A stretch of 64,000 nucleotides of DNA, from contig CM119373.1 of the NCBI GenBank assembly GCA_051294905.1, positions 5,024,001 through 5,088,000 on the forward strand, written 5' to 3'. Below, in pieces: positions 1 to 64,000 of the stretch. The notes under the pieces are model-generated. The model had not been told where the DNA came from and did no database searches. It saw nothing but the letters and a program-made list of their open reading frames with translations. Within the stretch, counting starts at the first letter, position 1; the number at the start of each line of letters is the position of its first letter. The position numbers were made by a program, and so were the translations under genes. The DNA comes from Botryllus schlosseri. Lineage: Eukaryota.

Positions 1-634
1 ATACAGACAGTTGAATCATCCGTTTTATATATGTTATCCTTGAGCAGTGTAGTTTGTCAGTATTCCACTTATGATTGAAATATATTGTATTGTGCCAAAC
101 GTAAATATATCGTTTTACTTGAATATATATGCCGCGATGCGCATGCGATACACAATAAACCATATTGACGGCATATCTGTGCCTGAGGAAGCATGGAGGA
201 GTTGCAGGTTATCACTACCGGTCAATTCAACCACCATGGATTCATCTGTTGTTGTTCAAAGAGCAAGGTTTATTTCAACGCATAGCAATAAATCGTACAA
301 CTGATTGATAGGCAATTACCGATTATATACAATGATATTGTGACGGCCAGACTATCAAAACAACGCGCGCCGCGTGTGTGAGCCTCGTTTGCAAGATGCG
401 CGACGTTGAGCACGTGTTACATAAACGGCCTTCACACTCGACTGTGTTACGGTATGAAGCTCACTCAGGACATTTTAGAAAGGTGATATTGCTGTGAAAT
501 CAGTCAGGCGATGATTTCACCCCGAGAGCGTCTATGTATGACGTAAAGGCAAATTCAGTAACAAAATTCTCTTCTAATTTTTCAAAACCTGAAACACTTC
601 TTCTCATAGCGCTTTCAGCTCTCCCAGCTGATCA

Positions 635-717
635 ATCCGAGTAGCTCAGTTGGTTAGGCAGCTGTTTCCTGCTTACAACGATATATTGGGTGTTGGTTCA
701 AGTCCCACTGTTCGGAT
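635..717 (+). pseudogene. tRNA-like sequence (tRNA pseudogene or SINE head)
   Basis: A-box TAGCTCAGTTGG, B-box GGTTCAAGTCCC, acceptor-like stem ATCCGAG/TTCGGAT followed by a T-run; no clean anticodon arm. Confidence 0.6.
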
Positions 718-1234
718 TTTATGATCTTTTTCGTGAGAGCGGTAAAATTTGGACTCGAGGCCGACCGCGGAGATAGGGTTAAGAGAGAATCGGTGTTCAC
801 TGTTCATATCCTCAAAACAGCTATACAGTATACACCACAAGTCTTCGAGGTAGTCTAGTGGTGATGGCCGTGAAATTATACCCAACCACGGTTTATTAGA
901 ATCTAGCATACGTCACTTTAAAACATGTGGCCTTAGGGCAGGGGTGGGCAATTATATTCCTCCGCGGGTCAAATGAGAAGTAAGAAATATGTTGGCGGGC
1001 CAAGTGAAAAAACTTAGCTATACTCTTCAGCGTATTTTAATTTTATTTCTAAATTATATTAGTAATAAATGCTGCTCAGTGAATGTGTTGGTATTACGTA
1101 ATGAGAAAGTGACTGTTAAATAAAAAATATCTATTTGCCGTCATGATTCGATATCATGCTAATATCATGTTAGCCATGATACATTTTAACTCTCTTTAAA
1201 CCCCTATCCGCGTTCCTCTATTAAGACTCTAAAA

Positions 1235-1543
1235 CAGTGGTTCTCAGACTTTTTAGGTACGCCTCACTTTGGGATAGTGAAAAATTTCGCACCCGCCTTA
1301 TCATGATATCAGAAAATATTAAAAAGTGCAACCAGAATGCTAGCAATCCCAACGGATAGTTTGATGACATGGAAGGTTATGGTTGTTGAAGAGAGAGTCA
1401 TGAAATATAAAAGTCGGAGAATACACAGAGCAATAACCATAAGCAGGGGGTATATCGCGCGAAGCGCGAAATTTATTTTCAATAAACTTGGGCTGCGCGC
1501 CACCCTTCCTATGCTTTCACGTCCCCCCGTTCGAGAACCACTG
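1235..1543. mobile_element. hAT MITE nested in 939-2756
   Basis: TIRs CAGTGGTTCTC/GAGAACCACTG; degenerate TSD CTCTAAAA/CACTGAAA; internal segment is the reverse complement of part of the 11889-12176 MITE. Confidence 0.75.
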
Positions 1544-2069
1544 CACTGAAATTTATATGCAATAGTACAAAGCTTATTTTCTTGGTCGCTGCCTTCCGAG
1601 GAGTGTGCACTGTGCAGCTTAAATAGCCTTTATGTTGAGCGATGCTTGAAGTTTTTCTCAATTCCGCCCTCCCTTGACCGAGTGTTTCGTGTTTTTGTCA
1701 TAAGACCGACTTCAATTGAAACTTTTAAACTCGGCGACATGTTCGGCAAAAACTGAAAGGACGGGTTTACCCCTGACTCCAGTTGACGAATATTTAGTGC
1801 GCTAAATTCTAAACCTAAACCTTCTTCGAATTTCAGTTTTCGGCTTTATTTTTTTGGCTTGCGCGGTAATCCTTTATGGGTGATAGATATGATGAGTCAT
1901 ATAGTAATCGTGACCACTGATTGACTTGTTTTACGAATTAAGGATTTGGAAACGTGTCACGTAATCAATTGAAACACATTCCGTATGATGCGTAATGCGA
2001 CAATGGCAACAAGGAAGGTTTGAACTAAACTATATGGAAAGAGTAATTTCTTGTGACTTCAATTGCTAC

Positions 2070-2417
2070 TCATACTTGCCACACTGCCTTTATTTGGAAT
2101 CTGGATTCCGCATGCGAGGTACGTAGGTAGCGTAATCGTGGCGTATTGTTGAACATATTCAGCTTAGTCGTAATTGCTCTCCTGATTTGATACACGGTGT
2201 GGCCCGGTGTTGTACCTGTAGAAATTTTACTCCAAATGGTTTCAAGCTCCTTCCGGACCTCGGTTATCGAATCATTTTTTTTCAACTGATTTACTTTCAA
2301 TAAAAATATGAATCTTTGCAGCACTTTGCGAGTACTAGGTAATTCTGTAGATGATAAGACATCACGTCTGCCTTTTCCTGTTAGGAGTAAATCAACGTCC
2401 TGAGACCGGCGTTCCAA
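2070..2417 (-). pseudogene. N-terminal fragment of a probable DNA transposase-associated protein
   Basis: 'LPSTRKVLQRF...VRKELETIWSK...IRRAITTKL' resembles the N-terminus of some invertebrate DNA transposases; no catalytic core; lies inside a MITE. Confidence 0.35.
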
Positions 2418-2839
2418 ATCAGTTAATTGATATCTTCGCCTCCGAGACAGTAATTCTGCTAACTCGTTTATATGATGTATAAAACTTTATATAAATAGAC
2501 TGTAAAAACATTTGAACGAATTCACTGAAATTTAACGCAACAACCTGCACCATCATAACAAAAGATAGTTCCAGAACGTGCAATGTGCATGAAGAGGCTA
2601 CAAAGTAAACGAATTTCCTGTTGATTTGATATAGCTTATGGTTTTAGTCATTCAAAAAGCAAGTTTTGTTTTGAATTCCAAGCAACCTTTCGCGGGCCGC
2701 ACAGAATCGCTTCGCGGCCCGGATTTGGCCCGCGGGCCGCACTTTGCCCAGGTCTGCCTTGGGGTATGAAAATGGGCGTGGCAATTAGGATTACGTGGCG
2801 TTCGCTGATTGGCCGGCAACAAAATTCCTTACCCTCACT

Positions 2840-4516
2840 CACTGGCGTAGCAGCATGTGCTGCCGCCCCTGGCTCTCGCTTAAAATGCCGCCCCCTAATT
2901 AGACCGCAGCTAATATCAATATAGATTCATGATCAAACAATCTTGTCAATAAAAATAATTACAAGTAATATGCCGCGTCTCAGGCTCACCGTCTCAGCGT
3001 TAATAAGGCCAAAAATATTATAGACGAGAAATAGCGAACGAATGTATTGTGCAAATAGAAAATCAATAGCCGTCTCAAAACTTAACTTTTCGGGATTTGC
3101 CGATGCAAAATAATAATATCCTCATATTCAAGATTTTGAGCGTAGTCTCTTTTTATAGACCAGTGGTTCTCAACCGGGGGTCCGCGGACCCCTGGTGGTC
3201 CACAAAGCATTTTCAGGGGGTCTGCGAAGCCTCTAAATTTGTAAAGTCATTGGTAACCTAATTTACATTTTTTAATTAGGAAAAGCATGGGACAGTTTTC
3301 GCTTCGCTTCATAATTACTAAAACTTTAGGACTCACGTCATTAAAATGGTCGTCTGTGATAAAATTTTCGACTGTGCAAACTCATTTTACTGTCAACTTA
3401 CCAATGGCATGCCGATGCAAGCATATATTGCTGTTCATAAATGTTTTGTTAGGGTTTCTGAAAAATTAAATGTTGGAGATAGCAATTTGGATTTGCAGTT
3501 GTCAGTCGCAGCAAATTTGTAAACATTTGTTTGAAATAGAAGTCCCTGAACTTTTTTCCTGATCTGTCCCAATGAAGGAATTGTAACCGCGCCGCCACGA
3601 AATCCATTTTTTTCTGTGATATAACCACTAAATGCCTTCAAGATGAGATGCTAGATAGAAATGACTAGAGGCTGCGTGGACATGATATGTTTATTACAAA
3701 CACACCAAAAGCTATCGTCGCTATCGTTAATATTACATTCGCCACCAATATATCTTTGTGGAAATGGACTTTAGGCACTCGATCATATCCAATCAAAGAC
3801 GAAAATTTTTAAGACAATAAATACAGGTGGAAAATTCGTTTCGAAATATTAAAAGTCTACCCAATTTCGACATATAGTGTGATGTTATTTTCAATAAAAT
3901 TCATTTTCTGACTGTTTATTACTAACCTAAAATCAATGTTTGCACGAGTCAGTTGACGGTTGCACGATAATTGAGCTAATTTTGAACGAAAACTTGTGGG
4001 GGTCCGCGGAGGTCTGTGGCGGTCCAAAAGGGGTCCGCGAAGACAAAAAGGTTGAGAACCACTGCTATCGATAGAGTTGATAGGCGATCATCATTCATGG
4101 TAGAACGTAAATAGGACTTAATCAGTTTGAGCTTTGACAAGCTCCTCGCACAGCTCTCAATTGAAACACCAATGGTCAGATGAAGTTTCAGACACGAGCA
4201 TAAATATGGTGTCAAATGAAGTAGCTTTGCATTAACTAACCAACCATTGTTAGGAACAAGCGGCCTTGACGGCTATTTCGGAATGGTTCCATTGTCATGT
4301 TAACATATTATTTCGTGTTTTCGGAATTAGCGTGACACTAGCTTTCGATTGAGACCAGTTTGAATAAATTTTAGCTCACGGGACGCCAGCTATAGGACTA
4401 CCAATTACGCTGCTTTAGCTGGCTGTGTGCACTGTGTTAGCCTCATTTTGCCGCCCCCTTGGAGCCTGCCGCCCCTGGCGCAGAGCCAGACCCGCCAAGT
4501 GGCTGCTATGCCACTG
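2840..4516 (-). mobile_element. hAT deletion derivative with transposase dimerization-domain remnant
   Basis: TIRs CACTGGCGTAGCAGC/GCTGCTATGCCACTG; perfect TSD CCCTCACT; 'LTIGVSIESCARSLSKLKLIKSYLRSTMNDDRLSTLSI' (4065-4200) is the hAT C-terminal dimerization motif and continues below 3160 beyond a nested MITE. Confidence 0.9.
3161..4064. mobile_element. hAT MITE nested in the transposase remnant
   Basis: TIRs CAGTGGTTCTCAACC/GGTTGAGAACCACTG; GGGGTCCGCG subterminal repeats; interrupts the hAT dimerization motif. Confidence 0.85.
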
Positions 4517-5900
4517 CCCTCACTACTACTACAGGCTTATATTTCAACGGGAGTGCAGGCACGCTATCGAACAATCACAATCTTGATGGCTAGTTTATAA
4601 TTCAGAGTCGTAAACGTGAACATCACTTCCAAATTAGTTCACATCTCTCTTGTGATTAGGACGACTACATTCTGCTGATAAATTGATATGTTCGCATAAT
4701 AAATATGGAACTAAATAGATTTTCTCGCAACTATTCGTCGATAAAGGGCATCCCTGTATTTACTACCATGAAAGTAATGTAGCTAATGAAGCCAATGGTG
4801 ATAGGAAAGAGAAAGAGTCCATTATCGCACACACTCATCTGATATATCTGACATCATTACGTTATCAAAATGATCGGTTGGATCAAATTTAATCGCACGA
4901 AAAAACATAATCAGCATGGATCAACTGGACTCCTGACCTTCGGCGATGCCGCATACTTGTATATATACCTATATACCTATATACCTAATATCTGCTCTGA
5001 ACAGTAAATCAAGCCACTGTGACGTCGACCAGCGTCAGGTATTGCGTACAATTTGCCAATTTTGGCCGCCCGCCAATTAAAATAGGTCTATCGTCATACG
5101 CGCGTTCGTTGCTTAAATTGACTCTGAATTGGTCGTTTTGAGATAACAGCTGATGTCCATGCCAATCATGTATTTGGGGAAGCTACTGTTCGCGGTATAC
5201 CTTTCAACCATCGCTTTCGGTTCCTGATATGGATTAAAATACTCGTGATACACTCATATATCATGTATGTACACTTGAACAGGTTTCTACCACATCGTTT
5301 CCATCGAATATGATTTTAAAAATTGCTATCCTTACCGCAATAGGCCTAAGCGACGTTAAATTATGACACCAACGCGATTGCTAAGAATAGTGCATCGCAT
5401 GGAAAAGTTGCAAATATGGCACTATATCTGAAGCGGGGAAACGTTACAATGAGGTGATTCGATGAATACATGTTAACTCTGGGGGTGGTATTTCAACTCT
5501 ACCTCCAGTACACGTACAATTGTATTTATAACTTTTGAAAACTGAATTGCAAAATCAGTGCCAGAGACAGTCAGTCACACTCGCAATCCATATGCGTATG
5601 TAGACTGACCAATTTAGTTTATGGTGCACTAAATTAGAATATAGTTCAATAACAACAAAGAAGCAAATCTTTTTGGTTCGCAGGCGCTCTCAAACCCCAA
5701 TTTGATCGTGGAAAAGAGTTTGGGGTTCGCTGGTCCAACATGCTTCATCTAAATTTCCTCACGTGGTTATCTGATATTATCAAATATTGAGATATTGCGC
5801 GCTTTGCATTAAAAAGCATCAGCAACGAATTTCTTTATTCCAGAATAGCACATTATGTAGTTTTCCTACGAAATGAATAATTTGAGCCATTATGACTCAC

Positions 5901-6214
5901 TTGAAGTCGATCCTTGAAACACCTTGTTATGATGCCCAAAAGCTCATCGTCGATACTGCAGTTGCGTAAATACAAAGAGTCAAAGCTTTGAGACCTTGCT
6001 GCAAGCGATCCAACGATATGAGCTTCATCTCGATTCAATGAGATGTAACTCGCATTGACCACGGAAACATATTTCATGAGATTGTCGTCGCCTGATTCGT
6101 AGATTGCTGTATAGAGTTCCATGCGCATGTATCTGTCTTCGTATGAAGTCTTATCCTGAAGTTGTGAACGAATCGATTGCGATAGAACTTGTTGGTTCTT
6201 CGCTTGATCCGAAA
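5901..6214 (-). CDS. NLR gene exon 4 (post-NACHT helical region/first LRR-like repeat)
   Basis: Acceptor tttcacag, donor gtgagt; phase-1 in-frame with the NACHT exon; 'ELYTAIYESG...FDSLYLRNCSIDDELL' is LRR-like. Confidence 0.8.
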
Positions 6215-6618
6215 CTGTGAAACAATACGCAATATCATTGTGTACGTTATCGTTTTGCGCCTGCGCTTACGTAAATATTATAAGATATACGCTACTACGG
6301 TTACACAGGGTTAAAGTTGAGCAAATGAACTCTAGAATAGAGTTCCCGTGGATCACTCATGAGCATTGAGCAATAATGATTCATAGTGACTCCAGGATCT
6401 GGATTTACAATATCATCTGGGTCTCCAGTGAGTGATACCCCAATATATGTGCCTGCAGCAATCACAGAACTTCGCTTCTCTAACAAAGTCGATATATGAT
6501 GTTTTTCCTCCGTTTGCATATTCATTCGAACCAATCTAGTTCTTGAATGGATTTTGAAAGCCGTCGACATTTGTGTATTGTATCCAGACACCAGCTTACA
6601 ACCTACTACATTCTAAGC

Positions 6619-7911
6619 CAGTGTTTCCCAACCTGTTTCGACTCATCGCCCCTTATCAAGCTCGTCACAAATTTTCGTCCCCTAACATTTACGGATTCGA
6701 AAAAGAGGACACTTATATACGGGAAATTTATTCAATCAACTCTGATCGCTGGTGAATTGACTAAAAAAGGTCATTTATCTGAGTAGGTGCTCGTAAAACC
6801 GGTTTCCGCGTCTACTTTCCGTTGAGTTGACTTATTTTTAATAAACTTTTGCGTCATATGCAGAATAAGCAGTCTTCGCGTGCATTTTTGGCCGTGGTAA
6901 TTAAATAGGGGAGCTGTGGTACAGATAAGACACTGGGATCGAAAATACGTGAAAAATTCTCTATCATAATTCCATGATTACACTCCGTGAATTTGTCTAC
7001 AATTGCATGCTGGCAGAATCTTTCCTCACATGCAAAAAACTGCGACCGGCATGAGTTATGGGGTCTCTAATAGACGTTTTGTGTTTTGGCGGGTTTAAAA
7101 TAAATTTCGATCGACGCATTCATTTTTATTTGTAATATTCAACAAGAACAAACATGCAATACTTTTTATTGTGAAGTGTAGGGTTTATACCACGCTATCT
7201 AACGGCACATATTTTTTTATTCAATACCATCCTTGAGTGGACTTTTTTTCAATTGAAATACATAATTTATACAGTTGAGGCCAATGATACCATAGCCAAA
7301 TCAAACAAAATAGTTGGCTTAACTAGTCATGCAACAACAGACACACGCCCACTAACACATGGACGCTGTATTTAATAATTACATGTGATGTTTAATCGCT
7401 ATAATGAGCTATTTGACAGTCAAAATCTCGATTTACGGGCAATGTGTATGTACCCTCAAATTTGTAAGTTTGTGCTTAAATCGAACCGTGATTTCATGGC
7501 AACATTTGAGGTATTATTTATTTTGTTTTCTCGACGGTTGCGATCAAACATTCTTTTCTGGCTCGCTGTAGCTTATGCCGTATGGCTCATTGGTTCCCAG
7601 GTCGTGTTCCTTCCTACCCACCGTTCATAAATATCTTTTCAATTGGCAGATATTCATTATTCCTGTATATATATCCGGTAGGTAGAGCTTGTACCAAAGT
7701 GTTGAGCCAGCAAAAATTCAGCTCTTATCGGCTGAAGATTTGAGGGCCAGAGAATAATTTGCAATTCTTGATCCATCGGAACCACATCTCCCCTATATCT
7801 CTCAGGACGTTCTAACATTTTCACCCCCTAGTCACCTCCTTTGGTGTTTTCGCCCCCTTATGTCTCAAAATTGCCCCCTGGGGGGCGATATCGCCCACGT
7901 TGGGACCACTG
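6619..7911. mobile_element. hAT-type MITE
   Basis: Ends CAGTGTTTCCCAAC/GTTGGGACCACTG; CGCCCC subterminal repeats; TSD poorly conserved. Confidence 0.6.
6908..7793. mobile_element. TA-flanked non-autonomous DNA transposon nested in 6619-7911
   Basis: TIRs GGGGAGCTGTGGT/ACCACATCTCCCC flanked by TA; pieces recur at ~39083-39235 and ~49787-49880. Confidence 0.65.
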
Positions 7912-8423
7912 CAACGAGCAAATAGAGCGCGTATTCACACCCAAAGTGCCGAAAACATAACATAACTCAGAATTATATTGCGATCATGAATTCTGCGTGC
8001 ATACATTTCTGCGTTCCTATGTGCTTGTATAATTTGGATGAAAATGTCGTACTCGATTCAAACCGCGGTATAAGTCTGAGGGAGGTGCAGGTTTCGTGTG
8101 CCATAGGTGCACTGTATATTCACTTCCGTATATCAAGGGTGGTACCCGGGTGGAAATATACACACTTTTTCCAAGTGCATTAGCGTTGTTTTGACGCAAC
8201 AATATCCTCCGAACTTATGCAGATTTTAGATGTACGGTTTTATTTTTTCCGACTTAATGTAAGCACTTTTTACCGTCACCGTAGGTCTATATGTATTTAA
8301 GATCTTTCGACTATGTCAATCCTTCGATTGTGACGATGCCATTAAAGTCATAAACTATAAGCGACCCGTATATTCAATCGGTGTTGCGGCAGAATAGCTG
8401 CGGAAAACCATGAATATACTTAC

Positions 8424-9968
8424 CGCTGTGAAGGTCGCTATTAGATTTCATGTAAACGATGCCTGTGACAAATCTTCGAACCACGGACCATCGTTTCTCA
8501 TGTAGATGTTGGCTATCAAAGCGAGAGAACACTTCGTGCTTCATTTCGGAGACAAAACTAGCTGCCAGAAATTCTTGCATGCTTTGATGGCAAAAGAAGA
8601 ATGTGAAGTCCCCTTCTATCAAGTGACGGCTGAGGATGTTGTTGCCAGGCACTTTCGTCATCAAATCCTGTACTTCGACCGCGGAAACTCCAAACTGATC
8701 CAAATCTGCCTTGTAGAATACAACTCGTCCCGCTTTCATGCCTTCAAACGCCATTGCCTTCAATTTGTTGATAATCGAGAGGATTTCCTTACGGTTTCGG
8801 ATATTTTCAACACTCTGTAAAACTAACATGATCCTGCTGTACAGTTCTGTTACGGTAGACGGAGGAGGTCTGTCTGGGTTAATGCTCATCACCACTGCTA
8901 TCAAAATCAGGAAAACCGGGACCGATGCTAGTTGTAATAATCGCGGTGACATGATTTTAACCTTCTCCCAGAGACGCTGTCCGTTCTCACAGAGCAGGAA
9001 AGTAAACAGTTTACAAGCGTCCTGCAGTGTGAGACCGTTAAGTGTTATGATTTCTTCCGGACGTGCCTCCGCCGGTAACTCGGATACTTTGAATTCACGT
9101 GACGCCACGATGATTTTGACATGGCGAAGGATTCTGCGTGATAAGATGTTGTACATGATGGTCGAGGTATTCGCATTTTCAAACGTTTTGATTTTTCGCA
9201 CGCTAGACTCCTCAAAATCCCACTTCACTTGATCAAGCCCGTCAAAAATGATAATTGCTTCAGATTGATGCTCGAACAACCATTCGAAAGCTTGATTCTC
9301 TTCAGATTCGCTTTTAAACAGACCGCCGAATAAAAGTTTGGATGCCTTTGTATAGTTTTCTGCTTTCATGTTCTTCAATTCGACGTAATGTATCATTTTA
9401 CGCTTCAGTTTAGGTTCGGAAGTACTCCGTTCACATTTCTTATTCGAAGAGAAAATTCCAAATGCTCTTCGGACAATTCTATGGAATAAATTAGTTTTTT
9501 TGAATAGAACGGCTTCATTCTTTTCCTTAGCAGAGGGAATTTCGAGCGCTTTCCGAGCAATTCTACGCATGAGGGTAGTTTTACCAGATCCTGCAGACGC
9601 GACGATAGCAGTGTAACCAACTATATCATCAGGAGGTAATCTCTCAGATTTTGACACCGATTCCATTATTTCTTCCATTGTAATCGGTTTACGGTCGTTG
9701 ACGGATTGACGGTAAAACCCGACTTCCTCTATAAACTGACTTTGAAACCCTTTTCTTTTAGATCCACTAACAATTTCGTCATTTGAAGAATTTTTTTCGC
9801 GAAAACGGCCTTTGTAGTAGGCATCAACATTGACTTTTTTCATCTGCGGGAAAACTTCGAAGTCAGGTTCGTGGGGAATTTCATTCTTGAAGTCTTCGCG
9901 AATTCCACTTGCCGTTTCTTGTCGAGTATTGTCGTTTATAACCTCTAACAATTTTGGGTAATTAACAC
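8424..9968 (-). CDS. NLR gene exon 3, NACHT NTPase domain
   Basis: Open 1545-bp exon (acceptor ttttctgcag, donor gtaagt); Walker A ASAGSGKTT, Walker B IIIFDGLDQ, sensor-1 IIVASR, 'LASVPVF', winged-helix FCHQSMQEFLAA, 'RWSVVRRFVTG'. Confidence 0.95.
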
Positions 9969-11569
9969 CTGCAGAAAAGAGTACGTAAATTAGGAAATAT
10001 CTCAAGTCTGCCACGTCATCTCGCTAGTACGAAATTCCTTCAAATCGTATTTTCTTGAATTAGGACGGTGTCGTTATACTTAATCTCGTTGTGGCTGCAT
10101 CAGTATGACCGCCACCTTCAACGAGCCAGAGATCAGGTGTTTCTTAATGTAACCTAAAACAGTAACGATATTTCTTCCATATTCAATCCTGGTAGCGCTT
10201 CTGGACTGTATTGCGCATAATTATCTTAACGCTATCATCTCGGCCACCACTTTACTCCGATGAATCATTGTTTGCATAAGGCCTACTCATTGCCATCGCA
10301 AACATCTACCTACCCATGTAGTAGTCTATCCTACCCCGACACCATTTCTGATGCATATGTTGGTAAGAAAACTGAGCCACTGTCCGCAGTAAAGTTGTCG
10401 TTGTTGTTTCCGGTATGGCAGATCGAGTTATTACATTGTGGCGTAACAACTTTGGCAGCCAGCTTAACATAAAATCACGGAAAGGCAGTACGACGTCCAT
10501 TCATTGCGAAACCATTGCATTGTTGATCAATCTTTCGGTAGCCATGGAGCATTTACCGTTTCATCGGAATCAGAAATCAACATGCGAAAATGAATGCCGC
10601 GACCCGACCATAGATCGGTTGCGACCAGGACCGTAACTACCGCACCCCAAACTTCCTTTTGAAGGGGCGAGCTCGAAAGGGGGCCCAAATGTATTTCGCA
10701 AATCAACATAAATTATAATGTAGTTTGCGGTAGATTTAATACAACTTCAAAATTTTCTTCCCGCCTCGAGCCATTTGCCGTACTTGGATGTCTACTTTTC
10801 ACACATATCTACCTGCAGCGCCCCAAGAAAAAATACTCATAATTTTTAAAGAAATAGGCATTTCAACGTCGCCCGTCACCTCTCCACGACACAACAAGAC
10901 TTGTTGAGTTTCGGCGAACATGCGACTTCGCGAAGTGTGTTACCAAATAAAACATTGGCCGAAAATTACATCCGCATGTTGGCCGAAACCATCAATACAT
11001 AGAGCCTATTGCCAATTAGCCATAGGCGCGGAATAGTCCTGCGCTTGATATCTGAAGTCATCACCTCCCTCAGCCCTACCAGTAAATCTGATCACTTGGA
11101 CTGGAAGACGTAAAAAAATCATTGTCAATGTATGCAATTACCATATTATAGACACAATTTATTCCTTAGAATGATTTTTTTCGCGCTTCGCACCTGCACA
11201 TTAAGGCATATTCTCCACAACATGATAAGGTACCATACTGTTAATGGTAAAAAGGCCGGTCTGGAAGGGGGTCGGGAAGTTAGGCTTATGATCATATTGG
11301 GTATTAAGACTAACGTTTGCAGTGAGGATAACGAAGTACTGTTTCGGTCCTGGGTGCGACTAGTAATAAAACCACCATACAGTGCGTGAACCTGATGACG
11401 CATTGCGTGAAATGTTCAAACAAGTGAATTGAAAGAACCTTTACACGATGGGGGATCTGAGAATTTGATAACCTACTTCATATGTAAAGTGGTCGTTACA
11501 GGCGTTTACTTCTTGTGATTTCTAGTGATAACCATAAAACCACAATCAGTGGCGGCTCTTCCTATAGGG

Positions 11570-12540
11570 TAGGGGTCACCAACACGCGGCCCGCGAGGTC
11601 ATATTTTGCGGCCCGCGACTTGATTTGAAATTTCGGAAGAAAGCTAAGAAACCCATTTTGAAATGCTGAAGTTGAGCACAGTTTCAACATATTGTAGCTG
11701 CTCTTTTAAAATACGGCTATTCTCCGGTGCCCAACATTACTATTCGTCACTAGCTTTGGCTTTGGCGATGTCAACAGCATTCCATCGAAGGACAATAACC
11801 AACTGATATTAATGGGCTGGGCCTATCGCCTTGACGAACAATGGCCCAAACACTGCCAAGACCGAAACGTTTGGATAACGGCCTAGGGCAGTGGTTCTCA
11901 AACTGGGGGGCGCGCCCCTCTTGTTGGGGTGTGAACGCATCTGAAGGGGGCGCGGAGCTGCGGTCAACTAAAAAGCATCACATTAAAATTTTGTGTATAG
12001 TCTAGAATTCATATAATAGAATTTTCTCATCAATTAACAATCAAAACCACCCATGCCATCAAACTATCCGTTGGGATTGCTAGCATTCTGGTTGCATTTT
12101 GTGATATGACGGTAAGGGGGAGCGAAATTCTCAGTATCATAAAGGGGGCGTGTATAAAAAAGTTTTAGAACCACTGGCTTAGGGCTTCCACGCAAGATCA
12201 AGCTTAACGAGGAGATGGTCTTTCAGGTAGTAACGTATCTCGCTAGCCCTAATACCGATTCCTCAGTCGCTGAAAAGCGTTTCCAGGTATCGTGCGCAGC
12301 TCAAAGCTCAAAATAAAATGAAATTGATAATGATTTTAGTTGTATTTGTATTCCTTAATAAAATATCACTTCTTTCGTGGTCACTATGCCCGTTGTCAAT
12401 GTTAGGTAGTACGGCGTTGTACTGACGTTGAGTTTTAAAACGTTGTTCCGTAGTTTATATCATTATTGAATACACGCGGCCCGCTGCCGCTACGAAATTT
12501 GAAAAGTGGCCCGCAACCCATTTTGAGTAGGCGACCCCTG
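11570..12540. mobile_element. hAT (Charlie-like) MITE
   Basis: Ends TAGGGGTCACC/GGCGACCCCTG; perfect TSD CTATAGGG; inserted into the 5' end of another element starting CAGTGGCGGCTC at 11547. Confidence 0.85.
11889..12176. mobile_element. hAT MITE nested in 11570-12540
   Basis: TIRs CAGTGGTTCTCAAACT/AGTTTTAGAACCACTG; TSD GCCTAGGG/GCTTAGGG. Confidence 0.85.
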
Positions 12541-12799
12541 CTATAGGGCAACTGCGGTCATGCCTCACCCAATAAATATGTTCAATAACAATGATTTACC
12601 TTTTATAGACGTACAACAATTCATATATACCGGAATAACTGCGAAAATCGCAATAAAGAAACGGTGATTTACTCACTCTATTCCTAATATTACCGAGCAA
12701 GCGGAGCAACTTTGGGATTTGGTCCGTCAGTGTGATGTAACGAGGGTATGTATATCTGAACTCTGTTACCGTCCTATGCGTGGAGTTGACTTTTGTAGG

Positions 12800-13084
12800 C
12801 ATAGGTCGATTTTGGCGGTGTTTTGCACCATTATAATTCTTGAAACTTGGTGTGTTATGTCGTGATGGTGGTATTTAACAGTTCTCCAAGTTCCAGGGCT
12901 ACTTAACGATTAGGGTAGTAATTCCGTTTCCGAAATTGGTTGGGTACTGTTCCGCAATGTATCGCAATAAGATTTTGCTCAAAAGCCGGTATTCGTCTTC
13001 ATTGATTTGGCCATGTTCCATACCGAGATTGGTCATGAGATTTGGCACGGTATGCCCTAATTTTAGTATCGAACGTTGTGTCAA
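12800..13084 (-). pseudogene. decayed Tx1/L1-like ORF1 fragment
   Basis: 'YPTNFGNGITTLIVK...IP...NYNG' resembles the NGxRxV..IP..YxGQ region of Tx1-type ORF1; contains stops. Confidence 0.35.
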
Positions 13085-14039
13085 GTTTTAAGTTTATTGT
13101 CACTGCACCATGTGGGTGGTAATGGTAATTTCGTTTCGTAAGTCGAGTGAGTGCTGACAAGTCATCTGGAGCTAACAGATTTCACGCAAAAGCCGAAAGT
13201 GGTCTCTATGGATTTTAACGATGTTACATACCTAGATCTGTCATGAGCTTTTGCACGGTATGTCTCGCTGTTAGTATGGAACACAGCGCGAAGTCTCAAC
13301 ATTGACAATCAATGATTAGGGGACTAATTTCGTTATCGAGTATGGTGGATATGTGGGTTGATCTGACGCTTACCTACCGCATTCCGGATTTCACGCAAAA
13401 TCCGGTGTTGCTCTGTGCTAATTTCAGCTGTGTTAGGCCTACATACCTAGATAGGTGATGATATTTCGAATGATATATCTCGATGATCTCATGTATAACA
13501 GTTTACTAAGTTTCTCGGTTTTCAATCAAATGTTCATTTAATTTTATGTTCTTCAATGACGATTCTACTGTGAAATTACATCCTTCAAGCCAATTGCTCA
13601 CAATCCGCATTGTCAAGTGTGATAACTCTTTCGTTTCCGATACCAATACCTCAATATATTTCACGCGTAATTTGCTGTTTGTCTGTATTGATTTTGACGG
13701 GGTTCCATATCGAAATGGGAGATGAGATTGCGTATTCTACATCACGATGATGTCATCTAACAGTGTTCTAGGTTTACGGCTTTCATTTCGTAATATATTT
13801 TCCAATATCGATTTCGCAGCAGAATAACTGAGAAAGTAAGCTGTGTGTCACAGTCTCCATTGCTATGTGCGAGCGTGTATTTGCCGCCATCTGAAGCATC
13901 TGGTCCGTGAGCACTACGAAGTCACATTATCGCGTTAGAATACACCCTCGCGGCGTCATCTAGAGACGCGGCTTGCGAACTAGTTAGCCAATATAACCCT
14001 ATAACAATAAACTGCAACTTACAAGCGACAATGGGGGGG

Positions 14040-14640
14040 GGGGGATCTTATGAAGATGTGCGACTGCTCCTAAGGAGGAGTCTTATGTGTCAAATGCGCG
14101 AATCAAAGCCAGGTTCCAAAGCTGCTTGCTTGCAATAATCTAGGGGACTCTAAAGCGCCAATAGAAGTAAGAGCAGAGTTGTTTGTCACGCGACAGCAAG
14201 ATACTAGGGATGTAATTACAGATGTCCCCCTTAATCTGTCAGACGAAGAAATTAGGCAATCATTGCTGGTAATACGGCTGGTGTTCAGTATAGCTTGACT
14301 TTTTGATTAAATTCATTGAGTATAAACAGTACTTGAAGATTAAGGTGTGGACTTTTGCCCATAAAAAAAAAAACTAAGTGGAATCTGTAGCTTACACTTT
14401 GTATGATCACCGATGGGCTGGGTGAATGGGAGAAAGTCAATTCTAATCCTAATTCAAAACTATGATTACGCACCATATAGAACTTTGGCGAAAACACCAC
14501 GGCGTGATTGGTTTGATTTGGATAAGGGTAGATTATGCGTTATTTTTGCGGTCACAAAGTCCGATGCCGCAACGGCCCCGTGCTGAAGTGTCACCTCTGA
14601 AACTGCCGCTTGTCATTGTACCGCATGCTCAAGTATCGGA
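14040..14640 (+). pseudogene. decayed I/Nimb-like LINE ORF1 fragment
   Basis: 'GVLCVKCANQSQVPKLLACNNLG...DVITDVPLNLSDEEIRQSL' is typical of the I/Nimb ORF1 pre-knuckle region; stops and frameshifts present. Confidence 0.55.
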
Positions 14641-14691
14641 GGACCGGTACTTGAACGAACAACACGTATATCCTCGAAAATACATCTAGAT

Positions 14692-15976
14692 CAGGGGTTC
14701 TCAACCCGCGGGCAGCATGCGGCCCGCAGACGTATGTTTTGCGGCCCGCGACATCTTTCATTATATGAAGATGAACGAAATTACTACAGGCACGGCATTG
14801 TTACATATTAATTTAGCTGCTTAGCTCTCTTATCGCACGGTATATGCTTCGTTTGAATACTCATTCTTCGAATTTTTCTGTTTCTTGATACGCTTGAGTT
14901 TAGATTGTTGTTTTTTGAATTTGTATTCGTGTGGACTCTAACAGGCATTATGTTCGTTGTGGTGGCATAAAAGGCACACATTTGAGCTTTGACATAGTAC
15001 ATTATGTTGTGACGTCATAATGAGTGATACTCGACTCGAAGCATAGTACGTGATTCAGAATCGAATCAGTCAGGTGGGCTACTTGATTTTGCCCAGCCCT
15101 ACCCACGACGTTACATGTTGACATTGGTTTATCGCTAAACCCAATATATCTGCTAGAGGAGATGTGATGTCAATAAAACTTAAATAATACTGCGCGAATA
15201 TTCACTGTTTCCGGAACTTACCTATAAGGACCACAAGGAGAAATTTCTAAGCTACGGTTGTCTGATTCAACCGTGACCAGAAAAGTAGCAGCAATGTCAG
15301 TCGCTCTTTCATCACATGTTCTGAAACACGTTGCCGCACAGAGTATGCTTTAGCCTAGCGTTGGACGAATTCACCGACGCTACATACAGGGCATAGGTAA
15401 TTATCTGGGTGAATTTTATCAGAGTGGACACATTCACAGAGGAAATGCTGGAAAGGCAAACGTGGGAAGGGGGCCAGCGAAAAATATCAACTTGAGAGCT
15501 GGATTCTGTAACCATTGGTGCAGGTCTCCACTCCAGTCATTGAAGGAAAGTAGAAGGGTTGGTTCGTTGTCTTAGAAATGACCGCGAAACGCTAGACTCC
15601 TCATATCACTGAGAGCTCAAAGGGATAATGGCCTCTGAAACGAAAAAGTTATCGCAATTTTATACTTGCTCGCTCACGCACGCATTGGAACAGAGTGTTT
15701 AGTTCTCTGGATGAACGATTGGAAGGTGGGGATATACCGACTTGGCTATGAATGCAATGCACGCCCTATGAAGGGATTTACTTGCGCCGCTGGAAGATAC
15801 ATATCATCACGAAAAAAAACAGCAACTGCAAACTTACGAACGTCGTCCAATATTTCTTTAGAATGCAAAAAAATGTAATAATAGCCCACAAATACATGGT
15901 AATAATGTTCCGCGGCCCGCAGCGTCATTTGCTGTTAAAATGCGGCCCGTCATACATGCGAAGTTGAGAACCCCCG
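14692..15976 (+). mobile_element. hAT deletion derivative (GTF2IRD2/Buster-like)
   Basis: TIRs CAGGGGTTCTCAAC/GTTGAGAACCCCCG; perfect TSD ATCTAGAT; internal 'CFSLALDEFTDAT' is the hAT first catalytic-Asp motif (~15345-15385). Confidence 0.88.
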
Positions 15977-15990
15977 ATCTAGATCTATAC

Positions 15991-17187
15991 CAGTGGTCTC
16001 AAACACGCGGCCCGCGTCGATATTTTGTATTTTCAAGTATTTGACAAAATTAACTGCCAAATATCTTTTGTTCTAATTTGAGGACTTAAAACTCTAAAAC
16101 TACTCCTAAAATCTTGAACTACTCATCAAACTTCACTATCACATTACTTTCAAAATCGACCATGCAGTAGAGAACAGCTATAGTTATGTCACATTACCTG
16201 TTCATTATAATAAAACATGACTAGAGTGAATAAATCGAGTTGAGTCGGGTCAACGTTAGGATCAGAGAAGGCTTGTGACTGAGAACGCTGTTTCTTAGTA
16301 CAACCACGAACGCAACAAACTGTTATGGGTAATATCAAAAGGTCATAGCTTGCGTTGCAAGGATATTTAGCTATCTAAGCAGGTCGGTATGGTAACCATT
16401 GGCATTCTGTTGCCCCCTTCATATCGGGTCTCTTCATCCGTGTTATTAACGCCAATTAAATATTGCGAGTAAAGTAGTAGTAGTAGTAGTACCCTCCACA
16501 GTCGTAACACCATTGAATTGGTCGGCGATCAAACATTTCTAATAATATGGCACATAAATTATTATACCTAAGTTGTTATTGACCTGTTCCCAATATATTC
16601 GGAGCTAAATCTAACGCTGATTTAATTTGACTTTGTCAATGACATGATCAATAGCCTACCTATCAGTAGGGCTTCTCACACTGATTCGAGTATACTCGAA
16701 TCTGAATCGAGTAACAATTCGAATAATTCGAGTCGAGTAGTAAAAGATGATCTTTTTGAGTACTTAAATCGTGCGTTCCATGCCAATAAGAGCAACGAAG
16801 ATTATCAATCTTTTTTAAATTCCAAATTCCACGACAAATGTCCGCTAGCTGCAAAATTATATATAATGCGACAGCTTTTGTGATGTCCTTATATGCAGTT
16901 GTCCTCTCGCATGGTGTCTATTACTTATTAATTTTGACAAATTATGCCAAGTACAACATAAATTTTACAGAATTATTTAAAAACGTATTTATTGCGTGCC
17001 AGGCTTGAATATTACAATAGTAAATCACATTTTCAAGATGTTTATGGAATGCCCGTCTGAAAAGTCCTATTTAATATGGCCTATACTTAGAAATACGTTG
17101 AATACCCCTATCGTTGATGCTGCGGTCCACGGTGTCATCTAAAACTGGGAAATAGGCCCGCGAGCACATCTGAGTTTGAAACTCCTG
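15991..17187. mobile_element. hAT MITE
   Basis: Ends CAGTGGTCTCAAAC/GTTTGAAACTCCTG; TSD ATCTATAC/ATCTAGAC; related ends at ~25578 and ~38361. Confidence 0.8.
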
Positions 17188-17356
17188 ATCTAGACTAAGC
17201 TGGTGGGTTTCATTGCGTCAAAATTTTGATACCCCACAACATGAACAAAATTATTGTTAGTGAATTTTCACATATTTTTGGGTTCACTGAAAAGAATGTA
17301 GTAAACCATTCCCCCCAATTGGGATACTGTGTCGAATGAAGGAGCATCACACTCAC

Positions 17357-17491
17357 CTTGACTCGTGGAATTTGCTCCTCTTTCAGCACCGGTAATGTTG
17401 TAAACATTCGTCTGATTTCCGGCCACGACGTTAACCAGGCTCTTTGTCAAATTAAGATTGATATTGTCACCTTCGGCCAAAGTTGCGGACC
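17357..17491 (-). CDS. NLR gene putative exon 2 (N/V/G-rich motif)
   Basis: Acceptor gtttctcag, donor gtgagt; 135 bp, phase 1-1; encodes GSATLAEGDNINLNLTKSLVNVVAGNQTNVYNITGAERGANSTSQ; frame-compatible with the NACHT exon. Confidence 0.65.
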
Positions 17492-17709
17492 CTGAGAAAC
17501 ACGTTTTTATTGAAATGCGTGTCAAATTCCATACATAGCCTTATAAAATAATATGGATTCTAATATTTTCTTCGATATCTTTCGGAATATTGTTTACACA
17601 GCGAGCGAGAAATGTAATGTATTGGAATAACTTCACAACTGTTTTATTTGGATCAATATTAGCATTAACTTTAAGTATTCTGAGTTCAAATACAACGGAC
17701 ATTACTTAC

Positions 17710-17785
17710 CGCTTAACCCGGACGATAATGATGTAGACTTGGCAGCAACGTCACCAGAAATCTGATCTTTATCCCCTTCTGCCAT
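17710..17785 (-). CDS. NLR gene putative first coding exon
   Basis: gtcATGG start context; MAEGDKDQISGDVAAKSTSLSSGLS followed by a phase-1 gtaagt donor matching the next exon. Confidence 0.6.
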
Positions 17786-17889
17786 GACATTGATAACTTG
17801 ATACTAATTAGATGGCTTATATCACAATACTTAAATACACATATCAATTACATTCTATGATGAATCTTTTCTAAACAACAGGCCAAGAC

Positions 17890-18024
17890 CAATGTTCCCT
17901 CTAAGCTGCGCACGTGCGAAATTGCGCAGTGCTGACACGGTCTCTGCGTACCGCAAAGTTACACTGCGCACAAAAATCCGAAGTGATGATCTTTTTTAGT
18001 CGTGAAAAATTGGAGGGAACACTG
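17890..18024. mobile_element. short hAT MITE
   Basis: TIRs CAATGTTCCCTC/GAGGGAACACTG; TSD GCCAAGAC/TCCGAGAC. Confidence 0.75.
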
Positions 18025-18163
18025 TCCGAGACTATCATTCCTGAGCACTAAAATATAAGGTAGATGTGATATTGATAATCGAGCAATATGAACTGTTAAC
18101 AGTCACATCTTCACTATTTGGAATACCCTAATACCAGGTCTCTCAAAACATCCCGACGAACTG

Positions 18164-18490
18164 CCTACCCAGTCAACAAAATTGGAAGCGATTGCTCTGC
18201 GTGTTATACGCATTCGATGTCAGTATGATGCTTTAAAACAAACAATTATCGCGTTTCAGCTGCAGATACATTACCCCTTTCGCTACTACAGCTTACAACC
18301 GCTATTAACCATGTTTTACTATGAGCATTGTTGATGTCAGACGTCTGGCATCATTAAGTCATCACAATGTGGACACTACTTTTTCATGACCAATGTTAGT
18401 CTTGTTGAAATTCATCACAAGCAACACAGCATACACAGCACAGTAAATTGAGAAAAAACGTCATATGAAATACACGAAACGACACATTAA
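18164..18490. repeat. diverged duplicated block, copy 1 (copy 2 at ~24925-25275)
   Basis: Shared CCTAC(C)CAGTCAACAAAA...CGCATTCGATGTCA...CAGCTTACAACCGC...CATCACAAT...AAACGACA in the same order. Confidence 0.75.
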
Positions 18491-20379
18491 CTCAATGCCA
18501 GTTTCCAACTAGTGGAAAAAGTTGAAAAAGATCTCGTAGAATATATAACAGAGCTAGAATAGAGACTTCCAATCTTATGAGTTACAAAAAACGAAACATT
18601 GACTTGATACAAGCTTATAATCAGTTGAAAATGTTGCACAGAGCATATAGGCATAATAGTGCAAATAGAGACAGTCAGTCCCATGAAGTACGGAACACTC
18701 AACATTGATTTAATAATAGCTCCTAATCAGTTGTAAGTTGCACATGATCACATACCACAGAAAAGACAGTTCGAATAGCGAACTCTACTCTCATGAAGTA
18801 CATAAAATGCAAATTTGATTTGTTGTAAGCTCCTGATCAGTTGAAGAAGTCGCACAGATCATACAACTATACTTCGAATAGAGACAGTCAGTCATATGAA
18901 TTGCAAGTTCAAAAATTATACCTACATTTAATAATATAACATTCATGCCAAGTTCTACTACTCCAGGGGCGTATTTGTCCACCTATAGGATTAATCGTAT
19001 TTAATGTAAACGCTAAGTTTGAAGCATAGAGACCAAAGCAATATTCAATGAATTTATGACCGTGATATACTTCAATAGCTGTTGAAGTTAATAATGAGAC
19101 ATCTGTGGTCGATCAAAGTTGTCAACAGCAAGTTCTTTGAACTCTGGCTGCATATAGGAAACAAAGAAAGCAAAGAGCTAAAGAATAATTACCAATCACC
19201 AATTATTTGCGTTAGAAAAAAAGAAAGAAAGAATAACCTACAGTTACTAAAATCTGACGTAGTAGGCAATTAAGTATAGCGGAGAATTGCGGCAGACTGT
19301 GACCATACTATCAAGTAAGACAGAAAACTGCATGCGGGCCTCTCAAAATTCCTTCGTGGACCTACGTTGCGCGTCTCTGTTAAAACGTATTGTATACAAA
19401 CGAGGGTTTGGACTTTTTCAAATTTACCGAGTTTTAAATTCATTAGGCTTGAGTTAATGCGTAAATGCCGGTAATGCAAACCTTCCCGTGTTGACGAACA
19501 TACGTGTAAGATCCATTATCGCACGATATACACACACGCACGCTAAAAAATGACCAACAGTAACGGAAATTTGACGTAAGCAAGTAGTGGGATTGCGGAA
19601 GAATTTGGCCGCGGGCCACAATATAATGTACGACCGCGCGGAAAGCTTCAACATGCCCAAACATCTACAAGGCATTATTGCAATACAGCTATTCCATTTA
19701 GCAAATCCGAAAGACTACATCATACTGTAAAATAAACCAAGGAATGCATATCTATCACTCAACTCGGGATAAAAGTTGGAAGTAAAATGAGTTAGTTAAT
19801 TGCTTGTGGGGCGTCACTTCGTGACTCTACATCATTGATGCGCCATCCACTGCCTAAAGGATTCGGTTCAACGCTTAGTATTGCTTCTAGTATGACGTGC
19901 TGAAAATTTCATACATAACCGCTTCTGCGCGTGACTCAAATTGTAGTTGCTTCCGGAAAAATCTGTTAGAGGCAGTCATTTCATAGCAGAGCCATCGCGC
20001 AACGTTGCTTTATGCGTGTGACCAATGCAAAATTCCGCAACGAAATCCAATCGGTTGGTTTCAAAAAAAAATTGATAAGTCATTGTTACGGTTAACATTA
20101 TTTACGATTTGTGTTTGTTCAGCAACATGTTGTACTGTCCGCAAAAAAACTAGCGTCAATGCAATGTGCATTTCATTGATGAGGCAAGTATCGTCATATT
20201 ATTTCAGACGACTGATGAAACATATTGATGCAATATTCTCTGTAAGGAGTAAGCCGACATTGCCACGTAATTGTGACTTAATTTACACGAGTCGTAAACT
20301 CACATATACCATATATCACATACCATTACCGCCAAATAATTATAACAATCTTATCTGACAAACACCGCAAGCAAGGTGT

Positions 20380-20900
20380 ATGGCACGTTATCTGAGTGGC
20401 AAATAAGCTGGGATACGCTACTTTCTGATGATAAATTTTCGCACAGGTTTTTGAAATAAAGACTGACATCACATAGTAATGAGGGAAGTTGCCAGTCAAA
20501 GATTCCATTGAAGAAATAACTTCTGCGAAACCATACAATTCAATGTTATCTTTGCTGATATGAATTTGTATATTACACGTTACACAGTACCATCACGTCC
20601 CTTTATTTTAATAACATACTATTAAATGCCTTCTTGAATCTATGCTCATACCAGCAGCATAAGTTATCCAATATTGCACGAGCTCTTGCATGAACTCTAC
20701 CAACTAAGCCGTTTCTGAATCAGGATGCTTGTTCGTAACATATATTGTCACTTAAACTGCGCCAAACTCGTAGATTGCGTTACACCGCTGTGAACAGAGC
20801 ATCCTGTGCATTTTAAACCGATGTGACGCGCAACTGAGCTTGCAATTGCTATCGCGGTGTTGGTAAAAGGGTTTCTTCGCGAGCTTGATTATTTCTCTGT
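20380..20900 (-). pseudogene. relic of a paralogous NLR exon
   Basis: GCCAAACTCGTAGATTGC vs GCCTGATTCGTAGATTGC of exon 5901-6214; frameshifted peptide 'AIYEFG...LVGRVHARARAILDNL..SID' vs 'AIYESG...IVGSLAARSQSFDSL..SID'. Confidence 0.55.
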
Positions 20901-22024
20901 ATCACTTCGCATTTACGGTAACCAAATGTCACGCTTTGTTAGAGCAACCTGCATATTCCAAAACATCAATGCTTCTGTACCAAACCAACGACGAAATTTC
21001 TCAATATACATATAGACGCGACAACGTGCTGAGATGACAAAAATCCTCTATAGAGGGTATACACATCCATAATATACAATTTAAACATGAACCAAGCTCT
21101 TACGAGTAATATAAACGTATATGCTTACACTATATCCATTCATAATTAAAGTTTACATATTAAAAAGTTTTTGTCGGTGAATAATTCATCGTGTGCCAAA
21201 GACAATCGACATAGTCATTCGCTCAGAAGTGTACGGATATCAGAAATAGCTCGGAACATCAACTCCAGTCATCCAAAAAACACCCGAAAAAAATCATGTC
21301 TACAGCGTATCCAATATGCATACTCGGGCAAAGCAGTTATAAGGGTTATTTGATTCCCTAAAATCGAGCACGGCCAGATTCACTCCCGTTGCTCAGTGTC
21401 GTCGCGTTTGTCGATAGTATACTTACGTCAAGGGTTGCATTTGAAACATGTTTCAACCAATGTGTTTTAAACAAAAGCCTTTAAAATAAATTGTCTGTTT
21501 TCAAGTTGTAAAAGTATGCCATCATTGTGAAAATACTTTCGAAAAAATATTTTGTAAGTGCCTACGGACAATTACCACCATATATAGCCGACGTATACGG
21601 TATGGGAAGTTGGAACTCTCAAAATACTCGGTTCAACAACTATAGTACGTAGATATTTCGTCAAAGAAGCTATATTTACAATTTGTCAATGATAATCCAC
21701 TATGACATCACAATCTAATATTATGGCTCAAAAGAATACAATAAAACAGATGTTTTAAATATTCGCCTAAAAATGTAAATGGTACGATTCTACACGGAAA
21801 CATGCGGAAACGTAATACCTAAATCGCTCCAAGTCATAATAAAGGATGGTGTAGCCTACTGCTGGGTAAATGCTGGGGTTCTGGAGGCCGTCTAGCGGTG
21901 CGGACGTGTTTCCGACGCTGAGGAAGATAACTAGCTTTTGGCTCCGTTTAGTACGGAAGGGGACGGGATATTACTGAATATTCGATATATACTGGACATA
22001 CTAGGTATTGATATTGGATATACT

Positions 22025-23316
22025 CAGAGGTGGTCAGTAACGAAGTATTTCTACTTTTTCGAATTACTCAAGTAGTTTTCCTCTACTTCTGGTACTTACT
22101 CAAGTAGATCTTATTTTCGCTACTTCTACTTCTACTTCATAATTTTTTGTGATCTACTTACTTACTTTTCGCTATTCTCAGTTTGCCAAGTAGAAGTAGT
22201 TTAATCCTCCAATCAGGAAGATGGCGTGAGGAATTTTGGGAATGTTTTCAAGGAGTATCAACATTTAATTTTCATAAAATTTGAGTAAAGCCCAGAATTT
22301 TCGTCGCGCTTCGCGCTCAGTGGATACGGAGTAACCAGTATGATTTCACAAAAGTTTCGGTGAATATAATTTAGGTAGCGGGTTGGCGTTGTTCCGTTCA
22401 CACCGCATTGTAGCCCTTCACCCGTATGAAATATTTCATCACATTATATATGGCTCATCATAACGTTGGAAACTGATGTTTCGCAATCTAGCATTTACTT
22501 ATCATATCGTAATCTAGCAGCCCATGGCGTGTCCTAATTCGAAAAGTTGGAATCTGACTTTTTTTCAGTTTTAGAGCTGTTTTAGCATACCACCTTTGAA
22601 ACTTTCTGGACTAAAGACATGAAATACACATTTCGCTTTTAAAAGTAGTATTTATATTTCAATTTCAATTCCCAGTATCATATACTTTGAGTTCTAATTA
22701 ATATCAGTTGTTTTGTCTGGATTACAACATGTTGAAGTATAAAAGCGAGTGTAGTAATGCCTTTAATTTCCGGAAATAAAGCTACACAATATGTCATTTT
22801 TACGATCTACCATATTGTTTATTCACGTTTACTAATCGCGCAGTGTTTACACCTTATCCTATACAACTTCTCCGAATTGCTCTTCGACTAAACTACGGGC
22901 CTTATAATACGGGGAAGTGCGCCATACCATGATATTTTCTAAAACGTGCTGTTCGATTAAACAGAGGATTAGTATCGCATTTCCATATCAATACTACCAT
23001 TTTCATCCCGTGATGCGGACGAAGGCTTATGCTGTCGAACATTGAATACCTCCTGGTATGCATCAATACGGATCAAGCTCGACACCTTTCGCATAGCTCA
23101 ATTTGCATCTTTTGACAACCCATGCGAACGAATGACGATCGTTTTCACAACTACTTACTTACTTCAGTAGATTTAAAGTCAGTCAATTCTACTTCTACTT
23201 CAAGTAGTTTTAGGTTGCTTATGGAAGAAGTACCTTTACTCGTACTTGAGTAGATTTTCTCGTCGCTACTTCTACTTCTACTTGAGTAGTTTTCTTGACT
23301 ACTTTGACCACCTCTG
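22025..23316. mobile_element. hAT MITE with TACTT/AAGTA subterminal repeats
   Basis: TIRs CAGAGGTGGTCA/TGACCACCTCTG; TSD GATATACT/GATATAAT. Confidence 0.88.
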
Positions 23317-23372
23317 GATATAATGGATAGCTGGACATACGACGTAACAATTAAGGAACTATCCGATTAACA

Positions 23373-24525
23373 ATGGCGACGGCCATGGGGACGTACAACG
23401 CTGACGATACCGATGCACAAAGAAATGCTACACAGGTATCATATGCAACAGCAACGGAAAGAGCAGAGAATACAACAGTACAGAGAAAAACCAATCAGGA
23501 AACACTGATAAAATATGGATTATGAATTTGATCACAGAAACCAATGGAAAGAATTTAAGAGATGAATTGTACCACCAGATGAGATGAAACCCTAATGAAG
23601 CGAAATTCCGTGACATAACTTTCGAACTCCAATGACGTCCAACGACACATCTCATTGGTGAAGGAATACCATGCGAATCTAAATAGGAGGATATAGCCGA
23701 ACAATTGAGTGAATATGGTTTCAGGACGGTTATCAACCAGACCAGAGTCTTCAGAAGAAACACCAACTGGTACAATGGTTTCACTAACATCTGGGTGGAA
23801 GAATTCTGAAAAGAAAAGCATGCCCTGCCATCTAAAAGTTGGTGGCTATAGATGCCTTATCAGAACAGCTGAAGACGCTTATCAGAAGCGATGTTACAGC
23901 TGCAATCTGATGGGACATATTGTAGGGGAATGTCCGAGTGAAAAATTGGAATGCACGATGTGCAAACGACTGGGTCATCGTGCAGAAGAATGCAAGTCCA
24001 AACTTCGACAAGACAAACCCGGACATATGACCGAGCCTGAAAATGCTGAAATAGCCAACAATGAAACAGTAAATATGGTTGACCAGAAAACAACCCGGAA
24101 TGACGACGTGAAGAGGAATGGAACAAGGCAGACCAGCCAGGCAATTATCAAAACATACTCCTCAACTGACGCCGCATTCGAAAATGCAGACACAACACAG
24201 GAAGAAACCGAGCCAGCGCAAGCTACAATACTGATAAACAAAAAGAAACACAGACGGCCCAAAAGCTAGCCAGCAAAAAGCCGTCGGATACGAAACCTCA
24301 TAAACAGACAAAGAGCTGTGATGTGACGGTGAAACATCGACACAGCGATAGAGTGACAACCAGAGGAACTGCAAGCAGCCAAGCAAAAATGCCGAGTAAT
24401 AATGAGAAGAACAAACGCAACAATTCTCCAAACAGAATCGATGACGAATCTATTGAAACCAGCGTCGATTAACGTAAATGGATTAGCAAATAGAATACAA
24501 CAGCTGGAACAATATATACAGACCT
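23373..24525 (+). mobile_element. decayed Tx1/L1-like LINE: ORF1 plus start of ORF2
   Basis: Two CCHC knuckles CYSCNLMGHIVGEC and CTMCKRLGHRAEEC; 'MTNLLKPASINVNGL' is the start of an APE endonuclease; stops and frameshifts, then truncated. Confidence 0.8.
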
Positions 24526-24612
24526 GCAAATGGCTATCGACGCTACACCCGACGAAATCATGCGCAACGTATACGACGGACCACAAGCTCCGACAATAAT
24601 AAACCCAGTAAA

Positions 24613-24862
24613 CCCGACAAGATAGCGTAATGGTGAAGCGTCCGGCTTCTTGATCGGTAGGTCGTGGGTTAGATCCCCGGCAGAGTCACACCAAAGACCT
24701 GATTAGCAACACTGGTATCCATGACTTCCCTGCTTGGCGCTCATGAATTAATGGGATAGCATGGAGGGGTGGTGCAAGACTAATAAAACACCTTCCTTGT
24801 CCAGCGGCATATGCACATCATGAACTCAATGGTATGCGTATGCACAGATCGTGTGTGTGTGT
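24613..24862 (+). mobile_element. tRNA-derived SINE
   Basis: A-box TAGCGTAATGG, B-box GGTTAGATCCC, central GTCACACCAAAGAC...TGGTATCC...CTTCCCTGCTTGGCGCTCA segment, (GT)n tail. Confidence 0.8.
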
Positions 24863-26834
24863 ATCATGAATCGGTGTATATGCCGCAAAAACATCAAGGA
24901 CAAAAATAAACAACGTCCTTTCCTTCCTACCAGTCAACAAAATGGGAAGAGATCGCCTGGCGTATCATGCGCATTCGATGTCAAAATTATGCTTCAAAAT
25001 ATACAATTTTCGCACTTCAGCCGCATACTCATTAACCATTTTGTGCCGTGCATTAACCCTCTCGCTGCTGCAGCTTACAACCGCCAGTGACCCTATCGCT
25101 ACCTGAACCATTGTTGCTTTCTGGCAGATATATTAACCTTATGTTGCAAGACATCACAATTTGACGATATATTTTCATTATCGTGTTAGTTATACTAAAA
25201 TCCACCACGAGCATACATTCAAAATACCGGTCAAATACAGATAGACAGTCATATAAAATGCGTAAAACGACATTTTGATTTCAGTCGAGATACAGAGAGA
25301 TCTTCTTTCCGGGACAAGTTTGTTACAACTATTCCTGCTATTGAATTGAAATACAGACAAGATCTGGTTTATAAAACATGTCTGTGCCTTGGCGGGAAGA
25401 ATAGGATCAAGGCAACGCGGACAGGGTTAGGACTTCGGGATCAAATATGAAATCCCGGGATCGGGATTTCCCGGGATTAGAAAAGTAGTAATACACATAC
25501 AAGCTACACAAACAACATTTATTCCTTGTAATATTGACCCAAAACATAAGAGCAGCAAGAGTATCATCGTCTTGACCACTGGTCTCAAACTCAAACTTGC
25601 TCGCGGGCCAATTTCGTAGTTTCTGATGACGCGGCGGGCGGCAGTATCAAATAGAGGTACAATATGTATTTCCAAGTATAGGCCTTTTTGACGGACCTTG
25701 CAGACTGGCATTCCATACACATTGTGAAAATGTGATTCACTATTGTAATATTCACGTTTTCCGCGAAAAAGTTATATTTTCAAATATTTTATTAAAAAAT
25801 ATTTTTTTGCTTGGCATAATTTGGCAAAATAATGAATCATAGCCAGTTAGGCATCATTGTTGGGATGACTCGAATCAGACTCGAGTCACTTTTTTCGTAT
25901 GACTTGACTTGAATCGAGTCACTTTGCTAAAATGACTTGACTTGTGGATTGAATCGTGACTCGAAGCCAAATTCACCAGTCAATTTCAAATCATCAAGTA
26001 ATCGGTGTCGATCAAAATCACTGTATCTTACATATGTTCTGATTGTTCGCCAAACGATGGTGTAACCCGTGACAGCGACCAATCATTTAATGATCGTGCG
26101 TTATACTGAGCCTCCATTGTTCTCTCACAAATAAATTGACCGCAAACGAAGTGATCGAAGCCTACAGCTCACGTTGTCATAAACTAGTATAGTGAAGTAA
26201 ATTCTGTTCTCTGTTTTTCCCTTAACCAAAGCTATCGTTTTATTGAAACTGAATTCGAATATACTTTATATAGTCCTCAACCATTGGCGCAGGCTGGAAT
26301 TGTATCATATCAATTTGTAATTGCGTAATGTATTGCATCTTATCAATTCGTATCTATTCACTATCTTGGCTGGTAACTATGAACCGAGGTTTAGCAGTTC
26401 CACTTATATGTGAGCAATAAAGCGCCTCCTTGCGTGCATATTTAATTCTATTTTCGTTCATTGGTTCAATATGAATGACTAGGGTTGGGCACAATGATCC
26501 GAGTACTCGAATCGGAATCGAGTAGTAATTCTAATGATTCGAGTCGAGTAGTAAAAGATGATTTTTCGAGTACTAAAATTATACGCTAAATTATATTGAA
26601 AGTTAATTTACTAACGAGAATTATAGTTTTGATACTATTTTCCACTGAGGAAGCCTTGAAACCTTGATTGGCCGTGTCGCAGCATACCAGATATAGTACA
26701 AAGCTACGAACAATACCGGAAATAATATATTTCTGAAGTCATGATCATCCCACAGCATTGTCAAGAAGTGCAATGAAAACGGTATGGTTGAAAAAACACC
26801 AAAGTATCTTTAATGTGATGGTTAACAGGCATTA

Positions 26835-29800
26835 CCCAGCAAACACATTACGGCAAGTGGATATCCGTCGGATAACTTGTCATTTGGCCCAGATTCACCC
26901 TAGTGCCATCCGGTTGCACCGAGCGTGTCGACTCCTGGTGTTATCCAGTGGGTGACCACTGACCATCCATCAAGTCATTTCTGAGTCACTTCCTGGCCAC
27001 TGTAGGGACAAAGTCCGGTTGGGACCGATATCCATAGACTATCCACTGATCAACCCTCTGAATACTAGCTAGCTCCTGGACCTGCATATTTCCTTACCAC
27101 AGGTTAGGCGACGCACAAATACACTTACACAAGATTGATTTTCAGGCAAAAAAGCTTATATTATCAAATTGTCAACAATAAAAACTAAGCAGCAACGAAT
27201 AAAATTAACAACGGCTGTAAATCACGTCAAAATCAATCACTCACTCAAGTTCAAGACATACAATAAAGCAACAGGTGGACTCAAAAATATCACAAGCAGT
27301 CGATCAATTAATCAATCCGAAGGCTAAAAATATGATGACTACGAAGTATGTACACTGGGAGGATTACAGAATACCACACATACACAACTTATCAGAAATA
27401 CAAGAGGTTGGCAAGTTTTGAAAATCATTATAGGCAATAATAAAAACTGCAGCAAAGTAAAGCACAGCATTGAGTCAAAGCAACAATTGTCAATCAATCA
27501 AGGTCAAGAAGCATGCACACTGGAAGGATTAGAGAATACGACACACGGACAAGTGTTGAAAAATTATGATAGGTCGAAGCAATTACCTAGAATTCTGCCT
27601 ATGAGAATAAAACAAGACACGCACTGCATTACACATGCACATTGCACGTACACAGATGTATCAGAAAAACAAGTTGGCAAGTTTTGAAAATCATTATGCC
27701 AACGAGACATTCAAAATTGCAGTGCAGTTAAAAAAGCACAGCATAGAGTCGAAGCAACAACTGTCAAATCAAGTTGCAAAATTACGTTCACTATATGAGA
27801 ATACCATAGGAAGAAAAATTCAAAGTGGCAGGTTGAAGTTCTGCAATGACAGTAAAAAGACATGCACCGTTGCACACTAGGGAAATATCCGACGTTGATA
27901 TTTAAGAATCAAGATGGCAAGTTTTGAAGGTGAAGAGGTAATACGAATAGAGATACAAAAAAAATAGGATGTTTTATTCTGGTCAATTGCTCGTTACGAC
28001 ATCCTCTATGCGCAGATCTGTCACACATTGAGCAAGGTGCAGTAGAACAAACAAAGCACTTCTACTCAGGTTTCGCCTACTTGTACTGCATGTTATTTTA
28101 CTACTTCTACTTACTTTTCAGACATAACCAGTTAGATAGCCCCTATAATGTAGTAAATAATGAATGCAATTTAGAAATCGCACTATAATTGGAGTGCCAT
28201 TATATATTTTTCGCGTACATCGTGCAATTTTGAAAGCGGCCTCTACCAACTGCAGTAACCTGCAAGTGTGCGACTCGTTCTACTTTTGGAAAGTACTCAA
28301 GTAGTCACAATTTCAGATCCACCTTTACTTGAGCAGCAAGGATGAGCTCACTTTCACCCCTTTTTGATTGTATATACCGTGTCTAGAGCGGATGAAAATA
28401 ATAATCAGCAGATTCAACTGTAACTTGTAAAAAATTCCACAGCAAGCAATGCACACTTGCAACCAACAATCTCTCTAGCTGGAAATATCTCCAATCTTCA
28501 TACAGGTTCAACTTGCAACGAGGTGAAAAGTTGGTATGAGGGAAATGACTTTATACTGCATCCTCTTCCTTGTCTGCGTAAGACTGAGACAGGATATGGA
28601 CTTGTTCTGCATTCTTGTCCTAAAATAATTATCAAGAAAATCATTACAAGCGAACATGAAACGATCCTTCAAAATGCTACCAATTCCGAACGCCTTGCAA
28701 AATTCATTCAAACACTGACAAATTACAGCATACTATGCATAAACTCACAAATCATGAATATTAAAATTTATGATCATTATGGAACAGTGGACACTAGGGG
28801 TGTTAAAAAAAAACTTTTTTCAAATTTGATTGGCTTAGCTGGCAAATCATTAGGTTACCTAAAATACCTTGCACAAAAAATTTGACTCATTTCAATTCGC
28901 AGATGCTGAGGTCATCCAATTAGAAATTTCCATCATTTTTCAAATAATAGTATTTACGGTGGAAAATTTCACCACTCCGACATGATCAAAAATGCCTAAG
29001 ATGTAGGGATGCTTTTTCCCACTCATTTCCATCTTTACAGGGGCCTATGGTAGAGTTTGGATGAAGACATCGCCAGTTGACGAATGAAAGATATGACACG
29101 GATTAGCTGGAAATTAGTAGACTTCATTGAAATAGCTAATAGACACGTTCAAATAATGGTGATATACTTTGCAAATAAACTACTTTTCACACTAATATTA
29201 ACGACCACGAAAATGAAAAAAAAACTGACACATAGGTAAATATATGAGTATGGTCATGGTCATAGGCGCCGAGTTACGGGGTGGCACCCCATTCAATATG
29301 CTGAAACGCCCGCCGTCTGCGATTTCAAATTTTCGTATATCTCTATTGTCTAGTCATTTCGATACGACATCAGCGCTGTCAATGAGCAAGTCCGTGATAT
29401 CGCGTAAATGCCAACTATTTACCATTAACCGATACATACGCAAATAATTGAATACGCAGCTTCCTAGGCGGCGACAAACTAATGCTTGATACGCCCCATA
29501 AAATTGTAACCCGGGATTTCGACATGCATTTGTCGTGTTGTCAGACTAGGTTCCGACCCATTGTGCTGTATTCAAGTTGGTGAATTACTGATTAGATGCG
29601 CCAGGCGAGGCCTACAATATTCGTATCGTAGGCCTCGGATGCGTGCTTTTTCGTTTGCTATCATCTGTAGGCTACCAATTCTTGTCTGGTTTATACACTC
29701 GCATTTCCTCGATGTCACTTGTCGGTGTTTGATTCGTTAATAATACTGCGCATTGTGCAGTGCACGGCGTTGAATTACGTTGTCAAATAGTGATGCAACA

Positions 29801-32800
29801 CGAGGTTTTCTGTGGCGTAAATTCTGAATTTATTCGATTAGTTCGAACGGGAACCTTCCATTTTCCAATACAATAAACTTCATTGCTGGACGGACTCGAG
29901 CTCAACCATATCGCGGATCGAATTTCAAACCATTTAGCGTGTCGGCATGCACGCTATAATCGCTGGCATGAAATATCACGTGCGCCAGGCTATGCCTGAT
30001 ATCGTCACCAGCCTGAACTATCGAGTCTACAGCAGGACTGGCGCATGTGATAACATCGCTGGCCTAAACTATAGCGTCTGCTACAGGCATCATATGATTT
30101 ACCTGCTATCTCTACTTATTTGATTGTTATGTTATACTGGCTTAAGCCTGACAGCGTCAAATTGAATAAACCTGAATCTGCGCAATTGGTCACGAACAGA
30201 CGCGAACGAACGTAATTGATTAGCGCTAATACTGAAACATCAGAAGATGCATGTACTTAACCGTAATAAATGATGCTAACTTGGTAAATTTGAAGAAATT
30301 TCAAACCCCTCCCTTGTTTCATCTGGTCACCCTATGTAGAAATAAAAGTCGGCGCCTATGAGTATGGTTACGCAATATAACCATTATCCCCTCTGCGCAA
30401 TATATTTAGACAATCAATATTGCATCTACCTCGTATTGCTGATTTCTGTTTTTGGATGGTGCATGGCGCAACGCAGATCTGACTTCAATCTCGTAGTCCT
30501 TTTCCGGAACAGTCGTAGGAATATTGCAACAAGCACCTAAACAGGAAGATTATAGTTAACAATTCATAGAGACGACAACTAGTTCAACCTACGATATATA
30601 ATATCTTGTATAAACTCAGTGCACACAGAGCTTTCTTCCCAGTTCTGCCCAACTTTATCAGTTGCCACTCTATTGGGAAACTCAGCGCTAATCAATTAAA
30701 TATACCAGATACTCACCATTTCCAGTAGGAAATTCCCAGCAGAATGAACCTAGACGACTCTCTGTAGGAAGGGCTACTTGCTGAGACAACGTCTCTGAAC
30801 AGATAAATAACAGTCAGTGGCACCTCAAACACGCAAAAACGGGCATGGGTTGATTAAACGCAGTCAAATAATGGTACAGAGCAAACAGAGCGCAAAATTT
30901 AATAAAACAGGTCTCAATATAAAGCTACTTTCGCACTGATTCAGAAAATATAAATTAAAATCTGGTCTGGGCACTAAAACCCCCCGAAAATTGCCTTTAA
31001 AATCCGAAATCGGCATTGTTTCTAACAAAGGTAGCGGCAGTAGACAATGACAAATCAAATGTCTAGAACTGATTGTGACATCATTGAGCGCCTTGGCAAA
31101 GTCGTGCTGAATATATATTACAATGAAATTCATGAACCGCTGTGCCCAATGGAACAAACTGTTTTGTAGATGGGCCTGTTGCGTACCAAGAAATACGCGT
31201 TGATAGTAAATTCTACGATATGGTATATGTTCAGGCTTTTGTGCTATAATTTATATTTATCCAAATTTTTGAATGCGCGACGACGCATAAAATACACAAA
31301 CTATTCACATTACGACTTATTCGCGCTACAGCGATTGATACGACGCGCTATACTCTGAGAATCACGGGGAACACGGCAAGCGACTTCGCCAGGGCGCCCA
31401 ATGATGTCACAATCAGTACGAGACATTGAACGGTCATTGTCTACCGACGTTACCATTGATAGAAACAATACCGACTTTGACCCTTCGAGGGCGGTTTCCG
31501 GGGCGTTCCAGTGCCCGGACCGGATTTCAATTTCATTTTTCGGAGTCAGTGCGAAAGTAGCTTTCGATTGAGACCCGTGTAATTAAATTGTTCGTTCTGG
31601 TCGCCTGCTCTAACATTAATGTTGAGTTATCAAATTGGAAGTTTCTACAGTCATCATTGCATGAGCTGAGCATAAAAAATTTCAAATAATTCATAACTTA
31701 CATACGGTACCCAGCTCAGCTTTCTAGACTATATATAAGAGTTAAATAATTTTTTACAAATCAAACGGTCATAACTGCAGATTTCTTGCTGTTTTGATAC
31801 CACATGGAGGAATTAAGCTCTAACCTGCATTTGGTAAATTGGTGATGCACTGTCCGTAAAATCACGACATTACTGGCAGATTTCTTCCTTCATTTTTCTT
31901 CAAGATGCTGAGATTTCTTTTCGAACTGTTTCGCCTGAGCTTCAGCAAGATCAGTATCACTGGTATCAGTGGAACATGTGCGTTTTCTTTGAATCTTCTC
32001 GTGACCACCCGAATCAGACCTTGAATCGGAATCATATTTGGTAGATCTTCGTATCCGTCGTCTTTTCCCCGCATCCGATGCCGAGCTATCCAAGTTAGTA
32101 TTGCAATATAGTACTCAAACCATATATATATAGGGCTGGGTAGAATTGAATATCGGTACTTCAATAATACAATTTGGAAGCCAAGCATTAATATCATGAT
32201 TGAAATACCATCAACCACGACTCTTGAGTAGGGATGTCTATCACTCAATTTGGGTTACGGGTCTAATTCAAAAATTCTGATAGCTTGCGGTCAGTCAAAT
32301 GTTTCTGTACCTTTCAATCCATTTCCAGTCATAAATCACAAAACAGTAACTCTTACCTTATGTTGATCAAGAAATCAGGTTTGGTCACAATAAAAGGACG
32401 TACTATAACAGTATCAACTCTAAACCTACCTACCTACCTATACCGAACATCCGTCATAATAGCTCTTTAATACTATATAGGGATTCAATAACCAAGCGCA
32501 TTTTCGTCGTGCACATACGCCACTTCTGACTATAACCGTATCATTATCATTGACTGACTACACTGCTACAACCGGTGGTTATGGTTAGGTAATCACCGAG
32601 CTAAGTGGCACACAGCAAATGTCGAAAATGCTTCTCGCCGCTGACAACAATTCACTTCAAAGAATCACGGTTCAAACTTCCCAGACGAAAATTTGAATCA
32701 CGTGAACTGGGCTCGCTGCGCAATGCGCCACTGCGCATATGGATGAAAAAGGCTAATGATCTCATTCACTTCAGGCATGGCGCGACGCACGAGGAAAGCT

Positions 32801-33823
32801 CGTCAATCGTTGAGTGGTATTCAGTGGGGTAACATCACTTAGCTATATAACATCGGTAAAACATTATGAGGTACAAAAATTGTAATTGTCAAATTGTAAA
32901 GTTTATTACATGCTCGAAATAAAAGTACGAAAGAGAATGTACCATTATCGAAGTCGATAATAGAGTATACCATTAACTATTCAATATACCAGCATATAAT
33001 CCCTGTAAATTATATGGCGATCAAGTCAGATTCACTGTGCGCAGTCGCCATTTCTGCCGACCCATTGAACGCATTCAAGTGAAAAACGCTAAACATCTCA
33101 CGGCATGACGCACGCGAAAAGTTCGTAACATCTTTCGGAATTGCGAATGTTCACCGCAGAAACAAACAGTAACACGACAGCTAAAAGGGCACAGAAATGG
33201 CAATGTTTAAAAGCTTGAAATGTAGGCCCGACAGTGAATATTGACCGTTCAATGCCAGCATGCATAATCCGGTTACGTGACGTCGCTATGAAGAATCACG
33301 TCCAGTGACGATTTTCCTTCAAATTCTATTGAAATATTTTGAAATACTGAATGTGTGCAATTTGTGCATATCAGCGTCGGGAGTTAATGAGAGGTTCACT
33401 TTATAGCTGAAACAAAATGGAGTTATCCTCACACTGTCCGAATATGATATCCATTGGAATTCTGATTCGCGCTTTCAGTGGACTATCCCGAATATCGGTG
33501 TGTAAACGTGCGATTTTCTTTCGAACTGTACTCTTGAAACATTTTGAAAGGATGAAATATGTGCCCTTATCAGCAAGAACTTGACTGGTTGACTTTTTAG
33601 CTGATACAACATGGAAATATCCGCACACTGTCAGATTATGATATCCATTGGAAATTGAATTGGGACTTTTAGTGGACTATCCGAAATGATTTTCTGTATG
33701 CATGTCCTAGGATATCCGAACCGGACATTTTCCAACGTGGATAGCCAAGTATTAGCCCACGTCTGTCCAACCGGACACTGGGACACTGCTTGGATAGCCC
33801 CAGGCAATTATGTGTTTGCTGGG
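26835..33823. mobile_element. region bounded by CCCAG-type (CMC/EnSpm-like) TIRs
   Basis: CCCAGCAAACACAT ... ATGTGTTTGCTGGG; GGATA/TATCC subterminal repeats at both ends; minus-strand exon-like pieces at ~30717-30794 and ~31830-32087; flanks do not give a clean TSD. Confidence 0.5.
29261..30360. mobile_element. hAT-type MITE
   Basis: TIRs CATAGGCGCCGA/TCGGCGCCTATG; AGTATGGT present on both flanks (left copy offset by 6 bp). Confidence 0.7.
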
Positions 33824-35108
33824 TTGGAGATTGGTATCGGTACTGGTGATACAACAATTTATGTGAATTCAATGTATCGTCACTACCGGTACGTTTAAAA
33901 TTCCAACTTGCTACATATAATTCTGTTCAGTACAGCTGCGACACTGAGTAACAGGAATCGGATCTGTACTGGAAACGCAACGGAACAAATGTTCTTTACT
34001 ACAATAGTACCGATACGAAATGTAACTCACCATCCAGATATTTTCAATCTCGAAAGAGGCTTTCTTCACAGATTCACGACAACTAATACACTGTAAAAAC
34101 TGGGCCTACCCCTAGAGGTGGTTCAAAATGACACCCCATGATCAGAAGGGTAGGGTGGACTGGTCTATCCACGCCACTACGCCACCCCTATCCGGATATA
34201 ACCCTTACCTATCCGGATATATCAACCTTGGGATATACTTTACAAAAGTCAAACCAAGGCATAACAACCTATATCCTGCTCGAATATCTTCATCAAACGC
34301 TCAATCTCCGGTTACCAATACCAACCCATATCTTTGTCAAACGCCTATTCCTGCTGCACTCTTATATACCATATCGGTTTTTGCGATGTTTATTGAAGTG
34401 TTCATTATGCCTCGCATGTTGACATAAATTACTAAACATCGTCATTATTTCAGGCAACTCTTTTGCAAATTAGTCACTAATCTCGCGAAGTTTGGTGCGA
34501 ACAGCACCACTGGCCTTTAAATTAGGCACGCGAGCGAGAAAAATTGACATGAAAGTGAGAGATATTTTAATCTTGGGTGAAAATTTCATGTTGAAGACCC
34601 AATGAATTGATATCATCACCGCCAATGCCTGATGAAAGCTGCGTATTTGTGTCACGCGTTGCCCTTCAAAGCCGACTGTCCACTCTTCATTCGTCGTATC
34701 AAAACAAATGACAGGGTATTCATTTCCGTGTTTGGGTGTCTGTTATTATATCAAAAAAGAATTAGGACAAATCTACACAGCACACCACACAGGCACTACA
34801 CAGCACACCACACAGGCACAGACTTTTAGTAATCAGCAGTGTTGGGATCAAGCCACTACCTTCGAGTGACGAGTCATTTCGACTAGAGTCAAGTCAGAAT
34901 TCAAGTCAAGTTGCCTTTTCGAAGTAAGATGTATGATTACTAGGGCTGGGCACAATGATTCGAGTACTCGAATCTGAATCGAGTATTAATTTTAATGATT
35001 CGAGTGTATGATTATTGATTACGTCTCAAGTGACTTGAGTCAAGTCAAGTCACGAGTCATGTCAGAATTCAAGTCAAGTTGCCTTTTCGAAGTAAGATGT
35101 ATGATTAC

Positions 35109-35628
35109 TAGGGCTGGGCACAATGATTCGAGTACTCGAATCTGAATCGAGTATTAATTTTAATGATTCGAGTCGAGCAGTAAAAGACGATTTTTTCGAG
35201 TACTGAAATTTTACGCACCTCGCAACTGGAAGTTAATTTATCAACGAGAATTATACTTTCGATACTAATTTTCACTATTGAACCTTGAAACCTTGGTTGA
35301 CGGTATCGCACCATACGACAAATATAGTACAAAGCTACGTAGGTAACTGGACGCAGCACATTTTTGAAAGCATGATTATCCCACAACATTGTCACCAAGT
35401 GGAATGAAATCGATCTCGTTCGAAAAATACCAAAGTATCATTTATGAGATGCATAACAGGCATTTTATTTTTTGCGGTGGCATAAAACGGTAGATATTTG
35501 ATGAACTTTGACGTGTTACATTATGTTATGACGTCATAATGGATGATACTCGATTTCTCGACTCGACTTGAAGCGTATTTCGTGATTCAGAATCGAATCA
35601 CTCAGGTACTCGATTTTGCCCAGCCCTA
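35109..35628. mobile_element. hAT MITE (TAGGGCTGGGC family)
   Basis: TIRs TAGGGCTGGGCA/TGCCCAGCCCTA; perfect TSD ATGATTAC; partial copies at ~15000-15100, 16667, 26479, 34941. Confidence 0.9.
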
Positions 35629-38600
35629 ATGATTACGTCTCAAGTGACTCGAGTCAAGTCAGAATTCAAGTCAAGTTGGCTTGACATTTGGCTTGTATTC
35701 AATATTATACAATATTTTTGTTCAAAATCCGCGACACATAGTTTGGAAATCGCTGAAATAAACGAAGCAGATTATACAGCCAGGTGACAGTTACAATCTT
35801 TTTTATCACCAACATTGAACAAATTATGTTAGTTGTGGCAATAAAATACCAATGGTGCGTAATTTACATAGGAGTTAGTTGATAATGCATTCAAATGCTA
35901 ATAACATTAATGAACTTCGCACCTGATCAATCAATAGGAAGTGCTCATACTTTTCGTGAAAAACGGCGGGTACTGCGACCATCCAATCTAGATTCTGAGA
36001 TTCTGTAAAAAAAATACAATAATTAAGTCGGGAGTCGGGTACTACGGGGAGCATCTGATTTTGATGACCAATCAATACGGAGCAAACCATACGGATTTTG
36101 GAAAATAATAAAACTTGGTACAGCTGTTGAAGAGGTCACAGTTCCTGAAAACCAACAGCTATATATTGTAAGTGAGTAATAGCATGACGTACTGGATAAC
36201 TTTTGAATGACTTCTGGGACATTCTTCGAGCTGATGGTATATTGAGCGGAGCTGTACGCTTTGTCCAAAATTCTTTTTGTTAGATCGACTTCACAGAGAT
36301 CATCCTGACATCCAGAAGTGTGGAAAATTAGTTTGAATTCTGCGAGGACCTGGAAAAAGTTATGTCATTAGATGTGTCATCAGATCTGAGATTATGATGC
36401 TATATGTCGCATACCCAGGTAGCGTGTTGCAAGATAGGATATTTTTCGAGCACCTCCTTTGTCTCCATACCACCCTCGATATCGTTTCGTCGCAATTGAA
36501 ACGTCAACTTCATCCTCTTCACCATTACTGTAACATCAGGATGCTTTTTACGAAATTGTTCTTTCATGGCTTTTTGATGGGAAATCACGGCATACTCGTC
36601 TTCAGTGTTTGCGTAAGAACTCAAATCCTTCTGCAAAGTAGTCAAATTTTGAAATATCCAGCGAATATGAATTTTGATAATATTCACACTTACACTGATA
36701 TTAATGCGCGGAGCTTTACATCTAGGAATAGTCTCTTCGTCATCATTTCTACTGACGGCCTCCCTCTTTCTACCAAATTTGCGCTTTTTAGCCAAAATCT
36801 CGGCATCATGCTCAAGTCTGCGACGATAATCTTTGAATTTTGTTATTATCCGACTTTTCCAATAACCCTGAAACACATCGTATTGAGAAAAAATTATAAA
36901 TCTCGTTCATAGAAAAACAACTTACATATTCAGATCCGTTTCCAAATATTAGTCTATCCTTTAAAACCGGGTACATGTTGACCAAAGTTTTGCAGGCGTT
37001 TTTATATTGTTCGGGTTCCGGGTACCTGTTTCAATATCAAATAATATATATTAATAGTGGTAGTAAACAATTTATTTCCATAAAATCTTTTTTGGTAATA
37101 CCTTGTATATTTGACCATGTCCCAAAAAAGCGCAGACACAATATCGCGTCTGAGTTTTTCAGGAATAGAAGTCACATTCTTCCCTTGATAGGGTTCCAGC
37201 TCCTGCTCGAGGTTTTTGGGCAAAGCACATATATATTCTTCGGTCGGCCATCCAAGTCCCGCATCAGGTATTTTGCGAAAAGGTTTTATGAGCGGGGTGC
37301 TGCATCTGGTAGCACCATTTGATGACTTCATTTCATCTTAAAAAGGAATCCAACAAATAATAATCAAAATCAGTGGTTTTCAAACACCGACCCTGGCAAG
37401 TTTCCCATGCCGGTCAGTCAAATATATACAGACCAGAACGATGATGTCCATCATCACGGGTAGAAACGACGATGCTGATATCTGTTGACGAATCAAATGC
37501 TTCATTCTGGTTATCGCTGATTTCCCATAGCAAATCGCCAACCCCCAAGTCATCTGAATCACCCTTTTTCTCGCCTGAACAATCTGTAATGAGATAACAG
37601 TACATTGAGCCTTATACGATATATGGAGGTTAATTAAATGGCATTGCAGGCAGATATGGTGCAGTTGTGATTAGTAATCGTGTAACCCAGGGGTGTCAAA
37701 CATACAGCCCGCGACGCAATTCTGAGTAGATTAAAAATCCATGTCTAATCCAGCAAATTTCCAACAAATGATGAGATACGATAGTAAGAAATACTTCCCG
37801 CATGGCACCAAATGTCAAGATCATCTGACAGCAGTGTTATGGTTTCACTCTAGTTACCAAACCAAATATATACAGACCAGAACGATAATCTCCACCGTCA
37901 CTGGCAGGAACTCCGCTGCTGATATTTGTTGCAAATGTCTCATTCTGGTTATCGCTGTTGCAAATGTCTCATTCTGGTTATCGCTGATTTCCCCTGGCAA
38001 ATCCCCAACTCCCGAGTCACCTTTTTTCTCGCCTGAACAATCTGTAATGAGATAACAGAACGTAAAGTACATGCGTAAATGCCGATTATACAATCTCCTC
38101 GTGTTAGCGAACTTGCACGTATGATGAGCTTGTCAACGAGTCCATAAGTGCTGTCAACTAACGAGCACCTGATCGCTCGCGAACAATTAAATACACCACT
38201 TATCAACGCGTATTACGTAACCTCGGCCATGATTTGCGCGATGCAAAATGCCGTTGTTACGAAATCTGTTTTATAATGGCACCGATTTCAGGTTTTTCAA
38301 ACCTTTCTCGTCTTTTACAACTCAAGCCTTGACACACATACCTTAGTTCAGCACCTATGGCAGAGGTCTCACTCAAATGTGCTCGCGGGCCAATTTCCTA
38401 GTTTTTGATGACGCCGCGGGCCGCAGCATCAATAATAGGGATATTCAATGTATAATTCCCAAGTAGGCATTGTTTGACAGGACCTTGCAAACAGACATTC
38501 CACAAACATCGTGGAAATGTAATTTACTATTGTACTATTCATGCTTGACACGAACAAATCTCATTTTCAAATATTTGAATAAAATTGTTTTCGTGCCGGG

Positions 38601-39539
38601 CATATAATTTGGTAAAATAATGAGTTGCAGACATCATGCGAGACGATGCATCATGACATCGTAATACTGCCGGGTTATAATATTGCAGCTATTGGACCTT
38701 TGACGTGCCACGATTTTATGTATAATCATCTGACAGCAGTGTTATGGTTTCACTCTAGTTACCAAATCAAATATAAACAGACCAGAACGATGATGTCCAT
38801 CGTCACGGGCAGAAACAACACTGCTGATATCTGTTGCCAAAGCAAATGTCTCATTCTGGTTATCACTGATTTCCCATGTCAAATCACCAACTCCCGAGTC
38901 TCCTTTTTTCTCGCCCAAACAATCTGTAATGAAATAATAGCACATTGAGCGTTATAAATATTGGGGACCGAAGAATGGGTATACAAACGGGGATCATTGG
39001 CGACTTGACTAATAAAAAAAGCTCGACCTCGAAACCCCAGACCCCCCTCAGCCAGTGGGCCTTTTGTCGCTACATATCAGCTATAGGAGAGATGTGGTAC
39101 TGATGGATCACAGGGACCAAATGTATATATCTGCGATAGGTAGAGCTTGCACCAAAGTGTTGAGCCAGCAAAAGATCTGCTGTTATCGGCTGAAGACTTA
39201 CGGGCCAGAGATCATTTTCCAATTTTTGACCAATCAATTTCCAATTTTCTCTACTAGTTGCTGACGATTACCCCTGACGAGTGTCAGCCGAAAATATTCG
39301 GGTTCATTTCAATATGAATATACTATTTAATTGTATATTGAAGTTCTATACCTCCAAGAAGCTCTTCAAATTTTCTTTCAGGTGACCGCTTCGTCGCGCC
39401 CCCATTCAGATGATTCACGCCCGCAAGGTTGAGAACCCCTGCTATAGACAACCTAACAGTTTCATTACAATATAATAGAAATGCGTTGTTGGTTTACCTC
39501 CAGTCGATTCCGGTTTTGCTAGAATCTCAATGTACAGTT

Positions 39540-39749
39540 TGTTGTGTAGTGACTCTACGTACGTTCATTGCATGACAGATCTAGTTAGTGTGTCACCTGG
39601 GCAGTGCACATGTGACTGTCTGGGAGTCGAGCTGATGCGATACTGATGTATGCACGACTGCACGTATTCTGTAAATAGCAATATCTTGGATGTAAAAGAC
39701 GCGTGTATTCACTTGTCTGTATCCTTAGCAAGTTAGTAAGGATAGAACA
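39540..39749 (+). repeat. 5' LTR (210 bp)
   Basis: Identical by eye to 44049-44258. Confidence 0.97.
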
Positions 39750-39830
39750 ATTGGCGACGAGGATTAAACTTGCCAAGTCAGTTGGATTACGATTTTGGCG
39801 GAAGAAGAATTGCTGAAGAACAGAGGAACA

Positions 39831-41183
39831 ATGGCTTCAACGGGTAAAGGTTTGTCTTACTTCAATACGAATAAAGCTGCGGGATGGCCGAGCTGGATTG
39901 ATAGATTTGAGATTTGGATGGTGGCAGAGGGTATTACAGACCCTGGCAAGAAACGTGCAAAACTGCTACATGAGGCCGGCGAAGACGTGTATGACATTCT
40001 TAAGACCTTGCCTGACATTGAGGGGGATGAGGATGCGTATGTGAAGACTAAGAAGCAGCTTACGAACTATTTTATCCCGAAGCGGAATAAAATATTTGAA
40101 AGAGACCTCTTCCGGCAAACAAGACAAAATGCTGGTGAGCCCATTCAATCGTACATTACGAGACTGAGGAAATTAGCTGCAACATGTCAGTTTCACAATA
40201 CCGATGAAGAGATTGTGCAGCAGATAGTCTCTTGTGGTTGCGATTCTCGTGTTAGAGAGAAGGCACTGCGACGTGACATGTCTTTGCAGCAATTGTACGA
40301 CTTTGCACAAAGTCTGGAACAATCAAGGCATCAATCGAGGCAGATTGAAAACCACCACCAAGAAGTGCCTGACGCACAGATGCAGGTAAATGCACAACGT
40401 CAAGCAGTGCCATCCGATGGCGAAAGTATGAACAAGCAGAGAAATTACGCTCACGCCTGTTTCCGATGTCGCAGTACAAAACATTTTGCTCGGGCGTGCC
40501 CGTTCAAAGAAAAAGACTGTTCGTTTTGCGGAAGACGAGGGCACAGTGAGAAGGCTTGTCGTTCGAAAGATTCGAATCAATCTTATCGAGAAACGGCTGG
40601 CTCAAGCAGCCAGAATAGAGTGAAAACGCTTAGCGCGGAAGAAACGAGGAGTGAAGCCTTGGAAGAGTACGATGACGGTGACTTCCTGAATTCTATTGGC
40701 AAAGAAGAAAATGCAGATTCTGCTGATTTGGACTTGGGAGATACAAAGCCCTACTTCATTTATCTGGAAGTTGACAATAAACAGCAAGAGCTTGAATTGG
40801 ATTGTGGTGCTGCTCTCACAGTGTATCCACAGCATGTCTTCAGAGAGTTGTGGCCCGATGCCCAACTGAAGGCGTTACCAAGGAAGCTGTATACTTACAC
40901 GCGGCAACCACTGAAGGTCGCTGGATATATGGATGTGTTTGTAAGATATGGAAACTTTGCTGGATATTTGCCATTGATCGTTGTCGACATGCCCAATTTG
41001 TCTGAACGACCATTGTTGGGTAGGAATTGGATAAGAAGCATCAAACCAAGTTGGATATCGATTGACAAAGTCGATGTACAGGCTGGAAAGCCTGATATGG
41101 ATGTACAGCAGCTGCTGAAGAAATACCCTGGCATATCAACTCCTGGTTTAGGCTGTGCTAAGACGACAGCTAAGTTAGGTTAG
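39831..41183 (+). CDS. gag: Gag-protease
   Basis: Two CCHC knuckles (CFRCRSTKHFARAC, CSFCGRRGHSEKAC); protease LDCGA and LLGRNW; first ATG at 39831. Confidence 0.93.
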   Translation: MASTGKGLSYFNTNKAAGWPSWIDRFEIWMVAEGITDPGKKRAKLLHEAGEDVYDILKTLPDIEGDEDAYVKTKKQLTNYFIPKRNKIFERDLFRQTRQNAGEPIQSYITRLRKLAATCQFHNTDEEIVQQIVSCGCDSRVREKALRRDMSLQQLYDFAQSLEQSRHQSRQIENHHQEVPDAQMQVNAQRQAVPSDGESMNKQRNYAHACFRCRSTKHFARACPFKEKDCSFCGRRGHSEKACRSKDSNQSYRETAGSSSQNRVKTLSAEETRSEALEEYDDGDFLNSIGKEENADSADLDLGDTKPYFIYLEVDNKQQELELDCGAALTVYPQHVFRELWPDAQLKALPRKLYTYTRQPLKVAGYMDVFVRYGNFAGYLPLIVVDMPNLSERPLLGRNWIRSIKPSWISIDKVDVQAGKPDMDVQQLLKKYPGISTPGLGCAKTTAKLG

Positions 41184-43887
41184 TGAATCAGTATCTCCGA
41201 AATTTTTCAAAGCTCGTCCTGTACCGTTGGCTTTGAAGGCTGCATATAATGCGGAGATTGACCGACAGGTCAAGATGGGAGTACTGAAACCAGTGAAAAC
41301 TGCAGATTGGGCTGCGCCAGTGGTTACAGTTGTGAAGTCTGATGGAAAGTCAGTGCGCTTGTGTGGGAGTTATGATCTTACAGTGAACAAAGCAAGTAAA
41401 CTGGAACAGTATCCGCTACCGAAAGTGGATGAACTGCTTACGACATTTGCTGGTGGACAGAAATTCTCTGTTATTGACTTGAAGGAAGCTTATCTTCAGT
41501 TACCCTTGGCAGAAGAGAGTCAGAAGTACACCGTGATCAATACTGCTAAGGGGTTGTTTTCAACAAATCGTCTGGTATACGGAATATCCAGTGCTCCAGC
41601 GATATTTCAGCGGTATTTGGAAACACTGCTGAGTGGATTACCCCATGTGGGAGTTTTTCTGGATGATATTGGAGTCACAGGAAAAGACGATGCTGAGCAC
41701 ATGGCGAATTTGGAAGAAGTATTCAGACGATTGGAAGATGAAGGCTTGAAGATCAACACAGAGAAGTGTAAATGGATGGCTCCAGAGATCAAGTATCTGG
41801 GCTACAGCATTAGCAAAGATAGAGTTAGTCCGACCGAGGATAACTTGAAAGCAGTACTTCAGGCGCCAGAACCTGAAAATGTTGCACAAGTACGATCCTA
41901 TCTGGGAATGCTGAATTATTATGGAAAGTTCATCAACAACCTTTCGACGATTGCCGCACCATTATACAAGGTGTTACGTGGTGATGTTAAATGGACTTGG
42001 GGCAAGGAAGAAAGAGACGCTTTTGCTTCTACAAAGAAGTGCTTGTGTCGAGCGCCAGTCCTCGCTCATTTTGATATGAGTGCCGCAGTTATCGTTTCCG
42101 CAGATGCTTCGCCGTATGGGGTTGGCGCGGTTTTGTCGATCGTTACTGATGGTGCAGAAGAAAGGCCCGTTGCGTATGGCTCACGTTCTTTGACAAAGGC
42201 GGAACGCAATTATAGTCAGTTGGACCGGGAAGCGTTGGCTTTGGTTTTTGCCGTGAAAAAGTTTCATTTATTCCTTTACGGAAGATCGTTTGCCCTCGTG
42301 ACTGATCACAAACCTCTTTTGGGTTTGCTGGGCAAGAAAAAACCTCTTCCTGATAACGCATCTCCTCGTTTGATACGATGGAAAGTTCTACTTGATGGGC
42401 ACGAGTACAAGTTGGTTTATAAGCCAGGAGTCCAGCAAGCCAACAGCGATGCGTTGAGTAGACTGCCGCTGCCGGTGAATGGGAAGATAGAGCCATGTGG
42501 AGAAGTCGTGAAGTTGTTGTCAACTATGGATGCTCAGTTGATCAAGGCGGAAACCTTGCGATCCTGTACGATGAAGGATCCAGTGTTGTCAGCAGCGGTG
42601 TCTTACAGCCAGAGAGGCTGGCCAAAAGCGTCAGACTTGGAATTTGAGTTGCATCCGTACAGAAATAAGGAAGCAGAACTCAGTGTTCATGAGGGATGTC
42701 TGTTTTGGGGAGGCAGAGTCGTTGTTCCTTCTCGATGCAGAAATGAGATGTTGATTCTGATGCATGATGGTCATCCTGGAATTTGTGCTATGAAGAAGAT
42801 TGCACGCAGTTACGTGTGGTGGCCTGGATTAGATGCAGATATTGAAGATTTTGTGAAAAGCTGCAACCAGTGTCAACAGCTGAAACCGCAAGCTGCCAAG
42901 GTTCCTATGAGCTCATGGTCATACCCTGATGCTGTTTGGGAAAGAATTCATTTGGATTATTGTGGTCCTGTAGATGGGAAAATGCTGTTGATAGCAGTGG
43001 ATGCATACAGCAAATGGCCGGAAGTTTATACAACGAATGGTGTTACCGCAGAAGAGACTATGAACAGTCTGCGAGGTGGTTTTGCGGCATTTGGTCTACC
43101 TAAAGTATGCGTTACGGATAACGCAGGCTGTTTTGCTGGATCTGAATTTGCGGAGTTCATGAAGCTGAATGGGGTAAAGCATCTGTTTTCACCTCCCAGG
43201 CACCCTGCTTCTAACGGTCAGGCAGAGTCCATGGTAAAACAGTGTAAACTTGGTTTGAAGAAGCAAAAAGCAGCGCCGTTGCAAGTGCGCTTGCACCGTT
43301 GGCTTTTCCGTTATCGGAATACACCTCACAGTTTTACGGGTCAAACGCCGTCGGAAATGATGTATCGTCGAAAAATCAGGACTCACCTGGACTTGGCGGT
43401 CTCCTCATCTCGGTTCTCGAAACCAAGTACAATATTTAAACCGAGAGAAAGTCGGGTTTTCAAAGTTGGAGATCCTGTTTACCTTACTGAGATTGTTAGC
43501 TCTCAGTACAAATGGCTGCCTGGTACAGTTATGGCATGTGAAGGTCAATGTTGCAGGATTAAACTGAAAGATGGAAGATTTTTCAGACGACATTTGGATC
43601 ATATTCGACCTCGCTATACAGTCGAAGAAGAACAGGTTGTTCGTGACGAAATTGAAATGGACAACATTCCAGAACCGGTAGTGGAAAATGCAGAGAGAAG
43701 TTACGAGTCTACTCCATTGGAGTCCAGCGGTTCGAGCGAGGAGAGACAAGTTCCTGTTCCTACCTCTGATCGTGAGATTGAAATGATGAATGACGATGTA
43801 CGAGGACCTCCTTCATCTTCTGGTGGGAGTTCCACAGTTACCAGATCGGGCAGGATCTGTAAACCTCCTGAAAGACTGAATCTCTGA
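41178..43887 (+). CDS. pol: Pol (reverse transcriptase, RNase H, integrase), +1 frame relative to gag-pro
   Basis: 'PKFFKARPVP', RT FLDD, RNase H DASPYGVGAVL/TDHKPL, integrase HHCC and D-D-E (HLDY, TDN, QAE). Confidence 0.95.
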
Positions 43888-44048
43888 TTTTTGTCGGGTG
43901 ACTAAATCTCGTGTTGGACTTTTTCTTGTCGGATTAGTTTGTCACCAGTGACCGTTTTTTTTGCCTTGTAAATGCTTGCTTGTGTGTTTGTTTCATTATT
44001 CTCTCTGTTGTTGTTGTGTGTCTCTCATCCATTAAGGGGAGGAGGAGT

Positions 44049-44258
44049 TGTTGTGTAGTGACTCTACGTACGTTCATTGCATGACAGATCTAGTTAGTGT
44101 GTCACCTGGGCAGTGCACATGTGACTGTCTGGGAGTCGAGCTGATGCGATACTGATGTATGCACGACTGCACGTATTCTGTAAATAGCAATATCTTGGAT
44201 GTAAAAGACGCGTGTATTCACTTGTCTGTATCCTTAGCAAGTTAGTAAGGATAGAACA
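44049..44258 (+). repeat. 3' LTR (210 bp)
   Basis: Follows the PPT; identical to the 5' LTR. Confidence 0.97.
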
Positions 44259-44491
44259 CAGTTTGCCTTTGTGTTCAACGTCTGCATACTGCAGATCAAT
44301 ATAGGCGTTTAATTCTTCGTCCAAATACTTGATGTGAAGCTCATCTTGATCACACAGCACATCTCCAAATATTTCAAGAACTCTCTCTACTATGTCAGAG
44401 GCATTGTCGACAAAAATAGGCCTACAATAATGAAGTAGTGTAGCAGACAATTTCATTGCTATCTGAATAAACATAATATATTAGCAAACGG

Positions 44492-44920
44492 TCATACATG
44501 GCTGTGGTCCGACAGGCATACGCGATGATGAAGTCTTATATATTTTGACCCATTCATTGTATATGCATCAAAAGGTCTCTTGTAGATCAAATCCTTCGGT
44601 GAAAAAGCATAAAAGTTACCAGTCTCACGTATACAGTAACAGTGCAGATGACGATTAAATGTTAACGATTCAATTAATTCACCCAGGATTTTACATTGCT
44701 TGTCAATAATCAAAATGTATTCGACTTTACAAAATATAGGCCCATTCTCATTTTCGCAAACAATAAATATTGAACCGCATTCATACTTATCTGGTCCATC
44801 ATAAAATGTCTTAGCCTTGCCAATTTCATCTGGCAAAATTTGGATGTACCTCTCAGTAAATTTCATTGAATTGTGTATCGCATTGTACATTGTGTGTGTC
44901 TTGATTTGATGAAAACACAA
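44492..44920 (-). pseudogene. C-terminal remnant of EnSpm/CMC-type transposase
   Basis: 'YECGSIFIV...PIFCKVEYILI...FNRHLHCYCI...LIYKRPFDAY...YIRL' matches the tail of animal EnSpm transposases; catalytic core absent. Confidence 0.7.
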
Positions 44921-45055
44921 TCTGATAATTATTTATATTGATACACCCGTTCCATGCTATTGCACTTCGCCGCGAAAATACAGCTGACTGGGACGCCCAA
45001 ATAGATATCATTCATCGAATGGATGCTATTGACGGTGTATGTTATTGACGGAGCC

Positions 45056-45691
45056 ATGAGCAAGACAGCTACTCAATCGGACAAGGAATTTACGCCTGAG
45101 ATGTCTGATTATAATAGTGATCATGAGTTGCATGTGATTCTTAAAGATATTCGTCATCATGGCGATCAAGTGAACAAGCGGATTAAAAGCATTTATGAGT
45201 TGCTGAAAACTCATCATGTTGTTTCGAAGTGTGTGCCATCAATTTTGATGTATGAATGGCATGTTTACAAAGAACTCGTAGAGGCAGAGGAGAGCAGCAA
45301 GCATCAAGATAAATATCTTCTTGCTGACAAACTATATAAGATGTTTCGATCGACTGGTCTTGGTAAAAGGATTATGTCTGACAATGAAATTATATTGTCA
45401 GTGGCTCGGTATCTCGATGCAAAGAACCTTCCCCGGACAGGGGACGAATTTCTGCTTGATGGTGACGAGTTGAAGGATGTCATGGGTACCAGAAAAATAA
45501 AGAGGATAGGAGACGTTTGGGAACATCATACCCCCCATCTCGTCCGTGTGTCTGATAAGCAGATCGAAGAAATGGAATCTATTGACACGTCGCAATGGAT
45601 GATCCAGTTCAACTTGTTGAAGGAGAATGAGCAACGAAACGCCGGGCATCCGAGAAGACTCAACTGCGTATTGACAAATGCCTCGCTATAA
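45056..45691 (+). CDS. intronless protein with SWIB/MDM2-like domain
   Basis: Intact ORF (gccATG at 45056; upstream in-frame ATG at 45023); AATAAA ~20 bp after the stop; 'YLLADKLYKMFRSTGLGKRIMSDNEIILSVARYLDAKNL...DELKDVMG...TPHLVRV' aligns by eye to the SWIB/MDM2 pattern. Confidence 0.75.
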   Translation: MSKTATQSDKEFTPEMSDYNSDHELHVILKDIRHHGDQVNKRIKSIYELLKTHHVVSKCVPSILMYEWHVYKELVEAEESSKHQDKYLLADKLYKMFRSTGLGKRIMSDNEIILSVARYLDAKNLPRTGDEFLLDGDELKDVMGTRKIKRIGDVWEHHTPHLVRVSDKQIEEMESIDTSQWMIQFNLLKENEQRNAGHPRRLNCVLTNASL

Positions 45692-48449
45692 TTACCATGA
45701 GGAAATCAATAAATAAATTTCTGTGGTTGCGTGTTTGATTTGCTTAATTTCAGGTCGCTGATAATAGCCCAAATGAGAGTAGCCATAACATAATAAATAG
45801 AACTCTGACATTGCGCTGAAGAACAGGTAGAGAACCACAACAACGTTATCATTTTTAAAAAGATAATGCAGTTGAAAACATATATGAATGTATCGATTGA
45901 GGAATCTAGCCCGCCAAGCACTTGATTTCCCATATCAGGACCACCGAATAAAATGTCAATATGATACCAATTCTTACTGATCGCGCAAAATTGCCTGCAA
46001 CCAATGACGGCCACGACAGGCGTAGACGTAACGCGAGATATACTGTAAACGCACATAGCATTAACCTCGTTAACCAGAGAGGCGTGTGTTACGATATTTC
46101 TTACTTGAACAGAGTATATAGCCATCAGTCTCGATTTTATCTGTGCTGCAATCTGCCATGCTGTTTTGATTACGAATAAACCACTTCATTACCTCGATCT
46201 GTTTTTACGCAGACATCCTCCCGAATCACGTCAAATCAGCTATCTTGCAACGAGCGTCATTCGAAGATCAAGCAAACTCCCGTCATAGGTCTGGTCTACA
46301 GAATAATAAGTAGGTCGCTATGCGCATAACTTATACATTGTATATTATACTCTCCCCATAATGTGCTATCTTCGCTGACTAAAGACAAGTGCATAACTCA
46401 GTCAGCGTTTATGGTCCCGAGCGGTTGTTCAGAATAATACACGCACAAACCAACTCTATATCTTTCTGTCGATAAATGCCCCCAAGTACAATTGTGTAGA
46501 ATACAATCACGTATAACTTACCGCCTAAATTCCATGACATAAGTTTGTCTTTTATTGTGAGTTTCTTGAACAATGTTGCGACTTCCTGTTAAACTCACTG
46601 CTATATTTTCAAATTACGAAACTATTAAATTCTGATTTTATTCATTCAATTCCTATTTAATGATGCTGATTTGCACGGCTGACCGATTAATATTCTTTCA
46701 CTCTCTCTATGTATCAATAAATGGTATCTGTCAGTCCGTCCGGCCGATATGTTGATTTGACCAGCAGTGACCTTGAGCACATATGCATTCAATCTCGCGA
46801 CATCAACCCCGCGCAAGCATCTCGCGTGTACATATATATATATAGCCCATACGTATTAACGCGCATCAGGCGGTGATGGAAAGATCATATAGCGGGAACG
46901 TATATGTTTCCTCAATTGATCAGAGGATGGGATCGCCGTTATACGCTCAATCCAGGGTGGAAGGATGTAATCCACCGCACTTCAGGGGTGAGAGTAACAT
47001 TCCTACCCCTGTTTCACCTTATCATGGGGTGGAATAGGGTGGTCAACCCTATGTGAGAGGTAGAACACCCAGATCCACCGCTATTCCACCCCAACACCCA
47101 CGCTTATTTTTTACAGTGTACGGTCAGTCGATAGCCAGTCTGGTCTCTTAAGCGCGGAAATACGGCATATAACGAAACATTTTACATAGCTGTAGCGTAA
47201 CATAGCAGCAGCTGTTCTGGTGACGACGGTTTGTATATTCCATTATGATGTGACAATTGACTCACTGATGTAATAACTATATTGAAGTTGAGGATCTCCG
47301 GAATATTTGTAAGGATCTCCGGAATATTTGTAAGTATACTATAATTGATTTATCGGAAATATGGATTTGATAGCTGTGAAGCTGCAGATTGCATCATAAT
47401 AAGCTTCAAAAAGTCTTGCAGTACTAGATTTATCTTCATAGATCGAACCATTGATACGATCCGAAAGCTGTATGCTTTGTCGGTTAGGCTTAGTGTGCAA
47501 TTCATAAAGCTACCAAATAGTGAATAACACATCAATATAGATATGAAAATAACCAGGAAACTTTGCCCAATTTAGTCCCTCTTTCGCCCAATTCAATGAT
47601 TGTTCCGTGACGTAACCTGGTGTTCCATTCTAATTTGAATTCTTGCTACGCCCATATTGCGTACTGCTCATATACGTTGTGGCTGCAATTTAACTCCTTC
47701 TAGTATTCCCAGCTCTAAATACCCTTCACCTCCATTATATTGTGGTTATACACTAATGCTGTGCGGAATAGGCCCGATATATTTTGTACAAATAGGCTAC
47801 GTACAATGTACAATTGTGCATTTGACGTGACATGAAAGAAATTATAAACCAGTATCGTGACAACTTCATAATGTGTCGTATTTTTGCGACACACTTGAGA
47901 TACATCGGTCACACTATAGTAGACAGAGTGAAATTTCAGCCAAAGTACGAGTACCGCAGTGCACGATAAATGTGAATTACAATATGATATTGCGGACTTA
48001 GCTATTATTCATTCATGTCAATGTAGCACACGAACTAATACAACGAATGCTTATTTGTCACTGAAGCTGAAAATATATGCGTAGGCGAATTTACTTGATC
48101 GTACCGGGTTAAATCCATAAAGACTGAACAATGGAACATTGCCGAAGCCTACCCAAGAAGCCTTAAAGACATGGACAACAACAAAGTGGGCGAAAACACG
48201 CATTTTCGGTGGATAATTCAACCCCAAAGAGAATATGTCCTACACGACCTACAGTTAGACACAGCAGAGAAGTTCTCAAGTGCCCACACAACGATCAGTA
48301 CAGTGATTCGACTGAATTTTTAACAAGAATGCAGACTTGCCGCACCCCTGCCTGCTTAACCAGGCTTCTGACCGACACAGACTTAAAACTTCAACAGTCA
48401 AGTTTTGTGGAAGCGGCTAGCGCGGATTGAATCCCAAACTTCATATTTG

Positions 48450-48664
48450 TCTGACAAAAGGTGTCATCTTTAACAATTCACCCCAAATGCCAGTGCTTGG
48501 GGTGTATATCTTATGGTATATGTGTGTAGGGGTGTGTGTTCGGCTCATTTCCACCAATAGCTTAGGTGTAAATGACAAATTTAGTACCCATTAGGTGTGA
48601 TGACCCAAAACACACCCTAGGCTAGGGTGTGGATTACGAAAACACACCATTTTGGTTTACAGTG
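48450..48664. mobile_element. right end of another CACTG-type element
   Basis: Ends TTTTGGTTTACAGTG with GGTGT/ACACC subterminal repeats; partner TIR not found. Confidence 0.55.
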
Positions 48665-48665
48665 T

Positions 48666-49500
48666 GAGACCTCTTTTCCATAAATATATTCCCACAAATA
48701 TCGCACTGATAGGGTTTCATGCCAGCGTATGGGTGTTTAACCGAGTTTTCTGATGAAACGCCTCTGCACAGATCGTACAATTGTGGTATTTTTCATCTTT
48801 GTTCTGACCTAGCGATAGGCTTTAATAAACTTATTCTGCAACAGACGACAAATGAGATATACAGTATAGGAACAGTTCAGATACGATAACACAAGACCAA
48901 CACCTAAAACAACTGACAACGGATTACCTACTCACAGCACTAGGTAAGGAGAGTGAGCGTAATCAACGTGAATCAATCAATGATGGAAAGTACATACAGA
49001 TAAGGAATAGTACAATCTTACAGTAGACCCATATGCCGACTGAAAGCATTTTCGACCGAACTCTTTCGCACAAATATCACACCGATGTGGTCTAACACCG
49101 ATATGATCGTTTAAATTCCGGGGCTGAGAAAACGTCTCTGCACAGATCCAGCATTCGTGGTTTTTGATACCCAGATGTGTAGCTACATGGTTGACGAGAT
49201 CGATTTTTCGGGTGAACTTCTTGCCGCAGATACAAAACACGTGGTGTTTACTGTCAGAGTGAAGAGTCGTGTGCATCGTCAGATGATCCTTCCGAATACA
49301 TTTTTTCGCACAAATTCGACACTAGTGGTTTCTCGCGCCGTCGCGGATACCCATCTGCCTCATGAAACTACTTTCTCGAGTAAAACTCTCCCCACAAATA
49401 CCACAGTGATGGTTACCCGGAGTGAGCATCCAGATGGATTTTTAGGTTCCGTCTTCGAGGTAAATTCCTTCGGACAGATCCAACATGGAAACGACTCCAT
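48666..49500 (-). pseudogene. decayed C2H2 zinc-finger array
   Basis: 'CICGKKFTRKIDLVNHVATHLGIKNHECWICAETF', 'RPHRCDICAKEF', 'KPYQCDICG'; frameshifts and deletions. Confidence 0.85.
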
Positions 49501-50106
49501 AGTTAGTTAGCTTGCACACTAAAATATTTCCTGTGTATTACAAAAAATGTTAAGCCACTCGGTACTGATGAATAATCACGAAGTAATTATAACAGCTCGG
49601 CTGTATCATTACTAATCCTAATTTATAGGACTGATTGGGTGACTCGTGTACTCACAACTTGAAACCTATTCTTAACCAGACATTAACATGACAAACTAAA
49701 ATAAAATAGTTTTACTAATTAATCAGCGAACACGGAGCAAAATAGTTGTACTAATCAGACATCAATAGAAACATACCTATATACATAGACGCTGTATTTA
49801 ATAATTTTTATGTGATGTTTTACCGCTATAATGAACTATTTAGAAGTTGAAATGTCATCGATTTACAGGTAATGTGTAAGCACCTCTGAAATTGCTGAGC
49901 CGCCGTCGCTGATGTATGTATCTACAGTGGGTCGGCATATACACTGCTGTAGTGACCATGTTTGGCCCAACCTACGCATGTGTACATGGATTTTCGCATT
50001 TAAAAGGAGGATATCGACAAACCTGGGTTCTCGTACCAAAAATTTCGCAAAGGAGGGAGGATATCGACAAACCTGCGTTCTCGTATCAAAAATTTCGCAT
50101 GCTTCA

Positions 50107-50593
50107 AGGGGCACTGCGCTCTAAAAATGATGTGGTCTCAAATTGAAGGTAAAAACGAACAAAAATTTTTGGCCGCGGCTATTTCCTTCAGAACGCCACC
50201 GTAATGGAGCTGCAATTTATTGAAATTTCTACAAGACCAGCTGCCGCGGCTGCTTAACCCGTTACATGGCACGATATTTTCACCGTCGCACTTGCTTGAC
50301 GCGATTAGGCAGTCACGCAGAGAACGAATTTTAGATAGTTGTCAGCCGATGTTATGAAGGAAATGTGTCTAAGTTTCGTTCTCTGCGTGACTGCCTTATC
50401 ACGTCGAGCAAGTGCGACGATGAATACATCGTACCATACGGGTTAAGCAGCAGCGTCAGCTGGTCTTGTGGAAATTTCAATAAATTGCAGCTCCATTACG
50501 GTGGCGTTCTGAAGGAAATGGCTGCGGCCAAAAATTTTTGTTCGTTTTTACCTTCAATTTGAGACCACATCATTTTTAGAGCGCAGTGCCCGT
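50107..50593. mobile_element. foldback (long-TIR) non-autonomous element, Kolobok-like
   Basis: ~230-bp near-perfect inverted arms with a short spacer; TTAA on the right flank and a degenerate TTAA-like site on the left. Confidence 0.8.
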
Positions 50594-52739
50594 TTAAATG
50601 AAGCAACCAGTATGATTAGTACAAGTTTTTAGAGAGAAGGTTGCCCATGCCAAGAAGTTCGAATTGGAGCTACCATGAAGTCTCCGAGACTTTGATTATT
50701 ACGTAACAGTTGATTGATATTGATATTATGGCTCTTAGGGAGGTAAAATGGGTAACATAGGACTAACATGGCTCTTCGGACAAAAAAGGGAATGCTTTCG
50801 AAAATTTAGGGCAAGTTACAAATGATAATGCATCTTCGGATGGGCCAATTGCTATTAGTCACTTTGTTGAGTGACCCCTCATCAGGATTGTAGGTATATA
50901 TAGAGTGGAAAAATATTGAAATCGCTAAAATGAACCACAAACAAATTTCTTTCGTGAGGAGCACAAGATTTCGATTCCGGCTCAGATTTTAAAGTGCCCT
51001 TATATATTAAAATCGAAATGAAGACGCATTAAATCACGTGGTGCGCGAAAAAATTTTTAGGAATAATTGAAATCTTCCAAATTCGGGAGTGAATTCGTAA
51101 TTTTAATTTGCGTGTCTACGCTCACACATACCGGTTGAATTATGTGTCGATGGCCGCACACATTCCCTTCTGCGGCTACATGCGAACGTACGGCCGCCGG
51201 TTGCCCAAAGTGTCTGCCAAAGAATAATTCACGCAGCTCTAAAAACGCACTGGCAGATTATGACCGTAGTAGTACAGAGACCGTTCTTTGATTTAGTTTC
51301 CGGTAGAATAAATATGCTTGAAAACTGTCGTGTCTAGTATTGTCGTGCTGGAAAACTGTCGTGTCTAGTATTGTCGTGACGAGTAAATCCGCGGGAATAT
51401 CGAATGATGCTGCTCACCAATCTTGATCTATTGCTTATATAGCCGCGCATTATACCACGAAACATGACCGCTGTTTCGAAGACATTAAATAGGTTCCAAT
51501 AGGCGCGGGGTATCAAAAAATTTCGCAAGATCGACCAAATCGGCCAGTATATGACGTTCTTACGTGTGTATAAAATGAACACGAATCTCACACCATAAAA
51601 CGACTTTCATTCTTCTGCTACTATGATTGGCCTTTCCATTATTAGATGACTTCGTTGGATTGCTGAGTAGAAGGCAGCATCGACGGCTGACTAGCAAAGT
51701 CTTTTTTAGCCGACCCTTTAGCCTTGAGCTATACGTCCATCGGATTCGCTATCACTGCCTAGTGAATCCGTAGCAACGTGTTTCCATTAAACCCAGACCC
51801 TCGATCAATAATCAGTCTGGTAATTTAAGATCTCGTATTTTGCTAATTGAGCAGCTGAAAAACAAGTACGTACGCGACGACGTCTCAACCCGTAAAATGA
51901 TATCCATGTGTGATGCTGCGCGCAATGCACTTTTCTACACCAGGCTGTCAGTAATGAATCACATAGTTTTGCAGCGTGCTCGAATAGACTTGCCTCAATA
52001 GATGTGCCTAATTGCGTTATTTACTCAAGGGATTATGATTTACTCAAGGGATTATGATATTGGACTACTCACACTTCTGATTAGAATTTTCAGTTTCTTT
52101 GTCAAACTCCAGTCTAGAATATTTAATATTTTACTTACTTGGAATTCGCTACTTTTATCTACTTGTACTTGAGTACAAATTTATGACGGTAACTTCTCTG
52201 TCCACTGCTGATTGTGCTTTCCAGAAATCGCTAATTTTTGTCAACGCAACGAATTCGAGGGACTACAATCCGAATTCGTGCTATTGCACAGGTACTCAGC
52301 ATCGTGAGCTTGCTCTCAAATCTACGTAGCCGTATGCGTTTATGCGACATTCCCTCCGCCCATCATGTGGTATACATTGTACTCTGCCTTAGCGAAGCGA
52401 CAGCTTTCAGATGTTGCAGACTGGCTGTCCCTTACCATATTGGGATGACAATGTACCTATTTGTTTGATATGTCGCTTAAAAAACGTTGTAAACATTCTT
52501 GAAGTGATGCCCGTAATATTATATGTAGTTAACGATAAATTACACTCCTCAGCAACATTCAGTCAGCGCCAAATAACTTCTGGCGACTTCGATGCCGTGT
52601 TAATGATTCTGCGGGTCTATATTGCGACTTAGCGCAATGTCATATCCTGGATTGCGAAATCGGCCTGCTCTGTGATTCCGTATCCAAGGCAATTGCAGCA
52701 TTTTGTCCTGCTCTGGGATGGATTCGATGTCCACTTCTG

Positions 52740-53810
52740 TTGTTATTATCATTATTTAAAGTTTTCAGTGGCACTTATTATGATTGTTTAAGGTTTTCCA
52801 GTGGCACTTATCACCTGTTAAGGTCTTGTGTGCCACGGACGCAAATAAGATCAGGTAAATTCAAGAAAAAGACACTCGGCAACAGCGGGCGATAAGGCTG
52901 GGTTAGACAACACTTGAAACAGAGTAAAATGAGGATGGAGCCTAGTACACTCGTCGCGCAGAAATCTGCGATAAAATTGATATTCCGGACATACAATAAC
53001 AAAATGGTACACCGTTTCAGGTACGTGACAACGTTCACAAAGGGGGGGGGGGGGAGAGAACACAGGCGATTTTGAACAGATGACTCTCCAGCTTGCAGTG
53101 TCCAGGGCGGAGCCGGAACATGATGGAGTCGAATAGACGATTGGAGAGCACCGGCGCAGGCGCGAGGATTGATTCTCGCAATTCACGGTAGTGCGACCCG
53201 GTGTCCGAAGAACGGTATTGGTCTTGCCAGACGTCATATCACAGTGATCTGATTGCGGCCTTGGCTTCTGCTAGTGACACTGTCGCTGCATCGGTTGGAG
53301 GATGGCATAACGATGCCGTCCTAGCAAGTTCATCGGCTTGGCTATTTCCCGGGGTACATGGAGGCGCTGATTGGTGACCTGAAGAAAGGATTCGAAAATA
53401 TTTAGTGAAATAGCGTTGGTGCTGCATGGTAGCTGTTCGCGATACATTTGAAATGGATTTGAGGGCACCGAGACAATCTGACAGAATTATATACCGAGAG
53501 TACGATGAGCCATGTTCTGTAATCCACTTCAAGGCATGAAGAATGGCGCTGAATTCGGCGGAATAACTGGAATATGCAGTCGGTAACGCTTTGGATAATT
53601 AATTGAACGGAGTGGGCGAGAATAAACAGGACGTAGCCAACACCGTTCTCAGTCTCGGACCCGTCAAGTGTACATCGTTAGGAAACCTGCGTATTTTTCA
53701 AAAATGAAATCTAGGCTATTAGATAGGATAACTGGGGGCGTGGAGCACTTCGATATAGTCTCGCAAAGTTCGAGATCGACGTTTGGACTCGGCGCGGTCC
53801 ACGGGGCGGG
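52740..53810 (-). mobile_element. 3' part of RNase H-bearing LINE (I/Nimb-like), decayed
   Basis: RNase H 'SSYSAEFSAILHAL...IILSDCLGAL...GNSQADELAR'; C-terminal 'CERCHVPETVYHFVIVC'; (TAA)-like tail. Confidence 0.85.
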
Positions 53811-55366
53811 AAAAGAGATATGCAGTTTCAATTCTCGCAGTGAGGGTATCTGTGCAATTATATTAAATGTTCGGAAGTTGGATAAAACAACATCGCTTAA
53901 TCGGTGTGGATCGTTTTTCTAAATGCAAATTATATCCGTCCAACCTAAAACAATTTTCACTCACTTGGGTGATGAAACCGAGGTCTAGGCCTTCATTCGA
54001 TATTGTGTTTGCGTGAAATACTTTACAATAAACACAATGGAGTGGTCGCGCTTTACATCGTCAAGCTGTCGTTTGTATCATTTAACTAACCGACATTTAG
54101 CGACATTTAGTTGATCGTAATTTCCACCATCGTGATAATCGAAGTACATTTGTTTCGAATTCGTAACAAACCGCCTTTTCTATGACATGAATATTTTTGA
54201 CAAGTTATGCTTAGAAGATTGGTGCATATCACGAAAAATAATATACCACTCATATTGATACTATTACTCCATGGGTCGGTATTTTCAAACGAGTCGATTA
54301 TCAAACGAGTAAAATTTATTACTTGAGTTGTTCCGCTTACTATATTTGAATGTAAACTCACCCATATTTCAAAACCACAACAAACAATTTACTGATGAGA
54401 AGCGCCGAGTTACCGAATGATTTTTGGTCATATCAAAATAACTAGAAGGTGGAACTATATTTAAAAACGTTGCTAACCTTCGCACACCAACCAACAATTT
54501 TCCAGAGTCGGGTTCTACTTATTTAGTTGTGTTGCGGGGCTATAACCCGAGAGACACGAAAATTGACTAGATTTACCTGAACGTGTGAAAGATCGAAAAG
54601 TTTTTACTCGATTTCATGAGCTCTTTGTTGTGGCTTCAAACTCCAAACTGTCCACCGCGACCTGGATGAACTTTTACACAGAGTCAGGGGGTTGTGACAA
54701 CGAATTACGGGAACCGGTCGACAGCCTGAATCAGTGGGACATTTCCTACTAAAATACTCGGGATACGCACAATCTATTATCGCAGCTACGCGGAACCACG
54801 ACGTGAACATTGCATTATCAAAAAAATTATTAGTAATCCTTTCACTACAAGTATTCTAGAATTCACACTCTTGTCGACTCGAGCAAGTTAGAAAAGTCTT
54901 GTTCTAATCAAACTCTCGGTCTGGTGTACAAGACTCCGGTAGTCGAACACAATAAAAACCCATACCAATCAACTACATTAGACTCATCTCTCTTGCATCA
55001 CCGACTTCGGAGACCGAAGGGGAATTTATTATTCTATCGAGGTACGAAACTCGATAAGGTATTTACAAGACACAGACAACATTCGGATTACATTGAGCAG
55101 CTAGTTGTGTATTCAGCCATCGTCCAATACTTAATCTGTCTATGTCATTATCACGTGTTACTATCTAATTAGCTTTGAATGTGAATATGTGCGTAAGTCG
55201 GTTAGATGTACCTGCGCTGAAGCACCCCTCCCACTGAGCTCAATCTTTCCTTTCAGTGAGTCCATACCTAATAACTCGAGAATGTTCCAGATATACAGCG
55301 ACACGATGAATTCACAACCTGGATGAATATTTATTTACACTGGTAAATAATCAAAAAACACAGCAT

Positions 55367-55690
55367 CTAGCTGCGTAAATGAATAGCGAGATGTCTTTTC
55401 AAAGACAGTTGGGAAGTAAAATCTTTCCCACAAATAAAATCTTTCCCACAAATATAACAACCGTAGCACTCCATATGTTGTATTAAGAAATGGCGGCGTA
55501 GATCACTTGTGCGCGCGAAATATTTCTCACAAATCTCACAGCCGTACATATATTTTACCGCAGCTTGCGTGGGCGTATCAGAGTTCAATGTGCTATTTTT
55601 ATCAAAATGTCGGCCGCAAACCTCGCAACCGTGGTTCTTTACATCGAAGTGGCCCGTAATGTGTGTTTTGAGATTTCGTTTTTGCAGAAA
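55367..55690 (-). pseudogene. decayed C2H2 zinc-finger array
   Basis: 'YGCEICEKYFARTSDLRRHFLIQH...CYICGKDF..QLSLKRHLAIH'; internal duplication and frameshift. Confidence 0.8.
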
Positions 55691-56135
55691 TCATTAAGCG
55701 GCTGTATGTAATATCGAAATACCCTCTCTATTAGCTCATTTGCAATTTAGCAATTCGTATTATCAGTGCCTCTAATTAGCGAGAATCGACTGGACACCGA
55801 CAGCCGTCGCTGAGCTCTCACATTGTTTGTCATTCAGTCGTACGCGAAATCGTGTGATTTTGTAGCGACACCATGCGGCGCCACCACTGTGGTCATCGAA
55901 CCGTAAGTAGCTTTGTCTCATTTTCATGTCGCTTGATATATAAAGCCGTTTGATTGTACAGTACATTGCTCAGTTCGCTCAAGTGCTGCTTACGATAAAC
56001 TTGTCAATCATAGAACAGTGAATTTAGAATATATAGAACATACAGTAAGCCAGTAATCAGGGAACAGTGCAGGAGATTGAGAATTGAAACGGCAAAGATC
56101 TGTTGCTGGCGTACGTGAAATAAAATTTAACCTCG

Positions 56136-57266
56136 GCAGCCTCCCATACGAAGACTGCAGTAAGTTTGAAATACAACTACACGCGGCCTGTACCGGCGCA
56201 CGTAGTATACAAAACTTACTTCTGCAGCCTCCGAAAAGGAGACTGCCGTAATTTAACCTCTGCAGCCTCCCATACGAAGACTGCAGTAAGATTGAAATAC
56301 AAATACACGCGACCTATACCGGCGCACGTAGTATTAATAACTTACCTTTGCAGCTTCCCATACGGAGACTGCCGTAAGATCGTACCTACACAACTACACG
56401 CGGCCTGTACCGGCACACGTAGTATTCATAACGTACCTTTGCAACTTCCATACGGAGACTGCCGTAAGATTGAGCTACAACTACACCCGGCCTCAACCGG
56501 CGTACGAAGTAAACAAAACTTCTGCATCCTCCCTTAAGATTGAACTACAGAGAAAGAGAGAGAGAGTATTTATTTTAATCGAACCAAAATACATAACAAA
56601 CGGCAGTGATGGTGGTACAGAAAATATGCATGCACAGTATTCGGTATTAGATAGGAATGATCGATATGACCGTGAAGGTCATCTAGTCTGATCACACCAG
56701 CATCAAACAGGTACACTTGACACTGAACAGTCTGGCTGTAAAAAAATGTTCAGTTAAGAAAGGAAAATAGAAAAAAATCAAACCATGGTAGCAAATGATC
56801 AATGTCTGGGCGAGGTAGGGCAACAGTGTTAGTGTAAAGACAAGAGGTGATCAAGTAGGGCTTTTTTAAATTTATTATAAGGCAATTCACGGCCTATACC
56901 GGCGCAAGTAGTGTTCAAAACTCTTCTGAAGCCTCCTGTAAAAGGACACGACCGTATGATCAAATGAACTACAACTACACGCGGCCTATACCGGCGGCGT
57001 ACGTAGTATTCATAACTTACCTTTGCAGCTTCCCATACGGGGCAGCTTCCCATACTCAGACTGCCGTAAGACTGAGCTACAATTACACGCGGCCTCAACC
57101 GGCGCACGAAGTAAACAAAACTTACTTCTGCAGCGTCCCATAAGATTGAACTACACGCGGCCTATACCGGCGCACGTAGTATTCGAAACATACTTCTTCA
57201 GCCTCCCGTAAAAGGATACTGCCGTAAGATTGAACTATAACTACACGCGGCCTATACCGGCGAACG
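56136..57266. repeat. ~88-bp tandem satellite, about 9 units
   Basis: Unit GCAGCTTCCCATACGGAGACTGCCGTAAGATTGAACTACAACTACACGCGGCCTATACCGGCGCACGTAGTATTCATAACTTACCTTT; interrupted at ~56548-56888. Confidence 0.9.
56548..56888 (-). mobile_element. 5'-truncated CR1/L2-like LINE tail inserted in the satellite
   Basis: ORF end 'PYNKFKKALLDHLLSLH*', 3'UTR, AATAAA, then (CT)n tail. Confidence 0.6.
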
Positions 57267-60200
57267 TTACCATACATAGTATACACATTACACAATTAGC
57301 AGTGACGCTGTCACACAAAATTTTATAACACAAATCAAAGGGTACCTACTGAATCTAACATGAACCGTGGTATCTTCACAATGATGTAACAATGGCGTAT
57401 CCGGATTTGGACACTGACATATGATAGAACGTAGATATAACTCTGCCCAAATTTTACGTAGATCCGTCGCCAAAACGTGTCCAAAATAGATAACTATGAA
57501 TTAGCGTTTGTTTGTAATATTTGATCCTACGCGAAAAGCTCTGCTGATTCGATGAGCGCAGTTCCGTAAAACAGCATTTGTAATAGATGTCCACGATATC
57601 CCTAGACGTAGCTTGTATAGCAACTTACATGTGTCAAAAATAAGAGCTATTTCTAGAAAAAATTTGATGCATTTTGGCGAATCGCGTTTGAGGATTGCAA
57701 CGAAATCGCAAAAAACTCTCGTGTTTCGATGAGCTCAGGAAAACACTATTTTCAGTTAAATGTCCATGATATCTCAAGACGTAGCTTGTATGTACAAGGC
57801 TGTGGCACCAAACATCATAAACAGGGGCATAGAATGGTTGAAAGAAAGCAAAGCCGCAATAGATTTTAAAGAGCAGAACATTTGAACTCGGCAACAATGA
57901 CTGAATCACTCAAGTTCATTTAGTAGACACAGACTCTTCTACAGAAGAGAGCTAACAAAGGACATATGTTATCATGCAACTCGATATACACACGATTCAA
58001 GTTCAGCACAAAAGTCTCAACACATGCTTTGAATGAAGAATATAATAACAATATTAATAATGAGGGTGAATCGATACAACTTGAACATATGCTTCGGTGC
58101 AAATAACCAGTCAACAAAACTGAAATATTATTCAAAGATGTCTGGCATCGAGGGGAGGCAGACATGTCAAAGACAAGACTGGATGGTTGGAAATAATAAT
58201 CAACGCACGGGGTAATCAGATATAAACATGTCCAATGTATTTGCGACATGATTGAATAAATATTCAATTAAATAAATATTATTTACTTACAATCAAAGAC
58301 TTGATTAGCCCTCTAGCCATCAAAAATGATACACGAGCAAGGTTACAATTCTAATGTCATCCTAACCCATGTCGCAATAAATTTCACTAGTGCAGAAAAT
58401 GATCATGAAATTTTATAACCAAAACTTTCCACCACTCTAAAGGCTGTTGCTGTCGTGCAGCAGGAACTCCGAAAAAGCAAAATATTTTGAATAGCTGCAG
58501 AGTACATCACTGAAGACGTACAGTTGAAGTTCTTCTTCCTAACGAAAGTATACAACGACTACTACTAGATGATTCTGTACAACGGAGCATTTACAAAGAC
58601 ATGCACCTAAAGTACTGCTTCATAGCACAAGTTTACAATGACTACATTGGATGAATTTCCAAGTATGTTGAAGAGAGACGCAAAGTGGAGAAAGGACATG
58701 ATCCGATTCGTCATCCGAAGCGAATAGAACTGCACGGAGACTGGTAAAACATGGTAGGATCGGCTTCCTGGCTAAGATTGAGGTCGCCCCTATTGCTTGC
58801 AAGGAAAATTTGATGAACTGCGAAGTAGAAGACCCCTGCAACGATTAGCATTGCGTCTCATCATGTAGTCCTTCATGATTCATTTGTACCAAGACCACAT
58901 CCTGAATACATATCGATAAATACGTGCAAATTACAGTACACAACACTTATGTGTTGCTGATATTGATGCGAGGCGTGCAAATTACTGCCCAACATAACAT
59001 TGAGCAGAGGCAGAGTTGTCTAAAACATGGTGCGGTGCTGGAATAATAATATTAATAAGGGTTCTAGAAGATTCGTTGGAAATTACTTGTTAACAATACT
59101 GCAAAATATTACTCGAAGATGTCTGTCATCGAGGGGATGCAGAGTTGTCAAAGACAAAGTGCGATTGGATGTTGGGGTGAAGAATAATTAACAGACAGTT
59201 AACTCTCTCCATCAACGGTATTTTGCATCCTAATAGAATGTTAAATACCTGAAGACCAGACAGGGTGTTTATGTTGAAATGGTAGAAGACTAGCCCAAAG
59301 CCACCAGAGACATAATAATACAATCCCTATTATTAACATGAAACCAGGCAGGGCTTCAGAGATGATAAAAGGGCAGTGAGAGAATGGCAAAGAAAATAGG
59401 GAGCTTTTCAAAAGGAACGAGCTAACAAACGGCATTCATTATCGCAAAGAACGATAAGAAAACGACTCAATATGTCAAAGATGCAACGATTAGACGTCAC
59501 GCGTGCAATACATATAGCTGCAGCATATATATGGACCCTGGAAAATAAATTAATAAGTCACAGGGACAGAGTAGTCGAGGATACGCCTCTGCTGGATGTA
59601 ATGCAAGCCAACTACAGGTCTACGTGGAAATTGAAGAAAATGCTGCGCCTAGATGTAATGCATGCAAACCATCACACATGGCGCAGAATATATATGATAT
59701 TGCTGTATTGAACAAAGAAAATCCTGTCATAAGAATGAGTGGTTAAAGATATGCTTAGATGAGACGTCATAAGGGCAAATTACTACATCTACGTGCAAAT
59801 TAACGAAAATGTTGCGATTGGACGTAATGCGTGCAAACGTATCACACATAGCGCAGTAGCAATAAATTTCAGAAGCCCCTGTAGTGTTGCATAATGCATG
59901 TTCTTCTACTGGGAGCTTGTTCAAAGATCAATTTACAAAGAACCGCTTACAGATATGCCGAAACATGACCCTATTTGTAATTCGAAGCCAAATCGCAATA
60001 AATTTCACTAGCGCATAAAATGAAATCATGCATCTCGTGCTTTCAAATACCAGCAAGGTTACATTGCCCATGCAGTGTTCCCTATAGTGACGTGCAGAGA
60101 CATTACCCGACAGGAGGGAGGAAAATGATAGGCTTTGCTAACGTTATATGATATCAAACTACCTAGTAACGGTTACAACATTCCAACTTCATGGAATTGT

Positions 60201-60599
60201 TGAGCTGTCTTCAGAGTCGATGCAAAACAAATTTAACTAAATTTCAACTAGTAGAAGCAGAGTTTTCCGTTGCTAATCCTCGGATTATCCACCATTCAAG
60301 GTCTATATGATAGAAATGGTCCGGTAATGTTTAGGATTGACTAGTATTAAGTTAAATTTATTAGCAATTTCCAATACTCAACAAAATTTGGGTTACAATG
60401 AAAAGATAGGTAGGTATAGTAGTAGAGCAGCGGCTCCCAAATTTTTTGTACTCGGTCCCTTTAATGCTCGTGAAATTTTTCGTGCCCCTTAGCCTACCGT
60501 TGTGTAGTCGAAATGACTAAAGTCAACATTTTCACAGGCAGTCGGTATCCGCTACGGCCGGATTCGAGCAAGTCTTGGACATAAATTGTGGTCACCCCC

Positions 60600-61302
60600 A
60601 TCAAAAGTTGGATTGACTTGTCCCTCAGGTCTTGGTTACAACCTTGCGAATGGCAATCGAGAATCTACGAATATTTGGTGTTCTACTGGGTTCGAGCATG
60701 TATTGGAAAAGTCGCATACAATCATTCAGCCCACCACTAAGGTATCTGTTCCGTTTCGCCGCCGTAGCTACACTCTGCTAGTTAGGGTTCTGATGATACT
60801 CTTCGACACTATTCCACCGGGATATTTCGGAAAAAAACGGACGTGGAGGCCAAATAAACACAGTAAAACCCATACCCTATATATATTTCACTCATATTGT
60901 GTTGGAGTGATATGCATCTTGGTCTAGCACTGTCTGCGTGCAGATTATAAGAGCATCATGACCGAGGTGATCGAAGTGATGGAAAACCCTTCAGGAAAGA
61001 GGGGAGGGGCCAACAAAGAACCCCCCAATCACTCGCTTCCAGCGGTTGGCTTTTGACCAGTAAACGGAAACAGGAAAATAACAAAAATCGTTACTATTGA
61101 GTAGTTGGTTGTACAAAGGTACACACCATCTTAGAAACAAGAATACGCAAACAAGAGGAAAATAACAAGAAGAAACCAATTAAAGTTACACCTAAGTTAA
61201 AAATTAAACAAAATGTGTAATCAAGACCCTGACCCGGAGGCGACCCTAACCTTGGAGAGGGTCGCAGAAGGGCAGCGGATACGGGGAGCCGTAAAAAAAA
61301 AA
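60600..61302 (+). mobile_element. decayed L1/Tx1-like ORF2 remnant and poly(A) 3' end
   Basis: 'IENLRIFGVLLG..YWKSRIQ' is RT-thumb-like; hairpin GCGACCCT/AGGGTCGC followed by an A-run at 61293-61302. Confidence 0.5.
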
Positions 61303-61717
61303 TAGCACGGGTGAGTATTAACGGCTATTAACAGGTTCAAGGAGCGAATCGGAGCCGCTGTGGCATTACCTAGTAACCGTAACTATTAGTATAGTCTAGC
61401 GTTTAAATAGGCTACTTACTTCCTTCTGCAATCTTTTCGTCAACGTTCGGACTTCCTTTTCGAGTTTCCTTCAGACTCTTCAGTTCTCCCTCTCCAGGAC
61501 TCGACTCCTCTTCGTGGGTCGAGTCTTGGTGAGTCTATTCTTTTCGAGTCCTGACTCTCTCTCTCGAGTCAGGACTTGTTGAGTCTTTTCTTTGGAGACT
61601 TGACTCTCTCTGGAGTCAAGCCTCCACTTTCTCTCGCGCCTCTCCCTTGAGGCGACGAGAGACTGTCTGGCTTTATAATTACAAACACGCTACGACACTG
61701 TCTAGAGGACTCTAGAC

Positions 61718-62928
61718 CAGGGGTTCTCAGCCCTTTCTTGGCCGTGGCCCATTTTCCGGTTTAAAAATGTGCTGTGGCCCACCTCTTGAGTTATAAGCCC
61801 GTTCAATGCGTGGTAATCGACGGCGCCGATATGACTATATGCTTATCTAAAATATGCTCATATCTCTCTTAATTCACTGATGATATTTAAATGTAGCTAG
61901 ACCTCCCGCGACATGAAATCGCGCGAAGCGCGACGAAATTTTTCGAGTTGAATAAATATCCTCCAACAAACGACCAACGAAATAATCTTGCGCCCCTTCG
62001 AGCTCCCCCAATTGGGGGTTTGGGTGTGGCAGTTACGACCCAGGTAGATCATAAGGCTAAACTCCTGTGTTTATTATGATCGTGGGCTGCTCCATTCGCG
62101 TTGCGAAACACAATGATCAAATCCCCGCATCCACTGTGTGATAGGGGTTTTATCGTTCCACTATTGTGGGGAATAATATAATCATTTTGGGCCAGCTTCA
62201 AACAATTCATTATTAAATGGAGTGCTAGTACTACAGAGAAGTGGAGGAAGAGTTTTTAATATGCAAGCTGTACAATGTATGCCTTGTACCAAACCAACTC
62301 TGAAGTTGCGATGTCAGAATATTCAATCCAATGATACAACCAGTTCATGTGACTCTTACATTCTGTTCAATGATTATCATGCCGGACATTTTAAACCGAC
62401 TCCAAAGATTAGTGCGTCCCGCTAAATCCTCAATCCATTATGATTCGTTGCAGTGGTGCAGTATACCGTCATCAGAAGTTGGTAATAATTTTCAATTATG
62501 GCTATTTTTCTCTTACAATAATACGACCTGCCCTGCCGAAGTACAGTAAGTCTATACACCAAGGACACTTCATTCCGAGTTTATTGCACACCCTTTCAAC
62601 GGAATACGACATATGAACCTGCCGGAATACTTGGTTACTCCAGCATTACCTTCCAGTTATCATATACTCGAAATTACTTTTGTTGCTGTTAGCCGTAAGC
62701 TGTCATAGCCAGTGGGAAAAGCCGCCGTTTGTTCCTTCTGTTTTCGACTAGTACATGCTGACTCCATACGAGTCGGATGAAAAGTTTATGAATATATTTC
62801 TAGCGTTTAACATAAAAAATATAACTAAACTTACATTAATTCTAAAATTTTCTAAATAGCTCTGTGGCCCACCTCAAAATGCTCTGTGGCCCACCAGTGG
62901 GCCATGGCCCACCCTTTGAGAACCCCTG
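61718..62928. mobile_element. hAT MITE
   Basis: TIRs CAGGGGTTCTCA/TGAGAACCCCTG; perfect TSD CTCTAGAC; GTGGCCCA subterminal repeats. Confidence 0.92.
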
Positions 62929-63106
62929 CTCTAGACAGTCATCGTACGATTCTTCGCAGACCGAAACTGCAGTATCGCCTTCAGCAAAGCGCGGATAAAC
63001 GCTCTACAGCATCCTTATAACAACACTAAAACAGTGTAGAAACGAGTCAGCAGTCAGGTACAGAAGCGTGTTCTACTATACAATAGATTCCTTCTACAAC
63101 TACAAC

Positions 63107-64000
63107 ATGAAAAGACAGCGACCACGCTCGCTAGACGTGGAAATACCGAACAACATGCAAGGCAGCGAGGTCTTTCAAGCCGTACTAGCGCACGAGCCTC
63201 TGGAGCCTCTATTGGATAATATTGATTCCATGTACCAAATTGGCTATGAAACATTTAATATAACAGTCAAGGATACACCGGATGCACAAACCATCAAGAA
63301 TAACATACTCACAGCGTGCCAAAATGGCATAACATCTGCCAATGGCAACCTGAGAGTCAAAGACGCTAGTAAGCCTCTGAAAATCATAAACATACGCGCC
63401 GTCCCAACGGAAGCGATGGATTCAGAAATAGCAATTCTTCTAGCCCTATACCAGTGCGGCAAAGTGATCAAAGTATTACGAGTGAACCGCAGCAAGACAC
63501 AGTATCACAATGGGTACAGAAAAGTGCTCATTGCTGATTACGAAGCAGGCAGGATACCGCAGTATCTCAAGATACGCGGTTTTAACTGCAAGGTTTTTCT
63601 TCCGCCCGGAGAACAAACAGTAGCGATATGTAACAAGTGTCTACAGCACGGACACATCGCTAGAAATTGTACCAACGACCTGACATGTCTTCACTGTCAT
63701 CAGACAGGCCGTAAAAGAGTAGTCTGCCCACAATTGAAGGAAAACTATCCTACAATTGAAGAGCAGCACAACAAAATGGTGGTCGAAGCGGAAATACATA
63801 ACATCCCTGAAAACAACACACAACCAATACACGAAGAAGAAGAAGAAGAACAAACACACGAAAGTGATGACAACGAATGTATAATAAACAGATCTGACGA
63901 AGAAAATGAAAAACAACAAATCAATGACAGCATAGAAGAAGAAAGCGAAGAAAGCGAAGAAAACACTCCAGGTGAACTCCAAATCCAGGAAACACCTGAC
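63107..64000 (+). CDS. Tx1/L1-like LINE ORF1 (runs off the window end)
   Basis: Open frame not in the ORF track: MKRQRPRSLDVEIP...YHNGYRKVLI...IPQYLKIRG...CNKCLQHGHIARNC..CLHCHQTG, followed by an acidic tail. Confidence 0.85.
   Translation, partial: MKRQRPRSLDVEIPNNMQGSEVFQAVLAHEPLEPLLDNIDSMYQIGYETFNITVKDTPDAQTIKNNILTACQNGITSANGNLRVKDASKPLKIINIRAVPTEAMDSEIAILLALYQCGKVIKVLRVNRSKTQYHNGYRKVLIADYEAGRIPQYLKIRGFNCKVFLPPGEQTVAICNKCLQHGHIARNCTNDLTCLHCHQTGRKRVVCPQLKENYPTIEEQHNKMVVEAEIHNIPENNTQPIHEEEEEEQTHESDDNECIINRSDEENEKQQINDSIEEESEESEENTPGELQIQETPD

Follow-up and report, generated by a model that had tools for sequence, protein, structure and literature searches.

The stretch of Botryllus schlosseri DNA analyzed here, referred to as the window (64,000 nucleotides; contig CM119373.1, positions 5,024,001 to 5,088,000), contains an open reading frame within a transposon whose product resembles the p53-binding domain of MDM2. 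This raises the question of whether a DNA transposon has taken up a host regulatory gene and whether its product might act on p53. The preliminary description, made from the sequence alone, had proposed a RING-less p53 decoy or SWI/SNF mimic as anti-host cargo.

The reading frame and its carrier element

The product of the reading frame is termed P0001 and the carrier element is assigned to family B. The features of the element are as follows.

34089..47118, no strand assigned: non-autonomous DNA transposon of family B, 13,030 bp long with its nested insertions counted
34089..34099, + strand: left terminal inverted repeat, CACTGTAAAAA; the same 11 nt open the 31-nt terminal inverted repeats of family A (see below)
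37376..38943, no strand assigned: internal repeated blocks of ~100-130 nt (repeat families D3, D5, D8, D11 and D14)
39540..44258, + strand: nested Ty3/gypsy-like LTR retrotransposon, flanked by a CAGTT duplication at 39535-39539 and 44259-44263
44492..44932, - strand: transposase remnant (match at 44516-44845), head to head with the MDM2-like frame
45056..45691, + strand: MDM2-like frame encoding P0001, intact, intronless, 211 codons, translated without a stop
45305..45550, + strand: MDM2-like SWIB domain of the p53-binding type, residues ~84-165, as indicated by profile, genome and model matches
45708..45713, + strand: AATAAA polyadenylation signal, 17 nt 3' of the P0001 stop codon
47108..47118, - strand: right terminal inverted repeat, the reverse complement of CACTGTAAAAA, as read from the sequence

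The uninterrupted, intronless frame of 211 codons and the downstream AATAAA signal are present as initially described. The ATG at 45056 lies in the context GAGCCATGA, and an alternative in-frame ATG is located 33 nt upstream at 45023. In P0001 the MDM2-type SWIB domain is preceded by a predicted helical N-terminal region and followed by a short, conserved tail. A Pfam search of the 211 amino acids detected no family even at E<=10, in agreement with the earlier statement that zinc finger and RING are absent, and a Pfam scan of the neighbors of the frame also gave no match. A minus-strand frame at 44094-44474 extends into the LTR and was therefore not accepted as a gene.

Inverted CACTGTAAAAA ends, both flanked by the 2-bp target-site duplication TA (34087-34088 and 47119-47120), enclose the MDM2-like frame, which is thus positioned between the termini of the element as originally proposed. 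The adjoining transposase is encoded on the opposite strand and was likewise correctly recognized as truncated: the match at 44516-44845 corresponds to the C-terminal 110 residues and covers only residues 722-830 of the 835-aa transposase P0002 of family A (44.5% identity, E 9e-26, tblastn). The truncation is an internal deletion and was not caused by the LTR insertion. The genomic transposases nearest to the remnant are 57-62% identical to it and belong to subfamilies that are among those without an MDM2-like gene. The nested LTR retrotransposon is a later insertion outside the cargo. Its 211-nt LTRs are 100% identical, its gag and pol frames are open, and it encodes reverse transcriptase, RNase H and integrase domains. 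The description of the neighboring transposon genes as broken therefore holds for the transposase but not for this retrotransposon. A second family-B copy was found on contig C10; it is decayed but colinear with the window element at 73-91% nucleotide identity, and retains one degenerate terminus.

Relationship of P0001 to MDM2

Residues 84-180 of P0001 share homology with the p53-binding domain at the N terminus of host MDM2. In a six-frame search of the 495-Mb assembly the sole match of P0001 outside its own family was the SWIB domain of the host MDM2 (E 4.2e-6), and the transposon-encoded paralogue P0003, described below, independently retrieved host MDM2 as its single outside match in the genome (E 4.3e-4). 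The host gene is located on contig C13 (locus L007) and comprises a frame of 499 codons in which Pfam identifies a SWIB domain (3.6e-9) together with a RanBP zinc finger and a RING. Its N-terminal domain matches human MDM2 structures with an E value of 2e-17, and its nearest named relative is an Mdm2-like protein of Styela clava (39% identity). Pairwise comparison of P0001 with host MDM2 by BLASTP showed 24% identity over 100 amino acids (E 1e-11), and hhalign of a profile built solely from transposon proteins against one built solely from MDM2s (five rows each) gave a probability of 97.6% and an E value of 3.7e-12 over 94 columns. These values bear out the alignment that had been made by eye, including the S-x-G-x-x-K insert, which aligns with the S-V-G-A-Q-K stretch of MDM2. 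Identity between the cargo proteins and MDM2s is just 13-26%; 12 columns of the SWIB core are invariant across both transposon lineages including host MDM2.

The HMM built from the transposon proteins gave 51.5 bits for host MDM2; for the two SWIB exons of the BAF60-like gene of the host the scores were 1.6 and 0.0 bits. The domain is therefore of the MDM2 type rather than the BAF60 type, which agrees with the first reading of the sequence, and the SWI/SNF mimic that had been offered as an alternative is disfavored by the same scores.

Structure prediction pointed in the same direction. An AF2 model of the domain from a 10-row alignment reached a pLDDT of 75.9, with five of the ten rows being MDM2s, while a five-row alignment of transposon proteins alone yielded an unusable model (pLDDT 43). 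In a comparison of the 10-row model, half of whose alignment is MDM2, with 48,161 chains by VIA-align, MDM2 ranked at Z 12.6 (rmsd 1.7, 83 residues aligned) and MDMX at Z 12.0 and 11.0, followed by BAF60 (Z 10.8) and plant SWIB proteins (Z 9.9 and 8.3); the first unrelated chain had a Z of 3.3. The similarity to the MDM2 N-domain that structure prediction had been expected to reveal was thus observed. Foldseek also found fold agreement of this model with MDM2/MDMX (E 6e-6, TM 0.70-0.83). In ESM-Atlas the ten best named matches of residues 80-180 were all SWIB clusters (0.86, 178 shared features), which is regarded as a lead only.

Several standard searches did not reach this relationship. The Pfam SWIB HMM (PF02201), suggested earlier as a check, misses P0001 as well as P0003, both of which fall below its gathering score, and a genome-wide six-frame search with PF02201 recovered only a BAF60-like gene on contig C12 and the MDM2 gene on C13. 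Judged by the Pfam SWIB profile alone, the finding would have been dismissed wrongly. A phmmer search of P0001 against PDB returned no match at E<=10, and the full-length profile of the transposon proteins retrieved only coiled-coil noise from PDB, without MDM2. A word-indexed search of 5.8 billion proteins returned no match for P0001, nor did it return one for residues 1-115 of host MDM2. A profile search of 1.84 billion representatives gave five matches, three of which are repeat-protein artefacts, and did not reach MDM2 at E<=0.001. The other two, P0004 (241 aa) and P0007 (85 aa), are real and represent further relatives present as predicted proteins in public data.

Full-length relatives and classification of the transposon

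The six-frame search with P0001, in which all eight initial candidates were scored, gave seven matches: the window copy, two pieces of the C10 copy, three open paralogues with 29-31% identity and the C13 locus. The genome accordingly contains four intact frames and one pseudogene in addition to host MDM2, with four of the five copies of the cargo gene being open. The three paralogues (P0003, 30% identical to P0001) are each carried by a 9.95-kb element of family A. These elements are 98-100% identical overall; one copy on contig C1 (at 203 kb) and the copy on C3 are 99.96-100% identical, and a second C1 copy is 98-99.6% identical to both. They have differing flanks, 2-bp target-site duplications (TA and TT) and 31-nt terminal inverted repeats that open with CACTGTAAAAA and contain one mismatch. 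Each harbors an open transposase of 835-839 aa (P0002) in divergent, head-to-head orientation with P0003, which spans 299 codons from stop to stop and has no Pfam match. Further copies in CACTG-ended elements, as sought by the preliminary description, are thus provided by family A. The presence of a 30%-identical paralogue in the same divergent position in three full-length elements indicates that the gene is a long-standing cargo of this transposon lineage. It is by no means universal: an MDM2-like gene was found beside only three of 30 transposase loci examined (1.5-kb flanks), and in an element with 94% identity the corresponding region is replaced. This indicates that the gene is dispensable for keeping the transposase frame open.

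Both the window element and the family-A elements have inverted termini of the CACT(A/G) type. Pfam matches of P0002 were below threshold (Plavaka, E 0.004, 16.9 bits with a cut-off of 26.3; DUF4218, E 0.14). In ESM-Atlas P0002 resembled animal clusters of ~800 aa (0.97) and Plavaka-bearing clusters (0.94 and 0.90), and Plavaka-type transposases are its nearest named relatives. On the basis of these sub-threshold matches and the ESM-Atlas likeness, the element is named CACTA/Plavaka-like. Classical plant CACTA elements generate a 3-bp target-site duplication, whereas the duplication is 2 bp in all three elements for which both ends are available (TA, TT and TA); a duplication of this length is in keeping with the Mirage branch of the CMC group. 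The element would accordingly be a CACTA/Plavaka-like cut-and-paste transposon that departs from classical CACTA in its 2-bp duplication. The earlier designation as a CACTG (EnSpm) transposon is correct with respect to the CACTG ends but not to the target duplication of plant CACTA elements.

Origin of the cargo gene

In a joint alignment the transposon proteins share a residue exclusively with tunicate MDM2s at 21 columns and exclusively with vertebrate MDM2s at nine, a count that is biased by the use of three tunicate but two vertebrate rows and comes from an unrooted comparison of ~95 columns. Here and below, positions of the MDM2 pocket, 13 of which are considered, are given by human residue numbers (M62, Y67, V93, H96 and Y100). 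Among the 21 columns is that of human Y100, where a tryptophan is common to the transposon proteins and tunicate MDM2s; in addition, at the position of human M62 the transposon proteins contain an aspartate, tunicate MDM2s a glutamate and vertebrate MDM2s a methionine. Judged from these residues, the cargo gene was probably captured from a tunicate MDM2, likely that of the host's own lineage. Both transposon lineages also share a helical N-terminal region and a tail that are absent from MDM2. This points to one capture event, after which the two lineages diverged over a long time, down to 30% identity. There is little doubt that the frame is an MDM2-derived accessory cargo gene of a transposon lineage with CACTG ends and a 2-bp target-site duplication.

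Selection and expression

With 23 nonsynonymous against nine synonymous changes among the family-A copies, the dN/dS of the cargo frame is 0.65 and not significant (P=0.20). The adjacent transposase, with 19.5 nonsynonymous and 19.5 synonymous differences, is constrained (dN/dS 0.26, P=1e-4). The sole close copy of P0001, on C10, is a pseudogene, and comparison with it gave a dN/dS of 0.98. Purifying selection, which the preliminary description had expected dN/dS among copies to disclose, was therefore not seen in either comparison of the cargo gene. Nucleotide identity between the window and C10 copies is ~81% in the region of the frame and 84-91% in the non-coding flanks. Together with the absence of the gene from most loci, these values indicate that it is either fast-evolving or weakly constrained. 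At least six disabling lesions separate the two copies, and all of them are on the C10 side: the pseudogene is interrupted by a TAA and by four or more frameshifts and has lost conserved residues through a 24-nt deletion, and the window copy is free of all of these.

A second reading is that the gene is a passive, Pack-type transduplicated fragment of MDM2 without function; the open frame in the window would then be due to chance or to its young age, and its transcripts would be noise. A dN/dS close to 1 in both recent comparisons, a frame that is conserved no more than its flanks, a sister copy reduced to a pseudogene, the absence of the gene from most related subfamilies and the old, non-autonomous state of the window element all speak for it. 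It is nevertheless unlikely, as two lineages with only 30% identity both keep a full-length frame and the SWIB core with its 12 invariant columns, four of five copies are open and P0004 and P0007 exist in addition. The one-sided distribution of the lesions and the intact paralogue in elements that, with copies 99.96-100% identical, were active very recently are further arguments against a passive fragment.

A single-cell RNA run yielded 21 reads, mostly over 45436-45790. They come from a 3'-tag library and are oriented as expected for a plus-strand mRNA, and their coverage drops at 45720-45790, just past the AATAAA signal. The reads carry the changes H158L, D177V and R194L and a silent change at Q184, and may therefore derive from another allele or copy. 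A few single-cell reads of the opposite orientation cover the transposase remnant. Two bulk RNA runs contained no read at the frame, which counts as no test of expression, and a further RNA run contained three partly fitting reads that continue into other sequence. The window gene appears to be transcribed at a low level, and its RNA support is thin.

Transcription from an immobile element without transposase, together with the status of P0001 as the sole intact family-B copy, might suggest that the window copy has been domesticated, i.e. that it is a transposon-derived, MDM2-like regulator kept for the benefit of the host. This is very improbable, because conservation of the frame does not exceed that of the flanks and recognizable terminal inverted repeats still bracket it.

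Possible function of the cargo protein

The reading that is preferred for the MDM2-derived cargo, although it is held only tentatively and with somewhat less than even confidence when the mechanism is included, is that it acts by masking the helix of a p53-family protein. After its capture the gene lost the zinc finger and RING and gained the element-specific helical N-terminal region. In full-length elements the cargo is transcribed divergently from the transposase; the window element is an internally deleted, non-autonomous derivative in which the transposase was lost and the cargo stayed intact. In the proposed mechanism, the RING-less P0001 would retain the hydrophobic helix-binding cleft of MDM2. 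By attaching to the amphipathic transactivation helix of a p53-family protein of the host, it would cover that helix without bringing about degradation of the protein, as MDMX or the isolated N-domain of MDM2 does. Such masking would dampen the response of p53 to double-strand breaks left by excision, and cells that harbor a moving element would survive and pass it on. This role would be consistent with the reported restraint of mobile elements by p53 (PMC4701979), with the reported involvement of p53 in P-element dysgenesis (10.1101/204800), and with the p53-MDM2 axis described for Ciona in a review (PMC6743176). The more pointed version, that transposons stole the p53-binding domain of host MDM2 as a portable, RING-less inhibitor of the p53 family which silences the checkpoint for excision breaks, is rather doubtful.

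In P0001, eight of the 13 pocket positions of MDM2 are still hydrophobic. Changed or deleted positions include M62D and H96I, and Y67 and V93 fall in gaps. The host genome contains p53-family genes, among them two tandem intronless paralogues on contig C6, and the two host p53-like N-termini that could be read show a degenerate BOX-I without Trp. A genome search with Pfam P53_TAD gave only sub-threshold matches away from the p53 loci, and the exon that encodes the TAD was therefore not located in the p53-family genes with several exons on C12 and C10. Co-folding of the domain with residues 1-50 of a p53-like paralogue of the host gave a score of 0.00, which, being without controls, argues neither for nor against binding.

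The cleft could instead bind a helix of the transposase or of a host chromatin or repair factor. P0001 would then be a transposition accessory protein, analogous to the second protein of En/Spm, that assembles or regulates the transposition complex or targets chromatin. Plant CACTA elements encode two proteins. The fixed divergent position beside the transposase in full-length elements, the element-specific helical N-terminal region and conserved tail that flank the domain, and the retention of the gene in a non-autonomous copy would all suit such a protein. The transposase, however, lacks a motif of the F-x3-W-x2-L type, and Pfam detected no DNA-binding motif in the frame. The gene is moreover absent from most related subfamilies, including the 94%-identical element, and hence is not needed for the core reaction. 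An accessory role in transposition is thus given a low probability, and masking of a p53-family helix is retained as the working proposal.

Comparison with known systems

P0001 shares with the N-domains of MDM2 and MDM4 (MDMX) a homologous region of ~95 residues, the closest predicted fold and mostly hydrophobic cleft positions. Like MDMX or the isolated N-domain, it is predicted from its sequence to be devoid of E3 activity and could only mask a bound helix. It differs from MDM2 and MDM4 in the absence of the acidic domain, the RanBP2 zinc finger and the RING, in its additional helical N-terminal region, and in being encoded by a transposon in multiple copies that are 13-26% identical to MDM2s and below the Pfam SWIB threshold. 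Stand-alone viral SWIB proteins and BAF60/SMARCD have a fold of the same class (Z 10.8 for BAF60 and 9.9 for plant SWIB), and the occurrence of SWIB in phycodnaviruses is a precedent for its carriage by a parasitic genome (PMC6372010). In contrast to these proteins, P0001 has a specific sequence affinity to MDM2, and it is carried by a cut-and-paste transposon of a cellular genome instead of a virus.

Arabidopsis VANDAL elements (VANC) and fungal transposons of the KDZ/Plavaka type (TET/JBP genes) likewise carry an additional gene next to the transposase, which is presumed to affect a control pathway of the host (PMC5735166, PMC10398659, PMC12730594). The proteins encoded by these genes are described as countering epigenetic silencing, whereas the proposed target of P0001 is the p53 damage response, and unlike them the P0001 cargo is a recognizable domain of a host regulator. 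Pack-CACTA and Pack-MULE elements transduplicate fragments of host genes (PMC6379663), and the window element resembles them as a non-autonomous, CACTA-like element with a host-derived coding segment. Such captures are decaying or non-coding fragments private to one non-autonomous family, whereas the P0001 gene is complete, open and independently transcribed and occurs in two deeply diverged lineages as well as in autonomous copies.

The proposed logic, in which a parasite neutralizes p53 through its transactivation domain, is shared with viral p53 antagonists such as adenovirus E1B-55K, which bind the p53 N-terminus (PMC6372010). Those proteins are unrelated in sequence to MDM2, whereas P0001 would reproduce the p53-inhibiting domain of the host itself. 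No paper describing an MDM2 domain or a p53-binding domain encoded by a transposon was found in full-text searches of a literature in which few subscription journals and Repbase reports are represented, so that an earlier description is possible. An account of Mdm2 evolution appears to mention SWIB proteins of viruses only (PMC6372010).

Biological significance

p53 is thought to restrain mobile elements, and breaks induced by transposition activate it. To our knowledge, the anti-p53 measures of genomic parasites known so far are all viral. If the proposed function is correct, P0001 would be the first transposon-encoded p53 antagonist and would provide direct evidence that p53 surveillance exerts selective pressure on DNA transposons. 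It would also offer a testable case of a transposable element opposing a damage checkpoint rather than epigenetic silencing. Detection of such cargo can fail with curated HMM thresholds. As a natural minimal MDM2 domain without RING, P0001 may serve as a tool for studying the ancestral p53-MDM2 contact in a non-vertebrate chordate. Even if the protein is inert, the locus would still represent a clear capture of a host regulatory gene by an animal CACTA-like element.

Host MDM2 and p53-family genes

The host MDM2 and two p53-family genes were located in the organism's own genome assembly (G000):
Contig C13, about 1749.4-1750.9 kb (L007:1495-2904), host MDM2 orthologue with SWIB, RanBP zinc finger and RING domains
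Contig C6, 18597.5-18599.3 kb (L050), p53-family paralogue, one of a tandem pair
Contig C6, 18605.2-18607.1 kb (L051), p53-family paralogue, the other of the pair

Because its coding frame is a single uninterrupted ORF (469 codons counted from Met), the host MDM2 gene appears to lack introns. About 30 residues C-terminal of the SWIB domain, the host protein harbors the motif W-M-x-Q-L-P-W-W-Y-F, which it shares with the tunicate-type MDM2 proteins P0009 and P0010. The transposon proteins contain Q-W-M-I-Q-F / T-W-S-Q-Q-F about 15 residues past their MDM2-like domain, and this motif is possibly akin to that of the host. The tandem p53-family paralogues are apparently also intronless; their frames stay open over 390 and 423 aa. 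Both N-termini retain S-D-S-Q-E-S, followed by a degenerate BOX-I without Trp. Further p53-family genes, which are multi-exon, are located on C12 and C10.

In a sequencing run labelled with another organism, approximately 23% of the sampled 31-mers from window positions 44850-45800 were present. Thus a near-identical counterpart may exist under a second species label.

Other elements in the window

The following features were found in the window, within and outside the transposon:
8374-10023 (-), NLR-type innate-immunity gene or exon, an open frame of 549 codons with NACHT and NOD2 winged-helix domains
39540-44258, Ty3/gypsy-like LTR retrotransposon within the DNA transposon at 34089-47118
48977-49276 (-), short ORF encoding C2H2 zinc fingers (match to Pfam zf-C2H2, 2.7e-9), just beyond the transposon's right end
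50103-50597, large near-perfect palindrome (arms of 160 nt, 96% complementary, spaced by 175 nt) whose spacer contains a second inverted pair of 70 nt
56124-57279, array of related repeats of about 126 nt and shorter (families D1, D2, D6 and D7)

The 211-nt LTRs of the retrotransposon are 100% identical, its target duplication is CAGTT, and the frames of gag (450 aa) and pol (870 aa) are both open. The element looks like a very recent insertion. The palindrome may represent a foldback or MITE-like element.

Diversity of the transposase superfamily

One further element encodes a transposase 94% identical to that of family A:
G000 contig C7, 3978994-3984402 (L023), cargo-less element

In place of the segment of about 1.3 kb that carries the MDM2-like gene, this element has about 0.84 kb of unrelated sequence and is therefore a natural 'cargo-less' variant. 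This genome harbors a large and diverse transposase superfamily, with 54 scored matches among 351 first-look candidates. Within several subfamilies there are multiple identical copies whose open frames span about 800 aa, such as an 818-aa transposase with four identical copies on C3, C4, C7 and C14. This suggests that several transposase lineages were active recently.
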